DNA from: an uncultured Coraliomargarita sp. | GTDB lineage: Bacteria > Verrucomicrobiota > Verrucomicrobiia > Opitutales > Coraliomargaritaceae | Reading direction: 5' to 3' | Assembly: GCA_964474105.1 (NCBI GenBank) | Contig: CAYYSE010000002.1 | Location: forward strand, 2,032-66,031 | DNA length: 64,000 nucleotides | Shown here: one piece after another, positions 1-64,000 of the stretch | Layout of the letters: each line of letters opens with the position of its first letter | How positions within the stretch are numbered: the stretch's first letter is position 1 | Program-made: the position numbers and the translations under genes | The notes under the pieces: generated by a model | Databases searched by the model: none | What the model saw: the letters and a program-made list of their open reading frames with translations, nothing else | Told to the model about the DNA's origin: nothing

Positions 1-1
1 C

Positions 2-3000
2 GGCGCGGCGGTCGAGGTATCCTGGACCGTGAGCAATCTCGGGGCGGGTATCACCGGCAACGGGCTCCGCAACGGGACGGTGTCTGCGTGGACGGATCGG
101 GTGGTCTTCTCGACCAATGGTGTCTTGGGCGATGGGGACGATCGACTGCTCGGGGAGGTCGCACGGAGCGGAGCGCTCGACGTGGGCGAATCCTATACGG
201 AAACGTCCGTTTTTAACCTACCTGCGGGAGTCAGCGGCCAAAACGCCATCTTCGTGATCGCCGACATCAATGGGGAAATTTTCGAAGACGAAGATCTGGA
301 GGCCAACGTGGATTCCGGGTTCCTCAGTGTGTCGGCAACGCCCTTCTTTGACTTGATTCCGGTTGCGCTGACAGCCCCTGAGATTGCGACGGCGACTTCG
401 GAAATCACCCTCGATTGGGAGGGGCGAAGCACGGAAAATTCGACTGGTTCCCTTGGCGCAACATGGAGTGATCGTGTTTGGCTGAGCGACGATTCGACCT
501 TTGGTAATGGCGATGACGTTCTGTTGGGCAGTCTTTCCGTCAATCGCAATTTAGAGCCGGGGGAAAGCTATCCGGCATCCGTCGATGTCATCGTCCCCAC
601 GCTTCCCGCAGGCAGTTATAACTTGTTCCTGGAAGTTGACTCGAACGGCAACGTTTTCGAATTCATCTATGAGAATAACAATGTCCTTCCATTTGGAACG
701 ATTGAAATCGCCCAGGTCAATCTGGCGGTCACTAGTTTGAGTTCAGTCGGTGGGTTAATGGTGCCGGGCGATTCCATTGCGACCGACTGGACGGTCTCGA
801 ATCTCGGCAATCTGGCTGCCGGGGCGGGTTGGAGCCTGGCCTTTGATTTTGTGAATCAAGCGAGTGGCGCACGGGTCCGGCTATTGGAACGCGCGAACAT
901 GGCTTCGCTCGCCGGTGGCGCCGCCATAAGCGGGTCGGAAGACTTTATCGTGCCGGTGGGGATCTGGGCCGGTGATTGGAAGGTCGAGGCGGTGGCCGAC
1001 TTTTCGAACCTGGTCGATGAAATCGACGAGACGGATAATTTCGCAAGCGCAACGGAGCAATCGACAGTCGCCAGCTTCATTGCACTCTCGAGTGCGCGAA
1101 ATTATGTCGAAGAAGCCGGGTTTGAATCGGCACTGGAAGTCACCGTGCTGAGAAATTCCGATCCGGGTCTGCCAGTGACGGTGAGCCTTGCGGCGTCACC
1201 CGCCGATGAGGTTTCGATTCCGGTCGAAGTCGTGATTCCAGCCGGACGCTCGACGGCAACCTTCACCGTCCGGGGTGTGCCCGACTTCGAACCCGACGGC
1301 ACCCAGGCGGTGACCATTCGTGCCACCGCTGCGGGGACGCCGGGCGACGAGCTGCACCTTGATGTGCTGGAGGACGACCGTGCTCGTCTCTCGCTCTCCT
1401 TTGACGTATCCGAAGTGATCGAAGGTAACTCGATTTCAGGCACCCTCACCCGATCCGAACCCATTGCTGCGGCCTTGACAGTGAACTTCGCGAGTTCGGC
1501 GGCCGGTCGCTTGAACTTGCCCTTCTCGATCGTAATACCCGCTGGCCAGGCCAGCGTTCCCTTGACGATCCCCACGCTTGATGATGCGGTCGTCCAAGGC
1601 ACCCGTGCGGTGGTGGTTTCGGCTCAGGGAAGTGGCTTCATCAGCGGTTTGGCTTCATTCGATTTGTTTGATGACGATCTGCCGGTTATCGACGCTTATT
1701 TCATGCCGGACGAGGTTTCGGAGAACGATGGAGCAAATGCGAGCTATCTGGTAATCTCGACGGATCGCCCGGTAACGGCTGATTTGAAGCTCAAACTCGT
1801 CAGCTCGGACATCACGGAACTGCGGGTGCCTTCCGAGGTGACGCTTCCGGCCGGCGACGACATGTTAGTCGTGGGTGTGCAAACGGTCGATGACGCCATT
1901 GTGGATGGTGCACAATCCGTCGCGGTGAGTGTGCAGGCACTGGCGAGTGCCAATTCCCTGCCCGTTGGCGATGCCGTCAGTGCAACGCTCTTGGTCGGAG
2001 ATGACGAGGGGCCCTCGCTTGACTTATCGATTAATGCGGAGTTGGTGCAGGAGGGAGTTGCCGGAGCGGCAACCGTCACGGTCACCAGAAACAGCGACCT
2101 TGCGAATGAATTGACTGTCAGCGTGTTCAGTAGCGATGAGCTTGAGATCCTGGCACCGGCTGCGGCGACCATTCCGGCAAACGAAACAAGCGTCAGTTTC
2201 TTTATCGATTCGGTCAATGACGGCGAGGTTGACGGCACCAAGCGAGTCGTCATCTCCGCCTCGGCCAGTGGGTTCGCCGCAGCGCAGGTTTCGCTCTCTG
2301 TGACGGATGACACCATCCCCGACTTGGTGGTGGAGGATTTGCAGGGGCCGACGACGGGTTCGACAAATCAATTCGTGGATCTTACATTTACCTTGCGCAA
2401 CAAAGGATTTGCCCCTCTAGGTGGCCGAATCCTGCAAAAGGTCTATCTGTCTGACGATGATCAGGTCGGCAATGATGAACTGGTCGGCGAGTTCACTGTC
2501 GTCGGCGAGTTGAATCCCCCGCCGGTGCTGGATTTTCTCTCGCGGACGGTGCCGGTCCGGCTGCCAGCCGATGCCGGAGACTATTGGTTTGTGGTGGAAG
2601 CCTTACTCTTGGACGAGGAAAGCGATGCGCTGGTCGGGAATAATATTACGATCAGCGAGTCTCCCGTCGTGATTGCGCCCGACTACAGTGGCACGTTGAA
2701 CATTTCGCTGCCGGTCCCACCCGTTGCGGGCCTGCCGGTGGAATTTTATGGCGAGGCCCGGTTCGCGGGGAGCCAAGCACTGGCCCCCTTCAAACCCGTC
2801 TCAATTTATGTGGCGACGCAAAATACGGAACGGGTCTTTACGGCGATTACCGATCAAAACGGGGCATTCTCTTTTGAATGGACACCCCTAATGGGTGAGG
2901 CTGGCAGCTATGAGGTGTGGGTCAACCACCCCGGGGTCTCATCCGCTCCGCCTGTTTCCGAGCGGATTGCGTTCAATTTGCTCGGACTCTCAGCTCTGGA

Positions 3001-6000
3001 CGAGCCCGCTTATGTCGATTTGGGCACGAACGAATCGGCTTCCGGGGGCGTCGCATTCAAGAACGTCAGTTCGGTCGGGCTGAGTGGCTTGACCGCCAGC
3101 GTCGAAGTACCCGGCTCGGATTATTCGGTCAACGTGAGTCTCGCGGACGGCGCGGCACCAACCCTTGCTCCCGGTGCGACAGTGACACTCGACTATACGG
3201 TCGTCGCGGGTGCGCTAGCTGCGGAAGCGTCGGAAACGGTCCTCGTGCTGGAAACGGCAGAAGGTGTCCGCGCTGAGTATCTCGTCAATGTGCGCGTGCA
3301 GTCGCAGGTGGCCCGTTTGGAACTCGGTGAGGGTGCTTTGATTGCCTCGGTTTTGCGCGGTAGTCGTGAGTTCGTTGAATTCACGGTGACCAACACCGGG
3401 CGTGGGGACAGTGGCGAGTTGAGCTTGTTGACTCCCTCCGGGCTGGCGTGGATCAATGCGGTCACGCCGGTGGTGGGCAACCTCGCTCCCGGTGCGTCGG
3501 CAACGTTCACAATCAGCCTGGCACCGTCGGATACTCAAACTTTAGGGCCGGTTACGGGGCAGCTGGTCCTGGCCGGAGCCAATGGTTCCCAAGCATTGAT
3601 TCCTTTTGAATTTATTGTCACCTCGGGGGCCTTGGGAGATCTCCGGGTTACCGCAATCGACGATTGGACTTTATATTCGGAGGACCGGGGGCCGCTGTTG
3701 GATGCAACCGTGACTTTGCTGAACGCCTTCACCAACCAGCCTGTAGCTGGTTTTCCTGCAACGACGACGGAAGCCGGTTTTGTGGAGTTTGTTGATCTGC
3801 CCGAGGGCTATTACACGGTCCTGGTTTCAGCTCCAGGCCACGATGCCTACCGGAACAGCGTTCTCGTGAAGCCGGGTGTGACCGTCGACTTGGAGGCCTT
3901 CTTGCCGATTCAGGCCGTTCAATACGTGTGGACGGTCGAAGAGATCGAAATTGAGGACAGAACGATTATCACCATTGAAACGGTCTTCGAGACGCAAGTG
4001 CCGGTTCCGGTGCTTACCTTGAGTCATCCTTACATCAGTCTGGCACCGCTGGAGCGCGGAGGCGATTTCATGCAAGTCGACATGGAATTAACCAACCACG
4101 GGTTGATCGCGGTGCAGGGTGCCACCTTTGCCTTCCCCGATCACCCGCTCTATTTGATTGATCCGCTGGTGGAGTCCATTGGTGATATTCCGGCTAACAG
4201 TTCGGTCACCATCCCGGTGTTGATTACCCGTGTTTCGGACGATTGCACGAGCGTGTGCAACCTCAGCGGGGGGGTCAACTGGCACTATACGACGACTCGC
4301 GGCCGGGTTTCCAAGAGCAATCCCATTTTCTTTAAAGACCTCGATTGCTGCGTGCCCGCCCCGGTTCGCGTTCCGTCCGGAGGCGGCGGAGGCGGCGGAG
4401 GCGGCGGAGGCGGCGGAGGCGGCGGAGGCGGAGGCGGCGGCGGTGGCGGCGGTTTCACCGGCGGCAGCGGTGGCACTGTCGGCACCCCTTCATATACGCA
4501 GATTCCCCCGCAGATTGTGACTCAACCTTTTGCGGAGGTTCAGGTGCGTATCCGAATTGAACAGGAAGCGGTGATGACGCGCTCGGCGTTTCGGGCTTCC
4601 CTGGAGTTAATTAACAATCTGGACGCGTCCGAGTTGGACCAGATTCGAGTTGATGTGCAGGTCTTTGACGAAGACGACAATGATGTGACCAACCGGTTCG
4701 GTATTCCCAGCCCGAGCGTTCAAGGGATGGGGGATGTCGGGGGCACGGGATCGTTGGCGGCCCAATCATCCGGGTCCGCAGTCTGGCTTCTGATTCCGAC
4801 CGAAGATGCGGCACCAACAGCTCCGGCTTCCTATCGGGTCGGCGGGCAAATTCAATACACTGTTGATGGGACGACGCTTACGATACCCATTGAACCGGCC
4901 GAGATAACGGTCTATCCGGACGCAGCGCTTTACCTGCGTTATTTCCATCAGCGGGACGTCTTTGGTGATGATCCGTTTACGCCCGGTATCGAACCTTCGA
5001 TCCCCTACAACCTGGCGGTCATGGTCGAAAATCGCGGTTACGGAAAAGCCAAAGCACTCTCCATAACATCGTCACAACCTGAAATAATTGAGAATGAATC
5101 GGGACTTGCCATCGATTTCGAAATAATCGCCGCTCAGTTGGGAGAAGATCCGCTTTCACCCAGTCTGAAGATCACGTTTGGTGACCTTGAGCCGGGGGAA
5201 ATCAAAGTGGGCCGCTGGCTCTTGCAATCGTCGCTGCAAGGTCAATTCGTTGAATACGATGCGACTTTCAGGCATGTGAGCGAGCTGGATGATGAGCGCC
5301 TGTCGATTATTAAAGAGGTGGAAATTCACGAACTCATTCATCTGGTGCGGGATGTCCGGCCAGGAGCCGACGTATATGCGGATTTCCTGGTCAACGACAT
5401 CGAGGACTTTTATGATATGCCGGATACGTTGTATCTGAGTGATGGTTCGGTGGAAGCCGTCGGCGTGGTGCAAAATGCCAGCTTTTCCTCGCCGCCCAGC
5501 CAGACGAACCCGACGGTAACCGTTACGCTGCCGGGTAGCTTGGGGGGCTGGCAGTATGTTCGCCTTCCGGATCCTTCGAATGGTGGTTTGCAGGTCGCTT
5601 CTGTCGTCAGATCTGACGGGCGCCCATTGCTTTTGGGAGAAAATGTCTGGACGACGGATCGCACCTTTGTCGAGGACGGGAACTTTACTCTGGCGGAAAA
5701 CTTGCTGCATTTCATCGACCACGATCCGACGGTAACTTATGAAATCACCTATGTCGTCTCTGGGCCACCGGATACGACGCCGCCGCAGAGCAGTGTCTCG
5801 AGTTTGGACGACGATTCATTCACTGTTTTTCCTGTTGCGTGGTCGGGGACAGACGCAGAGGGGGTCACCGCCTACGATATTTACGTTTCGGTGAACTCGG
5901 GTCCGTTTGAGATCTGGCTGAGCAATACCTCGCTGACGCAAGCACTTTATTTCGGCGAATTGGGAGACCATTACGCATTTTACAGCCGGGCGCGCGACCG

Positions 6001-7654
6001 GGCGGGCAACGTGGAGCCGATACCTGGCGTGGCCGACGCAACGACAACGGTTTCGAAAGTGAATCAAGCGCCGGTTATTCAAAACGCACTTCCTGATATT
6101 TCTCTTTCGGAGGGAGAGGTGTGGACGCTCCCGATCAGTGCAACCGACACAGATGGAGCCGACGACGCTCTTGTTTATTCTCTGCAATCGCCATTGCCCG
6201 ATGGCCTTTCGATAAACTCCGCTTCGGGGCGGATTACGTGGACTCCGCAGGAGGTGCATGGTGGAAATACTTACGATGTCACCGTAACGGTGCGTGATTC
6301 AGGGCAACCCTTCGCCAGCTCGTCTGCAAGCTTTGCAATTTCAGTCATTGAAGAAAACTCTGTTCCCAACCTTACCCAGATTCGCAACCAACTGCTTAAC
6401 GAAGGTGCGCGACTTAGTTTGACTGCGACTGCCAACGATGCCGATTCGCCAAAGCAGGATTTGACCTACAGCTTAGGCACCGATGCGCCAATTGGTGTGA
6501 CGATTGATCCGGTGACGGGGCTACTTGAATGGACACTGCCGGAAGTGGATGCGGATACAACCATGCAAATACCTTATGTTGTCACTGACAATGGTTCACC
6601 CTCCCGTTCAGTGGAGAAATCGTTCAGCGTAACCATTCTCGATACAAGTGCGGCACCGGTGGTGAGCATTGCTTACCCTGCGCTTCCCTATGAGGAGAAT
6701 AGTGGGAACCTTCCGATATTCTCGGATGTTCAGGTCTTTGACCTTGATTCTCCCGATTTCGATGGAGGTGAACTCATCGTCGAAATATCCGGGGGGCTTG
6801 GAGAGAATGACTATCTTGGTTTAGGTGCCGGAGTCCAGATGCTCGACGGTCAATTGTTTATTGGATCTACGAACATCGGTGATTACACAATGACTTCCAG
6901 CCGACTCAGAGTTGAGCTTTCCGTGGGAGCGACCGCTGAGCGTATTGAGACACTTCTTAAAAACGTAATGCTATCGAATGATTCGGACAATCCACTGGTA
7001 GGCCAGCGCATTATTCGAGTGACACTCGATGATGGTGACCGCGGGATCAGTTCGCCTCAGGAGTTGGCGGTGAACGTCTTTGAAGTCAATGACCCGCCCG
7101 AGCTCGGTCCAATCGTATTTTCCGGACTACAGAATCATAGTTTGGCCATACCTTTCGATCACCTGACCGAGCGGGCCACGGATCCGGAAGGCGATTTACC
7201 CGTGATCGCCGAGATTTTGTCCACTGCCGGCGATGCGGTCTCCTTCCGCGGAGGCAGTGTGGCGCTTTCAGCCACGACTTTGTCGCTGGTTTACAGCCCC
7301 CCGACGGCTTTTACAGGAATGGATGAAATACAGATTCAGCTGACGGATTCACGCGGAGGACGTCGCATCGAGACAATCGTCGTGGAGGTGAGCGAAGTTG
7401 ATAACTACGCCTTGCCAAAAATGCTGCCTGCGGCGGCTCCGTTTGGGACGATTTCTTTTGAGGCGGATCTCTTTCCTCTCACGACCTACGAGCTTTGGTA
7501 TTCTCCGACGCTGGCAAATTGGACTAAACTTAGTTCCGTTCAGCCGGATGCCGATGGTGCCGTTCGTATTGAGCAAGCGCTGGTCGAGGATTCGGGATTC
7601 TTTCAGTTGAGACTACCCGACAGCGGGGGCACAATAATAGTCCACCCGGAATAG
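2..7654 (+). CDS. Giant multidomain surface/secreted protein (CARDB-like, Calx-beta-like, Ig/cadherin-like, carboxypeptidase-regulatory-like, Fn3-like repeats); 5'-truncated by the window
   Basis: The frame is open from base 2 (GAAVEVSWTV...), so the real start lies upstream. CARDB-like repeats (W.DRV.LS.D...G.GDD.LLG; DL.V..L), Calx-beta-like units (VTV.RN.D...LTV...SSD..E..VP..V.IPAG), He_PIG/cadherin-like units (NQAPVI..., LP.GLSINSASGRITWTP), acidic Ser/Thr/Val-rich composition and a poly-Gly tract. Confidence 0.85.
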   Translation, partial: GAAVEVSWTVSNLGAGITGNGLRNGTVSAWTDRVVFSTNGVLGDGDDRLLGEVARSGALDVGESYTETSVFNLPAGVSGQNAIFVIADINGEIFEDEDLEANVDSGFLSVSATPFFDLIPVALTAPEIATATSEITLDWEGRSTENSTGSLGATWSDRVWLSDDSTFGNGDDVLLGSLSVNRNLEPGESYPASVDVIVPTLPAGSYNLFLEVDSNGNVFEFIYENNNVLPFGTIEIAQVNLAVTSLSSVGGLMVPGDSIATDWTVSNLGNLAAGAGWSLAFDFVNQASGARVRLLERANMASLAGGAAISGSEDFIVPVGIWAGDWKVEAVADFSNLVDEIDETDNFASATEQSTVASFIALSSARNYVEEAGFESALEVTVLRNSDPGLPVTVSLAASPADEVSIPVEVVIPAGRSTATFTVRGVPDFEPDGTQAVTIRATAAGTPGDELHLDVLEDDRARLSLSFDVSEVIEGNSISGTLTRSEPIAAALTVNFASSAAGRLNLPFSIVIPAGQASVPLTIPTLDDAVVQGTRAVVVSAQGSGFISGLASFDLFDDDLPVIDAYFMPDEVSENDGANASYLVISTDRPVTADLKLKLVSSDITELRVPSEVTLPAGDDMLVVGVQTVDDAIVDGAQSVAVSVQALASANSLPVGDAVSATLLVGDDEGPSLDLSINAELVQEGVAGAATVTVTRNSDLANELTVSVFSSDELEILAPAAATIPANETSVSFFIDSVNDGEVDGTKRVVISASASGFAAAQVSLSVTDDTIPDLVVEDLQGPTTGSTNQFVDLTFTLRNKGFAPLGGRILQKVYLSDDDQVGNDELVGEFTVVGELNPPPVLDFLSRTVPVRLPADAGDYWFVVEALLLDEESDALVGNNITISESPVVIAPDYSGTLNISLPVPPVAGLPVEFYGEARFAGSQALAPFKPVSIYVATQNTERVFTAITDQNGAFSFEWTPLMGEAGSYEVWVNHPGVSSAPPVSERIAFNLLGLSALDEPAYVDLGTNESASGGVAFKNVSSVGLSGLTASVEVPGSDYSVNVSLADGAAPTLAPGATVTLDYTVVAGALAAEASETVLVLETAEGVRAEYLVNVRVQSQVARLELGEGALIASVLRGSREFVEFTVTNTGRGDSGELSLLTPSGLAWINAVTPVVGNLAPGASATFTISLAPSDTQTLGPVTGQLVLAGANGSQALIPFEFIVTSGALGDLRVTAIDDWTLYSEDRGPLLDATVTLLNAFTNQPVAGFPATTTEAGFVEFVDLPEGYYTVLVSAPGHDAYRNSVLVKPGVTVDLEAFLPIQAVQYVWTVEEIEIEDRTIITIETVFETQVPVPVLTLSHPYISLAPLERGGDFMQVDMELTNHGLIAVQGATFAFPDHPLYLIDPLVESIGDIPANSSVTIPVLITRVSDDCTSVCNLSGGVNWHYTTTRGRVSKSNPIFFKDLDCCVPAPVRVPSGGGGGGGGGGGGGGGGGGGGGGGGGFTGGSGGTVGTPSYTQIPPQIVTQPFAEVQVRIRIEQEAVMTRSAFRASLELINNLDASELDQIRVDVQVFDEDDNDVTNRFGIPSPSVQGMGDVGGTGSLAAQSSGSAVWLLIPTEDAAPTAPASYRVGGQIQYTVDGTTLTIPIEPAEITVYPDAALYLRYFHQRDVFGDDPFTPGIEPSIPYNLAVMVENRGYGKAKALSITSSQPEIIENESGLAIDFEIIAAQLGEDPLSPSLKITFGDLEPGEIKVGRWLLQSSLQGQFVEYDATFRHVSELDDERLSIIKEVEIHELIHLVRDVRPGADVYADFLVNDIEDFYDMPDTLYLSDGSVEAVGVVQNASFSSPPSQTNPTVTVTLPGSLGGWQYVRLPDPSNGGLQVASVVRSDGRPLLLGENVWTTDRTFVEDGNFTLAENLLHFIDHDPTVTYEITYVVSGPPDTTPPQSSVSSLDDDSFTVFPVAWSGTDAEGVTAYDIYVSVNSGPFEIWLSNTSLTQALYFGELGDHYAFYSRARDRAGNVEPIPGVADATTTVSKVNQAPVIQNALPDISLSEGEVWTLPISATDTDGADDALVYSLQSPLPDGLSINSASGRITWTPQEVHGGNTYDVTVTVRDSGQPFASSSASFAISVIEENSVPNLTQIRNQLLNEGARLSLTATANDADSPKQDLTYSLGTDAPIGVTIDPVTGLLEWTLPEVDADTTMQIPYVVTDNGSPSRSVEKSFSVTILDTSAAPVVSIAYPALPYEENSGNLPIFSDVQVFDLDSPDFDGGELIVEISGGLGENDYLGLGAGVQMLDGQLFIGSTNIGDYTMTSSRLRVELSVGATAERIETLLKNVMLSNDSDNPLVGQRIIRVTLDDGDRGISSPQELAVNVFEVNDPPELGPIVFSGLQNHSLAIPFDHLTERATDPEGDLPVIAEILSTAGDAVSFRGGSVALSATTLSLVYSPPTAFTGMDEIQIQLTDSRGGRRIETIVVEVSEVDNYALPKMLPAAAPFGTISFEADLFPLTTYELWYSPTLANWTKLSSVQPDADGAVRIEQALVEDSGFFQLRLPDSGGTIIVHPE
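4379..4453 (+). repeat. In-frame Gly-codon microsatellite: (GGAGGCGGC)x5 plus further GGN codons, encoding 25 consecutive Gly
   Basis: Read directly: gga ggc ggc five times, then gga ggc gga ggc ggc ggc ggt ggc ggc ggt. Confidence 0.97.
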
Positions 7655-7815
7655 TTTGTGAGCCAAAAACCGGGGCATTCCACCTAGCAAACGCTAAACT
7701 GTTCACTCGATGGGATATCCGCTGATGCTCGACTCGCATGAGTATGACTCGCGGGATATTCGAACTGATTCATTTTTATCTTTATTCTTTGGGATGCTCT
7801 GCTCCTATCAATCAC

Positions 7816-8980
7816 ATGAACTTGATCACACCTGACGTCCGTTCCCAAATTAACGAAATTATCCGCCGCGCAGGGCATATTTGGAGGTATCTTTGACGGC
7901 GCGACCAAGCTAAAGCAAATTGCCGAGCTGGAAGCGAGGATGTCTGAAGCGGCCTTCTGGGAGAACCAGGTGGCCGCGCAAAAGGTTATTGCCGAGGCCA
8001 ACCGACTCAAGGCGATGGTGCATCCGGTCCACGTATTTCAGGGCGAACTGGATGATCTCGCCGCGTTGCTGGAACTGGTGGATGAGATGCCACCTGGCGA
8101 TGCGGATGCCGCAACTTACCAGCAGGAAGTGATCGATGCCCTGGCCCGGCTGGCACCAAAGCTGGAACAACTGGAGCTGGCTTCCTTCCTGAGTGGCCCA
8201 AATGACGGCTGCAATGCCTTCCTGACCATTAACTCCGGGGCTGGGGGCACGGAGAGCTGCGACTGGGCCGACATGTTGCTGCGGATGTATAGCCGTTGGG
8301 CCGAGGGGGCCGGATTCAAGGTTGAAGTGCTCGATCTTGCTCCGGGGGAAGAGGCCGGTATCAGCTCCGCCACAATTCGGATCGAGGGGGCCAACGCCTT
8401 CGGCTACGCCAAGGCGGAACGCGGGGTGCACCGGCTCGTTCGTATCAGTCCGTTTGACTCCAATGCCCGGCGGCATACGTCTTTTTGCTCTGTGGACGTG
8501 ATTGCCGAAGTGGATGATGATGTGGATATCGAGATCGATGAGGGCGATATCCGGACCGATGTGTACCGTGCCAGCGGCAAGGGCGGTCAGCACGTCAACC
8601 GGACGGAATCGGCGGTGCGCCTGACCCACATCCCGACCGGGATCGTGGTGACCTGCCAAAACGACCGCTCCCAGATTAAGAACAAAGCCACCGCGATGAA
8701 GACCCTCAAGTCGCGTCTCTACGAAAAACGGGAGGATGAAAAACGCAGCGAGATGGAACGCTTCTACGGCGAAAAGGGTGATATCGCCTGGGGCAATCAA
8801 ATCCGTTCCTATGTTTTTCAGCCTTACCAAATGGTTAAAGACCTCCGCACCGGGGTCGAGACAGGGAACGTGCAGGCGGTCATGGATGGCGAGCTTGACC
8901 CCTTTATTCACGCCTGGCTGCGTGCCGGTGGCCCCACCAGCCGCAAGGCGGCAGGTGACCGGGAGTTTGGCGATGAGTGA
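7816..8980 (+). CDS. prfB: Peptide chain release factor 2, with +1 programmed frameshift after codon 26
   Basis: ATG 7816 opens [26 protein letters not shown], ending at CTT TGA C (7891-7897). The +1 frame from GAC 7895 continues in frame with the 7940..8980 ORF, which carries SPF (RISPFD) and GGQ (GKGGQHVN). Confidence 0.97.
7883..7897 (+). promoter_or_regulatory. RF2 autoregulatory frameshift cassette (internal SD plus slippery CTT-TGA-C)
   Basis: The sequence GGAGGTATCTTTGAC matches the canonical prfB shift site. Confidence 0.96.
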
Positions 8981-10400
8981 TGATAAACAGAGTTCTGGCT
9001 TGGGTTACGCCCAGGCCTGCCAGGCCTTGTCCAACCAGAGCCTGTTTAAAGATAAGACCTGGCGCCTCTCGCCGCAGGCCTTCCCATTGACGGCGCGGCA
9101 GGTCGAAACGATCCGCTGCATCGGGCAGGCCTGCTACGAATTTCACCGGGCGCTGGAAACACTCTACCTGCGTTCGGTTGAGGGGAAGAACTTGCTCCGT
9201 AACCGCGACCTTGCCGCACCCTGGGTGGCGGAATATCTCGACCGGGGCAAGCCGCAGGCACTCGTTGAACATGCGCGGGAAAAAGCCCTCCGCGGCACCA
9301 CGCCGTTGGTCCTGCGGCCCGATTTACTCATCACTGATGAGGGCTTTGCCCTGACCGAGATCGACTCCGTGCCCGGCGGGATCGGGCTGACCGCCTTTCT
9401 CAATCGTCTCTACGCAGGCGTCCATGGTGAGGCGCTGATTGGTGCGGGGGAGCAAGACATGGTGGAGGCTTTTTACCGGGTCTTGTGCTCCAGGGCACCC
9501 ACGCAATCGGCGCCCTACATCGCGATTCTGGTGAGCGACGAAGCCGCCACTTACCGGCCCGAGATGGAATGGCTGGCCTCGCAACTGCGCCAGCGCGGGC
9601 GGCGCGTCTTTGTCTTTCACCCGGATGAAGTCATGCCGCTGGGTGATAGCATCTGTGTTGACTGCGACGGAGACCCACAGCAAGTGGATGTGATTTACCG
9701 CTTCTGGGAACTCTTTGATCTGGCCAATGTTTCCATCTCGGAATTTTTGCTCAAGGCCCGGCTCGAAGCCCAGCTGAGTTTGACGCCGCCCATGCGGCAC
9801 TTCCAGGAGGAGAAACTCGCTTTGGCGCTCTTCCATCACCACATTTTGGAGGATTACTGGCAGGAAGCACTCTCCCGTGATTCCTACAAGACGCTGAAAC
9901 AAATCATCCCCCGAACCTGGATTATGGACCCCGTCGAACTGCCTCCCAATGCCGTGCTGGATGCACCTTTCATCGGAGGCAAACCGATCTACGACTGGTA
10001 TCAATTGGCAGAGGCAGGCAAAAAAGAGCGCAATTTGATCATAAAAATCAGCGGGTTTCACGAAAGCGCATGGGGCGCCCGCAGTGTGACGCTGGGCAGT
10101 GACAGCTCCCGCGATGAATGGGAGCAAGCCATCCAGCAGGCCATTACTATGGCGGAAACCTCCCTGCACATTTTGCAAGTGTATCAAAAGCCGACGCGCC
10201 TCAGTCATCCCGTTTACCGCGAAGACGGCAGCAGCTACATGATGCAGGGGCGAGTGCGGCTGTGCCCATACTATTTTGTCGATGAGCGGAATCAATCCGC
10301 AGACCTGCACGGCATTCTGGCCACATTCTGCCCCGCCGACAAAAAAATCATCCACGGCATGAAGGACGCCGCGCTCATGCCCTGCGTCCGGACCGACTGA
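8973..10400 (+). CDS. Glutathionylspermidine-synthase-like / circularly permuted ATP-grasp amide ligase of unknown substrate
   Basis: ATG 8973 (MSDDKQ) follows GGGAG and overlaps the prfB stop by 8 nt. Motifs [40 protein letters not shown] and LQVYQKP resemble the metal/ATP-binding motifs of GspS-type ATP-grasp enzymes. Confidence 0.6.
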
Positions 10401-10498
10401 TGAATGCAAAGTAGGACCAATCATTCAGAAATCTGATATCGCACTCTAATTTAACAACCTGATAATAAATATAGGGTTGACTGCAAGGGTTTGCTGGT

Positions 10499-11614
10499 TT
10501 GTGTGGTTTTATGCAGCGAATTCTTTTACGTGGGATGCCGGCGACTTATCATGCGATGAGTCGGGTGGTGGGTGGTCAGCGTTTGTTGGGTGAGCGGGAG
10601 CAGGAGGTTTTCCGCAAGATGATCTGGCAGGTGGCGGATTTCTGTGGGGTGGAGATTTTGACCTACTGTGTGATGTCGAACCATTTTCATGTGCTGGTGC
10701 GGGTGCCGGAGCAGCAAGCAGTATCGGATGCGGAATTGCTGCGGCGCTTCAAGGTGCTGTATCCGAAGCCGACGAAGTATCAGACGGTGGAGTTTGCGCG
10801 GCTGGAAAAAGCGCTGGGTGAGGGTAATGCCGATGCGGCGGCGATCCGTGAGCGGCTGCTGGCCCGGATGCATGATCTGTCGGCTTTCATGAAGACCCTG
10901 AAACAACGCTTCTCGATCTGGTATAACCGCAACCATGACAACCGCCGGGGCACACTATGGATGGATCGCTTCAAGAGTGTGCTGGTGGAGGGCAAGGGCA
11001 ACCCGTTGCAAACGATGGCGGCTTATATTGACCTGAATCCGGTGCGGGCAGGCTTGGTGAAGGATCCGAAGGATTATCGTTTTTGTGGTTATGCCGAGGC
11101 GGTGGCGCAGTCCGCCTTTGGCAAGCGCTCCGCGCCGGTCGATGCCGCCTCAGACCAGGACCTGCGGTCTCATCGACTCGCTCCGGTAAGGGAGGCGCAG
11201 TCTAAAGCGGTAAAGCAGCGGGCACTTTGGGGCTTATGCCATATTTGGAGTGCTTATGCGCATGGGGAGAAGCGTGAAAATTTTTCTCCGGAGAGGGCAC
11301 TGCAGTCGCACCGGGAGTTAATTTTTGGTAAGTTTGCCGCTGAGGCGGGCCTTGCACCAAGCGACCGCGCGCGGGCACTAAGAGTGCTGGAGCAAGAGGA
11401 TGCGCGCTTGCCGCCAGCCACCGTGCTGCGTTGCCGGGTGCGTTATTTTACGGATGGGTTGATTCTCGGCTCAGAGGAATACGTGCGGTGCTGGGCGACC
11501 CGATGGCAGACGGCCCGCCAGTTGAAACATCCACCGAAGATTTGTGCCGCGCGGGGTGGGGATTGGGGCGATCTTGCGGTGGCATCCCGCCTGCGCCGGG
11601 CGGTGTTTGGATGA
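10499..11614 (+). CDS. REP-associated tyrosine (Y1/HUH) transposase, RAYT/TnpA-REP-like, long form
   Basis: YHAMSR, HUH motif YCVMSNHFHVLV, RGTLWMDRFKSVLVE, catalytic-Tyr region AYIDLNPVRAGLV and DYRFCGY. The start may instead be ATG 10511. Confidence 0.88.
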   Translation: MCGFMQRILLRGMPATYHAMSRVVGGQRLLGEREQEVFRKMIWQVADFCGVEILTYCVMSNHFHVLVRVPEQQAVSDAELLRRFKVLYPKPTKYQTVEFARLEKALGEGNADAAAIRERLLARMHDLSAFMKTLKQRFSIWYNRNHDNRRGTLWMDRFKSVLVEGKGNPLQTMAAYIDLNPVRAGLVKDPKDYRFCGYAEAVAQSAFGKRSAPVDAASDQDLRSHRLAPVREAQSKAVKQRALWGLCHIWSAYAHGEKRENFSPERALQSHRELIFGKFAAEAGLAPSDRARALRVLEQEDARLPPATVLRCRVRYFTDGLILGSEEYVRCWATRWQTARQLKHPPKICAARGGDWGDLAVASRLRRAVFG

Positions 11615-11815
11615 ACCTGTTTATACACGCAAGCAGGGGCGTGTTGTGCTGTGGCGGCTTACAACGCAAAAAATTCAACGGATTGATAGAATCGGCCTTT
11701 TCTGTGCTTTGACACTTCACAGAAACGATAAAAGCACTATTGCTCAACATTCCCTCATCCAGCAGACTCATTCACTTGAGCAATTCAACGAATTTTCATT
11801 CCAGCTAAAACCGAT

Positions 11816-14344
11816 ATGACCACGAACGCTAAAAAAAAGACTTTGGCCCAGAAAAAGGCGGCAGCCGACCAGACCGCGGTTGAGCGCACGGTGCGCTTTC
11901 AACTCGGTATGGACAAGGAGACGATGAAGTCTTCGATTCTCAACCATCTCCACTACACGCTGGCGCGTCATGCGGAGAGTGCAACCCGGGACGAATGGTG
12001 GATTGCGACCTGTCTGGCCGTGCGCGACCGCATTCTGGACCGCTTCATGGAGACGCAGCGGGTGCATCACGAACAGAAAGTGCGGCGCGCCTACTACCTG
12101 AGTCTGGAGTATTTAATGGGGCGGCTGCTGGTGAATAATGTGCACAATGCCGGGCTGTTTCAGCCGATTCAGGAAGCACTGCAGGAACTGGGGCAGAACT
12201 TTGATGAGATCGCCGACGAAGAGTTGGATATGGGTCTCGGCAACGGGGGCCTGGGACGGCTGGCCGCCTGTTTTCTGGACTCTCTGGCCACGCTGGATCT
12301 GCCGGCTATTGGTTACGGGATTCACTATGAGTTTGGTCTTTTCCGGCAGGAGTTTAAGCATGGCTTCCAGATGGAGTATCCCGATGCCTGGATGGAAAAA
12401 GGCTGTCCCTGGGAAATCATGCGCCCCAACGATGCCCAAGCGATCAAGCTATATGGCCGGGTCGAGCACCGCATGGATGATAAAGGCCAGTTTCATCCCG
12501 AGTGGGTGGATTATACTACACTCGAAGGCATGCCCTTCGATGTTGCCATTGTGGGCCACGGGGCCGGGACGGTCAATTTCCTCCGGCTATGGGAGTCCCG
12601 CGCGTCGCAGGAGTTCAACTTTGATGTTTTCAACGATGGCGGCTACGTCGAAGCCGTCCGGGAAAAAGCGATGGGGGAGACCATCTCCAAGGTGCTCTAT
12701 CCCAACGATAATACAGAGAGCGGTAAAGAGCTGCGCCTGGCGCAGCAATACTTCTTTGTCAGCTGTTCGCTGCAGGACATCATCCGCCGCTTCTTTGATG
12801 CGCACACCAGTTGGGACGACTTTGACAAATTCAACAGCATTCAGTTGAACGATACCCATCCGGCGGTGGCCGTGCCCGAGTTGATGCGTCTGCTGGTGGA
12901 TGAGCACCGGATGGACTGGGAAAAAGCCTGGGGGATTGTGCGCAAGACCTTCAACTACACCAACCACACCCTGCTGCCCGAAGCGCTGGAGAAGTGGAGT
13001 GTGCCGCTTTTTGAGCGGATACTGCCGCGTCACCTAGAAATCATTTTTGAAATCAATGCCCGTTATTTGGAGCACGAGGTTGAAACCATGTGGCCCGGAG
13101 ACGACCGAATGAAGGCCGAGCTTTCCATTATCGAAGAGGGTGAGCCCAAGATGATCCGCATGGCCTATCTCTCGGTGGTGGCCTCCGGCAAGGTCAACGG
13201 AGTGGCCGCGCTCCACACCGAACTGCTGAAGAAGCATCTCTTTGCCAATTTCCACGCGCTCTATCCGGACAAGATTATCAACATGACCAACGGGATTACT
13301 CCGCGCCGCTGGTTGTTGGCCTGCAATCCAGGCCTCAGTGAGCTCATCTCAAAGCACGTGGACCGCGACTGGCCCAAAAACCTGAACAAGCTCCAAAAAA
13401 TCGCCGGGTTCGCAGACGACGCAGCCTTCCAGCAGGAATTCATGGCGATCAAGCGTGCCAACAAGGTGGCCTTTGCGGACTTTGTCCTCGCAACCTGCGG
13501 GGTCGAGATCAGCCCGGACGCGCTCTTCGACGTGCAAATCAAACGCCTGCATGAATATAAACGCCAACACCTCAATCTGCTGCACATTCTGACGCTTTAC
13601 CGGCGCCTGCTCAACGATGCGGACTACGACATGGTGCCTCGCGTCTTTATTTTCGGGGCCAAGGCCGCGCCCGGCTATGCCCTGGCCAAAAACATTATCC
13701 GCGCCATCAACAAGGTCGCTGAAAAGGTAAACCATGACCCGCGGGTCAACGGCAAGCTCAAGGTCGTCTTCCCCGAAAACTACCGCGTGACCATGGCGGA
13801 AAGGATGATCCCCGCCGCCGACCTCTCCGAGCAGATTTCCACGGCAGGTAAGGAGGCCTCCGGCACCGGCAATATGAAACTCGCGCTCAATGGTGCCCTC
13901 ACCATCGGCACGCTCGACGGGGCCAACGTCGAAATCCAGGAGGAAGTGGGCGCAGAGAACATCTTCATTTTCGGCAAGACCGTTGAAGAAGTCGAAGCCA
14001 CCCGTGCCCAGGGCTACAAGCCCTATGACTATTACAACAGCAACTGGGAGCTGAAATCGGTTATCGACTGGCTGCAGTCCGACTACTTCACGCCCGGCGA
14101 GCAGGGAGCTTTCGCACCGCTGACCAACAGCCTGCTACTGGGCGGCGACCCGTATCTGGTGCTGGCCGACTACGCCGACTACATTCGCGTGCAGGGAGAA
14201 GTGGACAAAGCGTTCCGCGACAAGCAACGCTGGGCCCGCATGGCGATTCTCAATACGGCACGGGTAGGCAAGTTCTCCTCCGACCGTACCATCAGCCAAT
14301 ACGCAGCGCAGATTTGGAAGCTCGATCCGGTCGAGGTAGGCTAG
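11816..14344 (+). CDS. glgP: Glycogen/starch/alpha-glucan phosphorylase
   Basis: [32 protein letters not shown] and the PLP-lysine motif EASGTGNMK. Confidence 0.97.
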
Positions 14345-15708
14345 TGCTCAACACCTGTCAGCAGCAATTCGCCCATCAGGGTGCTGGCGGTGGCGCTCTG
14401 AATCTGCACGTGCACCAGCTCGCCAACAAGACGTTGGCTGGCGGGCACGATGACTTTGCGGTGGCCACGGGTGCGGCCCATGAACATACCGTCACCGCGT
14501 TTGGCCGGCCCCTCCAGCAGGACTTCCTCGACCTGGCCCACCAGCGACTGGTTGCGGGTGAGTGAGCTGCGCCCCAGGATTTCGAGCAGAACCTGGTTCC
14601 GGTGCTCCTTAACCCCGGTTGCAACAGGATCGCCCAGCGGCTCGGCGCTGGTGCCCGGCCGGACACTGTATTTAAAAAGATAGGCCATATCAAAACCGAT
14701 CTCTTCGAAGTGCCGCCGGGTGAGTTCGAAGTCCTCGTCGGTTTCCCCGGGGAAGCCGACGATCACGTCGGTTGAAATGTAAATATCCGGCCGGATCTTA
14801 CGCAACTGATCAATGATGTTGCGGAATTTCTCAATGGTGTAGGGGCGGCGCATGGCCTTCAGGATGCGATTGCTGCCGCTCTGCATGGGGAAGTGCAGGT
14901 ATTCGCAGAGTTTGGGCAGGCGCGCGTAGCAGTCGATCAGATCCTGACGAAAGCCGACCGGGTGAGGGCTGGTGAAGCGGATCCGCTCGATGCCTTCAAT
15001 CTCATTGATCTGTTCCAGCAGCTGAACGAAGGGACTCTTCTGATCGACAAAGGGGAATTCGCGCACGCCGTATTGATTGACGATCTGGCCCAGCAGCGTG
15101 ACCTCGCGCGTGCCCTTGGCGGCCAGTTCACGCACTTCCTCGATGATGGATGCCAGCGGGCGTCCGCGTTCCTGGCCACGGGTTTTGGGAACGATGCAAT
15201 AGGAGCACTTCATGTTACAGCCCTGCATGATGCTGACAAAAGCCGCGACCTGACGCTGGTCTTCGACGTGGGAGCGAATGGTATTTTGCGAACCAGCCTC
15301 CTCCTCCAGGTCCACAATCGTCTGCGGGCGCGGACCCTGGCCCTGCATGCTGGCGATCATGGCATCCAGGTGCTCCGGCACGCGGTGAAATTTCTGGGTA
15401 CCGACGACCAGATCGAGATCCGGCAGGCGATCGACCAGTTCATTGCCCCGGTTTTGGGCCATACAGCCCATAATGCCCACGATCAGGTTTGGATTCTTCT
15501 TTTTATTGCGGGTGGTCAAATGCCCGGCCTTGCCGATGGCCTTTTGTTCCGCCTGGTCACGCACGGAGCAGGTGTTGAGTAGAATCACATCAGCGTCCAG
15601 TTCATGGCCGACGATGGAGTAACCCTTGTCGCGCAGCATAGCGGCAACGGCTTCGGAGTCCCGTTCGTTCATTTGGCACCCGTACGTCTTGATGTAAACC
15701 CGGTTCAT
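14341..15708 (-). CDS. miaB: tRNA-2-methylthio-N6-dimethylallyladenosine synthase (radical SAM methylthiotransferase)
   Basis: [26 protein letters not shown], radical SAM motif [20 protein letters not shown] and a C-terminal TRAM domain. Confidence 0.95.
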
Positions 15709-15778
15709 GGAGGGGGTGCAGGATGCTACTTTAGCGGCGGGTGTAAATGTCGAAAATAAAAAGCCCTGGCCGGCGGGT

Positions 15779-15969
15779 GCAATTTTAATTACCGGATAAG
15801 CTTTATTTCATGCGGGTAGCGCGATCGCGTCCCGCGGCGCATGTTGCGCTTTGGCCTGGTTGACGCCCGGGCAAGTCTGGCAGGGCACCGGGCACTGCGG
15901 GCCTTCCTGCGGTGCGGGGACGCACCTGCGCTACCCTCTTTCCGCAAGTTAATCCGCACTTAAAATGGT
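15779..15969. mobile_element. REP-doublet (REPIN/MITE-like) element, copy 1, with outer inverted arms
   Basis: Left arm GCAATTTTAATTACCGGATAAGCTTTATT (15779-15807). REP GGGTAGCGCGATCGCGTCCCGCGGCGCA (15814-15841). 15906-15935 is the exact 30-bp reverse complement of 29874-29903. The right arm contains CCGCACTTAAAAT (15954-15966). Confidence 0.8.
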
Positions 15970-16124
15970 AGCCCATTGGGCAAACAGCTTCCGCAGACTA
16001 CGGATTGACGCCGGGAGTGGAATTGGTTGAGGATAGCAGGATGGAACAGATTATAGAGCTGCGCTTTTGAACGGAATCGCGGAGACCTGACACATCAATT
16101 AAAAAACAAGACCTAATCCCAAGT

Positions 16125-17210
16125 ATGAAAAAAGTATTTATATCCGGTTGCTATGACATCCTGCACGGGGGGCATATTCAGTTCTTTAAGGAAGCCCGCG
16201 CGTTAGGGGATCATTTAACCGTCTGTTTTGCCTCGGACAAGGTGTTGTGGGAGCACAAGAAGCGCCGCACCTCGCTTCCGCAGGACCACAAGCTGGCGCT
16301 GATGACTGCGCTGGATATGGTGGACCAGGTGGTGATTGGCGACTGCGCTGAGTTGGGCCTGGATTTCAAAGATCATTTTCTGAAGATCCGCCCGGACATT
16401 CTGGCCGTGACCGAGGATGACCAGTATGAAGGGCAGAAACGTGACTTGTGCGCACAAGTGGGTGCTGAATACGTCAAGTTGCCCAAGACGCCCCCGCAAT
16501 TTACCCCGGTATCGACCACCTCTATCGTGCGCAACATCCGCACGCCCACTTTTGCTCCGCTGCGGGTGGACTTCGGCGGCGGCTGGCTGGATGTGCCCCG
16601 GTATGCGCGTGAGGGCGCCTACATTGTGAACTGTGCGATTTCCCCGCTGGTGTCGCTCTCAAATTGGAATTATGAGCAAAAGTCCGGATTGGGTGGCAGT
16701 GGTGCCTGGGCCTTGTTGAACGGCAACGACGGGATTGAGAGCGAACTCGCGCTGGGTGTCGGCTGGCAGGATCCGGCGATTATTCGCGAGACGGGCCTGT
16801 GCGTGTGGCGCAGCGGGGACAAGCCGGTGCTCCACTTCAAGCGCAACGGGGATTTTCTGCGCGGGCACATGGCGCTGCACTACACGGATATTCCGCATGA
16901 TACGCCGGGCAATGCGGATAACCTGCGCGACTACGATCTGGTGGAGCGCGCCGGGCGACTGGCAAAAGAAGCCGTGTTTGAAGCCTCATTGTCCAAACTC
17001 GGTGCGGCGGTGCAACTCAGCTATGAGATGCAACTCAAGGAGGGCATGTCCGCGCTGCCGGATGCGCCCGGCTGCATTGGACGCAAATACGCCGGCGGCG
17101 GCTGGGGTGGCTATGCGCTCTATCTGTTCGAGAACACGGAGGACCGGGATGCCTTTGTTTGCTCCGCGAGCAACAACCGGCCGATTGAGCCCTACATCAC
17201 GATTCGCTAG
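16125..17210 (+). CDS. Fusion of an HxGH cytidylyl/adenylyltransferase domain and an HddA-like GHMP sugar-kinase domain
   Basis: N-terminal GCYDILHGGHIQFFKEARALGDHL. C-terminal APLRVDFGGGWLD, SGLGGSGA and KYAGGGWGGY correspond to GHMP motifs I-III. Confidence 0.7.
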   Translation: MKKVFISGCYDILHGGHIQFFKEARALGDHLTVCFASDKVLWEHKKRRTSLPQDHKLALMTALDMVDQVVIGDCAELGLDFKDHFLKIRPDILAVTEDDQYEGQKRDLCAQVGAEYVKLPKTPPQFTPVSTTSIVRNIRTPTFAPLRVDFGGGWLDVPRYAREGAYIVNCAISPLVSLSNWNYEQKSGLGGSGAWALLNGNDGIESELALGVGWQDPAIIRETGLCVWRSGDKPVLHFKRNGDFLRGHMALHYTDIPHDTPGNADNLRDYDLVERAGRLAKEAVFEASLSKLGAAVQLSYEMQLKEGMSALPDAPGCIGRKYAGGGWGGYALYLFENTEDRDAFVCSASNNRPIEPYITIR

Positions 17211-17318
17211 CCGTCCGCTTTTATCCTTTACCGGGGCATGGATGCGCCCAATTTATAGTTAATGACGGGGGTGCCGCGCATCGGATCCCTGTCCTCCGAC
17301 TTCTGACTGCTGTTACAA

Positions 17319-18500
17319 ATGAGCCTGATCGAAACAATCCGCACCAATACCGAAACGATTATCGGCGAGGCCGAACTGGAAGACCGCATGCACGGCAACC
17401 GCCCGCTGCGCGTCAAACTCGGGGTCGATCCCACCCGCCCGGACCTCACCTTCGGGCATCTGGTGGTGTTTAACAAACTGCGCCAGTTTCAGGATCTCGG
17501 GCATGAAGCCATCCTGATCATCGGCGATTTCACGACGCTTATCGGCGATCCCTCCGGGCGCTCCAATACCCGTCCCGCCTTGACGAAAGAAGAGATCGTC
17601 GAGAATGCCGAAACCTACCTGGAGCAAGCCTTCATGGTGCTGGACGAACACAAGACCACCGTCCGCTACAATAGTGAATGGTTTAACCAGATGGGCTTCG
17701 AAGACTGCCTCAAGCTGGCGCGCAAGATGACGGTGGCCCGCATGCTGGAGCGCGATGATTTCGCCAAACGCTATGCCGGTAATGCGCCGATTTCGATCAT
17801 CGAATTTCTTTACCCATTGATCCAGGGCTACGACTCACTGGTCTTGAATGCCGATGTTGAGATCGGCGGCACCGACCAGCTCTTCAACATGCTGGTGGGC
17901 CGTGCCCTGCAAAAAGATGCCGGCAAGCTAGAGCAGGCGGTGATCACCATGCCGCTGCTGGTGGGTCTGGACGGAGTGAAAAAGATGTCGAAGAGCGCGG
18001 ACAACTACATCGCGTTCACCGACAACGCCAAGGAGATGTTTGGTAAAATCATGTCGATCAGCGACGAGACCATGTGGGACTATTACCGGCTGCTGTTGGA
18101 ATTCGACAAAAAGCCTATTGAAAAACTGCAGGCAGGCCACCCGATGGAGGCCAAGAAACATCTGGCCACCTCGCTGGTTGGGCAGTTCCACTCGATGGGC
18201 GAGGCCCGCTATGAACTGGAGCAATTCGAGCAGGTTTTTTCCCAGCACAAGCTGCCGGATGACATGCCGGTATTTACCTGGTATGATTTGTTGGGCGATG
18301 CCGCGAGTGCCCCGCTGTTTGAGATTATGGCCCAGACCGAGCTATTTGAAAGCAAGGGAGCCATCCGGCGGCTGGTGCAGCAGGGCGGGGTAAAAGTGGA
18401 CGGGGAAAAGCAGCTGGATCCCAACCGCGAAATGACTCCGCCCCAGGGCGACCAGATTTTCCAGGCCGGCAAGCGGATCTTTTTCAAGATTGCGGTTTAG
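17319..18500 (+). CDS. tyrS: Tyrosine--tRNA ligase
   Basis: KLGVDPTRPDLTFGH, IGDFT..IGDPSGR, YPLIQGYDS, GGTDQLFN, KMSKS and a C-terminal S4 domain. Confidence 0.96.
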   Translation: MSLIETIRTNTETIIGEAELEDRMHGNRPLRVKLGVDPTRPDLTFGHLVVFNKLRQFQDLGHEAILIIGDFTTLIGDPSGRSNTRPALTKEEIVENAETYLEQAFMVLDEHKTTVRYNSEWFNQMGFEDCLKLARKMTVARMLERDDFAKRYAGNAPISIIEFLYPLIQGYDSLVLNADVEIGGTDQLFNMLVGRALQKDAGKLEQAVITMPLLVGLDGVKKMSKSADNYIAFTDNAKEMFGKIMSISDETMWDYYRLLLEFDKKPIEKLQAGHPMEAKKHLATSLVGQFHSMGEARYELEQFEQVFSQHKLPDDMPVFTWYDLLGDAASAPLFEIMAQTELFESKGAIRRLVQQGGVKVDGEKQLDPNREMTPPQGDQIFQAGKRIFFKIAV

Positions 18501-18564
18501 TTTGAAGCGGGTATTGCGAAGCGTATTGCTTTTCATGGACCCCTGCTACAGATTTCGATTCCCC

Positions 18565-20481
18565 ATGACTTTCCCTATTTTTCATAAAGCACGCGCGGTG
18601 CCGTGTTTTATCGGCGCAGTGTTGCTCTCGCTGCTGTGGCTGCCGACCGGCTGCCGGACTCTGGGATCCTCCAGCGAATACCCGGTACTGTTTTCGCCCG
18701 ACTCCGGCTCGCTGGGGCCGCACGAAGAAGAACTGCAAGCGGTGCTGCGCCTCATCCCGCGCGGGGAGTGGGAACAGGCGCGGGAGCAGATGGCGGCACT
18801 CTATGCCAAGGCCCCGCAAGATGCCTCGGTGGACCGCGTGTATAATTGGCTGGAAGTGGAGTATGAAAAGCAGCGCCAATACGCCCTGGAGCGGCAGATC
18901 GCGAACGCCGCCCCCGAGTCAGAGCGTTTCAATCCGACCTTGCAGAGCGTGGCGACCGACCCGAAGCGCAAGGACCTGCCGATATCGAGCACCACGCGCA
19001 AGGCTTTTGAAGATGCGAAGAATCAGTTGCTGGTGCCCGATTCATTCAATCGGACGATTATGCGCAAGGGGCAGTTGATCGATCACAAATCCGTGCCGGG
19101 GCGGATGGAAAGCCTGCTGGAGAGGCGGGTATCGCTGCAGTTGGACAAGGTCAGCCTGGAGACAATTATCTTCACACTCGGCCAGCAGGAGGGGCTGAAT
19201 TTTGTGGCGGACCGTTCGCTGCCGGCTTTCCAGCAAACACTCAGCGTGAATATCGAAGACGCGCCACTGCGGGAATTTCTGGACTATGTGACGCGCAACA
19301 TGAACGTGCGCTTTCAGGTCGGTGACGAAATTATCTGGATCGTAGACGGCAAGAGCGGGGTGGCGCAGGCAGAGGAAACCCGTTTCTACCGGCTGCGCAA
19401 GGGCTTCATTATGCCGGCCCAGTTCGGAGCCAGCGAGGTGGAACGGGTAACGGAGAAGAAGAAGGACGTGGTGACCGAGAAGCAAACCGAGAAGGTGTCG
19501 CAATTTGTCAACGACTCGACTGCGCGGGAGCCCTCGATCGAATTGGCCATCAGCCGTTTTTTTGCGGGCTCGGATTTTATGATTGATTACGAGCGCAACG
19601 TCATCGTGGCGCGGGGCACCCGCGAGCAGCTGGCCACCTTGGAGCGCATCATCGAAGAGTTCGACCGTCCGGTCCAGCAGGTGTTGATCGAGGCCCGCTT
19701 TATCACGGTCACCCAGGCGGCGTTTTTACAGCTGGGGGCGACCTGGGAGACGGGCCGCCCGGCGGTTGATGATCGGGTGCCACTGGACTTTACCGGTTTT
19801 GGCAACGAAGTGGGGCTGGGCCTACAGGAGACTTTTACCAATGTATTTTCCCGCGAGAATCTTTCGGTTACCTTGAATGCGCTGGAACAAAGTGGCGAGA
19901 GCGAGACGCTGAGCGCACCGCGGCTAACGGTGCTGAACAACCGCCCGGCGTTGATTACCGACGGCAAGACGCAGTATTACTATGAGGAATATACCGTCTC
20001 GCAAACCATCCTGGAGCGCACATCGAGCTCGACGCTCGTGCCCAAGGGGAAACCGACTAAAATCGTGTCGGGAGTTTCGCTGGAGGTGCTGGCCAGTATC
20101 GGCGGCGATGGTGAGAGCATTATGCTGGCACTGGCGCCCAAAGTAACCAGCGAAGTGGAGCTGGTCACATTTGCCGAAGTGCGCGACCGCAATGAAAGTG
20201 GGGAGTTGGTCAGCTCCTTCGACATCCGCCTGCCGGAATCGCGCAACCAGGAACTGGCCACCCGGGCAGTGGTGAAATCCGGCGAGACCGTCGTGATGGG
20301 CGGGGTGATGGAGCGCAACCGCAGCACCTTTGTCGAGTCGGTGCCGCTGCTGGGCAATCTGCCGGTGATCGGCGCGGCCTTCCGCAACCGTACGGAAGTG
20401 GACCAGCCGCGCTACCTGCTGGTATTTGTCACGGCAACCCTGCTATCCGACACGGGAGAATTTATCCGCACCCAGAATTAG
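18565..20481 (+). CDS. Lipoprotein secretin (PilQ/GspD family)
   Basis: Lipobox LPTGC, N0-like domain, QQVLIEARFITV, APRLTVLNN..A and GETVVMGG.....VESVPLLGNLPVIGAAFR. Start is uncertain (18535 or 18565). Confidence 0.85.
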   Translation: MTFPIFHKARAVPCFIGAVLLSLLWLPTGCRTLGSSSEYPVLFSPDSGSLGPHEEELQAVLRLIPRGEWEQAREQMAALYAKAPQDASVDRVYNWLEVEYEKQRQYALERQIANAAPESERFNPTLQSVATDPKRKDLPISSTTRKAFEDAKNQLLVPDSFNRTIMRKGQLIDHKSVPGRMESLLERRVSLQLDKVSLETIIFTLGQQEGLNFVADRSLPAFQQTLSVNIEDAPLREFLDYVTRNMNVRFQVGDEIIWIVDGKSGVAQAEETRFYRLRKGFIMPAQFGASEVERVTEKKKDVVTEKQTEKVSQFVNDSTAREPSIELAISRFFAGSDFMIDYERNVIVARGTREQLATLERIIEEFDRPVQQVLIEARFITVTQAAFLQLGATWETGRPAVDDRVPLDFTGFGNEVGLGLQETFTNVFSRENLSVTLNALEQSGESETLSAPRLTVLNNRPALITDGKTQYYYEEYTVSQTILERTSSSTLVPKGKPTKIVSGVSLEVLASIGGDGESIMLALAPKVTSEVELVTFAEVRDRNESGELVSSFDIRLPESRNQELATRAVVKSGETVVMGGVMERNRSTFVESVPLLGNLPVIGAAFRNRTEVDQPRYLLVFVTATLLSDTGEFIRTQN

Positions 20482-20504
20482 ACATGCCAGCTTACCGGAA
20501 CTAA

Positions 20505-22256
20505 ATGGAGGATCGCCGGAGCGTTTGTGGATACATGCTAGCAACACAACAACAGACCTGGTCAGTCGTGGATCTCGGGGGACGCTGGATCAAGTGTGCC
20601 CGCTATGAGCTCCAGCACGGGACTGTGCGCGAGTCGGGCTCGCAGTTGATTGACATTCAGGCGGAAGGCCTGTTGTCCGGGGAGGAAATCGGCACGGCGA
20701 TTGGACGGGTACTGCGTCCGGATGTGGCGCATCCACTGGCGGTGGTCTTGCCCCAGAGCACGGCGGTGTCGCAGATCATGGATTTGCCCGGCCGTCCGGC
20801 GGGGGAACGGCTGGATAAATTTGAAGCGGACATCCTGGAGTTGATCGGTTTGCGCTCGGAGCGCTGCGTTTATGACAGCCACCCGCTCAAGCCTTTCGGC
20901 GGCTACGCGGGTCCGCAATGGATTAGCGTGGCCAAAGAAAAAGAGTTAAGCCGCCAGCTCGCGCCATTGCTCGGACAGGGCCTGCGCATTGAGGCAGTGA
21001 CCACGGTTGGCAACGCGCTGGTGGCGGCATTCACGCAGCTGCATCCCGGGGTGCAAGACGCTTATCTGGTGGATATCGGGGCGACGCAAACCACGCTGGT
21101 GCGGCTCCAGCGCGGCGAGCCGGTGCAGATGACCAGCCTGGCGGGTGGCGGCGAGCGCTGGACGGATGCGCTGGTGGAATCCAGCGGCGAGCCATTTGAA
21201 GATGTTGAAATGCGGCTTTTCGAGGACGATCCTTTCGCAGACCCGGACTATGGCAGGGTCTTGCAGGCGGAGGTGGGCCTCTGGCGCGAGCGGATCGAGC
21301 GGCAAGTTGAGGAATGGCGCGGCGAATTTGGCATGCCGGAGGACAGCAGCAGCGGCAGTCGGGAGATGCACCTGTTTGGCGGCTATGCGGCGCTGCGCGG
21401 GTTGCAGCAGACGCTGGCGGCTGGCGGCGGAGCCACCTGGATATTGCCGCAACCGGACGACGCAGCAGCTGCACCGGTATGGACTCCCGGTTACGGCGCG
21501 GTGTTGATGGCGGCGGGTATCAGCGGGCTGCAGGGTTCGATTCTGCCGCAGGCACTGGCAAAGATGCGACAGCGGCGCTTGAATCTGGAGCGCTTGAAAA
21601 CCGGAGTGCTTTCGGTGTTCGTGGTGCTCGCGGTGGTGCTAACGGCCGCAAGCATACAGCAGCAGCGCCGGGTGAATAGCGTGGCTGCCGCGACGCGCCA
21701 GGCGCAAACGACGCTAGTGGAAGTCAGGGCTGCGGTCGAATTGCTGGAGCAGCGGGATCAATTGGCGGCCCGGATCGAGCCGATTGTGCTGGGGCGGCTG
21801 AAGTCGCTGAATAGCCTGGAAACCTTTCGGAGGATCCAGCTGGTGCAGCAGGAACTCGACTTCAGTCTAATCCGATTTGTGGATCGGGAGACTTATTTTC
21901 AAGGGCTGGTGGCGGCCTCCGACTGGCCCGCAAGTGCTAAATTCAGCAAGTCAGCGGCAACCGACCGGGCAGCCGCCGCGCAGGATCCACAGGCAGCTGC
22001 ACCGCCCCAGGCATTTGTCGTCGAGTTGTCGGTGCCTGGGGAGCAGGCAGAGCAACTTCAAGTGTTGGGCGATATTGCCGGGCGCTTGCGGGAGGACGAC
22101 TATTTCGCAAACGTTGATCGGCTGGTGGGTGGGCGTGAGTCGGCGCTGTCGGCGAAGGGGTTGCCGCAGACAGACGAGGCCTATGCGCTGCTGTTGACCT
22201 TGGCTGATGCCGTTGCACCTGCGCCGCGTCCGGCCCGGAAAGGAGCCGGACGGTGA
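20505..22256 (+). CDS. PilM-PilN fusion / GspL-like assembly platform protein
   Basis: Actin-like motifs VVDLGG and LVDIGATQT, followed by one TM helix (GVLSVFVVLAVVLTAA) and a coiled periplasmic part. Alternative start ATG 20535. Confidence 0.6.
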   Translation: MEDRRSVCGYMLATQQQTWSVVDLGGRWIKCARYELQHGTVRESGSQLIDIQAEGLLSGEEIGTAIGRVLRPDVAHPLAVVLPQSTAVSQIMDLPGRPAGERLDKFEADILELIGLRSERCVYDSHPLKPFGGYAGPQWISVAKEKELSRQLAPLLGQGLRIEAVTTVGNALVAAFTQLHPGVQDAYLVDIGATQTTLVRLQRGEPVQMTSLAGGGERWTDALVESSGEPFEDVEMRLFEDDPFADPDYGRVLQAEVGLWRERIERQVEEWRGEFGMPEDSSSGSREMHLFGGYAALRGLQQTLAAGGGATWILPQPDDAAAAPVWTPGYGAVLMAAGISGLQGSILPQALAKMRQRRLNLERLKTGVLSVFVVLAVVLTAASIQQQRRVNSVAAATRQAQTTLVEVRAAVELLEQRDQLAARIEPIVLGRLKSLNSLETFRRIQLVQQELDFSLIRFVDRETYFQGLVAASDWPASAKFSKSAATDRAAAAQDPQAAAPPQAFVVELSVPGEQAEQLQVLGDIAGRLREDDYFANVDRLVGGRESALSAKGLPQTDEAYALLLTLADAVAPAPRPARKGAGR

Positions 22257-23080
22257 GGCCGGGTAACGGCTTGGCTGCGGCAGCAGGCCGCCCGGGTGGC
22301 TACGCCCGCTGGTTCAGGACTGCCATGATGCTGGTGCTGGGCATCTATAGCCTGAGCATCTATCTTTTGTTCTTTCGACCGGCGACCCGTGGAATGACCG
22401 AGCTGGAAAGCGATCTACTGGATGCCCACCAGCAAATTGCAGCCACCGGTTTCGGATACTCCGAAAACCCCGGCGAGGCGCTCAAATATGTGCGCTCAAA
22501 GCTCGAACGGGTGCGCCAGCTGGCCGGGCGACTTTCCGCGCAGATCACCTTCCACCCGGAGATGGATTATCTGCTCAGCTCGCCTTTTCGGGTATTGGAG
22601 TTTGAGCAGCGGCGCTTCGATATTCAGCAAAGTTTAACCCAGCTGGCGCGCGCACACGGGGCAAGTTTACCGGCGGATTTGTTTGCCGGCTTACCGGCTT
22701 ATGATGCAGCCACAGATCGGCCGGAGCTGCTGTGGCTGCACCTGGAGTTTTTCAACCACGTGATGACAGCACTGCTGTCGAGTGGACAGAATTTGCAAGT
22801 CGAGCAAATCGAGGCACTGCCGTTGCGACTCCTCGGCGCGACATCTGTATCGGAAGGCACTCTCTTCCAGCTGCAGCTCCACCTGAAGGTGCAGGGCTCA
22901 GCTGCTGCGCTGGCGGTGTTTCTCAACGCTTCTCTGCCCGGTGCGGAGCAAACGGAGAACTCGTTGGGTGAAAAAGCTTACAGCATTGATCGACTAGACC
23001 TTCAGCGCGCCGACGATCCGGAGCAGGTGATACTCGACACCCGGCTGACCGGATTCATAGTTAGCGACCAAGTTTTCTGA
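22253..23080 (+). CDS. PilO/GspM-like inner-membrane protein
   Basis: GTGA overlap with the upstream gene; N-terminal TM, coiled coil, C-terminal ferredoxin-like alpha/beta segment; position in the cluster. Confidence 0.5.
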   Translation: MRPGNGLAAAAGRPGGYARWFRTAMMLVLGIYSLSIYLLFFRPATRGMTELESDLLDAHQQIAATGFGYSENPGEALKYVRSKLERVRQLAGRLSAQITFHPEMDYLLSSPFRVLEFEQRRFDIQQSLTQLARAHGASLPADLFAGLPAYDAATDRPELLWLHLEFFNHVMTALLSSGQNLQVEQIEALPLRLLGATSVSEGTLFQLQLHLKVQGSAAALAVFLNASLPGAEQTENSLGEKAYSIDRLDLQRADDPEQVILDTRLTGFIVSDQVF

Positions 23081-23637
23081 TGGAAATGCCCGCGCGAGTG
23101 ACTGTGTTGAACTTACTGGCAATCTGCTTTGCCGGCGGCTTGCTGGTTGTGGTGCTGGTTGATTTAGTCCGTCCGCAGGAGGCGGATGCCGAGCCCGCGT
23201 CCGAAGACGTTCCCAAGTTGCAGGGCAACTGGTTTTCGCCGCGCAGCTTCGCCTTGTTGGGCAGAGGGCAGTCGCGTCTTGCCGGGATTGATGTGGAACA
23301 GAATCCCTTTGTGGACCCGGTGGCCGTGGCCAAAGCGATGGAGCCGGCGGCAGCACCGGTCGTCGCAGCCAAGCCCGAGCCGGTGGCACCCCCGCCGCCC
23401 GTGACGCGCAAAATTTCGCTGGTCTATCGGGGCTTCTACCGGTCCAGCAGCGGCGCAGCTTTTGTTTACATCGAAGTGGACAATGTCACCGGGCTGTATC
23501 CGGTCGGCACGGAGTTGGTAGCGAACTGGACGATCGCCGCAGTCCAGGGCAATGAGTTGATTCTGGAACAGGATGCCGCGCCGCGCCGCGCCTTTCCCTT
23601 CAACCAGAAAAAAAGTCTCGAAGTGCCGCTGAAATAG
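23080..23637 (+). CDS. PilP/GspC-like protein
   Basis: TGATG overlap; N-terminal TM, Pro/Ala linker, then a small beta domain (LVYRGFYRSSSG...WTIAAVQGNELIL). Confidence 0.45.
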   Translation: MEMPARVTVLNLLAICFAGGLLVVVLVDLVRPQEADAEPASEDVPKLQGNWFSPRSFALLGRGQSRLAGIDVEQNPFVDPVAVAKAMEPAAAPVVAAKPEPVAPPPPVTRKISLVYRGFYRSSSGAAFVYIEVDNVTGLYPVGTELVANWTIAAVQGNELILEQDAAPRRAFPFNQKKSLEVPLK

Positions 23638-23655
23638 CCGCCATAGTAACCGGGA

Positions 23656-25443
23656 ATGCCGCACGCCCCGCAAAAAAAATCACATGATATTGGCAGTGCC
23701 CTGTTGGCTCAGGGAGTGCTGAGTGCGCGTCAACTGGAGCTGGCGCGGCGCCGGGCCAACCGCCAGAGTCTGCCTTTACACCGCGCCATTATCGAGTTGA
23801 ACCTGGCATCCGAGCAGGAAACCTATCGTGCGCTGGCACCCTTGCACGGGCTGGCCTACCGGGAAATTGAGGGCCTGCCGGTGCCGCCGCAGGTGCGCGA
23901 GCGCGTGCCGGTTAAGATCGTGCTGCGTTACACGGTCTTTCCGGTCGAGGAGCAGGAGGGCTTATTGACGCTGGCATTTGCAGATCCGCCGACTGCGGCG
24001 ATGCTCTCGAATCTACGGCTGGCGCTGGGGCAGCGGCTGCGGGCGGTGCTGGCAACGCCAAGCGAGATCCGGGCCGGGATCGAGCGCTTTTACGGTCTGG
24101 GGGCGGAGACGATCCAGCAGCTGCGCGAAGACCGGGGGCTGCCCGCATCGGAGGAAGCCCTGACCTTTGAGCACAGCCAGGATCAGGAAGAACCTCAGCC
24201 GGGCGGGGATGATGCCTCGATTTCCAAATTCGTGACCCAAATCCTGCACGAGGCGCTGCGCCTCGGTGCGACCGACATCCACATGGAGCCGTATGAAGAC
24301 CGGATACGGCTGCGCTACCGCATCGACGGAATCCTGCAGGACATCCCGGTGCCGTCCGGTTTGCAGGAGCTCTACGGCGCGATCGTTTCGCGGCTCAAGG
24401 TGATGGCCGGCTTGAATATCGCCGAGCGCCGGCTGCCCCACGATGGCCGGATTGCGATGAAGCGGGGCAGTCGCCGCTATGATTTGCGGGTATCGATCCT
24501 GCCCACCCGCCTGGGTGAATCCGTCTGCCTGCGCGTCCTCAGTCGCGACGACCTGAGCCTCGAATTTGAGCGGCTGGGTATGCCGCCCGGAGAGCAGGAG
24601 TCGATCCAGGCAGTAATGGGGCTCAGCCAGGGGATGATGTTGCTGACCGGACCGACCGGTAGCGGCAAAACGACCACGCTCTACACCGCGCTGCAACATT
24701 CACGCGATGAGGGGCGCAAAATCATTACCGTGGAGGACCCGGTGGAGTATCAGATGGGTGGAGTCTCGCAGATGCAGGTGCGCCCGGATATCGGGCTGAC
24801 TTTTTCCTCCGGGCTGCGCTCGATTCTCCGGCATGATCCGGACGTGGTGTTGATCGGCGAAATCCGCGACCAGGAGACGGCGGAAATTGCGATTCGCGCC
24901 GCGCAGACCGGGCACCTGGTGCTTTCGACCCTGCACACCAATGATAGCCCGAGTGCAGTGATCCGCTTGATTGATATGGGGATCGAGCCCTTTCTCGTCG
25001 CGTCCTCGCTGATCTGCAGTATCGCCCAGCGGCTGGTGCGGCTGAACTGCCGCAACTGCGCACGCGAGGAGACGCTGGAGGATCCGGTGCTGCGGGCAGA
25101 AATGGCGGCCGCACTCAAACTGCAGCCAGCGGAAGTGCGATCAATGCGTGGTGCGGGCTGTGTCGAATGCGGCGGGCGCGGTTACCGCGGGCGGGAGGCG
25201 ATCTACGAGTTTTTCTATTTAAGCGACCGGATGACTGACCTGATTCAGCCCGGATTGACCTTGGCCAAGCTGCGGGAAATGGCCCGTTCCGAGGGCTGGC
25301 GGCCGCTGCGCGAGGTGGGCTGGGAAAAAGTCGCGGCAGGCATCACCTCGGTCGAGGAGCACCAGCGGGTGACCCGGCGGGCGGAGCATCTCGTGCGGCA
25401 TGGCGCGGCACAGTCCGATATTTCGCAAGTTAAACTCGTCTAA
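23656..25443 (+). CDS. PilB/GspE-family assembly ATPase
   Basis: MshEN-like N-terminus, ATDIHMEP, ERRLPHDG, Walker A GPTGSGKTT, TVEDPVEY, DPDVVLIGEIRD, TGHLVLSTLHTN and Zn knuckle CRNC...CVEC. Confidence 0.9.
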   Translation: MPHAPQKKSHDIGSALLAQGVLSARQLELARRRANRQSLPLHRAIIELNLASEQETYRALAPLHGLAYREIEGLPVPPQVRERVPVKIVLRYTVFPVEEQEGLLTLAFADPPTAAMLSNLRLALGQRLRAVLATPSEIRAGIERFYGLGAETIQQLREDRGLPASEEALTFEHSQDQEEPQPGGDDASISKFVTQILHEALRLGATDIHMEPYEDRIRLRYRIDGILQDIPVPSGLQELYGAIVSRLKVMAGLNIAERRLPHDGRIAMKRGSRRYDLRVSILPTRLGESVCLRVLSRDDLSLEFERLGMPPGEQESIQAVMGLSQGMMLLTGPTGSGKTTTLYTALQHSRDEGRKIITVEDPVEYQMGGVSQMQVRPDIGLTFSSGLRSILRHDPDVVLIGEIRDQETAEIAIRAAQTGHLVLSTLHTNDSPSAVIRLIDMGIEPFLVASSLICSIAQRLVRLNCRNCAREETLEDPVLRAEMAAALKLQPAEVRSMRGAGCVECGGRGYRGREAIYEFFYLSDRMTDLIQPGLTLAKLREMARSEGWRPLREVGWEKVAAGITSVEEHQRVTRRAEHLVRHGAAQSDISQVKLV

Positions 25444-25482
25444 TTCATTGACATTCAAAATCATTGGACCAACAAAAAGGGC

Positions 25483-26505
25483 GTGTTCGGCTTTCTCTCT
25501 AATGATATCGGTATCGACCTGGGAACCGCAAATACGCTCGTATTTGCGAAGGAAAAGGGTATCGTCCTGCGCGAGCCCAGTGTGGTCGCGATCTATACTT
25601 CGACCAAAAAGGTCTGCGCGGTGGGCTCGGATGCGAAGAAGATGCTGGGCCGCACGCCCGGTAACATCACCGCCATCCGCCCGATGAAGGACGGCGTTAT
25701 CGCCGATTTCGAGATCACCGAGGCGATGCTGCGCTACTTTATCAACAAGGTGAACCGCAAGAAGACCTTCGTAGCGCCGCGTATTGTGGTGGCGGTTCCC
25801 TCCGGGATCACCGAGGTGGAGCGCCGCGCGGTTAAGGATTCTGCGATCCGGGCTGGTGCCCGCGACGTGGTCCTGCTGGAAGAGCCGATGGCGGCGGCCA
25901 TCGGGGTGGGCCTGCCGATTGATGAACCGGCTGCCAACATGATTGTGGACATCGGTGGCGGCACCACCGAGGTGGCGATCATTTCCCTGGCGGGTGTGGT
26001 TTATACCAAAAGTATCCGGGTGGGTGGCGATGAGATCGACAGTTCGATCGTCAATTACATGAAACGGGCCTATAATTTAATGATCGGGGAACGCACCGCC
26101 GAGGAGATCAAGATCCGGATTGGCTCCGCCTTTCCGCTGGAAGAGGAAATCTCGATGGAGGTGCGCGGCCGAGACTCTGTCGCCGGGCTGCCCAAGACGA
26201 TTACCATTACCTCGCAGGAGATCCGCGAAGCGCTGTCGGATACGATTCAAGCGATTGGCGATCTGGTGCGCAACGCGCTGGAGCGCTGCCCGCCCGAGCT
26301 GTCTGCCGACCTGGTGGACCGGGGATTTTTCCTGGCCGGTGGTGGTGCGATGATCAAGGGCCTCGACCAAATGCTGAGCGATACAACCGGGCTGCCGGTC
26401 ATCATTGCCGACGATCCGCTCAGCGCGGTGGCGAACGGCACCGGCATGGTGCTCCACGAACTGGCCTTTTTGCTCAAGGACCTGACCGGGGCTCCTAAAA
26501 ACTAA
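25483..26505 (+). CDS. mreB: Rod shape-determining protein MreB
   Basis: DIGIDLGTANTL, RPMKDGVIADF, VDIGGGTTEVA and LAGGGA. Confidence 0.97.
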   Translation: MFGFLSNDIGIDLGTANTLVFAKEKGIVLREPSVVAIYTSTKKVCAVGSDAKKMLGRTPGNITAIRPMKDGVIADFEITEAMLRYFINKVNRKKTFVAPRIVVAVPSGITEVERRAVKDSAIRAGARDVVLLEEPMAAAIGVGLPIDEPAANMIVDIGGGTTEVAIISLAGVVYTKSIRVGGDEIDSSIVNYMKRAYNLMIGERTAEEIKIRIGSAFPLEEEISMEVRGRDSVAGLPKTITITSQEIREALSDTIQAIGDLVRNALERCPPELSADLVDRGFFLAGGGAMIKGLDQMLSDTTGLPVIIADDPLSAVANGTGMVLHELAFLLKDLTGAPKN

Positions 26506-26514
26506 TTCTGCGAC

Positions 26515-27366
26515 GTGGCGAAACTACGCCTCGATAAGTATAAGCCGTTAGTCGCCCTGGGCGTCTTTCTCCTGGCGTGGTGGATTGTGCCGGTCGGGGT
26601 GAAGGTTTTTTTAAAAGCCGGGTTCACCGAGTTTCAGGCACCGGCCTGGGTGGCCAATTCCTATCTGGAGGATCTGGAAGGCTTCTGGGGGCGGCGGATG
26701 CACTCCAAGCGCGAGCTGGAAATCGCCGGTCAGGAAATTGCCCGCGCAAAGTCCTATTATCAGTTTAACGCACAGCGGGCGGAAACACTGCAGGCGGAAA
26801 TCAGCCGCCTGGAGTCTTTGTTGGATCTCCCCAGCCGCCGGGAATACCGCTACGAAGTGGCGCGGGTGATCCGCCGTGATGTGAACGCCTGGTGGCAACA
26901 CCTTATTTTGCGCAAGGGCCGCGACCACGCGATCCCCGCAGGCGCGGCGGTGGTCTTCGCCGGTGGTGTGGTGGGGCGGGTGGTCGAAGTCAATGCCTTC
27001 ACCAGCCGGGTGGAGTTGATTACGAGTCCGAATTTCCGCATGGCGGCACAGTTTGAGGGGGATCCGCGGCCGGTGGTTTACCAGGGGCTGCCGCAGTCCG
27101 GCTTTGGTGACCCGGTGGGGCGGGTGAGCGATGCGCCGCAGGATTTGGTGGTCACTACCCAGGAGCCGCTCCGGCTGGTATCGACCCATCTGGGCGGAAC
27201 CTTTCCCCCCGGCCTGGCGATCGGTCAGGTGACCTGGCTGGAGCCGGGCGTGACGGGGATCTTTCAAACCGGTCAGGTCTTGCTGGACCCGGATTTGCTG
27301 AGTCTGCACGAAGTGGCCGTCCTGATCCCGTTGAACCCGCTTGAGGTGGAGAGTCATGCTCCTTGA
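26515..27366 (+). CDS. mreC: Rod shape-determining protein MreC
   Basis: N-terminal TM, coiled coil, LILRKGRDHAI...GVVGRVV, and FPPGLAIGQV; directly follows mreB. Confidence 0.88.
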   Translation: MAKLRLDKYKPLVALGVFLLAWWIVPVGVKVFLKAGFTEFQAPAWVANSYLEDLEGFWGRRMHSKRELEIAGQEIARAKSYYQFNAQRAETLQAEISRLESLLDLPSRREYRYEVARVIRRDVNAWWQHLILRKGRDHAIPAGAAVVFAGGVVGRVVEVNAFTSRVELITSPNFRMAAQFEGDPRPVVYQGLPQSGFGDPVGRVSDAPQDLVVTTQEPLRLVSTHLGGTFPPGLAIGQVTWLEPGVTGIFQTGQVLLDPDLLSLHEVAVLIPLNPLEVESHAP

Positions 27367-27886
27367 TCCGCGTGCAATTGTCCTGTTCGGTGCGAACGTG
27401 CTCCTGATTTACCTGAGTCAACTGGTGAACTCGGCTCTCTCGGCGTGGCCGGTTTATTTCTTGTTGCTGGGGCCGCTGGTGGTCCTGCCGGCGCTCTACC
27501 TGCGGCATCAATCCTATTTTATCTGCACCCTGTTGACCGGGCTGTGGCTGGATGCCGTGCTGCGCGCACCGTTCGGATTTTTTACCGGCTTACTGCTGCT
27601 GGCGGGCGCCGCCATTTTTTTCCTGCGGAGCCGCTTTCGTCCGGAGCACAACTATCATCCCCTGCTGCTGGGGCATCTGGTCAACTTGTGGCTGATCGTG
27701 GCACTGACGCTGGCGCTGGGGCGTCCGCATTTTGGCGTAGCAAGTTTTTGGATACAGGTGCTGACGACCCTGTGCGCCTCCCATCTGGCACTGCTGGTGG
27801 TGGCGCCCTGGTTTTACCAGCTGGAGCGGCTGCTTTTTGAGATTTGCCAGCTGGAAACAGAGCCGGAGGATCTGCCCTTGTTATGA
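27356..27886 (+). CDS. mreD: MreD-like membrane protein
   Basis: About 176 aa with ~5 TMs and a GLWLD....PFG motif; sits between mreC and mrdA and overlaps both. Confidence 0.65.
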
Positions 27887-29835
27887 GCCAGTTCGATGTG
27901 CACCGGGGCGATAACCCGCGCATTCTGTTTTTGTTCTGGATCATCATAGCGGCGGGGCTGGTGCTGCTGGCGGGGCTGGGCTGGCGCCAATTGGTCGCCA
28001 GTAGAAAGTATGAGGAGATCGAGAAGCGGCAGACCGAGCGACGCATCCTGATGCCCGGTCCGCGTGGGAATATCTATGACCGCAAGGGCAACCTGCTGGT
28101 GGGCAACCGCGCCCATTATTCTGCGGTAGTGTATCTGGATGATTTACGGGCGGAGTTCCGGCAGGAGTATTCTGCGATCATTCGGGCGGAGCGGGCCCGG
28201 CTGTGGGAGAGCTATGAGGCAACGCCGCCAGCACAGCAGCTGGATCAGCCGCCACTGCCCGACTACCACCAGTTGCAGTGGGTCGCCCGGCAGAATGTGA
28301 TCCAGCGCTACATTGATGAAATCAACCGCATCACCGGGCGTGATGATCGCGTATCCTCCAGCAGGATTATCCGGCACTTCAATGAACAGCTGTTGCTCCC
28401 GCTGCCGCTGGTTGAGGATCTGAGTCCGGATCAGTATGCCCGCCTGGTGGAGCAGGTGCCAGTGGATTCGCCGATAAAAGTCCATACCGGGACGGCCCGT
28501 TATTATCCTTACGCATCCGCCGCCGCACACGCGCTGGGCTACGTGCAGAGCGTCAACCCCGATCCGGCGGAGTTTCCCGATGACGGAATCAAGACCTTCA
28601 CCTTTAAAAAACAGATCGGCAAAACCGGCCTGGAGCGGAGTTTTAACGAGCTGCTCTCCGGAAGTGCCGGGACCGAGATGTGGCGGGTGGATCCGCTCGG
28701 GTTTCAGGACACACGGCTCGACATGGTGGCCCCGCAGCAGGGAGGCGATCTCATCACCAGCCTCGATATCGACCTGCAGCGCGTGGCAGAAACCGCGCTG
28801 GGCGAGCGAAAAGGAGCGGCGATTGCAATTGATGTGCAGACCGGGGAGCTGTTGGCTCTGGCCAGTCATCCGACTTACGACCTGAACGAACTCAGCCCGT
28901 TTATCCCGCGCACAACCTTTGACGCCATCAACGAACAGGGTGCCTGGTTGGACCGCACCGTGCAGCTCTCCTATCCGCCGGGCTCGACCTTTAAGTTGCT
29001 CACTACAATCGCCGGGATGCGGGCCGGCACCATCGGGCCGGAGACGCGCCACAACTGCCGCGGGGTTTACCGGGTCGGCAACCGGATTTTCCGCTGTCAT
29101 GCCCGTTATGGTCACGGCGAAGTCGATACTGTGGCCGCGATCGAAGGCAGCTGCAACGTGTATTACTATACCGAAGGACTGCGCATGGGTATCGACGTGC
29201 TGAGTGCCGAGGCCAAGCGTTTCGGACTAAACGAAAAGACGGGCATCGAGCTGCCCTTTGAAACCAGTCGCATCGTGGTGCCCGGCAAGGCCTGGAAACG
29301 TGAACAGATCGGTGTGGGCTGGGTGCCGGGAGATACCGCCAACACCGCCATTGGACAGGGTTTTCTGTTGGTGACCCCGTTGCAGATGGCGACTTTTATG
29401 GCCTCGCTGGCACGCGGCGAGACCCGCACCCGCCCCACCTTGCGCGCGCTGTCGGCAGAAGAAGCCGGGGCGGTGGATCATGGCGGTGAAGCGATCGGCT
29501 TGGATGCAGATGAATGGCGTATGATCTGGACCGGAATGGAACGGGTCGTGGGGCCCGATGGCACCGGGCGGCTGGTGCAGATCGAGGGCCTGCGCATCGC
29601 TGGAAAAACCGGCACTGCGGACTTCCGGGCGCATGGTCAGGAGGTCAATCTCGCCTGGTTTATCGGGTGCGCCCCGATTGACAATCCGCAGATTGCGGTT
29701 GCCGTGATGATTGAAGGTGCGAGCGCCACCGACAGCTTTCACGGTGGCTCCACGGCCGGACCGGTGGCCAAAGACATCTTCCTGGAATTTATCCGGCAAT
29801 ACCCCGAACGGGCGGGATTCCCCGCCGGGCAATAA
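27883..29835 (+). CDS. mrdA: Penicillin-binding protein 2 (class B transpeptidase)
   Basis: ATGA overlap with mreD; [21 protein letters not shown]; catalytic motifs PGSTFK, GSCN and GKTGT. Confidence 0.93.
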
Positions 29836-29837
29836 AA

Positions 29838-30026
29838 GCAATTTTAAGTGTGGGCTAATCTTTATTACATTCAGGTAGCGCAGGTGCGTCCCCGCACCGC
29901 AGGAGCGTTCGTAGAGCCAAGCCTCCAAGACCAGACCCCAACACTTCCAGAACACCACAGCCGCAAGGTGCGCCGCGGGACGCGGCCGCGCTACCCGAAT
30001 AAAGCTTAGCCCGCACTTAAAATTGC
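29838..30026. mobile_element. REP-doublet (REPIN/MITE-like) element, copy 2, with 29-bp inverted arms
   Basis: GCAATTTTAAGTGTGGGCTAATCTTTATT (29838-29866) and AATAAAGCTTAGCCCGCACTTAAAATTGC (29998-30026) are inverted repeats at 27/29 identity. Inside are two inverted GTAG-footed hairpins at 29874-29903 and 29969-29996. Confidence 0.85.
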
Positions 30027-30141
30027 ATGGCACCGGGCGGTAAACGCACTATCCATTTGACGGCATTGCAGTCCTTGCCAGCATTTACGGGATTCGCGCC
30101 GCTATTGCGGCTATTTCCCCCACGGTCATAATCATCGCACT

Positions 30142-31710
30142 ATGAAGCATCCGCAGCTCTATTGGGGAATTTTGGCGGCCGCATCCACCGCGCTGCTGTG
30201 GGTGCTCTCGATCCCGCCCTTTGACTTTGCCGAGGCGGCCTATATTGCCTTTGTGCCGCTGCTGCTCTGGCTGCATACGCGGCCGACCGGGAAGAGTGGC
30301 TGGTTGCTCCCATTTGCGACGGGCTGGTTGAGCTGGCTGGCAATTTTAATCTGGCTGCGGCATGTCACCTGGATTGGGACGATTTTGCTGAGTGCGGTGC
30401 TGGCGGGATTTTTCGTTTTATGGGTGGGCAGTGCGCGGGTGTTGCTGCCCCGCTTGTCCGGGCGCAGTTTCGCGGCACGGATGCTGGGCTTTGCCGGGCT
30501 GGCGGGCTTGTGGGTGCTGTTGGAGTGGCTGCGCACCTGGTTCATCTGGGGCTTCCCCTGGGCTCCGCTGGCGCTGAGCCAGTGGGAGCGTCCGGTGGTG
30601 TTGCAGATCGCGGCCTGGTCCGGCGCCTACGGGGTGTCCTTTGTGCTGATTTTCTTTAACTGCTGTATGGCGCAGACATTGCGCCATCGTTTTGTGCAAA
30701 AAGAGCACAGGATGTGGACCGGTTGGTTCAGCCCGGATCTGTATTTCGGAATGGGGCTGCTGGGACTTTGTATTTATGTCTTTTTCTCCAGCCTGCCGCA
30801 GCCGGGCTCCTTTGAGGAACTGTTTACTGCCGGCGTGGTGCAGCCCTACATTCCCCCTGACGTAAAGTGGGACAGCGACCGCGAGATTCAAAACCTGGAA
30901 GTGCTGGAGCGGCAGACGCGCTTTGTGGCCAGCCTGGAGAACGACCTTGTGTTGTGGCCCGAGGCGGCGGCACCCTGGCCGGTCATCGGCTATCCCACCA
31001 TGGAGGCGCGGGCCCTGCGGCTCGTGCAGGAAATCCATAAGCCCATTCTAATGGGCGCGCTTGCCTATATTCCCGCAGAAGATCACTGGTTTAACGGGGT
31101 GCTGCTGGTTGATCCGACTGCGGGGCTGGGCGAGGTCTTTTACCGGAAACGCGAGCTGGTGCCCTTTGGCGAATACGTGCCCAAACCGTTTGACCGGGTG
31201 GTTGAAAAGTTTGTCCCGCTGGACGGGAGCTTCCAGCCCGGTGCGGAGCCCGCGCTGATCGACTTGGAGATCAAGCAGCGGACCTTGAAAATCGGGTCGC
31301 TGGTTTGCTATGAAGATATCTTTCCGGCGCTGGCGCGTGAGAGTGCCCGCGCCGGTGCGCAGGTCTTTTTCGTGGCCACCAATAATGCCTGGTATGGTGA
31401 AGAGGGTGGGGCTGTCCAACATGCGGCACACTCGGTGCTGCGGGCGGTGGAAAACCGGCGGCCGGTGATGCGCTGCGGCAATGGCGGCTGGAGTGGTTGG
31501 ATTGATGCCTATGGCACGGTGCGCGATGTGCTCTACGATGAGCACGGCAGTATCTACTTCCGCGGTGGCGGGAGCTACACGCTTTCGCAGTTCAGGCAAT
31601 GGACGCGGCAGCAAAGCGTTTACACCCGTCATGGCGACTGGTTTGTCGCGCTCTGCGGTGGCTTCCTGCTGCTGAGCATTCCGCTGACACGCTGGCCACG
31701 CAGCAGCTGA
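30142..31710 (+). CDS. lnt: Apolipoprotein N-acyltransferase
   Basis: Multi-TM N-terminus, GFPW..LA.SQ, and nitrilase triad contexts WPEAA, YRKRELVPFGEY and VCYEDIFP. Confidence 0.94.
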   Translation: MKHPQLYWGILAAASTALLWVLSIPPFDFAEAAYIAFVPLLLWLHTRPTGKSGWLLPFATGWLSWLAILIWLRHVTWIGTILLSAVLAGFFVLWVGSARVLLPRLSGRSFAARMLGFAGLAGLWVLLEWLRTWFIWGFPWAPLALSQWERPVVLQIAAWSGAYGVSFVLIFFNCCMAQTLRHRFVQKEHRMWTGWFSPDLYFGMGLLGLCIYVFFSSLPQPGSFEELFTAGVVQPYIPPDVKWDSDREIQNLEVLERQTRFVASLENDLVLWPEAAAPWPVIGYPTMEARALRLVQEIHKPILMGALAYIPAEDHWFNGVLLVDPTAGLGEVFYRKRELVPFGEYVPKPFDRVVEKFVPLDGSFQPGAEPALIDLEIKQRTLKIGSLVCYEDIFPALARESARAGAQVFFVATNNAWYGEEGGAVQHAAHSVLRAVENRRPVMRCGNGGWSGWIDAYGTVRDVLYDEHGSIYFRGGGSYTLSQFRQWTRQQSVYTRHGDWFVALCGGFLLLSIPLTRWPRSS

Positions 31711-31829
31711 CCCTCTCCGCCGCCGCAGGGAGTCAATCGCATCAGTCAAGCCGATGCCTCACTCAGCTGGAACAGGTAGTTTGCGCCGGGTGGTACAATA
31801 CCGCACCAGCGCATTCAATTTTAAGAAAT

Positions 31830-31852
31830 GTCTGAAAACTTTCTTTTCAGAC
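31830..31852. promoter_or_regulatory. Perfect 9-bp palindrome GTCTGAAAA-N5-TTTTCAGAC upstream of tdh (operator or hairpin)
   Basis: The palindrome is read directly and ends about 60 bp upstream of tdh. Its function is inferred. Confidence 0.4.
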
Positions 31853-31913
31853 GCCCGGTTAGCAGTATGCTGGACTATTGCAACGTCGCTTGTAGGCGGG
31901 AAATATATCATTG

Positions 31914-32939
31914 ATGAAAGCTCTTGTTAAAAAAGAATCTGTTCGCGGTCTTTGGCTCGAGGACATGCCGGAACCCAAGGTCGCACAAAACGACATACTG
32001 ATCCGCGTGGAACGGACCGGAATTTGTGGAACGGATCTGCACATCTACAAATGGGATGAATGGGCCCAGGCCATCATCCCTGTCCCGATGATCGTAGGCC
32101 ATGAATTTGTTGGCACAGTGGTCGAAGTCGGCTCAAATGTAAGTGATTTCTTTCCGGGCGAAATCGTCAGCGCGGAAGGTCATGTTGTTTGCGGGCGCTG
32201 TCGTAATTGTTTGGCCGGACGCAGACATCTTTGCGCGGACAGTAAGGGGATCGGCGTCAACCGGACCGGTGCCTTTGCTGAATTCATTTCTGTGCCCATG
32301 ACCAACGTGTGGCACCACCGCCCAGGCATTGATCTGGATGTTGCTGCTATTTTCGACCCGCTGGGCAATGCGGCACATACGGCACTCTCCTTTAAAGTGC
32401 TGAATGAGGATATCCTCATCACCGGGGCAGGCCCGATTGGCATCATGGCGGTCGCCATTGCGCAGCACGCCGGAGCACGCCACGTCGTCATCACTGATGT
32501 CAATGAGTATCGGCTTGAGTTGGCGCGGAAAATGGGCGCAACCCTGGCCATCAATGTTGCAAAACAGAAATTGGAAGATGCGCTGGAGGAGCTGAATATT
32601 GTCGAGGGCTTCGACGTAGGTCTCGAAATGTCCGGCAATCCCTCGGCGTTTCATTCCATGATCGATCACATGTGCCATGGTGGTAAGATTGCCATGTTGG
32701 GCATTCCGGCGGGCAAGCTGGATATCGATTGGAACAAAGTCGTTTTCAACATGCTCACGATCAAGGGAATCTACGGCCGTGAAATGTATGAGACCTGGTA
32801 TGAAATGAGCGTTATGGTGGAAAATGGCTTGAACATTAAACCCGCGATTACTCACCACTTCCATTACTCCGATTTCCAGCAAGCCTTCGAATTGATGGAG
32901 AGCGGAAACTCCGGTAAAATCATCCTCGACTGGAAATAG
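31914..32939 (+). CDS. tdh: L-threonine 3-dehydrogenase
   Basis: [20 protein letters not shown], structural Zn CGRCRNC...[19 protein letters not shown] and [11 protein letters not shown]. Confidence 0.96.
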
Positions 32940-32945
32940 ACTTTT

Positions 32946-34133
32946 ATGCACACGATTAAAGAACATCTCATCAGCGAGCTGGAGCAGATGCAGCAAGCTG
33001 GCACCTACAAGAACGAACGCGTCATCACCAGCCCCCAGGGCACCAGCATTCGGGTAGCCCATAGCGAGCCGGTGCTCAATCTGTGTGCCAACAACTACCT
33101 CGGCCTCGCTCAGCACCCGGAGATAAAGCAGGCGGCCCATGAGGCGCTTGAGGAATGGGGCTTTGGTTGCGCCAGCGTCCGCTTCATCTGCGGGACCCAA
33201 GGCATCCATCAGCAATTGGAGCAGGAGCTCAGCTGTTTCCTGGAGACGGAGGACACCATTCTCTATCCTTGCTGTTTCGATGCCAATGGTGGCTTGTTTG
33301 AAACATTACTGGGGGCCGAAGATGCCATCATCTCCGACGAGCTCAACCACGCCAGCATTATTGACGGCATCCGGCTCTGTAAAGCGAAGCGCTACCGCTA
33401 CAAAAATAACGACATGAGCGACCTTGAAGCCAAGATCAAGGAGGCGGCTGCGGCTGGCGCACGCTATAAACTGATTGCCACTGACGGGGTTTTCTCGATG
33501 GACGGCTATATCGCCGACCTGAAAAACATCTGCGATCTGGCCGACAAATACGGCGCCCTGGTCATGATCGACGATTGCCACTCAGTCGGATTCCTCGGGG
33601 CAAGAGGCAAAGGCACCCACGAGCACTGCGGGGTGTTGGGCCGTGTCGATATCATTACCGGCACATTGGGCAAGGCTCTCGGTGGTGCCAGCGGTGGCTA
33701 TACCAGTGGGCGCAAGGAAATCATTCAGTTGCTGCGCCAACGTTCGCGGCCCTATCTCTTTTCCAACACGCTCGCTCCAGCCATCGCCGGTGCCTCGATT
33801 AAAGCGCTTGAATTGCTGCGCAATTCCACCGAGCTGCGCGACCGGCTTGAATCGAATACCAAATTCTTCCGGCAGGGCATCCAGCAAGTCGGACTCGAAG
33901 TGCTGCCCGGCCAGCATCCCATCGTGCCGGTCATGCTGGGCGATGCCGCGCTGGCCTCGCGCTTCGCCGACGCGTTGCTGGCAAAAGGCGTCTATGTGAT
34001 TGGTTTTTCCTACCCCGTTGTGCCGAAAGACAAAGCGCGTATCCGCACACAGATCTCGGCGGCACACTCAACCGGTGAACTGGAAAAAGCGATCACTGCC
34101 TTTGGCGAAGTGAAAGCGGAATTGGGCCTGTAG
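32946..34133 (+). CDS. kbl: 2-amino-3-ketobutyrate CoA ligase (glycine C-acetyltransferase)
   Basis: [43 protein letters not shown] and [11 protein letters not shown]; 6 bp after tdh. Confidence 0.96.
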
Positions 34134-34221
34134 CCAGTCGCTGGAATCGCGCGCCCGCAATTTTCCGGTGGGATTGACCGTGGAGAATTACGCGAACGGA
34201 ACACGTTTTTCCGAACGGGAT

Positions 34222-35130
34222 TCACCCGATCCCGCGCTTTCGGAATATAGAGGGCGGGACTCCAATGTGTTTGCGGAACAAGCGGGAAAAATACAAGGCA
34301 TCCTGGAATCCCAGAAACTGGGCGATTTCACCAACCCGCAAATCCGAGGTGTCCAGTAGTTCGCAGGCGCGCTGAAGGCGTAATTCCGTAAAGTAGGTCA
34401 TCGGGCTCACGCCCGTATGTTCGCGAAAGGCCTCGCTGAAACGTGACACGGAAAGGCCGCAGCGACGCGCGTAAGCTGCCAGCAGTTCCGGCTCGCACAC
34501 ATGCGCGCGCATGTAGTCCATGACCTCCTCCAGGGACATACTGAGCCGTCTCCGCACAGGTTCCGGTCCTGGTTCATGTAACAAGCTCAGTATGTTGATT
34601 AGGGATCGGGACAAGTTCAGCAGGCAATGATCCGTGTAGCCGCGTTCAACTGTGGTCAGTATGGATTTGAAATGGCGGCGCAACGCATCCATTGCCGGGC
34701 AAAACAATACCGCCTGCTGCGCGGCAAAAGGGGTCCATTCAATCAGCGCCTCGGCCCCGGCACCCGCAAAATGAAACCAGTAGATCCTCCATGGATGGCT
34801 TGGATCGGCCCCATAGGCGTGCGGCTGATCCGGCGGAAAAAGAATGGCCTGGCCGGGGCCCAGTGAGTGGTGCAGCCCAGCCTGCTGCGCCCAGCCTCTG
34901 CCGCTTTCCACCAGAATCAGAATATGTGTGGCCGCCCCGTGCGGACGATACACCCGATGCCCCTCAGTCACGGGAAAGTAGCCCAGGTCCGTGACCAGGA
35001 AGTCCCGGGTATGTGGGCGATTACGCATCCGTTGAATCGCGGAAGGCGGCAGACGATAGAGGCGCTGCCCCTCAAAATCCTCCGCTCGGTTTTTCGTAAT
35101 ATTATCCATATTTCCAGAAAGACTCTCCAT
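34222..35130 (-). CDS. AraC-family transcriptional regulator
   Basis: Cupin-like N-domain (YGAD..HPW.IYWFHF) and C-terminal double HTH (GLSVSRFSEAFREHTG...GFQDALYFSRLFRKHIG). The start may be 35109. Confidence 0.92.
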   Translation of the reverse strand: MESLSGNMDNITKNRAEDFEGQRLYRLPPSAIQRMRNRPHTRDFLVTDLGYFPVTEGHRVYRPHGAATHILILVESGRGWAQQAGLHHSLGPGQAILFPPDQPHAYGADPSHPWRIYWFHFAGAGAEALIEWTPFAAQQAVLFCPAMDALRRHFKSILTTVERGYTDHCLLNLSRSLINILSLLHEPGPEPVRRRLSMSLEEVMDYMRAHVCEPELLAAYARRCGLSVSRFSEAFREHTGVSPMTYFTELRLQRACELLDTSDLRVGEIAQFLGFQDALYFSRLFRKHIGVPPSIFRKRGIG

Positions 35131-35172
35131 TTACAACGCAGCGGTGCCAGCCTATAATTAATATCATCTGTT

Positions 35173-36711
35173 ATGTCTCTAAGCCTCCCCGATTGGATAC
35201 TCTTTTTCTTTTTCTTCGCTGCCGTCATTAGTTTCAGCTTATGGAAGAGCCGTGGTTCTTCCGGGGCGGAGGAGGACTATTTCCTGGCCGGACGAGGTTT
35301 GCCCTGGTGGTTGATTGGGATCTCCATCGTCGCTGCCAATATTTCCACCGAACAGTTCGTCGGCATGGCCGGGCAGGGCGCCACCTCAGTGGGGCTGGCG
35401 GTGAGTTGGTGGCAATTGATCGGCTCGGTCGGCATTGTATTGATCGCCTTTACGCTGCTGCCGCGCTTTCTGAAAGCGGGCATCTATACCATGCCCGAGT
35501 ATCTGGAATATCGCTATAATGTCGTCGCCCGTTCCATCTTTGCGCTGCTGACTGTAGTCATTTATGTGCTCGTGCTCTTGACCGCAGTCCTGTTTTCCGG
35601 GGCCTTGACGCTGCAGACGATTTTTGGGATCCAGCTGGCCCAGGCGGCTTGGATTATTGGCGGGGCAGCCGCCATCTATACGGCCTGGGGCGGCTTAAAG
35701 GCTGTGGCATGGGCAGACCTGATCCAGGGCCTGGCCTTGTTGGCGGGGGGCCTGGCCGTCTTTTTTCTGGGGCTTCAGGCATGTGGTGGCTGGAGTCATT
35801 TTGCCGCAGTCAATGCGGACAGGCTCCACATGGTTTTGCCCGCAAACGATCCCAGCCTCCCCTGGACCGGTGTTACCGGCGGGATGTGGATCGTATTGAT
35901 CTACTATTGTGGCTTAAATCAATTTATCGTTCAGCGCAACCTGGCCGCAAAGACCCTGCGCGATGGTCAACTGGGGATGATTTTTGCCGGTGCCCTCTGG
36001 CTGCTGGTGCCATTTGCCATCGTCATGCCGGGAATCATGGCCTTTCAACTGTATCCAGCTGAACTGTCGGCCACACCGGACAAAGCTTATCCCACCCTAA
36101 TCGCCAACCTGCTGCCGGCAGGCATGCGGGGCTTTTTATTGGCAGCGCTGGCTGGCGCGATCACCAGCTCGCTGGCTTCAATGCTCAACTCTGCCTCCAC
36201 CATCTTCACCCTGGATATTGTGCAGCGTCTGATTAAAAAAAACGCCCAACAGCGCAGCCTGGTCTGGTTCGGACGCCTGATGGTCTTGATTTTTATCGTG
36301 ATCGGCTGCCTGCTGGCACCCATGTTGGCCGACCCCAGGTTCGGTGGGGTCTTTCAATACATTCAACAATTCCAGGGCTATATCTGGCCGGGCGTCGTAG
36401 CCGCATTCCTCTTTGGTATGATCGTCCCCAAAGCTCCGCCCGCAGCTGGGGTGACGGCTCTTGTTGCCGGCCCGGTTGCCTACGGCCTGTTGCAGCGATT
36501 TGCGGTGGATATTCACTTTCTACTGCAAGTGCTGATCGCATTTATCATTGTCTGTGTGCTGATGGCTGTGATCACCGCCGTCCGGCCGATGAGTCAGCCC
36601 AAAGTCCTGCCGGTGCGCGCGGATCTGGATATCACAACCGATCCCAGAATCAAAGCCCTCGGGGGCCTCGTCATCGCGGCAGTGGCAGTTTTTATCGTTA
36701 TCTTTTGGTAG
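35173..36711 (+). CDS. Sodium:solute symporter (SLC5/vSGLT-like), probably for a sugar
   Basis: YFLAGRGLPWWLIG.S..AANISTEQFVGMAG, TMPEYLE.RY, NQFIVQR.LAAK and AAL..AI.SSLASMLNSASTIFT. Confidence 0.92.
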   Translation: MSLSLPDWILFFFFFAAVISFSLWKSRGSSGAEEDYFLAGRGLPWWLIGISIVAANISTEQFVGMAGQGATSVGLAVSWWQLIGSVGIVLIAFTLLPRFLKAGIYTMPEYLEYRYNVVARSIFALLTVVIYVLVLLTAVLFSGALTLQTIFGIQLAQAAWIIGGAAAIYTAWGGLKAVAWADLIQGLALLAGGLAVFFLGLQACGGWSHFAAVNADRLHMVLPANDPSLPWTGVTGGMWIVLIYYCGLNQFIVQRNLAAKTLRDGQLGMIFAGALWLLVPFAIVMPGIMAFQLYPAELSATPDKAYPTLIANLLPAGMRGFLLAALAGAITSSLASMLNSASTIFTLDIVQRLIKKNAQQRSLVWFGRLMVLIFIVIGCLLAPMLADPRFGGVFQYIQQFQGYIWPGVVAAFLFGMIVPKAPPAAGVTALVAGPVAYGLLQRFAVDIHFLLQVLIAFIIVCVLMAVITAVRPMSQPKVLPVRADLDITTDPRIKALGGLVIAAVAVFIVIFW

Positions 36712-36751
36712 GCCTTGCGCGCCAATTTCATTATCGCGCGGAATACATGAC

Positions 36752-39700
36752 ATGAGCAAAGTAATCGCCAACCGTGAACCGCTGGACATCCCGACTTACC
36801 GGCTGGGAATGCCTGAAAAAAACCCGCTCTTTTTTGAGAAACGGGTCTATCAGGGCTCCTGCGGCAAAGTTTATCCCTTACCTTTTATTGATAAGGTATA
36901 TGACGAAGCGCAACAACTGGAGTATGACTCCGTGCGGCTGGAGAATGATTTTGTGCGGCTGGTGATGCTGCCGGAAATCGGCGGACGCATCTTCCTTGGC
37001 CAGGATAAGGTCAACGCTGACTACGATTTTTTCTACCGTCAGGATGTGATCAAACCGGCCCTGGTTGGCCTGGCGGGACCGTGGATCAGTGGTGGTGTCG
37101 AATTCAACTGGCCTCAGCACCATCGCCCCGGCACTTACATGCCGGCTGATTTACAGATTGAGAAAAAGCCTGACGGATCGCGGATTGTCTGGATGTCCGA
37201 ACATGATCCGCTGAATCGTCTAAAGGGCATGCATGGGGTCTGCCTGCGGCCCGACAGTGCGCTGGTCGAATTGAAAGCGCGCCTGTATAACCGGACGCCT
37301 TTGACCCAGAGCTTTTTGTGGTGGGCCAATGTCGCGGCGGAGGTCCACGACAACTACCAGAGTTTTTTTCCGCCGGATGTTCATTATGTGGCCGACCACG
37401 CCGTCCGGGCGATGTCATCGTTCCCGATCGCCCGCAATGATTACTACGGGGTGGACTATGCGTCCCGCCAGGGGGCAAACGACCTGAGCCGCTATAAGCA
37501 TATTCCGGTTCCGACCAGTTACATGGTGTGCGATACCAGCTTCAGCTTCTTTGGCGGTTACGACTTCGATGCCGGGGGCGGATTTATCCATGTCGCGAAC
37601 CCCCATATTGCACCAGGCAAGAAGCAGTGGACCTGGGGCAACCATGAGTTCGGATGGGCATGGGATCGGGAGTTGACAGACCGCATCGGCGCAACCGGAC
37701 GCCCTGCCCCCTATGTGGAATTAATGGCCGGTGTTTACACCGACAACCAGCCGGATTTCAGTTACCTGTTGCCTTACGAAACCAAGACGTTTTCCCAATA
37801 CTGGTGGCCGTATAAAAAAATCGGCCCGGTCCAAAATGCCACCAGAGACGTGGCTGTCCGGATGGTGCTGAATGAGGATCGTTCGCTGGATTTGGGTGCG
37901 GTGGCCTCCCGCAAGCTGGATGGCGCACGGATCCTGCTGCGCCAGGGGGAGCGCGTGCTGCTGGATGAGCGCGTTGACTTGTCGCCGGAGAGGCCCTGGC
38001 AAAACAGCATGCTCAAATTGGCGGGCGATGATTTCTACGCGCTGGAACTTGCGGTGGAAGGCATGATTGCCTACCGCCCGGTGGATCCCTCGACACTCAT
38101 ACGGCAGCGGGAACTGGCCAGCGAGCCAGCGCTGCCCGCAGCCATCAAAACACAGGAAGAACTTTACTTGACCGCGGAGCACCTGGAGCAGTATCGGCAT
38201 CCCACGCGCTACCCCGAACTGTATTGGGAAGAGGCGCTGCGCCGCGACCCGGCAGACCTGCGTACGCACATCGCTTGCGGGCGCAGAAAATTGAACCAGG
38301 GCTTGTTTGAGGAAGCGGCGGCGCATTTTGCCACTGCTGTCAAGCGCCTGACCCTGCGCCATCCAAATCCGGAAACGGGCGAGGCGCATTATTTCTTTGG
38401 ACTGACCCGCCGCTACCAGGGCGACTTCGATGCGGCCTACTGCTTATTGTATAAAGCAAGCTGGAACTATGCCTGGCGCGCTGCGGCCTATTACGAACTC
38501 GCGTGTCTCGACATTCGGCGTGCCCATTTCGAAACCGCCCTCGATCACCTCGAGCTGTCACTGGAGACCAATGCGACCAATAATAAGGCACTGGTAGCCA
38601 AGGCAATTTGCCTGCGCAAGAGCGGTCGCGATCAAGCCGCACTGGAGGTCCTCAAGCACCTGCTGGCTGTTGACCCGCTGGATCACTGGGCACAGCTGGA
38701 ACAAGCGCTTTGCCAGGGCCGCGCAGCCGCGCTGCCCCCCAGCAGCCGCAACGATGCCCAAACGGCGCTCGATGTCGCCTTCGACTACTCAGATTGCGGC
38801 TGTTTCACCGAGGCAGCAGCGGTCCTGGATCAACATCATCGCAATGAAGTCCGCCCGGTGCAGGTCCCCAATCCACTCGAGCGCACTGCCATGACGCATT
38901 ATGCTTTGGCTTGGGCACTCACCTGCTGTGGTGAAGCCGCTCAGGCGGATAAGGTGATCGCGACTGCCCGCAAGCTGTCTGCGGACTATTTTTTCCCCTC
39001 GCGGCTGCACGAACAGTTGGTGCTGGAGTGGGTGCTTGCGCTCGGAGAGCCCGACCGCAATGCAGCCTACGCGCTGGGGAACTACCTATTTGACAAGAAG
39101 CGTCATCAAGCTGCTATCGACAGGTGGGAAGCGGCGAAGCAGGCAGATGCAGATTTTGCCACGGTCCACCGCAATCTCGGCATTGCCTACTGGAATGTCC
39201 ACCGCGACGGTGATTTGGCCCGCGCCAGCTATCAGGCGGCCCTGGATTGTGATCCGGACGATGCGCGCCTGGTCGCGGAATTCGTCCAGTTGTGCGGCAA
39301 GCTCGGAGACAGCGCGCAGGACCGGCTTAAATTCCTCGAAAGTAAACGTGGACTCGCACTGCAACGCGACGATGCGACGGTTGAACTGGCAACGCTTTAC
39401 AACGAAACCGCCCAAGCCCAAAAGGCACTGGACTTACTGCTCTCCCGCAGTTTTCACCCGTGGGAGGGTGGCGAGGGAAAAGTGCTTCGCCAATACACGT
39501 CCGCGCACTTGTTACTCGGGCAGGCAGCCCTGAAATCCGGGCAGGCCGAATCGGCATGGGAGCATTTTCAGCTGGCCCATAATACACCGGACCAACTCGG
39601 TGAGAAATATCATCTGCTGCAGGCAAAGGCCGATGTGAGCTACTGGCAAGGCATGGCGCTGCGAGCTCTTGGGCGCGAAGCGGAGGCAATCAAACAGTTT

Positions 39701-39997
39701 GAGGCTGCGGCCATGGAGTCGGGCGATTTCCAAAGCATGGCCGTTACGGAATTTTCCGAGTTGACTGGCTACAAAGCTCTTGCACTGCGTGAACTGGGAA
39801 GATGCACGGAAGCGGAAGCCGTTTTTACCGCCATGGCCGACTACGCCAGCAGGGAAATCAAAGTGCCTGCCACAATCGACTACTTTGCGACCTCACTGCC
39901 GAACTTGCTTGTCTTTGAAGAAGATCTCGCTGATGCCAAACAGGCTGACATGCAAAAACTGCTGAATTTCGTCGCTCAGCACAAAAACGTGAGCTGA
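36752..39997 (+). CDS. DUF5107 plus TPR-repeat protein (E. coli YphG-like)
   Basis: RVYQGS.GKVYP, LENDFVRLVMLPEIGGRI, IKPALVGLAGPWISGGVEFNWPQHHRP and PGKKQWTWG, followed by many TPR-like helical repeats. Confidence 0.85.
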   Translation: MSKVIANREPLDIPTYRLGMPEKNPLFFEKRVYQGSCGKVYPLPFIDKVYDEAQQLEYDSVRLENDFVRLVMLPEIGGRIFLGQDKVNADYDFFYRQDVIKPALVGLAGPWISGGVEFNWPQHHRPGTYMPADLQIEKKPDGSRIVWMSEHDPLNRLKGMHGVCLRPDSALVELKARLYNRTPLTQSFLWWANVAAEVHDNYQSFFPPDVHYVADHAVRAMSSFPIARNDYYGVDYASRQGANDLSRYKHIPVPTSYMVCDTSFSFFGGYDFDAGGGFIHVANPHIAPGKKQWTWGNHEFGWAWDRELTDRIGATGRPAPYVELMAGVYTDNQPDFSYLLPYETKTFSQYWWPYKKIGPVQNATRDVAVRMVLNEDRSLDLGAVASRKLDGARILLRQGERVLLDERVDLSPERPWQNSMLKLAGDDFYALELAVEGMIAYRPVDPSTLIRQRELASEPALPAAIKTQEELYLTAEHLEQYRHPTRYPELYWEEALRRDPADLRTHIACGRRKLNQGLFEEAAAHFATAVKRLTLRHPNPETGEAHYFFGLTRRYQGDFDAAYCLLYKASWNYAWRAAAYYELACLDIRRAHFETALDHLELSLETNATNNKALVAKAICLRKSGRDQAALEVLKHLLAVDPLDHWAQLEQALCQGRAAALPPSSRNDAQTALDVAFDYSDCGCFTEAAAVLDQHHRNEVRPVQVPNPLERTAMTHYALAWALTCCGEAAQADKVIATARKLSADYFFPSRLHEQLVLEWVLALGEPDRNAAYALGNYLFDKKRHQAAIDRWEAAKQADADFATVHRNLGIAYWNVHRDGDLARASYQAALDCDPDDARLVAEFVQLCGKLGDSAQDRLKFLESKRGLALQRDDATVELATLYNETAQAQKALDLLLSRSFHPWEGGEGKVLRQYTSAHLLLGQAALKSGQAESAWEHFQLAHNTPDQLGEKYHLLQAKADVSYWQGMALRALGREAEAIKQFEAAAMESGDFQSMAVTEFSELTGYKALALRELGRCTEAEAVFTAMADYASREIKVPATIDYFATSLPNLLVFEEDLADAKQADMQKLLNFVAQHKNVS

Positions 39998-40096
39998 GGC
40001 TATTTTGACTTAGCCGCACCAGCGGGTGTTGTGAATGGATTCCCCGCGCCTCATTCCAGGCATGGTGAGGCCAAGGATGGGATAGCTCAGCCGGAG

Positions 40097-41119
40097 TCAG
40101 GCACTTGCCTGTAATTGCGCATTTTCCACGAAGAACTCCTGTAAAACCTCCATTCTCTTTTGCTCGATGGTCTCCTGGTGGACTTCTTCCCTGGTGCGCT
40201 GGCGCTCGTTTTCTGTCATGATGCGGCGCATTTTGTGCAGGGCAATATTCTGGATTTGGCGCACGCGCTCGCGGGTGATGTCGAAACGTTCGCCGACTTC
40301 TTCGAGTGTGAGCGGATGATTGCCATCGAGACCGAAGCGCAGGTGGATGATTTCGGCCTCGCGGTCCTCCAACTGACTGATCACGGATTTAATATCCTTG
40401 CTGACGGATTTATCCTGCAGGTTATCCAATGGGCTGGCTTCGTTCTCATCGCCGACCAGTTCGCCGAAGGTGGTTACGCCATCTTCACCGATGGGTGCAT
40501 CCAGCGAGGCGGGACGCATACTGACGGACTTGAGGTGGGCCACCTTGTTGATGGGCAAGTCCATGGCGTAAGCAATTTCCTCGTCGGTTGGCTCGCGGTC
40601 CAACTCATCGGTGAGAGCAGCAGAGATTTTACGCATTTTCGCGATACGGTCCACCAGATGAACCGGCAGGCGGATGGTTTTGCTCTGGTTCGCCAGCGCA
40701 CGCTTGATGGATTGTTTGATCCACCAGGCCGCATAGGTGCTGAGTTTACCGCCCTTGGAGGGATCGAAGCGCTCGACCGCTTTAACCAGGCCGATGTTGC
40801 CTTCGCTGATGAGATCGAGCAACGGCAGGCCGAAATTATTGTAGTCGTGTGCGATCTTGACCACCAGCCGCAGGTTGGCGGAAATCATGTGATCGCGGGC
40901 GGCTTTGTCTCCCTTTTTGATGCGCGCGGCCAGTTCAATCTCCTGCTCCTTGGTCAGCAGGGGAGTCTTGGCGATCTCTTGCATGTAGGTGCGCATGACG
41001 TTGCGGTCAGAGGAGGGCAGCTCGCGCACATCCGAGATATACTCGGCATTTTCAGTGCGTGAACGCGAAACACCACTTAAGCGATTCTTGGAACGGGGTG
41101 CTGCCAGAGATTGTGCCAT
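40097..41119 (-). CDS. Sigma70-family factor lacking region 1.1 (RpoD/RpoS-like, group 2)
   Basis: Region 1.2 YMQEIAKTPLLT.EQE; region 2 NLRLVVKIA...DLISEGNIGLVKAVERFD..KG.KLSTYAAWWIKQ; region 4 TLEEVGERFDITRERVRQI. Confidence 0.92.
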   Translation of the reverse strand: MAQSLAAPRSKNRLSGVSRSRTENAEYISDVRELPSSDRNVMRTYMQEIAKTPLLTKEQEIELAARIKKGDKAARDHMISANLRLVVKIAHDYNNFGLPLLDLISEGNIGLVKAVERFDPSKGGKLSTYAAWWIKQSIKRALANQSKTIRLPVHLVDRIAKMRKISAALTDELDREPTDEEIAYAMDLPINKVAHLKSVSMRPASLDAPIGEDGVTTFGELVGDENEASPLDNLQDKSVSKDIKSVISQLEDREAEIIHLRFGLDGNHPLTLEEVGERFDITRERVRQIQNIALHKMRRIMTENERQRTREEVHQETIEQKRMEVLQEFFVENAQLQASA

Positions 41120-41144
41120 AATATGTGTGGGTTGACGATGTAGT

Positions 41145-41213
41145 CTGTAGTGGTAGGAGATAGCGGAAGCGAATTTGTTCCCGTAGTCCGTTTAGTAATC
41201 GCCGCTCCTACAG
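41145..41213. repeat. Imperfect GTAG-ended inverted repeat (degenerate REP doublet or terminator)
   Basis: GTAGGAG..GCGG..GCGA (41153 onward) against TCGCCGCTCCTAC (to 41211); outer CTGTAG/CTACAG. Confidence 0.35.
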
Positions 41214-41230
41214 ACAGCTTACAAAAAAGC

Positions 41231-42721
41231 TCAGCGGCTGAAAATTTCTTCCGCCCGGGCGACGGCTTTCAGCATTGCCCTGGCTTTATTCACCGTTTCC
41301 ATGAACTCGCTTGCCGGCACCGAGTCGGCCACCACTCCGGCCCCGGACTGGATCGAAATCTTGCCGTCCTTGATCACGGCGGTCCGGATCCCAATCGCGG
41401 AATCATGGTTGCCCTCGAAGCCGAAATAACCGATCGCGCCACCATAGACCCCCCGCTGGGACTGTTCCAGTTCGGCAATGATTTGCAGGGCCCGCACTTT
41501 GGGAGCGCCGCTCAGGGTTCCAGCCGGGAAAGTTGCCCGCAGCAGATCGTAGGCCGAGCAGTCCGGGCGGAGGGTTCCTGCGACCTGGGAAACAATGTGC
41601 ATAACATGTGAATAGCGTTCGATCATCATGTAGTCCGGCACATGGACAGAGCCGAATTGGCAGACCCGTCCGATGTCGTTACGGGCCAGATCCACCAGCA
41701 TCAGGTGTTCCGCGCATTCTTTGGCATCGGCGAGTAGATCTTGCTCCAGGGCAAGGTCTTCCGCTTCAGAGGCACCACGGTGACGGGTGCCGGCAATCGG
41801 GCGGATTTCGACCTGTTGGCCGGTCAGCCGCACATGCACCTCGGGTGAGGCCCCCACCACGGCAAAATCGCGGTCCTCCAGCAAAAACATGTAGGGCGAG
41901 GGATTGATGGTGCGCAGCGCGCGGTAAAGGTCCATCGGCGCAGGCTTAAATTCTTTCTCAAAGCGCTGGGATAAAACAGTTTGTATCACATCGCCTGCCC
42001 GCACGTAGGCTTTTACTTTTTCGACCGCAGCCTCGAAATCCGGCTGGGTGAAGTTGCCGGGCGGGACGGTCAGCCCGGACGGCTCGCATAGGGCGCGATG
42101 CTTGAGTGTCGGTTGGGTTTCAAGTTGTTCACATATCCGGTGGATTTCTTCACCGGCCTGGTCATAAGCGGCCTCCGGATCGCCCTGAACATGGGCGTTC
42201 ACGCAAACGCGCAGCACCTGGCGCACATGATCGAAAATCAGCACCGAATCGGTGATCATGTAATAGAGGACCGGCAGCTGCAGCGGGTTATCTGCCGGTT
42301 TGTGAATGCTCGGCTCGACGTAGTGGATGTATTCATGGCCCACATACCCGACGGCACCACCGTTGAATGGCGGCATGTCCGGAGTCTTCACCGGTTGGTA
42401 TTGTTCCATTTCCGCCTGGATGATGCGGAGCGGGTCCGATGGGGTCGGGCAGGTCTCGCAGCGGCCGTCTTTGTAAGTTATCGTGACCTGGTCCTCAAAG
42501 ACGCGGATTACCTTGCGCGGATTGGCACCCAAAAAGGAATAGCGGCTGATACGCTCGCCCCCGACGATGGACTCAAAAAGAAAAGCCGGGCCCCCGGCGC
42601 GGATCTTCGAGTAGGCACCCAGCGGGGTCTCACAGTCGGCCGTCAGATCCAGATATACCGGCACGGTATTGCCCTGGGCGGCTAGCTTGGCAAATTCGGA
42701 TCTGGTAGGGTGGATGTGCAT
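41231..42721 (-). CDS. trpE: Anthranilate synthase component I
   Basis: FLFES..GGE.ISRYS, PPF.GG.VGY, GDVIQTVLSQRF, NPSPYMF, GASPE, PIAGTR.RG, EHLMLVDLARND and FPAGTLSGAPK.RA. Confidence 0.92.
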   Translation of the reverse strand: MHIHPTRSEFAKLAAQGNTVPVYLDLTADCETPLGAYSKIRAGGPAFLFESIVGGERISRYSFLGANPRKVIRVFEDQVTITYKDGRCETCPTPSDPLRIIQAEMEQYQPVKTPDMPPFNGGAVGYVGHEYIHYVEPSIHKPADNPLQLPVLYYMITDSVLIFDHVRQVLRVCVNAHVQGDPEAAYDQAGEEIHRICEQLETQPTLKHRALCEPSGLTVPPGNFTQPDFEAAVEKVKAYVRAGDVIQTVLSQRFEKEFKPAPMDLYRALRTINPSPYMFLLEDRDFAVVGASPEVHVRLTGQQVEIRPIAGTRHRGASEAEDLALEQDLLADAKECAEHLMLVDLARNDIGRVCQFGSVHVPDYMMIERYSHVMHIVSQVAGTLRPDCSAYDLLRATFPAGTLSGAPKVRALQIIAELEQSQRGVYGGAIGYFGFEGNHDSAIGIRTAVIKDGKISIQSGAGVVADSVPASEFMETVNKARAMLKAVARAEEIFSR

Positions 42722-42840
42722 TTCAGGTAAACGTGAACATGGAACCCGGAACGCTCAACATCGAATTTCCTTCCGGCGGGTGCAAAAATGGAGCTAAATA
42801 CTGCCCGCCGGGCTGACTCCGGCTTGGATCGCAATGCCCC

Positions 42841-42966
42841 GGAGGCTCATCTTGGAAAGATGAGTTGAACCGCGAATTTTACGCGAATAGATGCGAATCA
42901 GATCTGTAATCTGTTGAGCAGTAAAACTTTTTTCTGAAAATCTCCGGTGTGGTTTTCGCATCATTC
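42841..42966. repeat. GGAG-footed hairpin, then three (C/T)GCGAAT direct repeats with a partial inverted copy
   Basis: CTCATCTT-gga-AAGATGAG (42846-42864) is preceded by GGAGG. CGCGAAT at 42871 and 42882, TGCGAAT at 42892. GATGCGAA (42890-97) pairs with TTCGCATC (42955-62). Confidence 0.45.
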
Positions 42967-43070
42967 ACCCGCCAATTTGTCCATTAACGGCGTAACTCCT
43001 ATTGCGAGCCAACCAGAATCCGCTTGTCGTGATTGAACGGGTAGCCGGGGGGCTTCTACTCCTACCCGCG

Positions 43071-44117
43071 CTACAGCAGCGCTTGCTGCCCGCCGCCGGG
43101 GGCCTGCAGGCCAAGGATGCGCCAGCCTTTATCCGTCAGGACGCGCCCCTGGGTGGTGCGTTGCAGGTAGCCTTCCTGAATGAGGAAAGGCTCGTGGACT
43201 TCCTCCAGGGTATGGGCTTCTTCGCCGACGGCGACAGCGACGGTGCCGAGGCCGACCGGGCCGCCGCGGTAGTTTTCAGCCATCACGCGCATGACTTGTT
43301 TGTCCATTTCGTCGAGGCCGCGCTGGTCGATCTCCAGCAGTTCGAGGGCAGCGGCGGCGCTGTCCTGGGTGATGGTGCCGTTGCCGCGCTGCTGGGCGTA
43401 GTCGCGGCAGAAATTAACCAGGTTATTGGCGATGCGGGGGGTGCCGCGGGCGCGGCGGGCGATCTCGGCGGCACCGTCTTTTTCATAGGCAACCTGCAGC
43501 AGCCCGCAGGTGCGCTCGACGATGCCCTGCAGCGTAGCGTGGTCGTAGTAGCTGAGGCGGCTCTGCAGGGTGAAGCGGCTGCGCAGCGGCGCGGTGAGCA
43601 GGCCCATGCGGGTGGTGGCCCCCAGCAGGGTGAAGCGCGGCAGGTTGAGCCGCACGCTGCGGGCGTTGGGACCCTGGTCGATCATGATGTCGATGCGGAA
43701 GTCCTCCATTGCGGAGTAGAGGTATTCCTCGACAGTCTTGGGGATGCGGTGTATTTCGTCGATAAAGAGGATATCGCCTTCGTTGAGATTGGTCAGCAAG
43801 CCGGCCAGGTCGGCGGGTTTGTCAATCACCGGGCCGGAAGTAATGTTGACCTTCTTGCCCATCTCGTGCCCGAGGATGAGCGAGAGGCTGGTCTTGCCCA
43901 GGCCGGGCGGGCCGCTGAGCAGGATATGGTTGAGCGGGTCACCGCGGTGGCGGGCCGCGCCCACCATCACTTTGAGCCGCTCCAGCGTCTTTGGCTGGCC
44001 GGCAAAGTCGTCAAAGCTGAGCGGACGCAGGATGGTGTCCTGCGGCGCATCGCGTCCCGCGAGGCTCTGCTCGATAAAGTCGGTACCGGTGGGCGGGTCT
44101 GCGGGTGAAAAAGACAT
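43071..44117 (-). CDS. ruvB: Holliday junction branch migration helicase RuvB
   Basis: LRP..FDDF.GQ, GPPGLGKT, LFIDEIHR, YSAMEDF.IDI, GATTR.G.LT.PLR.RF and EPFLIQ.G...RT..GR. Confidence 0.96.
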   Translation of the reverse strand: MSFSPADPPTGTDFIEQSLAGRDAPQDTILRPLSFDDFAGQPKTLERLKVMVGAARHRGDPLNHILLSGPPGLGKTSLSLILGHEMGKKVNITSGPVIDKPADLAGLLTNLNEGDILFIDEIHRIPKTVEEYLYSAMEDFRIDIMIDQGPNARSVRLNLPRFTLLGATTRMGLLTAPLRSRFTLQSRLSYYDHATLQGIVERTCGLLQVAYEKDGAAEIARRARGTPRIANNLVNFCRDYAQQRGNGTITQDSAAAALELLEIDQRGLDEMDKQVMRVMAENYRGGPVGLGTVAVAVGEEAHTLEEVHEPFLIQEGYLQRTTQGRVLTDKGWRILGLQAPGGGQQALL

Positions 44118-44129
44118 AGGAAGGAATAT

Positions 44130-44315
44130 TTACGGAACCAGCTGGATTTCGTAGCCGGATCGGGAAGCTTTACGAAAGAAATCTTTATCAAAGGTGTAAA
44201 AAGGCAGCTGTGCCTCATCGGTGAACAGAAGATGGAAGGCAGCTGCGGTATCTGCATTCAGCTCAATCAGGTCAAGTGCAAGAATCAAGGAGGACTCGGC
44301 TTCGACGGCGACCAT
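44130..44315 (-). pseudogene. VapC/PIN toxin remnant, 61 aa, apparently internally deleted
   Basis: ATG shares a base with the antitoxin stop (TAATG) and follows GGAGG. MVAV joins directly to EAESSLILAL...AD.AA.HL...FYTFD, the PIN C-terminal half; the N-terminal DTN acidic motif is missing. Confidence 0.6.
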
Positions 44316-44572
44316 TACCTCCACTTGGCATCAAACCCTTTTTGGATTGCGGCATCCATTTGCTTCAAGGTGGCCGGCTTCATTTCGGGGCGGTGCAGGA
44401 TACCGGCAACATCACGGATCGACCGTGTTTTGTTAGTTGCCGGGCCGGGCTTGAGCAGCACTTGGCCCGCAGCCTCTTCGACAATCAGTTCCGTGCCCGC
44501 CTCCCATCCGAGTTTTTGCCGGTAGGCCTTGGGGATCACCACTTGGCCCTTGCTGGAGATTCGCGTATGCAT
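44315..44572 (-). CDS. AbrB/MazE/SpoVT-family antitoxin
   Basis: MHTRISSKGQVVIPKAYRQKLGW.AGTEL.V....GQVLLKP; a TTGACA hexamer lies 30-35 bp upstream (44602-44607). Confidence 0.9.
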   Translation of the reverse strand: MHTRISSKGQVVIPKAYRQKLGWEAGTELIVEEAAGQVLLKPGPATNKTRSIRDVAGILHRPEMKPATLKQMDAAIQKGFDAKWR

Positions 44573-44670
44573 GTTCGTTAAGTAAGATACGGGCAAGACG
44601 CTGTCAAGTAGTTGGCAGGGGGTGACGGCTTAGGCTTGCTTTTTTTGTGTTCTTTTCAAAACTTGAATCC

Positions 44671-45966
44671 ATGTTGCATAAAAAAACGCCCCCCACTCGT
44701 CGCTCATTTCTCAAACAGTCCGCATTTGCAGCGGCGGCGGCCTTTGCCACCCCGCAAATCATCCGTGCGCAGACACTCGGCAACGCCGAGAAAGTCGCCG
44801 CCAATTCCCGCATGGGGATCGGTTTTATCGGAATGGGGCTGATTTCAGACGGGCACCTCAAGACTTTTTCCGGAATGAAAGAGCTGCAACCCATCGCGGT
44901 CTGCGACATAAAGCCGTGGCAATTGGAGAAAGCGCTCAAAACACTACAGGAACGCGGCATTGAGGGGGTGCAGGCCACGCCGCACTACGAAGACGTCATT
45001 ACCAATCCGGGAATTGATATCGTCTGTGTGACCACTCCCGACCATTGGCACGCGGCACTCGCCATCGAGGCAATGAAAAACGGCAAGGACGTCTATGTGG
45101 AGAAGCCGATGACGCTGACCATTGAGGAGGGCAAAGCCGTGGTGCAGGCTGCGGAGAAATACGGCCGTATTGTCCAGGTCGGTTCCCAGCAACGCTCCTC
45201 CACCCACTTTCGCATTGCCGCCAATCTGGTGCGCAACGGCATGATCGGCGAGGTCAAGGAAATCTACTGCAAGCTCGGGCAGTTCCCGGCTCCACCCGAG
45301 TCCGAAGTCACCAAGCCGGTGCCGGAGGGCTTCAACTACGACCGCTGGTTGGGGCCGACGCCTTTCTACGAGTATTCCGATCATCGTGTGCTGGGCAACT
45401 ACGGTCGCGGCTGGCGCTGCTACTGGGAATACGGCAGCCGCAAATTCGGCGACTGGGGAGCGCATCACTTTGATATTATTCAATGGGCCCTCGGGCGTGA
45501 CGACACCGGACCAGTCGAGTTTATCCCCAAGGGTTACAATGGCGCGGAGTATCACCACTACCGCTACGCCGATGGCATCACCGTCTGGCGCGACAGAAAA
45601 CCGGACCACGGCCACATGATCCGCTTCATCGGCACCGAGGGCGAGGTCCATGTCAGCCGGGGCAAAGTCGCCTCTCTGCCGGAGGATTTGGTGCGCCACC
45701 GCTTTACTGACGATGCCATTCAGGTTTACGAGTCGAATAACCACCGCCAAAATTTCATCGACTGCATCCGATCCCGCCGGCCGACCATCTGCCCGGCCAG
45801 TGTGGGGCACCGCTCGGCCACGATCTGCCAGTTGTCAGGCATCGCCGAGTTGCTGGGAGAGTCGGTCCAGTGGGATCCGGCGGCTCAGCAGGTCGTGGGC
45901 AATCTCAAGGCCAGTGCCATGCAGAATCGTCCGCGTCGCCCGGGCTACGCGTTGCCGAAAGTGTAA
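44671..45966 (+). CDS. Tat-exported Gfo/Idh/MocA-family oxidoreductase
   Basis: Twin-arginine signal TRRSFLK, IG.G, TPDHWH, KDVYVEKP, VQVGSQQRS and DWGAHHFD. Confidence 0.92.
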   Translation: MLHKKTPPTRRSFLKQSAFAAAAAFATPQIIRAQTLGNAEKVAANSRMGIGFIGMGLISDGHLKTFSGMKELQPIAVCDIKPWQLEKALKTLQERGIEGVQATPHYEDVITNPGIDIVCVTTPDHWHAALAIEAMKNGKDVYVEKPMTLTIEEGKAVVQAAEKYGRIVQVGSQQRSSTHFRIAANLVRNGMIGEVKEIYCKLGQFPAPPESEVTKPVPEGFNYDRWLGPTPFYEYSDHRVLGNYGRGWRCYWEYGSRKFGDWGAHHFDIIQWALGRDDTGPVEFIPKGYNGAEYHHYRYADGITVWRDRKPDHGHMIRFIGTEGEVHVSRGKVASLPEDLVRHRFTDDAIQVYESNNHRQNFIDCIRSRRPTICPASVGHRSATICQLSGIAELLGESVQWDPAAQQVVGNLKASAMQNRPRRPGYALPKV

Positions 45967-45986
45967 GCAGTCAAGGGCTTTGCGCT

Positions 45987-46064
45987 GTAGGGGCTTCGCT
46001 CGCGAATGCCCGCATCGCCGTCGAGGCGATGCTCCTCTTGGGAGTCAGGGCATCCCTGCCCTGA
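45987..46064. repeat. Cluster of three footed REP-like hairpins between convergent genes
   Basis: GTAG-GGGCTTCGC-tc-GCGAA(T)GCCC; GCATCGCC-gtcga-GGCGATGC followed by TCC (GGAG foot on the minus strand); GGAG then TCAGGGCA-tccc-TGCCCTGA. Confidence 0.7.
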
Positions 46065-46097
46065 AAGGTCGGAATCTTCTTGAGGAATGAAACTTCA

Positions 46098-46892
46098 TCA
46101 GACTCGGATCCGGGGCACGGCACGCAGCAGCTTCTGCGTGTAAGGGTGCTGGGGGTTGCGGTAGAGCTCGGCCGTAGGTCCCTGCTCCACCAGCTTGCCG
46201 AAATACATCACGCCGACCCGGTGGGAAACGTGCTGCACCACCGCGAGATCGTGCGAAATAAAGAGAAAGGAGATGCCGTATTCCTGCTGCAGATCCGCAA
46301 TCAATTTGAGGATTTGATTTTGCACGGTGACGTCGAGTGCGGAGACGGCTTCATCGGCGACGATGAACTTCGGCTTGAGCGCCAGGGCCCGGGCGATGCC
46401 GACCCGCTGCCGCTGGCCGCCGGAGAACTCGTGCGGATAACGGTCCGCCATGCTGCGCTGCAGGCCGCACACTTCCAGCAGGCGATACACCTCCTGGTCG
46501 CGGTCCGACCTGTCGCCGATGCGGTGGGTATCCAGCGGCTCGCGCACGATTTGCCGCACGGTCATGCGCGGGTTGAGCGAGCCGTAAGGATCCTGAAAGA
46601 TGATTTGGATATTCCGCCGGTAGCGCATCATCTCCTGTTGGGAGAGATGGGTGATGTCGTTGCCCTCAAAGAGAATCTGCCCGCTGGTGATCGGCTGTAG
46701 CCGCAGAATTGAGCGGCCCAGGGTGGATTTGCCGCAGCCGGATTCGCCGACCAGGCCCAGGGTTTGCTGGCGGCCGATCGAGAGCGAAACGTCGTCGACC
46801 GCCTTGAGGTGATCCTGGACCGTGTTGAAAAAACCACCGCGAATCGGGTAGTAGGTCTTCAGGTTGCGGATTTCGATAAGCGGAGTTTCCAT
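46098..46892 (-). CDS. Oligo/dipeptide ABC transporter ATP-binding subunit (OppF/DppF-like)
   Basis: [31 protein letters not shown] and FISHDL.VV. Confidence 0.93.
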
Positions 46893-46901
46893 GATTCGGG
46901 T

Positions 46902-47705
46902 TTAATCGCGCAGGCTTAGGACGGAATCGAGCAGCGTCCGGGTGTAGGGATGCTGCGGGTTGCGGAAGAGTTCCCTGGTTTCGCCTACCTCGACAATCTT
47001 CCCCTGATACATCACAATCACGCGTTTGCAGGTCTCGGACACGACGCCGAGGTCGTGGGTGATCAGGATCATGCCCATGTTGCGCGCGGTTTGTTGACGG
47101 TGAATTTCGTCGAGCACCTGTGCCTGCACGGTGACATCAAGCGCGGTGGTTGGCTCGTCGGCGATCAGTAGCTTGGGGTCGCAGGAGAGCGCCATGGCGA
47201 TCATCACCCGCTGACGCTGTCCACCTGACAACTGGTGCGGGTATTTTTTGACCTGCTCCGACGGGGTGGGGATGTTGACCGATGCGAGCATCTGGACTGC
47301 GATGTCGAGGGCTGCTTTGCTGGAAACTTTGCGGTGCACGCGAATGACCTCGGTCATCTGGTTGCCGATGGTAAAGACCGGATTGAGCGCGGTCATCGGC
47401 TCCTGAAAAATCATCGAGGCCACATCGCCGCGGATCCTGCGCATCTGCGCCTGATTTCTGGAGAGGATGTCGATGCCATCCAGCTCAATGCGCCCGCCGG
47501 TGATGCGCCCCGGCGGGTTCGGCACCAGTTGCAGCAGGGTCAGCGCGGTGACGGACTTGCCGCTGCCGGACTCGCCGACGATGCCGACAGCTTCGCCGGC
47601 CCCCACCTCGAAGCTGACGTCGTCGACGGCCTTGACCACGCCGCTGTCGGTGGTGAACTCGACCGAGAGATGTTCGACTTTTAAGAGTGGCTTTTCGTTC
47701 GGCAT
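46902..47705 (-). CDS. Oligo/dipeptide ABC transporter ATP-binding subunit (OppD/DppD-like)
   Basis: GESGSGKS, FQEPMTALNP, YPHQLSGGQRQR and DEPTTALDV; start taken at MPNEK. Confidence 0.93.
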   Translation of the reverse strand: MPNEKPLLKVEHLSVEFTTDSGVVKAVDDVSFEVGAGEAVGIVGESGSGKSVTALTLLQLVPNPPGRITGGRIELDGIDILSRNQAQMRRIRGDVASMIFQEPMTALNPVFTIGNQMTEVIRVHRKVSSKAALDIAVQMLASVNIPTPSEQVKKYPHQLSGGQRQRVMIAMALSCDPKLLIADEPTTALDVTVQAQVLDEIHRQQTARNMGMILITHDLGVVSETCKRVIVMYQGKIVEVGETRELFRNPQHPYTRTLLDSVLSLRD

Positions 47706-47736
47706 CTGGAAGTGGGAGGTTTCGCGCAGCAGAAGG

Positions 47737-48630
47737 CTAGGAGCTGATTTTTTTCGGGTCGGTGGCGTCCTGCAGGGCATCGGCAAACATGTTAAATGCG
47801 ATCACCAGCACAAAGAGGAAGCCGGAGGCGGCGAGAAAGTTGCCGAAATGACCGCGCAGCACGTCGCTGGTCGATTCGGAGAGCATGGTGCCCCAGCTGA
47901 CGCCGTCTTTAACGCCCAGCCCGAGAAAGGTGAGGATGACTTCACTCTTAATCGCGCCGACGAAGGAGATGGTGGCCTGCACCAGCATGATGTGAAAGGT
48001 GTTGGGGGTGACGTGCCGGTAGATAATGGTGTAGGGGTTCACGCCGATGGCCTGCGCCGCCTGAATGTATTCCAGATTGCGGATCTTGATCACCTCACCC
48101 CGCACAATCCGGCAGGTGCTGGACCAAAAGGTCGCAATCATGGCCACGTGCATGGCGTAAGACATGTCTTTCATCGCAAAGGCAATTGCCGCGACAAAGA
48201 GGTAAAACGGAATGGCATCAATGCAACCATACAGCCACATGATGATCTCATCGATAATCGTGCCGTTGAAATATCCGGCAACCGCCCCCAGCACCCCACC
48301 GATCAGGGTCGCCGAAACGGCGACGACCAGGCCCACTTCGAAGGCGGTTTTGGTTCCGGCGATGGCGCGCGCGAAGATGTCCTGCCCGTTGATATTGGTG
48401 CCGAACCAGTGCGCACTGGTGATGCCCGCGTAGCCATCTTCCGTCAGGGCGCTCCAGTTCTGCCCCCACAGCCCCAGCCAGACGCCAAACGCGATGATGG
48501 CATACATACCGACGACCCCCAGCGCGGCCAGGCCAAAGCGGTCGCGCCGAAACTTGCGGGCGCTCTTGGACCAGAGCGATTCCCGCGACGACCGACCGGG
48601 CAACATATTCTTTAACAACGTTTTCATCAC
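47737..48630 (-). CDS. Oligo/dipeptide ABC permease (OppC/DppC-like)
   Basis: HWFGT...GQDIFAR, EYIQAAQAIG (EAA loop) and L.FLGLG. Confidence 0.92.
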   Translation of the reverse strand: MMKTLLKNMLPGRSSRESLWSKSARKFRRDRFGLAALGVVGMYAIIAFGVWLGLWGQNWSALTEDGYAGITSAHWFGTNINGQDIFARAIAGTKTAFEVGLVVAVSATLIGGVLGAVAGYFNGTIIDEIIMWLYGCIDAIPFYLFVAAIAFAMKDMSYAMHVAMIATFWSSTCRIVRGEVIKIRNLEYIQAAQAIGVNPYTIIYRHVTPNTFHIMLVQATISFVGAIKSEVILTFLGLGVKDGVSWGTMLSESTSDVLRGHFGNFLAASGFLFVLVIAFNMFADALQDATDPKKISS

Positions 48631-49628
48631 TTGGAATAGGAGACCCGCGGATCAATGAACTTATAGGCGATATCTGTCAGGATCAGCGCAAACACGTAAA
48701 TGATCGCAGTGCAGGTCACGACGGCTTTTACGACCGGCAGATCACCGTTGGTAATCGCATCGTAGGTGACCAGCCCCACGCCGGGGATGCCGAAGAACTT
48801 CTCCAGCACCAGATTGCCCGCGATAATGACAAACGGAAGCGAAATGATGATGCGGGTAATAATCGGGATCATGGCATTCTTGAGGACGTGCTTGATCATG
48901 ATGCGGCCATTGCCGATGCCGTAGGCTTTGGCGGTGCGGACGTAGTCCCGGTTCATTTCCTCGACGATGACGGCGCGGAAGAAGCGCGTATTGTAGCCGA
49001 GCGAGACGAAGACGCTCGTCATCGTCGGCACCGCCACATAGAGCCAGTAATAATACCAGTAGTAGTAGGCGATTTCAAACCAGCTGACATCGGCATATTC
49101 GGGTGGCGGATCGATCCAGCCCTGCACCGGAAACCAGTTGAGCCCGTACGTGGTGGAGAAGATGATTTGAAAAGCGATCACGATCATCAGGTAGCTCACG
49201 CTCATGCCGACCACGGCGAAGACCATCACCGCTTTATCCCAAAAACGCCCGCGGTGGTACGCGGCCATCAAGGCCAGACCGACGCCGAGGACGTTGGAAA
49301 TGACAAAGGCCGGCAAGGCGACTGCCAACGAGACCGGCACGGTGCGGGCCAGGATCGAAGCGACTTTCTCCCCGGAGGAAATGGAGTTGCCGAAGTCAAA
49401 GGTGAAGACTTCCCGCAGGAACATCAGGTAGCGCTGCAAGAAGGGCTGGTCGTAGCCGAGCTGGCGGTGGACTGCCTCGATTTGCCCGGCAGTGGCGTTC
49501 TTGCCCAGGATGCTGTAAGTCAGATCCGGTCCAAAATAGACCATCAGCGTAAAGGCAATCAAGGTCACTCCGAACAGCAGCGGGATCGAATAAATGAGCT
49601 TCCGAATAGCGTATTGCAGTGTTTCCAT
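48627..49628 (-). CDS. Oligo/dipeptide ABC permease (OppB/DppB-like)
   Basis: LGYDQPF..RY..FL, FDFG.S, DYVRTAKAYG, KHVLKNA and EKFFGIPGVG. Confidence 0.92.
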   Translation of the reverse strand: METLQYAIRKLIYSIPLLFGVTLIAFTLMVYFGPDLTYSILGKNATAGQIEAVHRQLGYDQPFLQRYLMFLREVFTFDFGNSISSGEKVASILARTVPVSLAVALPAFVISNVLGVGLALMAAYHRGRFWDKAVMVFAVVGMSVSYLMIVIAFQIIFSTTYGLNWFPVQGWIDPPPEYADVSWFEIAYYYWYYYWLYVAVPTMTSVFVSLGYNTRFFRAVIVEEMNRDYVRTAKAYGIGNGRIMIKHVLKNAMIPIITRIIISLPFVIIAGNLVLEKFFGIPGVGLVTYDAITNGDLPVVKAVVTCTAIIYVFALILTDIAYKFIDPRVSYSK

Positions 49629-49631
49629 GGC

Positions 49632-51506
49632 TCAGTTTTGGCCCTCCTCCGGAGCTGACGGATTAATATAGGCGTATTTGAGCAAGCTCCCGTGGGGGCT
49701 CTCGGAGGGGTAAAATACCACATCACGATGCCAGATGTGCGGCTTGCTGCGCATCAGGCCGGCGATGGTGGGCACGTCCTCAAGAATGAGCTGGTTCATC
49801 TGACGGTAGCGGGCGGTGCGCTCGGGACCCGGTTGCATGGTCTTGGTCTGGCGGAAAAGTTCGTTGAATTCCGGGTCATCGTAATTGGAGGAGTTCGACC
49901 CCGGGCTTTTGTTCGGGCCGTAGTAGAGCTGGAGCACGTTTTCACTGTCGGGATAGTCCAGATTCCAGGCCATCGGGATCAGCATGACCTCCTTTTGCCG
50001 CACCGCCTTGTTGTAGTCGCCAAAAGTCGCAAATGTGCGCAGCAGGATTTTCTCGCGCGGGTAGCCGATCTTTTCCATCCAGCCACGGAATTGTTCGAAA
50101 AACTGAATATGACTCACACTGGCGGTTCCGCCGTATTCGAGTTCGGGCAGATTCTCCGGCGTCCAGCCCCCGGCTTGCAGGTAGGCTTTTGCCTGCGCGT
50201 AGTCCGCGGTGATGAAGTCCCGCGGCAGGTCGGGGTCGTGCGCGTCAAGACGCGGAGGAATGATGCCGGGAAAGATCTCACCCATTCCGTTATAAAATCT
50301 CCGGTTGCGTTGCTCCCAGTCGAAGCCCGCCCGGATCGCCTGGCGCAGCAGCAGATTGCGCCGCTCGCGCTCCGGGTCGTCGTTGTAACCGATGCGGGGG
50401 TCGTCCATGTTGAAATTCATGTAGGCAAAACCGAAGTCGGGAGAACTCATGCCCCGGAATTTTTCCGCATAATAAGGCTTCAGTTGCAGCGGCTTCAGTT
50501 GGGTGGTCACCATGTGCGTCAACTCGATCGGGATGGTGCCGAAGTGGATCTCATTGCCTTTATTCAACGAGTTCCAGCGAGTCATGTTCTCCTTCATGAA
50601 ATGCACCTCGACCCGATCCATCGCCGGGAGCCGCAGCCCTTGCAAGACCTCCAGGCCCGCCCAGCCCTGAGTCGCCGGATCATAGCCCTCCTCGGTCAGG
50701 TCAAAATATTCTTCGCGGTAGTTGCGGTTCTTCGAAAGTATCGCCTTACGGGTGGAAAAAGAATCAATTTTGTAGGGTCCGCTACCCACCGGATTCAGCC
50801 CGATTTCCTTGCCATAATACGCAACTGCTTCGACCGGCACGAAGGAGGCATACCCCATTGTCAGGGTATAGACCAACTGGGGAAAGGGCTGATTGAGCGT
50901 GATCTGCAGGGTGTGGTCATCCAGTGCCCGCAGGCCCTCAATCTCTGCGGAATAATCCGAACCGGACGCCTTCCACTCGTCGAGACCTTTGATCTTGCCC
51001 CGCCACACCCACTCCCCCTGGGGTAAGGTGGCCGGATCAAATTGACGCTGCATCGAATAGATGAAGTCGTGAACGGTGACCTCGCGGCCCGCACCGCCGG
51101 GAAAACAGGGATCATCCGCGTAGCGCACCCCCCGCTGGATGCGGAACGTATAGACCAGCCCGTCGTCGCTGACTTCGGGCATGCCCACGGCCAGCCTGGG
51201 CTTCAATTCATAAGGCCGCGCCAGATACTTATATTCATAGAACTGGTCGTAAATGCTGGTGACCATCAGACCCTCATAGGCCGTGGAGGCCTGCGCCGGA
51301 TCGATCGTGACCGCTGCGCCCGCCGTGGAAAAACGGAAGACGCGATTGAGCTGTCCCCGGTCGCTGAAGGGTTTTTTACAGCCTCCTACAGCGAGCGCCG
51401 CCCATGCGAGTATCAGCGCGGTCAGCGCTTTGCATGCTGGGGATCTGAATTGTGGCTTCACTGGCGGGTTTTTGATCGTAAACGGGTCCTGCGGAGTCTC
51501 TAGCAT
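49632..51506 (-). CDS. Family-5 peptide ABC substrate-binding lipoprotein (OppA/DppA-like)
   Basis: Lipobox VGGC, IDPA, LKPRLA..MPEVS.DG..YTF, PVG.GPY, W..DYPD.EN and GSNSSNY. Confidence 0.88.
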   Translation of the reverse strand: MLETPQDPFTIKNPPVKPQFRSPACKALTALILAWAALAVGGCKKPFSDRGQLNRVFRFSTAGAAVTIDPAQASTAYEGLMVTSIYDQFYEYKYLARPYELKPRLAVGMPEVSDDGLVYTFRIQRGVRYADDPCFPGGAGREVTVHDFIYSMQRQFDPATLPQGEWVWRGKIKGLDEWKASGSDYSAEIEGLRALDDHTLQITLNQPFPQLVYTLTMGYASFVPVEAVAYYGKEIGLNPVGSGPYKIDSFSTRKAILSKNRNYREEYFDLTEEGYDPATQGWAGLEVLQGLRLPAMDRVEVHFMKENMTRWNSLNKGNEIHFGTIPIELTHMVTTQLKPLQLKPYYAEKFRGMSSPDFGFAYMNFNMDDPRIGYNDDPERERRNLLLRQAIRAGFDWEQRNRRFYNGMGEIFPGIIPPRLDAHDPDLPRDFITADYAQAKAYLQAGGWTPENLPELEYGGTASVSHIQFFEQFRGWMEKIGYPREKILLRTFATFGDYNKAVRQKEVMLIPMAWNLDYPDSENVLQLYYGPNKSPGSNSSNYDDPEFNELFRQTKTMQPGPERTARYRQMNQLILEDVPTIAGLMRSKPHIWHRDVVFYPSESPHGSLLKYAYINPSAPEEGQN

Positions 51507-51706
51507 TTGTCATTCCGCATGGCAGCAAAGTCTCGCGAATGTTCCAGACTTAAATAACATCCAGCAGCGAAATGTCTCTCAAATCAAGCAGGATGGCACC
51601 CACACCTCACGGCCTGACTGCTGAAGCACGCACTTAAATCAGTCTCACGGTCCGGGCTTTCGAAAAAATGCTGGACCTGATTTATGTGCGGGTTAAACCG
51701 ACTAAT

Positions 51707-52421
51707 ATGTCGTTCCGAAGCCATACTAGTCCGCTGGCGATTGTCATCGCCTAACTCCTGTCCATTCACGCAGCCTCTGCCCAGGAATACATCACAGTCG
51801 AGCAACCGGCGGTGACCGATGTGCAGAATATTCGCTCGCCCCTCAACCAACTGGCTCCGTCGGTTCAAAAGGTGCCGGAGATGCAGAAGGGTCTGTTTGC
51901 TGACTACGAAGAACCCTTTATCGCCGACACCGAGGTATTGCTGAAGCCTCGCTTTTATTGCCTTTATCGCGACAACGGGGACGGCAGCTACCTGGAGTCG
52001 GCCGCCATGGGCGGGGTCCTTGGGCTGCGTTCAGGATTTTCTCCGGGTCGGTTTCACCGGGCACACCTCCCAACACCTCGACGGTTCCACCAGTCGTGAC
52101 GGGGCGAATTTGCTCCAGCCGGGGCAAGCAAGCTATTCTGCGCTGGGCGAGGCCTACCTCGAACTCAAACACGAGCGCGCGTTTTTTCGCGGTGGCATGC
52201 AGCAACTGGACATTCCCTACATCAATGCCAGTGACAGCCTGCTTTCTACCGGGCTGACGTACACCACCAAAGGCGGAAACGTGCAGAAACCTTTTGGCGG
52301 CAGCCCCAGCGTCAACTCGATCATGCTCTCGGACATGGACCGCCCCGTCGATCTGGCTGGCGCGGCACTGCGGCCGTCGGATCTCTGGGCAGGCAGTATT
52401 CAATTGCGCGGCATTTGGTGA
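51707..52421 (+). pseudogene. OprD-family outer-membrane porin pseudogene
   Basis: The signal-peptide-like start MSFRSHTSPLAIVIA*LLSIHAASAQE has an in-frame TAA at 51752. LLKPRFY...AAMGG.L...SG shifts frame at about 52035-52040 into LRVGFTGHTSQ.L...LLQPGQ.SYSALGEAY..PYIN. It then jumps to the C-terminal-like PFGGSPSVNSIMLSD. Confidence 0.65.
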
Positions 52422-52492
52422 ACGACGGCCATGAGCATGAACAGCAAGATACGCTTGCTAAAAAGCGCCTAAGCGGCTTAATCGATCTGCCG

Positions 52493-53590
52493 ATGAATTT
52501 AAAACTGCTTTCTGTTTCCAGCTTCCGCACATTTGTGCTGCTGGGTGTTCTTCTTGGCTTGTCGGCCTGCGGCCGCGGTGACAAAGCGGAGACATCCGCC
52601 GAGTTAGTCCGCCCGGTCATCTACCATCAGGTGGAGGCGGTCTCGGCAGCGTCCACCCGGTCCTTTCCCGCGCGGACCGCAGCGGCCGACATGCGGGAAC
52701 TGACTTTCCCGGTGGCGGGAGTCGTCCTGCCGGTGCCGGTTGACCAGTCGGAGCGCGTGACAAAGGGCCAGTTGCTGGCGCAACTGGATGCGCGCGACTA
52801 CGAGAGTGCGTTGAGTGCGGCGCGGGCACGGGTGGACAACGCCCGGCAGGAGCTGGACCGGGCGAACCGTCTTTTCAAGGAGGATGCCATTGCGAAAAGT
52901 GCTCTCCAACAGCGCAAGGCAGCCGCCGAGGTCGCGACAGCCGATTTTGAAGCGGCGGAGAAGGCGTTGGCCGACACGCGCATCGTGGCCCCGTTTGACG
53001 GGATCATCTCGCGGGTGCTGGTCAGCGAGTCGCAGACGGTGGCGGCGGGCACCCCGGCGGTGCGGATTTTTTCTCGCGACGAGTTGGAAGCCACCATCGC
53101 GGTGCCGGCCAACTTGATCGTCAATGCCGATGGCTCGCGCCGTGGGCAGGACAAGATCTTGGTGCGGCTCGATGCGGATCCGGGGCAGCCGATCGAGGCC
53201 AGCTTCAAAAAGGCGGAACTGGAGGCGGATGAGGCCTCGCAGACCTATGCGGTGACTTTTTCCTTTCGCTCGCCGGACAATTTAAACGTGCTGCCGGGCA
53301 TGAATGCGGAGGTGGAGCTGACCCTGCATGGGCGTAACGCACCTTCGGCCGGGGTGGCCGTGCCCCTGCGCGCGATCGCAGCGCAGGGCGATGCACGCTT
53401 CGCCTGGGTGATTGATACGGAAGCCGAACCGAACCGCCTGAGCCGTCGGGAGGTCACGGTCGCAGCGGCGGTGGGTGAATCGGTTCCGGTGGTGGCGGGG
53501 CTGTCGCCGGGCGAGGTGATTGTGGCGGCGGGTGTTGCCGGTTTGGTCGAGGGCATGGCCGTTCGGCCCTGGAATCGTTCCGCTGAGTAG
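52493..53590 (+). CDS. RND efflux periplasmic adaptor (MFP), lipoprotein
   Basis: Lipobox LSAC, V..GQLLA.LD, I.APFDG.I, LPGM.A and V.AGLSPGE.IV.AG. Confidence 0.92.
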   Translation: MNLKLLSVSSFRTFVLLGVLLGLSACGRGDKAETSAELVRPVIYHQVEAVSAASTRSFPARTAAADMRELTFPVAGVVLPVPVDQSERVTKGQLLAQLDARDYESALSAARARVDNARQELDRANRLFKEDAIAKSALQQRKAAAEVATADFEAAEKALADTRIVAPFDGIISRVLVSESQTVAAGTPAVRIFSRDELEATIAVPANLIVNADGSRRGQDKILVRLDADPGQPIEASFKKAELEADEASQTYAVTFSFRSPDNLNVLPGMNAEVELTLHGRNAPSAGVAVPLRAIAAQGDARFAWVIDTEAEPNRLSRREVTVAAAVGESVPVVAGLSPGEVIVAAGVAGLVEGMAVRPWNRSAE

Positions 53591-53626
53591 TCACGCCCCG
53601 GGCACACCTTCTGGTACCACCGAACT

Positions 53627-56600
53627 ATGAATGCCGCAGAATTTACGATCCGGAACAAGCTGCTCAGTGTTGTTCTCATTCTCATTATCCTTGGTGCCGG
53701 ATGGTCGGCCTACAAGAACATGCCACGCTTCGAGGACCCGGAGTTCACCATCCGCACGGCGATCGTGTCGGTGGCCTATCCGGGAGCCAGTCCGCAGGAG
53801 GTGGCCGAGGAAATCGTGGAGCCGTTGGAGAGTGCCATCCAGCAAATGCAGGAGGTCGAAGAGATCGTCTCCACCTCGAAGGCGGGCCGGGCCGAGCTGA
53901 GCGTGGATATCAAATACGGGTTTTCCCGCACCAAGGCGGACCTGCAAATCGTCTGGGCCAAGCTGCGCAACAAGATAGCCGATGCGGAGGCCCAGTTGCC
54001 GCCGGGGGCGGGCAAAGTCTTTGTCAATGACGACTACGGCGACGTCTATGGCTTTTATTATCTGATCACCGGGCCGGACTACAGTGTGGCCGAGCTGCGC
54101 GACTATGCGGAGGAGCTGCGCGATGAATTACTGACGGTCGAGGGAGTGGGCAAGGTCGCCGTGCTCGGCGCGCGCAACGAAGCCATCTATGTGGAAATTT
54201 CGCGTCCGGATCTGGCCCGGCTGGGACTTTCGATTAACTCGATCTACAACACGCTGAACCGGCAGAATGCGGTCAGCTCCGCCGGAAGCCTGGTGGTGGA
54301 TGGGCAACGCCTCGCCCTGCAGCCGACCGGCGGCCTCGATTCCGTGGAGTCGGTGCGCAAGCTGGCGGTGACCCAAACACCGACCGGCGGCATGGTCTAT
54401 CTGGGTGATATCGCGACGATTTACCGCGACTACCAGGACCCGCCCGCGCGGCTGGTGCGCTACGATGGCCAGCCGGCGATTGCGCTGGGGGTGGCCAACG
54501 TGCAGGGCGCTAATGTGGTCGAGGTCGGCAGCGCAGTGGAGGCGCGCATTGCGGATGCGATCAGCCGCCGCCCGGTGGGCATCGAGCTGCACGAGTTTTA
54601 CCAACAGGGCAAGGTGGTCGATGCGGCGATCAGCAATTTCGCGGTCAACGTGGTGGCGGCCCTGTTCATCGTGATCGTCACCCTGCTCCTCTTCATGGGC
54701 TACCGTTCGGCGGCGGTGATCGGCATCATTCTCTTGCTGACGGTGGCGGCCACGCTGGCCATCATGAATGTATCCGGCATCCCGATGCACCGCATCTCGC
54801 TGGGTGCCTTGATCATTGCGCTCGGTATGATGGTGGACAACGCCATCGTGGTGACCGAGGGCATTCTGGTGGGCGTGCAGCAGGGGCGCGCGAAAATGGA
54901 GATCGCCAAGGAGGTGGTCACACAGACGCAGTGGCCCTTGTTCGGAGGCACCCTGGTGGGCATCATCGCGTTTGCTCCGATCGGGTTCGCGCCTGGATCA
55001 ACCGCGGAATACACCAACCATTTGTTCTGGGTGATCATGATCTCTCTGCTCTGCAGCTGGTTCCTCGCGATCACCCTGACTCCGCTGTTCTGCTACCTCG
55101 GATTTCGGGTGCCGGAGAGCACGGCGGATGCAAGTGCTGAATCGAAGCCCAATCTCTACGCGCGGTGGATGCAGCGCGCTCTGAACTTTCGCTGGTTCGT
55201 GCTGGTCGGCACGGCGGCGCTCTTTATGGTGGCGCTGTGGGCCTTTCAATTTGCCAAGCAAAGCTTTTTCCCAAACTCGACCACGCCGCAGATGGTGGTG
55301 GATTTCTGGCTGCCCGAGGGTAACGATATTTGGCGCACGCAGGCCCAGGCGATGGAGGTGGAGCGCTACCTGCTGGAGCAGGAGGGCGTGGTCGGAGTGC
55401 AGTCGCTGATCGGTTCCGGCGGGCTGCGCTACATGCTGGTTTACGGCCCCGAGTCGCCGAACGCATCCTACGCTCAATTTTTGTTGCGCCTCGAAGATTA
55501 TAAGCAGGCGCAGACGCTTTTGCCGAAGGTGCAGGCGCATCTTGACCGCAGCTATCCCGAGGCGCAGGCCAAGGTCTGGCGTTTCTCTCTCGGGCCCGGC
55601 GGCGGCTCCAAGATCGAGGCGGAATTTTCCGGCCCCGATCCGGCCGTCCTGCGTCGATTGGCGGCTGAGGCCCTGGCAGTCATGGTCGGGGATCAGCAGG
55701 CGATCTCGATCAAGACCGACTGGCGCCAGCCGGTGAGCTATATCGAACCGGTCTTCGCGGCCACGCGCGCGCAGCGCTCCGGCATCACCCGGCAGGATTT
55801 ATCCGAGGCCCTGTTGCAGCATTCGGAGGGCAAATCAGTCGGACTCTATCGGGAGGGCGACCGCCTGCTGCCGATCATCGCCCGTGCCCCGGAGTCGGAG
55901 CGTGCGGATCCGGCTTCGCTCTATAACGTGCAGGTGCTCAGCCCGGTCAGCGGACAGGCTGTGCCGGTCGAGGAATTGGTCGAAGGCTTCAAGACGGACT
56001 GGCGCGATGGCATTCTCAAACGGGAGAACCGGATTTGGAAGATCAAGGTCCAGTCTGACCCGAGCGGCGGCGAGTTGGCCTCGACTTTGCTCGCCCGATT
56101 GCGTCCGCAGATTGAAGCGATCACTTTGCCTGACGGCTACCGCCTGGAGTGGGGCGGGGAGTTTGGTGACTCTTCCGAATCGCAGGGCGATCTGGCTTCG
56201 ACCATTCCGCTCGGCTTTATGGCTATGGTGTTGGTGGTGGTCGTGCTCTTCCGCCGCATCCGCCAGCCGCTGCTGATCTGGCTGGTGGTGCCGCTCTCGC
56301 TCATCGGGGTGGTGGCCGGTCTGGTTGGCACCGGCTTGCCGCTCGACTTCATGGGGATTCTTGGCCTCTTGTCCCTCTCGGGGCTCCTGATCAAGAACGC
56401 CATCGTGCTGGTTGACCAAATGGACATGGAGACCCAGGTCGCCACGGGCCGGGGCAAGGCGCTGATCCACGCCGCCGGCAGCCGCGTGCGCCCCGTTATG
56501 ATGGGCACCTTGACCACGGTGCTCGGTGTGATGCCGCTCTTTTTTGATGCCTTCTTTCAGTCGATGGCGGTGGTCATCGTCTTCGGCCTCACCTTTGCCA

Positions 56601-56668
56601 CCCTGCTCACCCTGGTGGTGATCCCCACGCTTTACGCCTGTTTCTTCGGTATTCACACCAACGATTAA
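53627..56668 (+). CDS. RND efflux permease (AcrB/AcrD/AcrF family)
   Basis: 1013 aa with two large periplasmic loops; ALGMMVDNAIVV, GLLIKNAIVLVD and RVRPVMMGTLTT. Confidence 0.94.
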   Translation: MNAAEFTIRNKLLSVVLILIILGAGWSAYKNMPRFEDPEFTIRTAIVSVAYPGASPQEVAEEIVEPLESAIQQMQEVEEIVSTSKAGRAELSVDIKYGFSRTKADLQIVWAKLRNKIADAEAQLPPGAGKVFVNDDYGDVYGFYYLITGPDYSVAELRDYAEELRDELLTVEGVGKVAVLGARNEAIYVEISRPDLARLGLSINSIYNTLNRQNAVSSAGSLVVDGQRLALQPTGGLDSVESVRKLAVTQTPTGGMVYLGDIATIYRDYQDPPARLVRYDGQPAIALGVANVQGANVVEVGSAVEARIADAISRRPVGIELHEFYQQGKVVDAAISNFAVNVVAALFIVIVTLLLFMGYRSAAVIGIILLLTVAATLAIMNVSGIPMHRISLGALIIALGMMVDNAIVVTEGILVGVQQGRAKMEIAKEVVTQTQWPLFGGTLVGIIAFAPIGFAPGSTAEYTNHLFWVIMISLLCSWFLAITLTPLFCYLGFRVPESTADASAESKPNLYARWMQRALNFRWFVLVGTAALFMVALWAFQFAKQSFFPNSTTPQMVVDFWLPEGNDIWRTQAQAMEVERYLLEQEGVVGVQSLIGSGGLRYMLVYGPESPNASYAQFLLRLEDYKQAQTLLPKVQAHLDRSYPEAQAKVWRFSLGPGGGSKIEAEFSGPDPAVLRRLAAEALAVMVGDQQAISIKTDWRQPVSYIEPVFAATRAQRSGITRQDLSEALLQHSEGKSVGLYREGDRLLPIIARAPESERADPASLYNVQVLSPVSGQAVPVEELVEGFKTDWRDGILKRENRIWKIKVQSDPSGGELASTLLARLRPQIEAITLPDGYRLEWGGEFGDSSESQGDLASTIPLGFMAMVLVVVVLFRRIRQPLLIWLVVPLSLIGVVAGLVGTGLPLDFMGILGLLSLSGLLIKNAIVLVDQMDMETQVATGRGKALIHAAGSRVRPVMMGTLTTVLGVMPLFFDAFFQSMAVVIVFGLTFATLLTLVVIPTLYACFFGIHTND

Positions 56669-56680
56669 TCGCCCACTTTG

Positions 56681-58075
56681 ATGATGCTACGCCCATACCC
56701 ATATCTCGCACTTCCGGTGCTCGCGCTTGTTCTGAGCGCTTGCTCCATGGTCCAAACGAAAGAGAAGACCGGCAGCCGGCAGGCCGCGTCGCTTGGGGAG
56801 CAGACGCCAGCCACGCCGGAGAGCTACCGCAGTCCGGCGCAGCCGGGGCCGGTCGAAATTGACTGGCTCGCGCGTTTCAACAGCCCTCAGCTCAATGCAC
56901 TGGTCGAGGAAGCGCAGCGCAACAACCGTGACTTGCAGGCCACTGCGGCCGCAGTGGAGCGGGCCAGGGCCCTCGCGGTCAAGGCCGGTGCCCGCCTGGA
57001 ACCCAGCCTCACCGGCGGGGCTGACGGCGGCTGGAGCGGACTCTTCGAAAACGACAGCGAGAACGGTCAAATGGGGATCAACGCCGTCGTGAGCTGGGAA
57101 ATCGACATCTGGGGCGGGCTTTCCGCCGGGCGCCGCAGCGCACTGGCCGGAGCCGAAGCAGCCGAGGCCCGGCTGGCCGCCTCGCGCCTCGCCATCGCCG
57201 CCGCTACGGCCCGCGCCTACTTTGTGGCGGTCGAGAGCCGCCTACAGGAAAATCTATCGCTGGAAAATATTCAGACCCTGGAATCGGTCAATCGTATCGT
57301 GCGCACCCAGTATGAGAACGGCTCGGCCAATTCCCAGGATGTGGCCCTCTCGGAATCGGACCTCGCACTCACGCGCGCCCAGCTGGAGGAAGTCCAACTC
57401 GCGCGCCGGGAAGCACTGCGCGCACTCGAACTGCTGCTCGGACGTTACCCGGCGGCAGATCTGGAACTGGCGGAAACGTATCCCGGACTACCGCCGGTCC
57501 CCCCGTCCGGACTGCCCTCGGAACTGCTGGAACGCCGACCCGACCTGCGGGCCGCCGAGCGGACCGTGGCCGCCGCCTTCGAGGAAACCGCGCGAACCCG
57601 CGCGGCCCGGCTGCCCAGCTTCAGCCTGACCGGTTCGGTCGGCGGCAGCTCCAGTGATCTGGACGAGGTGCTCGACCCCGCGAACGTCGCCTGGCAGGCG
57701 CTGGGCAATATCGTCGCACCCCTGCTCGATGGCGGTGCCCGCAAAGCCGGCGTGGCCATCGCCACCGCCGAGCAAAAGCAGGCCGTCGCCAATTTCGCCC
57801 AATTCGCGCTGGAGGCATTCAGTGAAGTGGAGCGTTTCCTCGACCAGGGCAGCACTCTGGACCGTCGTTCGGTGCAGGTCTTCAAAGCAGCCGACGAGGC
57901 CGGCAAGGCCCTCAAGACCGTGCAATTGCGCTATAAAGAAGGCGAGGTCCCGCTCTTCGATGTCCTCGATCTGCAGCAGCGGGTGGCCTCCCGCAAAGCC
58001 CAGGCCATCAGTATCCAGCGGCAGTTGCTGGAACAACGGGTCAACCTCTATCTCTCCCTTGGCGGTGACTGGTAA
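56681..58075 (+). CDS. Outer-membrane efflux factor (TolC/NodT/OprM family), lipoprotein
   Basis: Lipobox LSAC, LNALVEEA..NNRDL, SWEIDIWG, LPSELLERRPDLRAAE and LY.SLGGDW. Confidence 0.94.
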   Translation: MMLRPYPYLALPVLALVLSACSMVQTKEKTGSRQAASLGEQTPATPESYRSPAQPGPVEIDWLARFNSPQLNALVEEAQRNNRDLQATAAAVERARALAVKAGARLEPSLTGGADGGWSGLFENDSENGQMGINAVVSWEIDIWGGLSAGRRSALAGAEAAEARLAASRLAIAAATARAYFVAVESRLQENLSLENIQTLESVNRIVRTQYENGSANSQDVALSESDLALTRAQLEEVQLARREALRALELLLGRYPAADLELAETYPGLPPVPPSGLPSELLERRPDLRAAERTVAAAFEETARTRAARLPSFSLTGSVGGSSSDLDEVLDPANVAWQALGNIVAPLLDGGARKAGVAIATAEQKQAVANFAQFALEAFSEVERFLDQGSTLDRRSVQVFKAADEAGKALKTVQLRYKEGEVPLFDVLDLQQRVASRKAQAISIQRQLLEQRVNLYLSLGGDW

Positions 58076-58128
58076 GGGCTCTGCTCCGCGCCGCTTGGTT
58101 CGGTCTAGCTGGTGGGTGGGCACGCGGG

Positions 58129-58593
58129 CTACATTTCGAGCGGCCGTGCGCCCAGCCTGGCTAACGTGCGTCCGGTTTCATCCTGTAAAAGCAGACTCTC
58201 CTGTTGCAGCGTAAAGCTGCGGACCTCGCTCAAGGCGGCCAAAAAAGCGGCCTCCGTATCCATCTGCGGGCAGGCCATCATAGTGGTCGCCAGCGGTCCG
58301 AATTCGAGTCCCCCGTCCTCGCTGAGCGAATACTGCCCCATGATGCGGTTGCAGCCAGCTGAACCGGCCAGGCGCTGCTCCGCTTCCAGAAAAACCAGGT
58401 GCGGGGTGGGTTGTCCTTCAGCCGCCGCCACCGTTTCGCCGCGCAACGCTGCCAGCTCCCACATAAAGTCGCCCAAGCGGGCTGTGGACGCCCGCGCTGC
58501 ATCCGGCGCCGCCGTATTGGAAATGGACTGGCAGGCACTCCAGAACAGGAGGCTCAGCAGCATCAGGAAAGAAGTGGCAGTTGCGCGGTTCAT
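58129..58593 (-). CDS. META-domain (HslJ-like) lipoprotein
   Basis: Lipobox WSAC, W.L..L.G, GSAGCNR..G.Y and ATTMMAC. Confidence 0.88.
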   Translation of the reverse strand: MNRATATSFLMLLSLLFWSACQSISNTAAPDAARASTARLGDFMWELAALRGETVAAAEGQPTPHLVFLEAEQRLAGSAGCNRIMGQYSLSEDGGLEFGPLATTMMACPQMDTEAAFLAALSEVRSFTLQQESLLLQDETGRTLARLGARPLEM

Positions 58594-58835
58594 AATGTGC
58601 AATGTAGCGGATAACTCGCTTCCTTGGCAAGTGACTTCCGACTGGTGGACTAATTTTAAGGGCTTGTGTTGGAGTGCTTGATTTTTATGCTTAAATGTGG
58701 GTTGGTATTTGATTACTAGGCATTATTCGCTAATCACCTCTCTAAAGCAGGTTGATCGATGTTTTCAACCAGGTGCATGCCTGCACTTACAGGTGCTTGC
58801 GGTCAGATAATGTAATACTACGGAAATTTAATCAT

Positions 58836-59300
58836 ATGAAACGAAGAGAGGCGACAGGGCAGATATTGAAATCGTCTGCCGAAATGAATGAAATTTATCA
58901 GCAACCCGTATTCGACGAGTTTTCGATCGTTCAGTTGGTGGATAAGCTGCTCTACCTTTGCTGGTATAAAGGCAAGCGCCGGAATGAATACCTGATCAAA
59001 TTCAAGCAGGATACGGCGCGGCTCAAAAAGGAGTCGCTTTCGCGCTTTTCCAATCATTATGAAATCGGTGATTACGAATTTGTATCGGATGCCAGCGGAA
59101 TTGAGGCGGAGGCCTTTCTTGTGATTGGTGAAGGCTTGTTTTTGATTCTGACCAATACTCAATTCAATATGTCTGAAATCGCGGCAAGTCCCTTGTGGAT
59201 TAAGGCTCAAGCCAGCTTTGTCGGGCTTACCGAACGGGTCACTCAAGATCCGGTGGTGGTCTCCGAAGACGATTTCAAGAAATTGATTCCCCTCAATTGA
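58836..59300 (+). CDS. Hypothetical ~154-aa soluble protein, overlapping the polyprenyl synthase start
   Basis: Natural protein-like composition (PVFDEFSIV, GDYEF, EAFLVIGEGLFLI); the stop overlaps the next gene (TTGA). Start taken at ATG 58836. Confidence 0.65.
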   Translation: MKRREATGQILKSSAEMNEIYQQPVFDEFSIVQLVDKLLYLCWYKGKRRNEYLIKFKQDTARLKKESLSRFSNHYEIGDYEFVSDASGIEAEAFLVIGEGLFLILTNTQFNMSEIAASPLWIKAQASFVGLTERVTQDPVVVSEDDFKKLIPLN

Positions 59301-60325
59301 ACTCACGCTCCCAGTCAGAAGTTGATCAAGTCGCTGCCGCCGGATTTAGCGAGGTTTACAATCCGGTGAAGCCCTATCTGGACGAGCTGGACCTTTTTCT
59401 CCAGTCACAGATCGCACAGTTGGAGCCGGAAGTGCAGGAGCACGTGCGCTACGTTTTCAGCCATAGTGGCAAGCGGCTGCGGCCGATGCTGGTGGCTTAC
59501 GGCGGCTGGCAGGGCCCGGCAGCCAACCGCCCGGCGGAGCTGGTGCGGCTGGGATCGATCATCGAATTGGTCCATCTTGCGACACTGGTGCACGACGATA
59601 TTCTGGATGAGGCGGATACCCGCCACCGCCAGCAGACGGCGGCCAGAAAATTCGGCCCCGCTGCCGCCGTCTTGATCGGTGATGTGCTGTTTTCGCACGC
59701 GTTGAAACTGGCCGCCGAATTTGAAACGACCGAGGTCTGCCGCGTCGTCGCCCAGGCGACCGCCCGCGTCTGTGCCGGGGAGATCGCGCAGACCTACCAG
59801 CGCGGCGAGGTCAACTACAGCCGCGATTTTTACTTTCGCGTGATTCAGCTCAAGACCGCTGAGCTGTTTGAAGTCGCCTGTGCGCTGGGGGCTAAAGTCG
59901 GCGGTTATTCGCCGGACTTCAGTGAGGCTGCCGGCCGCTTTGGCCGTCACCTCGGTATTGCTTATCAGATTTTTGATGACCTGGTGGACCTCTACGCCGA
60001 GGAGTCGATGATCGGCAAGACCCTCGGCACCGATCTCGAAAAAGGGAAATTCACCTTGCCGCTGTTGCTGCTGCTGGAAAAGGTGACGCCTGCTGAGCGC
60101 GACGGGTTGCTGGCCCGTTTCAAGTCCGGCGACAGCACCGTCGCGGCGGAGTTTACCCAGCGCTTGCATGATTTCCCGATCTTTGAGGAAGTGGTGGAGG
60201 TCTTCGAAGCGGAGCTGGCCAAGGCCACCGCTGCAGTCGCGCCTTTCAGGGAACTTGCACCGGTGCCCGCCATGCAAAGGATTGCCGGGCTGGTCCGCGC
60301 ACAGCTGAGTCGCATTTCGCGATGA
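59297..60325 (+). CDS. Long-chain trans-polyprenyl diphosphate synthase (IspB/HepT-like)
   Basis: GKRLRP, ELVHLATLVHDDILD, RHRQ, A.LIGD, KTA.LF, AYQIFDDLVD and GK.LGTDL..GK.TLP. Confidence 0.92.
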   Translation: MNSRSQSEVDQVAAAGFSEVYNPVKPYLDELDLFLQSQIAQLEPEVQEHVRYVFSHSGKRLRPMLVAYGGWQGPAANRPAELVRLGSIIELVHLATLVHDDILDEADTRHRQQTAARKFGPAAAVLIGDVLFSHALKLAAEFETTEVCRVVAQATARVCAGEIAQTYQRGEVNYSRDFYFRVIQLKTAELFEVACALGAKVGGYSPDFSEAAGRFGRHLGIAYQIFDDLVDLYAEESMIGKTLGTDLEKGKFTLPLLLLLEKVTPAERDGLLARFKSGDSTVAAEFTQRLHDFPIFEEVVEVFEAELAKATAAVAPFRELAPVPAMQRIAGLVRAQLSRISR

Positions 60326-60443
60326 AATATTATTGCAAAGCGTGACGGGGCACGATGCGCTGTGCTCCTGCTCGCTCACCGTGTCATTGACGAACCCCGC
60401 GCCGGGAGTTCTCCGCAAATGAGCAGCCACTTTTCTAAATTCT

Positions 60444-61919
60444 ATGGATACCGCAATTGTGACCGGGGCGGAAACCCCGCTCGGCCTCCGCATCGTTCAA
60501 ACGCTGGTCCAGCAGGGCTGCCGCGTTCACGGCATCGGTAATAATTTCTCCAAGGTCACCTACGCCGACCCCCAGTTTAAAGGGCACGCGGTGGATCTGA
60601 CGGATCTCGCCGCCGTCGTGTCGATTTTGGAACAGATTCTGGAGACGGAGCAGCGTCTCGATATCCTGATTCACGCGATCGATGTGACCCCGGGGACCGC
60701 ATTTGACAAATTACCGCCCGGCAACCTCGAAGCTATTCTCAAAATCGGCCTGCTCGGGCCGGTCATGATGACGCGGCTCGCGCTGCCGAATCTGCTGCGC
60801 TTCCGCGGTCAGCTCATCAATGTGATCACGGCCAACAAGCACGGCCATCCGGCCAGCGCGGCCAATGCGCTGATCGAGGGCGGACTCCGCGGGATGAACC
60901 AGGCGCTGTTCGATCAGGCGCGTGATGCCGGCTTGCGCATCACCAACTGCCTGCTGCGGCAAAACACCCGGCTCTCCGGTGCCAGGGTGGGCGATGAGGC
61001 GATCGCCCAGGCGCATATCAACCTGGCGGATGTCACCCGCACTATCGAACAACTGATCGATCCGAAGGCTGTCAATGTGCCCGCCGAGATCGTGCTCCAC
61101 CCCCGCCTGGCAGCAACGGGTGAAGCTGCCCTGCCGAAGACTCCGTTGCCGCTCGACCCCTACGCCGCAGTTGTGCTGCCGCCCAAGGAATACTTCCCGC
61201 CGGAGCAACCCAGCATCCCCACCGAGAAGCGACAGCAGATCGAACGCACGATTCCCTACACCGACGAGGAGATGGAGGACAAGATCGCCGCCGCCATCGA
61301 AGATTTTGAGGCCCATCCCGAGCGCTATGACCAGCCGGACCGGCCCCCCGCCAAACGCCCGCAGCAGCCGGACCGCCCGCCGGTGAAACAAGCGGAACAG
61401 CGTGGCCCGGCGCAAGGTCAGGATAATTCGCAGCCGGGTCATCCGCCCACCGAAGGACAGGGCAAGAACAAGCGCCGCCGCCGCCGTGGTGGCCGCAACC
61501 GCAACAAGTCCGCGCATGCAGGCGGTGAGGCGAAGCCGCAGGAGACCACTGCCCCGCAGGAACAAGAGAAATCGCAGCAAGTGCAATTGCGCCCGGCGCC
61601 GCAGTCCAGCCAGTCAGGCCGGCGGGATGCGGCAGCACCACCGCTGCTCAAGTCAACCGAGTCGCCACGCCCGGAGGCGTTGCAACCCAAGCCGAAAGCT
61701 TCCTCTAAAAAGGAGGAAGCTGCCAAGCCCACTTTGTCCACTCCGGTAAAAAAATCAGTAGCCAAAAAAGCGACGAAAAAAGCGACGAAAAAAGCGACAA
61801 AAAAGGCGGCCAAAAAAACGGCCAAAAAAACGGTGAAAAAAACCGCTACGAAAAAAACTGCGAAGAAGGTGGCCACGAAAAAAACGGTGAAGCCGGCCAC
61901 CCCGTCGGCTGCGGATTAA
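60444..61919 (+). CDS. Atypical SDR-fold protein with a long disordered tail (Arg-rich, then KK-repeat histone-H1-like)
   Basis: AIVTGAETPLG (degenerate TGxxxGxG), VDLTD, LDILIH and P.EIVLHP; no YxxxK. Followed by KRRRRRGGRNRNK and (KKAT/KKTA/KKTV) repeats. Confidence 0.7.
   Translation: MDTAIVTGAETPLGLRIVQTLVQQGCRVHGIGNNFSKVTYADPQFKGHAVDLTDLAAVVSILEQILETEQRLDILIHAIDVTPGTAFDKLPPGNLEAILKIGLLGPVMMTRLALPNLLRFRGQLINVITANKHGHPASAANALIEGGLRGMNQALFDQARDAGLRITNCLLRQNTRLSGARVGDEAIAQAHINLADVTRTIEQLIDPKAVNVPAEIVLHPRLAATGEAALPKTPLPLDPYAAVVLPPKEYFPPEQPSIPTEKRQQIERTIPYTDEEMEDKIAAAIEDFEAHPERYDQPDRPPAKRPQQPDRPPVKQAEQRGPAQGQDNSQPGHPPTEGQGKNKRRRRRGGRNRNKSAHAGGEAKPQETTAPQEQEKSQQVQLRPAPQSSQSGRRDAAAPPLLKSTESPRPEALQPKPKASSKKEEAAKPTLSTPVKKSVAKKATKKATKKATKKAAKKTAKKTVKKTATKKTAKKVATKKTVKPATPSAAD
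61749..61889 (+). repeat. Imperfect 12-bp tandem repeat (AAAAAAGCGACG-type) encoding KKxx units
   Basis: AAAAAAGCGACG twice exactly (61764-61787), then eight diverged KKxx units with two single-codon insertions. Confidence 0.93.
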
Positions 61920-61930
61920 TGCTTTTTTTC

Positions 61931-62130
61931 GAGCTGGCATCATCTGGTGTTGCGGGGGAATGCGTTCTTAATGGTTCAGACTTGTGTGCGCTTGATTCAG
62001 TGTCGTCACCTTTGATCAGGCCCGGGTGAACCAGGGGAAGGGCGAGCACTTCGTCGCGCTCAAGCACGCCTGAGGTTATAGCTGAAAAACATTAAGATTT
62101 AGCTCTGTTCTCACTGATTGGCGTTAGTTC
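61931..62130 (+). ncRNA. Candidate structured ncRNA (~200-nt irregular rod); identity unknown
   Basis: Nested manual pairings: TCTTAATG/CATTAAGA, TTCAG/CTGAA, GTGCGCTTGA/TCAAGCACGC, AGTG/CACT, CCTT/AAGG and an apical CCCGG..CCAGGG. Several outer pairs are G-U on the plus strand. Confidence 0.3.
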
Positions 62131-62139
62131 TGCTACAAT
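62131..62139 (+). promoter_or_regulatory. Extended -10 element TGCTACAAT, putative promoter for 62239 onward
   Basis: Fits TGnTAnAAT about 100 bp upstream of the ORF; no good -35 is present. Confidence 0.35.
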
Positions 62140-62238
62140 CTGTTTTCTGGGGTGCTGGATTTTCGCCGCCGCAGAAAAGACGGTCACCTTCTTCACCGCA
62201 GTTCGATTGCTCCTGCATCATAAAGCGCACAATTTTTT

Positions 62239-63093
62239 ATGTTTATTATTCACCAAAGTCTCGTCGCCGACGGATCTTATTTCGATAACTCCGAGCCCCA
62301 GCGGCGGCGCCATTTCCGGGGCCGGAATCGTCTGGCAGTTACCGGTGTGGACTGGAACACAGGTGCCGCCATCCCGGTCGATCCACCGGACTGGGACGAT
62401 ATGATCGATTCCAGTTTGCGCATCGGTGTCAATGCCGCGAAAAAAACGTTCAAGCCGGCACTGCTGATATGGGCCGTCATGATTGGCATCGCTGCTTTAT
62501 ATTATCTGTTACCCGCCTCCCGCGGGATTTTTGATGCGATAACCGCGTTTCAAAATCGCACCGGCGTCTATTTTGCCTCCATTGGGATGGGCCTCGCGGT
62601 GGGCGTATTGGTGGAATGTGTCAAAGTCTTGACCAGCACGGAAAAACGCTGGACCCGCGCCAATACGGTCAACGGCACTTTTAACTTCCTGGTATTCGGG
62701 GTAATGGGGGTGACCCAGTATTACCGTTATGCCTGGCAAGTTGAGGTCTTCGGTGCGGGCAATTCCTTTCGGGAACTGACGGCGAAAGTTCTGTTTGATC
62801 AATTCATCTGGACGGTGCTCTTCGCCAACCCTTATCAGGCGATTCTCTACCTGTGGAAAAACAACGGGTTTGTCTGGAAGCCGGTGTTTGAGCTGATGTC
62901 GCCCTTCCGCACATTTTGGGGCACACAAATGCTGCCGGTACTGATTTCCAATTGGGCCTTCTGGATCCCGATGGCCTACCTCGTCTATTTCTTTCCACCC
63001 GAACTGCAGGTGCCGATGGCGATACTGGCCGTGTCCATTTGGGTGGTGCTGCTCTCCTTTTTGACCGCCAAGACAAGCGATGCTGAATCCTGA
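62239..63093 (+). CDS. Mpv17/PMP22-like membrane protein
   Basis: Multi-TM; KVLFDQFIWTVLFANP and ISNWAFWIP...YFFPPELQV......W.VLLS resemble the family signature. Alternative start ATG 62401. Confidence 0.6.
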   Translation: MFIIHQSLVADGSYFDNSEPQRRRHFRGRNRLAVTGVDWNTGAAIPVDPPDWDDMIDSSLRIGVNAAKKTFKPALLIWAVMIGIAALYYLLPASRGIFDAITAFQNRTGVYFASIGMGLAVGVLVECVKVLTSTEKRWTRANTVNGTFNFLVFGVMGVTQYYRYAWQVEVFGAGNSFRELTAKVLFDQFIWTVLFANPYQAILYLWKNNGFVWKPVFELMSPFRTFWGTQMLPVLISNWAFWIPMAYLVYFFPPELQVPMAILAVSIWVVLLSFLTAKTSDAES

Positions 63094-64000
63094 AGAAAAT
63101 CCTTCCATCCCGCTGCCGCCCTTCATGGCCGTCGGTACCTTCGTGGTCGATTATCACAAGGTGGTGGATCATTACCCGCGGGAGCGCAGCAGTGCAGGTG
63201 TGAAGCGCGAGTGTATGAGTAATGGGGGAGCACCGTTAAATACGCTCATAAACCTGGCCAATCTCCAGGTGGATTTCCCGCTTTATGCTGCTGCCAAGGT
63301 GGGACAGGATCTGGATGGAAAGCTGATCCTCGAGTGCTGCCACAGTCACCGGATTGATACCTCTCAGATTATTGCGGTCGAAGGGAGCAGCACCGGCTAT
63401 ACGGATGTCTATACCGTGGAATCCACCGGTCGCCATACCTGTTTCCATTTTTCCGGGATCGGCGATACCTTTTCCCGCAAAGATGTGAAGCTGCGTGCCG
63501 TAAAGCCCAGGATGCTGTTTCTGGGTTCGCTGGGTGCGCTGGGTAAGTTGGATACCCATAATCCTGAATATGGGCGCACGGGTGCCGCGCAGTTGGTGCG
63601 TGATGCCCGTAAACAAAAGATTATTACAGTGGTCGAAATTGCCCCGATCGAACGCAACTCCACTATTGCGGATTATGCCGGGACTCTAGCGGAAGCGGAC
63701 TACCTGATTACCAACGACCGTTTGGTGGAGGAGTTGATGGGTATCGAGCTAAGCACTGAGGGGCAGTTGGACCCGGACTTGGCTCGGGTAGCCGCTCAGA
63801 AACTGCTCGACCTTGGCCTGCGCTCGGCCGTCATCATATGTGCCGGTGCTGCGGCGGTGCACCTTGGGGTCGATGGTGCGTTTAGCTGCATCAGCGGTCA
63901 TCTGCTCCCGGCGGGGCAGCGGGTGGGATCGGCCGGGGTCGATCATGCCTTCGCCGCAGGTTTTCTGGAAGGGCTGTATCACAATAAGCCGATGGAGCTT
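63080..64000 (+). CDS. PfkB/ribokinase-family carbohydrate kinase, 3'-truncated by the window (absent from the ORF track)
   Basis: My translation is open from ATG 63080 to the window end: VGTFVVDY, NGGAPLN..INLANL, KVGQDLDG, STGYTDV, TNDR and GSAGVDHAFAAGFL.GL. Confidence 0.82.
   Translation, partial: MLNPEENPSIPLPPFMAVGTFVVDYHKVVDHYPRERSSAGVKRECMSNGGAPLNTLINLANLQVDFPLYAAAKVGQDLDGKLILECCHSHRIDTSQIIAVEGSSTGYTDVYTVESTGRHTCFHFSGIGDTFSRKDVKLRAVKPRMLFLGSLGALGKLDTHNPEYGRTGAAQLVRDARKQKIITVVEIAPIERNSTIADYAGTLAEADYLITNDRLVEELMGIELSTEGQLDPDLARVAAQKLLDLGLRSAVIICAGAAAVHLGVDGAFSCISGHLLPAGQRVGSAGVDHAFAAGFLEGLYHNKPMEL

Follow-up and report, generated by a model that had tools for sequence, protein, structure and literature searches.

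The window, the 64,000-nt stretch of uncultured Coraliomargarita sp. DNA analysed here, carries two copies of a multi-copy, non-autonomous miniature-transposon family in which one known kind of small mobile DNA sits inside another. Sequence comparison demonstrates that the REP doublet of this family travels inside a shell whose inverted repeats, 9-bp target-site duplication and empty site are those of an ordinary transposon. We favour, with a probability of roughly 0.6, the reading that the entire element is a MITE-like mobile unit moved in trans, with the REP doublet as a nested second layer.

As originally predicted, the copies lie in opposite orientation and share one nested plan: arm, GTAG-footed hairpin, spacer of about 64 nt, inverted hairpin, arm. 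Family homology extends both elements 4-5 nt further outward at each end, to 198-200 bp. Their parts are as follows.

15775..15974, minus strand (REP1 placed left): copy 1, entire element, subfamily B (family HMM, E = 2e-55)
15775..15796, plus strand: copy 1 terminal inverted repeat on the REP2 side, GGGTGCAATTTTAATTACCGGA, canonical GGGTGCAATT tip kept intact
15815..15842, plus strand: copy 1 REP2, foot GGTAGCGC followed by GATCGCG-TCC-CGCGGC
15843..15905, no strand: copy 1 spacer, 63 nt, subfamily-B type, aligning with the spacers of L011, L092, L094 and L115
15906..15935, minus strand: copy 1 REP1, GGTAGCGCAGGTGCGTCCCCGCACCGCAGG, stem GGTGCG/CGCACC (repeat I1)
15952..15974, minus strand: copy 1 terminal inverted repeat on the REP1 side, with an eroded tip, ...CACTTAAAATGGTAGCCC instead of ...AATTGCACCC
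29834..30031, plus strand: copy 2, entire element, subfamily A (family HMM match 29836-30030, E = 9e-59)
29838..29866, plus strand: copy 2 left arm, GCAATTTTAAGTGTGGGCTAATCTTTATT (repeat I3)
29874..29903, plus strand: copy 2 REP1, depth about 700-800x unique in two metagenome runs
29904..29967, no strand: copy 2 spacer, 64 nt, identical to the subfamily-A consensus
29968..29995, minus strand: copy 2 REP2, foot GGTAGCGC followed by GGCCGCG-TCC-CGCGGC
29998..30031, minus strand: copy 2 right arm and terminal inverted repeat, AATAAAGCTTAGCCCGCACTTAAAATTGCATGGC, with a CCATG-variant tip

The REP1 units of the two copies are identical over 30 nt and the arms of copy 2 pair with each other at 27/29 positions (repeat I3), both exactly as proposed. 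The similarity claimed for REP2 (26/28) and for the left arm of copy 1 (25/29) also holds, with slightly different figures: 2-3 of 28 positions differ between the REP2 units, and the copy 1 left arm pairs with the copy 2 right arm at 26/30 (repeat I4). Since the arm consensus is expected to have 0 matches at up to 3 mismatches and the family HMM finds just two match sites in the window, copies 1 and 2 themselves, chance can be excluded for both. Each element folds into one long hairpin (z = −7.6 and −3.3), and the seven further GGTAGCGC octamers in the window all fall within coding sequence and lack a hairpin. Rfam and tRNA scans of the window gave no matches, a terminator scan of both element sites found none, and scanning the same sites for promoters gave a single weak candidate, within the copy 1 left arm.

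Copy 1 lies between two divergently transcribed genes, one MiaB-like and one for a cytidylyltransferase, and is 85% identical to L115, a subfamily-B member bearing a 9-bp duplication. Copy 2 begins, counting from GCAATT, 2 nt past the native PBP2 stop codon (TAA 29833-29835), 110 nt upstream of lnt; from REP1 through the right linker it matches the subfamily-A consensus at about 98% identity. Its left arm has AAAA in place of the outer GGGT of the canonical tip, the inner part being of right-arm type. The CCATG tip variant of its right arm recurs in L017, L090 and L101, there with duplications.

The proposal of a multi-copy family was borne out in public aquifer and spring metagenomes, in which REP1 is present in hundreds of copies and the arms in tens. 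REP1 reached a depth of about 4800 compared to 5.7 for unique sequence in run X1, and about 21300 compared to 31 in run X2; REP2 and the arms stood at about 25-130 times the unique depth in the metagenome runs, and an 89-nt unitig over 29879-29967 at about 10 times in run X2. Scanning these metagenomes yielded at least 119 stretches. A check of arm-REP co-occurrence, put forward with the original prediction, found both arms in about 30 of 43 complete non-redundant doublets (by eye) and none in 4-5; because the loci were picked by an exact match to a REP1 25-mer, both this association and the conservation of REP1 are measurements from the REP side only. Against a collection of representative genomes, among which the window's species is apparently absent, the same 25-mer gave a single match, an Opitutaceae MAG with a naked doublet. 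The copies that bear duplications come from co-occurring relatives and not demonstrably from the window's genome, and the depth ratio of L070 is unlike that of the window.

Two subfamilies, A and B, were recognised, within each of which spacers and linkers are conserved, and the composite of arms and REPs evidently moves as a single unit. Spacers of nearly the length first given (63 and 64 nt, against 64-65 bp) were confirmed, but not their free divergence: the two window spacers look heavily diverged because copy 1 belongs to B and copy 2 to A, and the apparent focusing of conservation on hairpins and arms is an artefact of comparing two subfamilies. The two layers, arms and REPs, are nevertheless distinguishable, as had been suspected.

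The family ends in terminal inverted repeats with a 22-nt consensus, 5'-GGGTGYAATTWWAAGTGCGGGG, which was found at both ends, by a score threshold, in 22 of the 43 elements; the elements are non-coding and 144-320 bp in size. Direct repeats directly abut the GGGTG...CACCC termini: perfect 9-bp target-site duplications (9/9) flank 10 of the 22 two-armed elements and 8/9 repeats a further 3, 13/22 being compatible with 9 bp at the canonical tips, compared to 0 of 2856 mismatched control pairings that reach 9/9. The same duplication-bearing set was recovered by a termini-only scan, and the duplicated 9-mers have no motif in common. The outermost 5 nt occur in two forms, GGGTG and CCATG, and duplications are found with both; two such forms are unusual for DDE ends. 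Flanking repeats of the window copies themselves reach only 5/9 and 7/9 (null probability about 0.07 for 7/9), so the original observation that they lack a convincing duplication stands for these copies, but the HUH chemistry deduced from it does not agree with the family as a whole. A recurrent flank, ATGGCGCCATCCAAGCTCGTTGAG..., was considered as a part of the element and rejected, as it is a conserved region upstream of a PEP-CTERM protein gene in related contigs.

An orthologous pair of sites was also found. At L063 a 144-bp element has CGAACATCT on either side, whereas the empty site L050 contains a single CGAAAATTT and neither arms nor REPs, a comparison which shows that the arms arrived together with the insert and which speaks against an HUH mechanism. 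Taken together, the terminal inverted repeats, the 9-bp duplications and an empty site free of arms and REPs point to MITE behaviour and not to HUH. An IS200/IS605-type element would be expected to have no inverted-repeat ends, to leave no duplication and to insert 3' of a fixed tetra- or pentanucleotide, and a REPIN to stop at its REPs, with no shell or duplication; neither pattern was found here, the duplications lying outside the arms.

We thus propose that the mobile unit consists of the 22-nt terminal inverted repeats, short linkers and a head-to-head heterodimer core of GTAG-footed REP hairpins. A transposase acting in trans would recognise the inverted repeats, cut at the 5'-G...C-3' tips and join these to a 9-bp staggered target cut, the repair of which would create the duplication; by precedent, this enzyme would be of the DDE / RNase-H-fold class. 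The composite probably originated by nesting: most likely, a REP doublet inserted, on more than one occasion, at the palindrome in the middle of a small MITE, and would since have been carried with the shell, the REP1 unit being amplified in tandem after insertion.

The original prediction had named an ordinary MITE with a parent IS as the case that would tell against it; the duplications belonging to that case are present, and the parent was not found. No transposase gene was found between these inverted repeats in the window, in about 1.2 Mb of fetched loci, in viral contigs or in plasmids. The inverted-repeat pattern had no match in viral contigs and the canonical element none in plasmids by BLAST, a search for long elements with the termini and a 9-bp duplication recovered only elements of 144-318 bp, and no IS candidate emerged among multi-copy 500-4000 bp segments of the loci. 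Two DDE IS beside a Y1 homologue in L142 and L143 were rejected as parents, their inverted repeats, CCTAAAAAGATGAGTTAA and GATTCTGCTGAAAAAC, being unrelated. As a lead only, the family inverted repeat resembles the IS1-family end GGTGGTGTTTCAAAAAGTATGCTG quoted in PMC6382973.

With a constant foot, GGTAGCGC, and covarying stems (GGTGCG/CGCACC, GCCGCG/CGCGGC, GGCGTG/CACGCC and others, around a TCC(N) loop), the hairpins are by these features genuine GTAG-footed REPs, as first described. REP1 also forms tandem arrays that repeat every 32, 38 or 44-46 nt; arrays in L083 repeat about every 111 nt. The same arms enclose no fewer than three unrelated doublet interiors (A/B, a short 85-nt type and the L077 type); the last, at L077 6835-7040, is an unrelated REP class with a 9-bp duplication present. 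These interiors, together with naked doublets sharing REP1 in other genomes (L001, L005, L076 and L086), agree with an account in which the arms were palindromes already in place, serving as landing pads for RAYT-driven REP doublets that insert repeatedly at their centres; Di Nocera et al. (2013, PMC3733652) read the arrangements in Anabaena variabilis and in Halothiobacillus neapolitanus in this way. We consider this account unlikely: the empty site has no arms, the duplications are outside them, the arm-REP linkers are conserved inside subfamilies, and the termini-only scan, among loci chosen via the REP1 25-mer, found no arm pair without a REP. A bolder version of the nested-MITE reading is equally doubtful, even counting its radical form: REP doublets of several unrelated classes might regularly target the palindrome at the middle of a single MITE shell and thereafter spread by its cut-and-paste machinery, and in the radical form the Opitutales Y1 family may itself recognise the arms and make the 9-bp duplications. 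If the former were true, REPs of this lineage would spread with no RAYT, or on top of what a RAYT does; the latter would imply a new HUH transposition chemistry.

An improbable alternative is an extended REPIN, in which hairpins and AT-rich arms are together recognised by a RAYT-type Y1 HUH transposase that would mobilise or sustain the element by a single-stranded DNA route, the enzyme being a paralogue or the product of the following gene, which the original prediction credited with mobilising or maintaining the elements.

10499..11614, plus strand: Y1 HUH protein gene, RAYT-like (Pfam Y1_Tnp 53.5 bits, cut-off 23)

The gene sits 4.2 kb from the elements and its translation, 359 aa as called by public assemblies, has intact HFH (HUH) and AAYIDLNP (catalytic Tyr) motifs. 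The family is very large in Opitutales, with at least 7924 clustered homologues in public data, some labelled RayT by JGI; three more homologues are found inside REP-centred loci, Y1 genes associated with inverted repeats (TIRYTs) have been described (Di Nocera et al. 2013, PMC3733652), and the GTAG REPs with their covarying stems are real. Against this, the protein scores 65.2 bits with the NCBIfam RAYT model NF047646, below the cut-off of 80, its best solved relative being ISDra2 TnpA (E = 0.06). In the window and in L047, L080 and L084, the 260 nt to either side of the Y1 gene are free of REPs; inverted repeats do not flank it either, and the contigs of Y1 homologues L141-L146 contain neither REPs nor arms. 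The element is also absent from 91 kb of relatives' DNA, including contigs with Y1 homologues 73-74% identical. Moreover, known Y1 chemistry accounts neither for the clean empty site nor for 9-bp duplications beyond the arms, IS200/IS605-type enzymes leaving no such duplications (PMC2817692). We found no link between this gene and the elements. Spread with no fixed stagger, such as target-primed or repair-associated insertion with 9-bp repeats as merely the commonest class, is very improbable: flanking repeats measure 15-19 bp in three elements whose tips are eroded, the termini come in two variants and group II intron reverse transcriptases occur on the same contigs, but 13/22 elements fit 9 bp at canonical tips and the inverted repeats are symmetrical, with no poly-A-like or one-sided truncation pattern.

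On the nested-MITE reading, the window copies are old, fixed insertions with eroded ends and presumably no longer mobile. Both were present in all of about 20 assemblies of the window's own population. Copy 2 is absent from the mrdA-lnt junction of relatives: in Coraliomargarita sinensis the two genes overlap, and a relative with an 80% identical Lnt has an unrelated 239-nt spacer between them; the PBP2 C-terminus is of equal length in all three organisms. For genome annotation the value is modest, one copy lying in a divergent promoter region and the other directly past the PBP2 stop.

To our knowledge, the movement of a REP or REPIN has never been directly shown in vivo, RAYT-driven transposition having been deduced from association and in vitro cleavage. 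Shell-borne doublets, with a second REP class in the same shell, offer a concrete alternative route for REP dispersal. Our full-text literature search with arm and REP strings matched unrelated primers only, and the closest comparisons are as follows. Like REPINs and their RAYTs (Bertels & Rainey 2011, PMC3116915; Nunvar et al. 2010, PMC2817692), the family has inverted pairs of GTAG-footed hairpins with about 64 nt between them, a copy number in the hundreds, exclusively intergenic positions, long-hairpin folding, and covarying stems over a constant foot; unlike them, it has its doublet inside a shell of 22-nt terminal inverted repeats with a 9-bp target duplication, and the neighbouring Y1 gene is not REP-flanked. 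With MITEs moved in trans by a DDE IS, such as MITEAba12 with its 9-bp duplications (PMC6382973), it shares a size of 144-320 bp with no coding capacity, inverted-repeat ends, a fixed 9-bp duplication kept by part of the copies and an empty site, and differs from them in its REP heterodimer core and tandem REP amplification, its two terminal 5-nt variants and a parent IS that was not found. Enterobacterial BIMEs (PMC2817692) also reiterate REP units in tandem with short linkers, but alternate REP orientation and have no inverted-repeat shell. TIRtrons/TIRYTs (Di Nocera et al. 2013) likewise combine a Y1 gene family with an inverted-repeat element family, except that their inverted repeats by definition flank the Y1 gene. 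Finally, GTAG-15 dimers within long palindromes in Anabaena variabilis and CGTC-1 dimers within 41-bp palindromes in Halothiobacillus neapolitanus (Di Nocera et al. 2013, PMC3733652) resemble the present family in that REP dimers are regularly arm-wrapped and arm pairs without REPs were not found. Those belong to another phylum and have other sequences, and their arms were read as insertion targets, with duplications and empty sites unreported, whereas here the arms come with the insert; the shell model also suggests a testable interpretation of the "REP dimers inside long palindromes" described in 2013 for cyanobacteria and Halothiobacillus.

The two copies in the window lie where the original prediction placed them, in opposite orientation, and follow its nested plan: arm, REP1 hairpin, spacer of about 64 nt, inverted REP2 hairpin and arm, the arms being terminal inverted repeats.

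15775-15974: copy 1, subfamily B
29834-30031: copy 2, subfamily A, between the PBP2 gene (mrdA) and lnt

The two copies agree at all 30 nt of REP1 and disagree at 2-3 of the 28 positions of REP2. The arms of copy 2 pair with each other at 27 of 29 positions, and its right arm pairs with the left arm of copy 1 at 26 of 30. Chance occurrence of the arm consensus is not expected, and each copy is predicted to fold into a single long hairpin. Across the 64 kb of the window a family HMM hit just these two elements (E = 2e-55 and 9e-59), and the seven further GGTAGCGC octamers of the window all lie within coding sequence without a hairpin. Tandem repeats of other kinds occur at 4360-4486 (at least 10 9-nt GGAGGCGGC units within ORF 29-7654, which codes for 2541 aa with Ig-like, CARDB and He_PIG domains) and at 61752-61900 (12-nt AAAAAAGCGACG-type units at the 3′ end of ORF 60444-61919, whose product has an N-terminal short-chain dehydrogenase domain and a Lys/Ala-rich tail).

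Beyond these two copies the family is large, the REP1 25-mer matching at least 119 stretches of the JGI metagenomes. Species-representative genomes gave one match, a doublet without arms in an Opitutaceae MAG; viral contigs and plasmids gave no match to the elements. The uncultured window organism is recorded in aquifer, cold-spring and hot-spring metagenomes, and its Lnt and Y1 proteins are nearest to those of Opitutales, where the named relatives include Coraliomargarita and Lentimonas. When contigs of three metagenome runs were placed on copy 2, the depth of REP1 was ~4800 compared to 5.7 for unique sequence in one run and ~21300 compared to 31 in another, and the depths of REP2 and of the right arm were ~25-130 times unique, figures that give no copy number for any one genome because metagenomes mix related populations (the depth ratio of locus L070 differs from that of the window). 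Divergent, arm-like sequences (TTTTAAGTGCGGGGTAA...) stand immediately ahead of REP1.

Among the matches listed, both arms were present in ~30 of 43 non-redundant complete doublets and 4-5 had no arms (loci L001, L005, L076, L086); since loci were picked by exact REP1 match, this association is seen only with the REP as starting point, and some of the REP1 conservation results from the selection itself. The family consensus reads GGGTGCAATTAAAAGTGCGGGG-linker-(REP1)n-spacer-REP2(inverted)-linker-CCCCGCACTTTTAATTGCACCC, and its inverted repeat is represented by GGGTGYAATTWWAAGTGCGGGG. Alignment of 20 simple elements separated two subfamilies that differ in spacer, REP2 stem and linkers, all of which are conserved within a subfamily; the family further includes A/B hybrids and a subfamily of short, 144-bp elements. 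Copy 2 carries the consensus spacer of subfamily A and is ~98% identical from REP1 to the right linker to duplication-bearing members, whereas copy 1 belongs to subfamily B (85% identity with the element of L115). The apparent divergence of the spacers, once read as conservation focused on hairpins and arms, thus comes from comparing different subfamilies.

Perfect 9-bp direct repeats flush with the GGGTG...CACCC tips flanked 10 of the 22 elements among the matches listed that had both arms recognised, and 3 more matched at 8/9. Control pairs, in which left and right flanks came from different elements, gave 9/9 in none of 2856 cases, and a scan by the 10-nt tips alone returned the identical set. 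The duplicated 9-mers share no common motif. Odd cases are the two tip variants and three elements whose flanking repeats measure 15-19 bp. At the filled site L063, a 144-bp element has CGAACATCT at both sides; the orthologous empty site L050 has one CGAAAATTT and neither arms nor REPs. As the duplications lie outside the tips and the empty site lacks arms, the arms arrive with the insert and are not a pre-existing target.

The lack of target duplication, which had been taken to fit HUH chemistry, holds for the window copies, with flank direct repeats of only 5/9 and 7/9, but not for the family. Both copies have eroded tips and look like old insertions no longer able to move; some 20 independent assemblies of the window's own population keep both, with constant intergenic lengths. 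The PBP2 and lnt genes of Coraliomargarita sinensis share 4 nt by overlap, and those of a closer relative (Lnt 80% identical) have 239 unrelated bases between them. Because of these junctions and the equal length of the PBP2 C-terminus in all three organisms, we infer that copy 2 is a lineage-specific insertion right behind the native PBP2 stop codon. Elsewhere in the window, tyrS and mreB are set apart by a ~7-kb block (18490-25443) with a secretin gene (PilQ/GspD-like) and four more ORFs; in C. sinensis (L148) mreB directly follows tyrS.

The REP layer is genuine and partly independent of the surrounding shell. Neither the foot, GGTAGCGC, nor the loop, TCC(N), varies across loci, and compensatory changes give several versions of the 6-bp stem. 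Tandem REP1 arrays of 2-5 units (periods of 32, 38 or 44-46 nt) were found in ~40% of the elements among the matches listed. At one site, two assemblies (L053 and L084) differ by exactly one 38-nt unit, a difference that could reflect short-read assembly collapse. A second, unrelated REP class (GTAGCGGCGTGCTTCAGCCGCC; GTAG, 5-bp stem, loop TGCTTCAGC) occurred once within family arms (L077 6835-7040, with a perfect 9-bp duplication), and forms BIME-like arrays without arms, of ~111-nt period, in one locus:

L083 1-2900: second-class REP array
L083 8652-9730: second-class REP array

The tip-based scan of loci returned no arm pair that lacked a REP core.

Other sequences adjoin or interrupt the elements. 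Recurrent junctions carry group II intron sequence (Rfam group-II-D1D4-6, 116 bits) and the short repeated motif (A/T)TTAAAGGACACCCA, and some of these insertions break up REP/arm elements; the motif also stands ahead of a distant Y1 homologue (33% identity) in L046 and L091.

L041 7535-7763, minus strand: group II intron/motif junction
L014 ~2442: the same
L072: the same
L091 ~1230-1330: the same
L046 8850-8925: the same

A PEP-CTERM protein gene is preceded by a conserved sequence of ~55 nt, ATGGCGCCATCCAAGCTCGTTGAGTTGGGATGTCGCTGGAACGAAACATAAACC, which in several related contigs directly adjoins an element arm.

L028 14-835: ATGGCGCCATCCAAGCTCGTTGAGTTGGGATGTCGCTGGAACGAAACATAAACC site
L009, L030, L041, L075, L091, L107: further ATGGCGCCATCCAAGCTCGTTGAGTTGGGATGTCGCTGGAACGAAACATAAACC sites

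L038 (4064-4250) and L041 (7899-8027) share the left flank and the element and differ in their right flanks, a pattern suggesting that copies of the element at separate loci have recombined.

The best reading of the elements is a MITE, a miniature inverted-repeat transposon, with a nested REP doublet as its core. An enzyme supplied in trans would recognise the inverted repeats, make 9-bp staggered cuts and move the MITE. That it is an ordinary MITE of a DDE IS agrees with the 9-bp duplications of the family, but a matching IS was not found: the window holds no DDE transposase, and scans of the loci found no autonomous element between these tips (longest bounded segment, 318 bp). Mobilisation by the RAYT-like protein of ORF 10499-11614 is not supported, as this Y1 gene and its homologues lack flanking REPs and arms (no REPs, arms or other inverted repeats beside Y1 in the window, L047, L080, L084 or L141-L146) and its product falls under the cut-off of the NCBIfam RAYT model. 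The protein has HUH (HFH) and Tyr (YIDLNP) motifs, scores above the Pfam Y1_Tnp threshold, resembles solved TnpA structures faintly and belongs to a family that is very large in Opitutales. The family HMM gave no hit across 91 kb of relatives' contigs, which include three with 73-74% identical Y1 genes. Just upstream of Y1, two long candidate ORFs overlap on opposite strands (8736-10400, plus; 9324-10424, minus), neither matched in Pfam or NCBIfam. Just upstream of a Y1 homologue, L142 carries two DDE IS, IS1182/IS5-like and IS4-like by Pfam (5823-7970 and 8155-9907), present in some assemblies and missing from another (compared with L144); with inverted repeats that bear no relation to the arms, they were rejected as parents of the elements.

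MITEs with 9-bp duplications driven by DDE IS are known (PMC6382973). A REP doublet in a duplication-making shell is undescribed in a 2024 MITE review (PMC10969869) and in the REPIN literature searched. REP dimers in long palindromes have been reported (PMC3733652); there the palindromes were interpreted as targets, whereas here the arms come with the insert.

Follow-up and report, generated by a model that had tools for sequence, protein, structure and literature searches.

The locus considered here raises the question of what a protein recorded as an oxidoreductase does with a long, histone-like, lysine-rich tail. The window (the whole stretch of DNA that was analysed, 64,000 nucleotides from an uncultured Coraliomargarita sp.) contains a gene, present as a single copy in the genome, that the source records annotate merely as 'SDR family oxidoreductase' or "SDR family NAD(P)-dependent oxidoreductase", and its product has approximately 270 disordered polyampholyte residues appended to an SDR head. 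An earlier note on this DNA, made from the sequence, did not recognise this architecture. The architecture is conserved, neither Pfam nor NCBIfam holds a family dedicated to an SDR head with an H1-like tail, and a literature search found no paper on a verrucomicrobial SDR-like protein that carries an H1-like tail; a paper on DNA-associated proteins of Waddlia had no bearing on it. The parts of the protein, together with its upstream neighbour, are as follows.

60444..61919 (+): the whole ORF (P0001), ATG start, 491 aa, 53 kDa, pI 9.9
60444..61109 (+): residues 1-222, head with a classical-SDR Rossmann fold but lacking the catalytic residues, pI 6.65
60462..60485 (+): residues 7-14, degenerate cofactor loop TGAETPLG
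60672..60692 (+): residues 77-83, where HAIDVTP stands instead of the NNAG motif that follows strand beta-4
60864..60878 (+): residues 141-145, NALIE substituted for YxxxK
61110..61259 (+): residues 223-272, conserved Pro-rich linker, LPLDPY..VVLPPKEY.PPE...IPT
61260..61331 (+): residues 273-296, acidic helix TDEEMEDKIAAAIEDFEAHPERYD, net charge -8
61332..61463 (+): residues 297-340, disordered linker rich in Pro and Gln whose length and sequence vary, AlphaFold pLDDT below 50
61464..61508 (+): residues 341-355, Arg-rich motif KNKRRRRRGGRNRNK, net charge +10
61509..61739 (+): residues 356-432, poorly conserved spacer rich in Pro, Gln, Ser and Ala
61740..61916 (+): residues 433-491, histone-H1-like tail with 11 KKxx(x) units and 23 Lys, net charge +22
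59297..60325 (+): context only, trans-polyprenyl diphosphate synthase (Pfam polyprenyl_synt, 2e-60), separated from the ORF by a 118-nt gap

The strings on which the earlier note had based its description were placed correctly (TGAETPLG at residues 7-14, ANALIE at 140-145, DEEMEDKIAAAIEDFE at 274-289 and NKRRRRRGGRNRNK at 342-355), and its estimate of about 11 KKxx units agrees with a count of exactly 11 KK units between residues 436 and 481.

The unusual composition of the protein is the only point in favour of a frameshift or an assembly join between an SDR gene and unrelated low-complexity sequence. This explanation is refuted, with practically no probability left to it, since the same continuous ORF is found in 58 named species genomes (scanned with alignment A1) and in more than 120 metagenome protein clusters from independent sources, and it is intact in cultured isolates and in one closed 3.06-Mb chromosome. 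The earlier note had named such an artefact, a general lack of the tail in orthologues, and an ordinary active enzyme as findings that would count against it; instead, the junction lies within one continuous ORF in dozens of independent assemblies, the tail is kept, and the head is no ordinary active enzyme.

The head belongs to the SDR superfamily at the level of the fold. The assignment is real but weak, with profile matches to Pfam adh_short (5e-15, residues 3-131) and to an NCBIfam PRK07326-type model (1e-14, residues 3-220), the latter far under the model's cut-off. The structure prediction that the earlier note had called for gives a classical-SDR fold: in the AlphaFold model the strands and helices of the head follow the SDR order (pLDDT 50-91), and in a Foldseek search with this model the best matches were classical SDRs (E near 1e-12, target TM about 0.75), headed by 3un1, 3rkr and FabG. 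The head shares its Rossmann fold and secondary-structure order with the classical SDRs (PF00106; PRK07326/PRK08219-type models; 3un1, 3rkr, FabG 1q7b), and it has the ...ITLRPQ end of strand beta-7 in common with its nearest active SDR relatives (approximately 235 aa). Because the protein begins at strand beta-1 (MDTAIVTGA) and has no extra N-terminal segment, a cytoplasmic location is likely as read from the sequence.

In contrast to the fold of the classical SDRs, their catalytic and cofactor motifs are gone or degenerate. When the tetrad positions were placed by alignment to FabG structures (4nbt/4nbu) and 24 active short SDRs, all four residues of the N-S-Y-K tetrad were found to be replaced (by G102, T129, N141 and E145), and alignment A1 shows no variation at either N141 or E145. 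The glycine loop departs from the classical TGxxxGxG, as TGAETPLG has Pro12 for the central Gly and Glu10 within the loop; this string occurs verbatim in 50 of the 58 named genomes and is near-invariant in the close clade. HAID stands at the positions aligned to NNAG after strand beta-4, Asn replaces the Arg of the GxxRN NADP site in the close clade, and the PG motif is lost. The head is nevertheless under strong purifying selection (omega 0.074-0.094, about 0.08), and residues 1-300 are nearly invariant over more than 120 clusters. The family-wide replacement of the whole tetrad at such omega values supports the view, already put forward in the earlier note, that the head is a pseudo-enzyme, and canonical NAD(P) binding has probably been lost as well.

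Loss of the catalytic residues is coupled to gain of the tail across the tree. Tyr and Lys are likewise absent from a wider clade of tailed proteins (25-38% identity, 400-830 aa), whereas the nearest tail-less SDRs of approximately 235 aa retain them. Among 136 relatives, 101 are tailed and without Y/K, three are tailed with Y/K, 24 are short with Y/K and eight are short without Y/K (Fisher p = 8e-17, a value that ignores phylogeny); on the tree, only three changes of the Y/K state are needed. The degenerate active site and the basic tail are thus both kept in homologues, as the earlier note had proposed to check, with 101 of the 104 tailed relatives lacking Y/K. Close to the protein itself, all of the 120 homologue clusters carry the KK tail, as do 52 of the 53 complete ORFs from named genomes. 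The protein is well conserved in marine Opitutales; however, when 22 genomes were sampled from its own family, nine lacked the gene (1.3-2.5 Mb, mostly belonging to two genera with small genomes), as did all 26 genomes of a sister family, and it is therefore not a universal chromatin component.

The same comparison bears on whether the head could still be an enzyme or a ligand sensor with a remodelled pocket (N131-K132, S138, N141, E145, H77 and D80, all invariant in the close clade), the tail only localising it. The close clade keeps TGAETPLG and NK.G..SA.NALIEGGL invariant, so the former pocket region is still selected, and a second, sister clade still has the tetrad Asn, NNAK and, as its canonical loop, TGAASGLG, which suggests that dinucleotide binding may persist there. 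However, the two clades share no polar pocket residue (NK.G..SA.NALIE versus RGGPVGAA), and most residues that are invariant across the tailed superfamily are hydrophobic or are Gly or Pro; a small number of polar residues are conserved as well (D2, N211, R160, R111, R27), none of them at a catalytic-tetrad or known cofactor-contact position. The cofactor elements are moreover the most relaxed parts of the head: compared to active relatives, the tailed members (n = 101) show relaxation at the NNAG site (-0.29), the Gly loop (-0.28) and the PG loop (-0.23), whereas conservation has increased in strands beta-2 and beta-7. With all four tetrad residues lost too, a surviving enzyme or sensor is improbable. 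Because it is specifically the elements of the cofactor and active sites that tailed members have relaxed, the 'metabolite-sensing' role suggested in the earlier note finds no support; in the close clade the Gly loop, NNAG (now HAID), the GxxRN Arg and the PG motif are all degenerate or lost. An oligomer interface formed by helices alpha-E and alpha-F was considered as the selected feature but is not supported, as these helices are only averagely conserved (0.49-0.50 compared to 0.48 overall in the 101 tailed members), alpha-F even being more relaxed than in active SDRs.

Several SDR-fold proteins are known in which the fold serves binding or regulation instead of, or besides, catalysis. NmrA and HSCARG/NMRAL1 are non-catalytic regulators of the atypical NmrA family that have retained dinucleotide binding, and SDR5C1/MRPP2 of mitochondrial RNase P is a moonlighting, catalytically active SDR and acts as a scaffold for an RNA-processing complex. 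No basic, disordered tail is known from any of these proteins. The present head is also not NmrA-like in the sense of an intact Gly motif with the Tyr lost, since its Gly motif is degenerate in the close clade, and the NmrA family (PF05368) was absent from the Pfam matches at E <= 0.1.

The C-terminal half has diverged freely except in a few segments, and searches with the linker, helix and tail against Pfam (E <= 10) and PDB sequences (E <= 10) returned only noise. A looser version of the Pro-rich linker (LPP..PPE..IPTP) survives in distant clades. The acidic helix is nearly invariant in the alignments, an acidic stretch being found in 119 of 120 close homologues, and AlphaFold models a helix at residues 274-290 (pLDDT 80-87); its hydrophobic moment was no different from that of shuffles (p = 0.24). 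The sole sequence-conserved island of the disordered region is the Arg-rich motif (12-15 residues), in which R346, R347, R348, G350, R351, N352 and R353 are invariant in A1. The motif occurs in 116 of 120 close homologues and is found nowhere else in this genome, and RRRGGRNR-like motifs recur in some clades at 30% identity; a motif search for RRGGRNR returned viral and synthetic peptides only. Short Arg/Gly/Asn-rich patches in the disordered tails of RNase E and DEAD-box helicases bind RNA. Compared to those proteins, the present one has no nuclease or helicase domain (SDR-type families only in Pfam and NCBIfam), and its Arg motif is a single invariant island.

The tail itself is encoded by a 12-nt tandem array of 6.5-8.2 copies (61764-61864) and has the properties of an H1-like tail, being a long, basic, disordered run of short tandem repeats rich in Lys and Ala (Pro/Thr), with 23 Lys in 59 residues and AlphaFold pLDDT of about 30-35. 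Its Lys density (20 K in 40 aa) is the highest among the 8867 ORFs of the 3.6-Mb genome and is approached by only four other real proteins, so that the tail stands well outside what chance composition would give in this organism; the remaining KKxx tracts of the genome are confined to sigma-70, Rho, a zinc-finger protein of the DksA/TraR type and an RHH protein of the CopG type. In Pseudomonas, AlgP and PhaF follow the same logic of a folded head and then a long Lys/Ala-rich repeat tail, although they belong to a different phylum, their heads are unrelated and not SDRs, their repeat is KPAA where the one here is KKxx with Thr, Ala or Val, and they have no counterpart to the acidic helix and invariant Arg-rich motif. 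Chlamydial Hc1/Hc2 (PF07382), from the same PVC superphylum, have Lys/Ala-rich repeats in common with this tail without having an enzyme-fold head, and the likeness is one of composition, which is no evidence of homology. PF07382 (HC2) gave no match to this tail even at E <= 10; precomputed matches to it exist on the tails of some relatives.

Taken together, these features are best accommodated by a non-catalytic SDR-fold protein that would act through its disordered C-terminal half on a polyanion, most likely nucleic acid, a reading to which we give about an even chance (roughly 0.5). The folded head would carry out no redox chemistry and would instead be a structural module for partner binding or self-association. 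Beyond the Pro-rich linker and acidic helix, the invariant Arg-rich motif and the KKxx tail would together bind a cellular polyanion, most likely DNA and/or nascent RNA at the transcribing nucleoid, so that its task would be to link or coat nucleic acid and not to transform a metabolite; the acidic helix may fold back onto the adjacent basic blocks and modulate binding. Support for polyanion or nucleic acid binding comes from the net charges of the tail (+22) and the Arg patch (+10) and from the company of the tail in this proteome, where the only other KKxx tracts are those of sigma-70, Rho and the DksA/TraR and RHH proteins. Tails of the KPAA/KKxx type have been shown experimentally to bind DNA in AlgP (PMC9239181) and RNA in PhaF (PMC12818456), and binding of nucleic acid by the present tail is a plausible best inference.

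There are several potential alternatives for the ligand, and the composition of the tail does not separate DNA, RNA and polyphosphate. It is possible, if rather unlikely, that the protein is an RNA-specific regulator or chaperone, its Arg motif and KKxx repeats binding transcripts, rRNA or ribosomes while the head recruits a partner. Arg-rich motifs are classic RNA binders, and the position of the Arg patch as the only invariant island in a disordered region suggests a specific target. The KPAA repeats of PhaF provide a precedent, as its H1-like disordered region binds mRNA 5' UTRs and activates translation (PMC12818456). The tRNA-modification genes miaB, mnmE and mnmG also lie nearby in most species, although recA and ogt are there too and the neighbourhood as a whole is generic housekeeping. 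In addition, no RNA-binding domain was detected in Pfam searches, the strict Arg-patch pattern is matched by just 18 of 79 distant tailed relatives, and the present results do not distinguish RNA from DNA.

A role at polyphosphate granules, which the Lys-rich tail would bind and tether or space, is less probable again. The precedent is AlgP, which carries an H1-like KPAA tail and localises to polyphosphate granules in Pseudomonas, the tail being required for granule spacing (PMC9239181). The genome encodes both PPK1 and PPK2; however, PPK genes are too common for their presence to inform, there is no synteny with ppk genes, and the other KK-tract proteins of the genome belong to the transcription machinery.

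The charges of the disordered region are segregated (kappa 0.28 compared to 0.17, above all 500 shuffles), which is compatible with condensate formation. A speculative extension of nucleic acid binding, doubtful at present, is that these proteins make up an unrecognised class of chromatin or transcription-condensate proteins in marine Opitutales. The dead dehydrogenase fold would self-associate or dock on a partner and display a block-polyampholyte tail (acidic helix, invariant RRRGGRNRN, H1-like repeats), and this tail would bridge DNA and/or nascent RNA and assemble together with sigma-70, Rho and the DksA-like protein of the same cells, which bear similar Lys tags. If so, a lineage-specific KKxx tag would organise the transcription machinery.

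Bacterial proteins with H1-like tails (Hc1/Hc2, AlgP, PhaF, mycobacterial HupB) are a small set of emerging organisers of chromatin, polyphosphate granules and translation, and the present family adds to them an order-wide member found in at least 58 species, cultured strains included. Its head offers a clear case of an enzyme fold that appears to have been repurposed after losing its chemistry, and its database label as an ordinary SDR inflates metabolic reconstructions of the abundant, polysaccharide-degrading Verrucomicrobiota of the sea. The invariant Arg motif and the acidic helix, set in an otherwise free-drifting disordered region, are handles for mutagenesis, while the similar Lys tracts on sigma-70, Rho and the DksA-like factor of this genome hint at a shared principle of localisation.

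The genomic context contributes little to the assignment of function. Rfam searches of the flanks gave a chance CRISPR-DR within the ORF as the sole match (E = 0.78), and the downstream 224 nt fold no better than shuffles. Directly upstream on the same strand, both in the window and in 20 of the 58 species, lies the polyprenyl diphosphate synthase, while the wider neighbourhoods vary, and the protein could in principle be its membrane-associated partner, its polybasic tail binding anionic lipids and its head serving the synthesis of isoprenoids or menaquinone as a subunit without catalytic activity. This is very unlikely. Hydrophobic or amphipathic membrane segments are absent, and the intergenic gaps of 118-219 nt make translational coupling with the synthase unlikely. 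A functional link to the synthase was rejected, since an arrangement that looked conserved in the first three loci resolved, on wider sampling, into two alternatives: in 35 of the 58 species a HAD phosphatase takes the upstream position and the synthase is not nearby. The surrounding genes (ogt, recA, mnmE, mnmG, miaB, GGACT and ispH) are those of a generic housekeeping region.

The tailed SDR joins a head with the SDR fold, from which the enzyme motifs have been lost, to a disordered basic tail. All of the strings quoted in the earlier note were found where it placed them, and its count of 11 KK units was exact (residues 436-481). In the DNA, 6.5-8.2 tandem copies of a 12-nt unit encode the tail (61764-61864), and the source genome carries one copy only of the gene.

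60444-61919, + strand: ORF of the tailed SDR, ATG start, 491 residues
residues 7-14: cofactor-loop string TGAETPLG
residues 140-145: string ANALIE
residues 274-289: acidic-helix string DEEMEDKIAAAIEDFE
residues 342-355: Arg-patch string NKRRRRRGGRNRNK

The SDR fold proposed for the first ~220 residues was recovered by Pfam (adh_short, 5e-15, residues 3-131; also adh_short_C2), and NCBIfam returned sub-threshold generic SDR models only, the best being of the PRK07326 type (residues 3-220). In an AlphaFold model made from a family alignment of 30 sequences, residues 1-220 show the strand and helix order of a classical SDR (pLDDT 50-91), a separate helix at 274-290 is predicted with confidence (pLDDT 80-87), and disorder sets in past approximately residue 300. 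A Foldseek search of the PDB with this model matched classical SDRs only (E ~1e-12, TM ~0.75 on the target). Although the ORF shares the fold of SDR enzymes, it fails every motif test. In alignments to FabG structures and 24 active ~235-aa relatives, G102, T129, N141 and E145 occupy the positions of the Asn-Ser-Tyr-Lys tetrad, Pro takes the place of the central Gly of TGxxxGxG, HAID that of NNAG and Asn that of the Arg in the GxxRN 2'-phosphate site, and the PG motif after beta-6 is absent. On all sequence criteria the head is a predicted pseudo-enzyme, as had been suggested; the NmrA family gave no match.

A word-indexed protein search recovered 300 relatives from the candidates that it scored, of which 120 were listed. 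All of these 120 matches are 374-639 aa long, with residues 1-300 almost unchanging, "degenerate" motifs included, and the KK tail is present in 120/120, the acidic stretch in 119/120 and the Arg patch in 116/120; these homologues keep both the degenerate active site and the basic tail. Tail length drifts among the same matches (126-339 residues), and seven Arg-patch positions (R346, R347, R348, G350, R351, N352, R353) are invariant in the alignment of close-clade homologues. When one genome per species was scanned, 58 named genomes proved to carry the gene (Puniceicoccaceae, Coraliomargarita, Lentimonas, the cultured Thalassobacterium maritimum and T. sedimentorum, and many marine or saline Opitutales MAGs), with the tail kept in 52 of the 53 complete ORFs. 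Comparisons with a congener and two other genera put omega at 0.074-0.094 in the head and at 0.11-0.20 in the linker and helix, values that are rough because dS is near saturation, and the congener comparison gave a similarly rough 0.14 for the alignable tail. The gene is neither an artefact nor decaying: an origin of the fusion in assembly has practically no likelihood given the tail's retention across these genomes. The evidence supports well a real, conserved, mis-annotated family that has hosts in culture and offers clear handles for experiments.

Two orthologues with 65-68% identity and the usual HAD-upstream context came from MAGs labelled Yoonia sp. (locus L075) and Polaribacter sp. (L102), names of an alphaproteobacterium and a flavobacterium, respectively; these are probably mis-binned Opitutales contigs. 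In one MAG the orthologue is broken, leaving a 53-aa ORF (L106, CAJJBI010000004.1), and in another genome the copy is split by an in-frame TGA (G204:C4:136819-137594). Either assembly errors or recent pseudogenisation would account for these interruptions, which fit a gene that some lineages can do without. In a phylum-wide sample of 301 genomes, five sister families within the order have strong tailed orthologues. The window's own family has one in 13 of 22 genomes; the nine without it measure 1.3-2.5 Mb and belong mostly to two small-genome genera. In a further large family of the order (26/26 genomes) and in the other classes, the hits are almost exclusively ordinary ~250-aa SDRs, the exceptions being a few weak, long ORFs. 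Because of this patchy presence, the gene is lineage-specific, and some relatives can dispense with it.

Residues 1-300, used as the query of an exhaustive HMMER search, retrieved ~120 more distant relatives at 25-38% identity. Most of these span 400-830 aa and align from residue 1, and ordinary ~235-aa SDRs rank next. Most of the long relatives carry Arg patches, KKxx-type tails or both, and all of them lack the Tyr and Lys of YxxxK; one large long clade, also from Verrucomicrobia and including 'Candidatus Moanabacter tarae', retains TGAASGLG, NNAK and the tetrad Asn. Short relatives retain S/YxxxK. Tail presence and catalytic loss are coupled: with tailed and short separated at 320 aa, 101 tailed members lack Tyr/Lys and 3 have them, compared to 8 and 24 short ones (Fisher p = 8e-17, phylogeny not corrected for; the head-only tree requires only 3 changes of Tyr/Lys state). 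The 8 short members without Tyr/Lys lie mostly just below the cut-off or are truncated entries. Compared to active short SDRs, tailed members are less conserved at the Gly loop (-0.28), NNAG site (-0.29), PG loop (-0.23), beta-5 and alpha-F, and more conserved at beta-2 (RVYGxG, +0.16) and beta-7 (ExVxRP, +0.12), while the residues invariant superfamily-wide are mostly Gly, Pro and hydrophobic. This pattern argues against a common catalytic or canonical cofactor-binding function across the tailed superfamily and so, for the ORF's clade, against the "metabolite-sensing" role suggested in the earlier note. A remodelled enzyme or sensor is unlikely on the same evidence; inside the close clade the remodelled pocket motifs are strictly invariant.

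Net charge is -1 for the head, -1 for the Pro-rich linker, -8 for the acidic helix, +1 for the Pro/Gln linker, +10 for the Arg patch, +3 for the spacer and +22 for the KK tail. The disordered region (pI 10.15) exceeds all 500 shuffles in charge segregation (kappa 0.28 versus 0.17 +/- 0.03). The Arg patch is found on no other ORF of the genome, and a similarly dense KKxx tract on only four other real proteins of the 3.6 Mb (source genome G000, outside the window):

C14:18002-20104
C5:2739-4718
C4:4750-5778
C48:13849-14493

By Pfam these are sigma-70, Rho, a DksA/TraR zinc-finger protein and a CopG-type RHH protein; each of the four targets DNA, RNA or RNA polymerase. The Lys-rich extension (KKxx/KKAA type) is N-terminal on the first three and C-terminal on the 214-aa RHH protein. 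This restricted occurrence suggests a putative lineage-specific Lys tag on transcription-associated proteins.

We infer, with a probability of about 0.5, that this SDR-fold protein is cytoplasmic and non-catalytic and that its basic tail would bind nucleic acid at the transcribing nucleoid; the role of the head would be structural or to bind a partner, and the acidic helix may be an intramolecular modulator. Experimental precedents for H1-like tails point in three directions. For AlgP, both DNA binding by its tail and a location on polyphosphate granules, whose spacing requires the tail, have been shown (PMC9239181). The protein may work as AlgP, PhaF and Hc1/Hc2 do through such tails, but their heads are unrelated to its own, and by sequence it falls outside PF07382. 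A comparable disordered region of PhaF binds mRNA (PMC12818456), which favors an RNA-specific regulator, a doubtful though plausible alternative; a polyphosphate-granule protein, with which the PPK1 and PPK2 encoded in the genome are consistent, is quite improbable. The earlier note did not recognise the architecture; an SDR head with an H1-like tail has no Pfam or NCBIfam model and no description in the searched literature.

At the first three loci, the upstream gene seemed to be a conserved partner:

59297-60325, same strand as the tailed SDR: polyprenyl diphosphate synthase (Pfam 2e-60)

However, among 58 species, 35 have a HAD phosphatase as the co-directional upstream gene and just 20 the polyprenyl synthase, so a pathway link was rejected and a membrane partner of the synthase is very improbable. 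The commoner, HAD-type arrangement lies among ogt, recA, mnmE, mnmG, miaB, a GGACT-family gene and ispH. Over the loci the intergenic gaps measure 118-674 nt. We read the HAD and polyprenyl synthase neighbourhoods as two alternative settings for a gene that lies in a housekeeping region. Promoter-like and terminator-like sites in the gene's flanks did not exceed background and no Rfam family was found there; the 61917-62140 gap had no Rfam match and folded no better than dinucleotide shuffles (z = +0.20 and -0.12 on the two strands). A CRISPR-DR12 Rfam match inside the coding region (61661-61686, - strand; 20.6 bits, E = 0.78) was dismissed as chance. Downstream, a 284-aa ORF (62239-63093), not beside the tailed SDR in other genomes, resembles a multi-pass membrane protein; its Mpv17/PMP22 match is weak and falls below threshold (E = 0.015). 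A 182-aa ORF (58752-59300), flanked by a META-domain gene on one side and the polyprenyl synthase on the other, has no Pfam or NCBIfam matches and lies in a GC trough (45% versus ~60-68% in its flanks); it could be an orphan or have been acquired.
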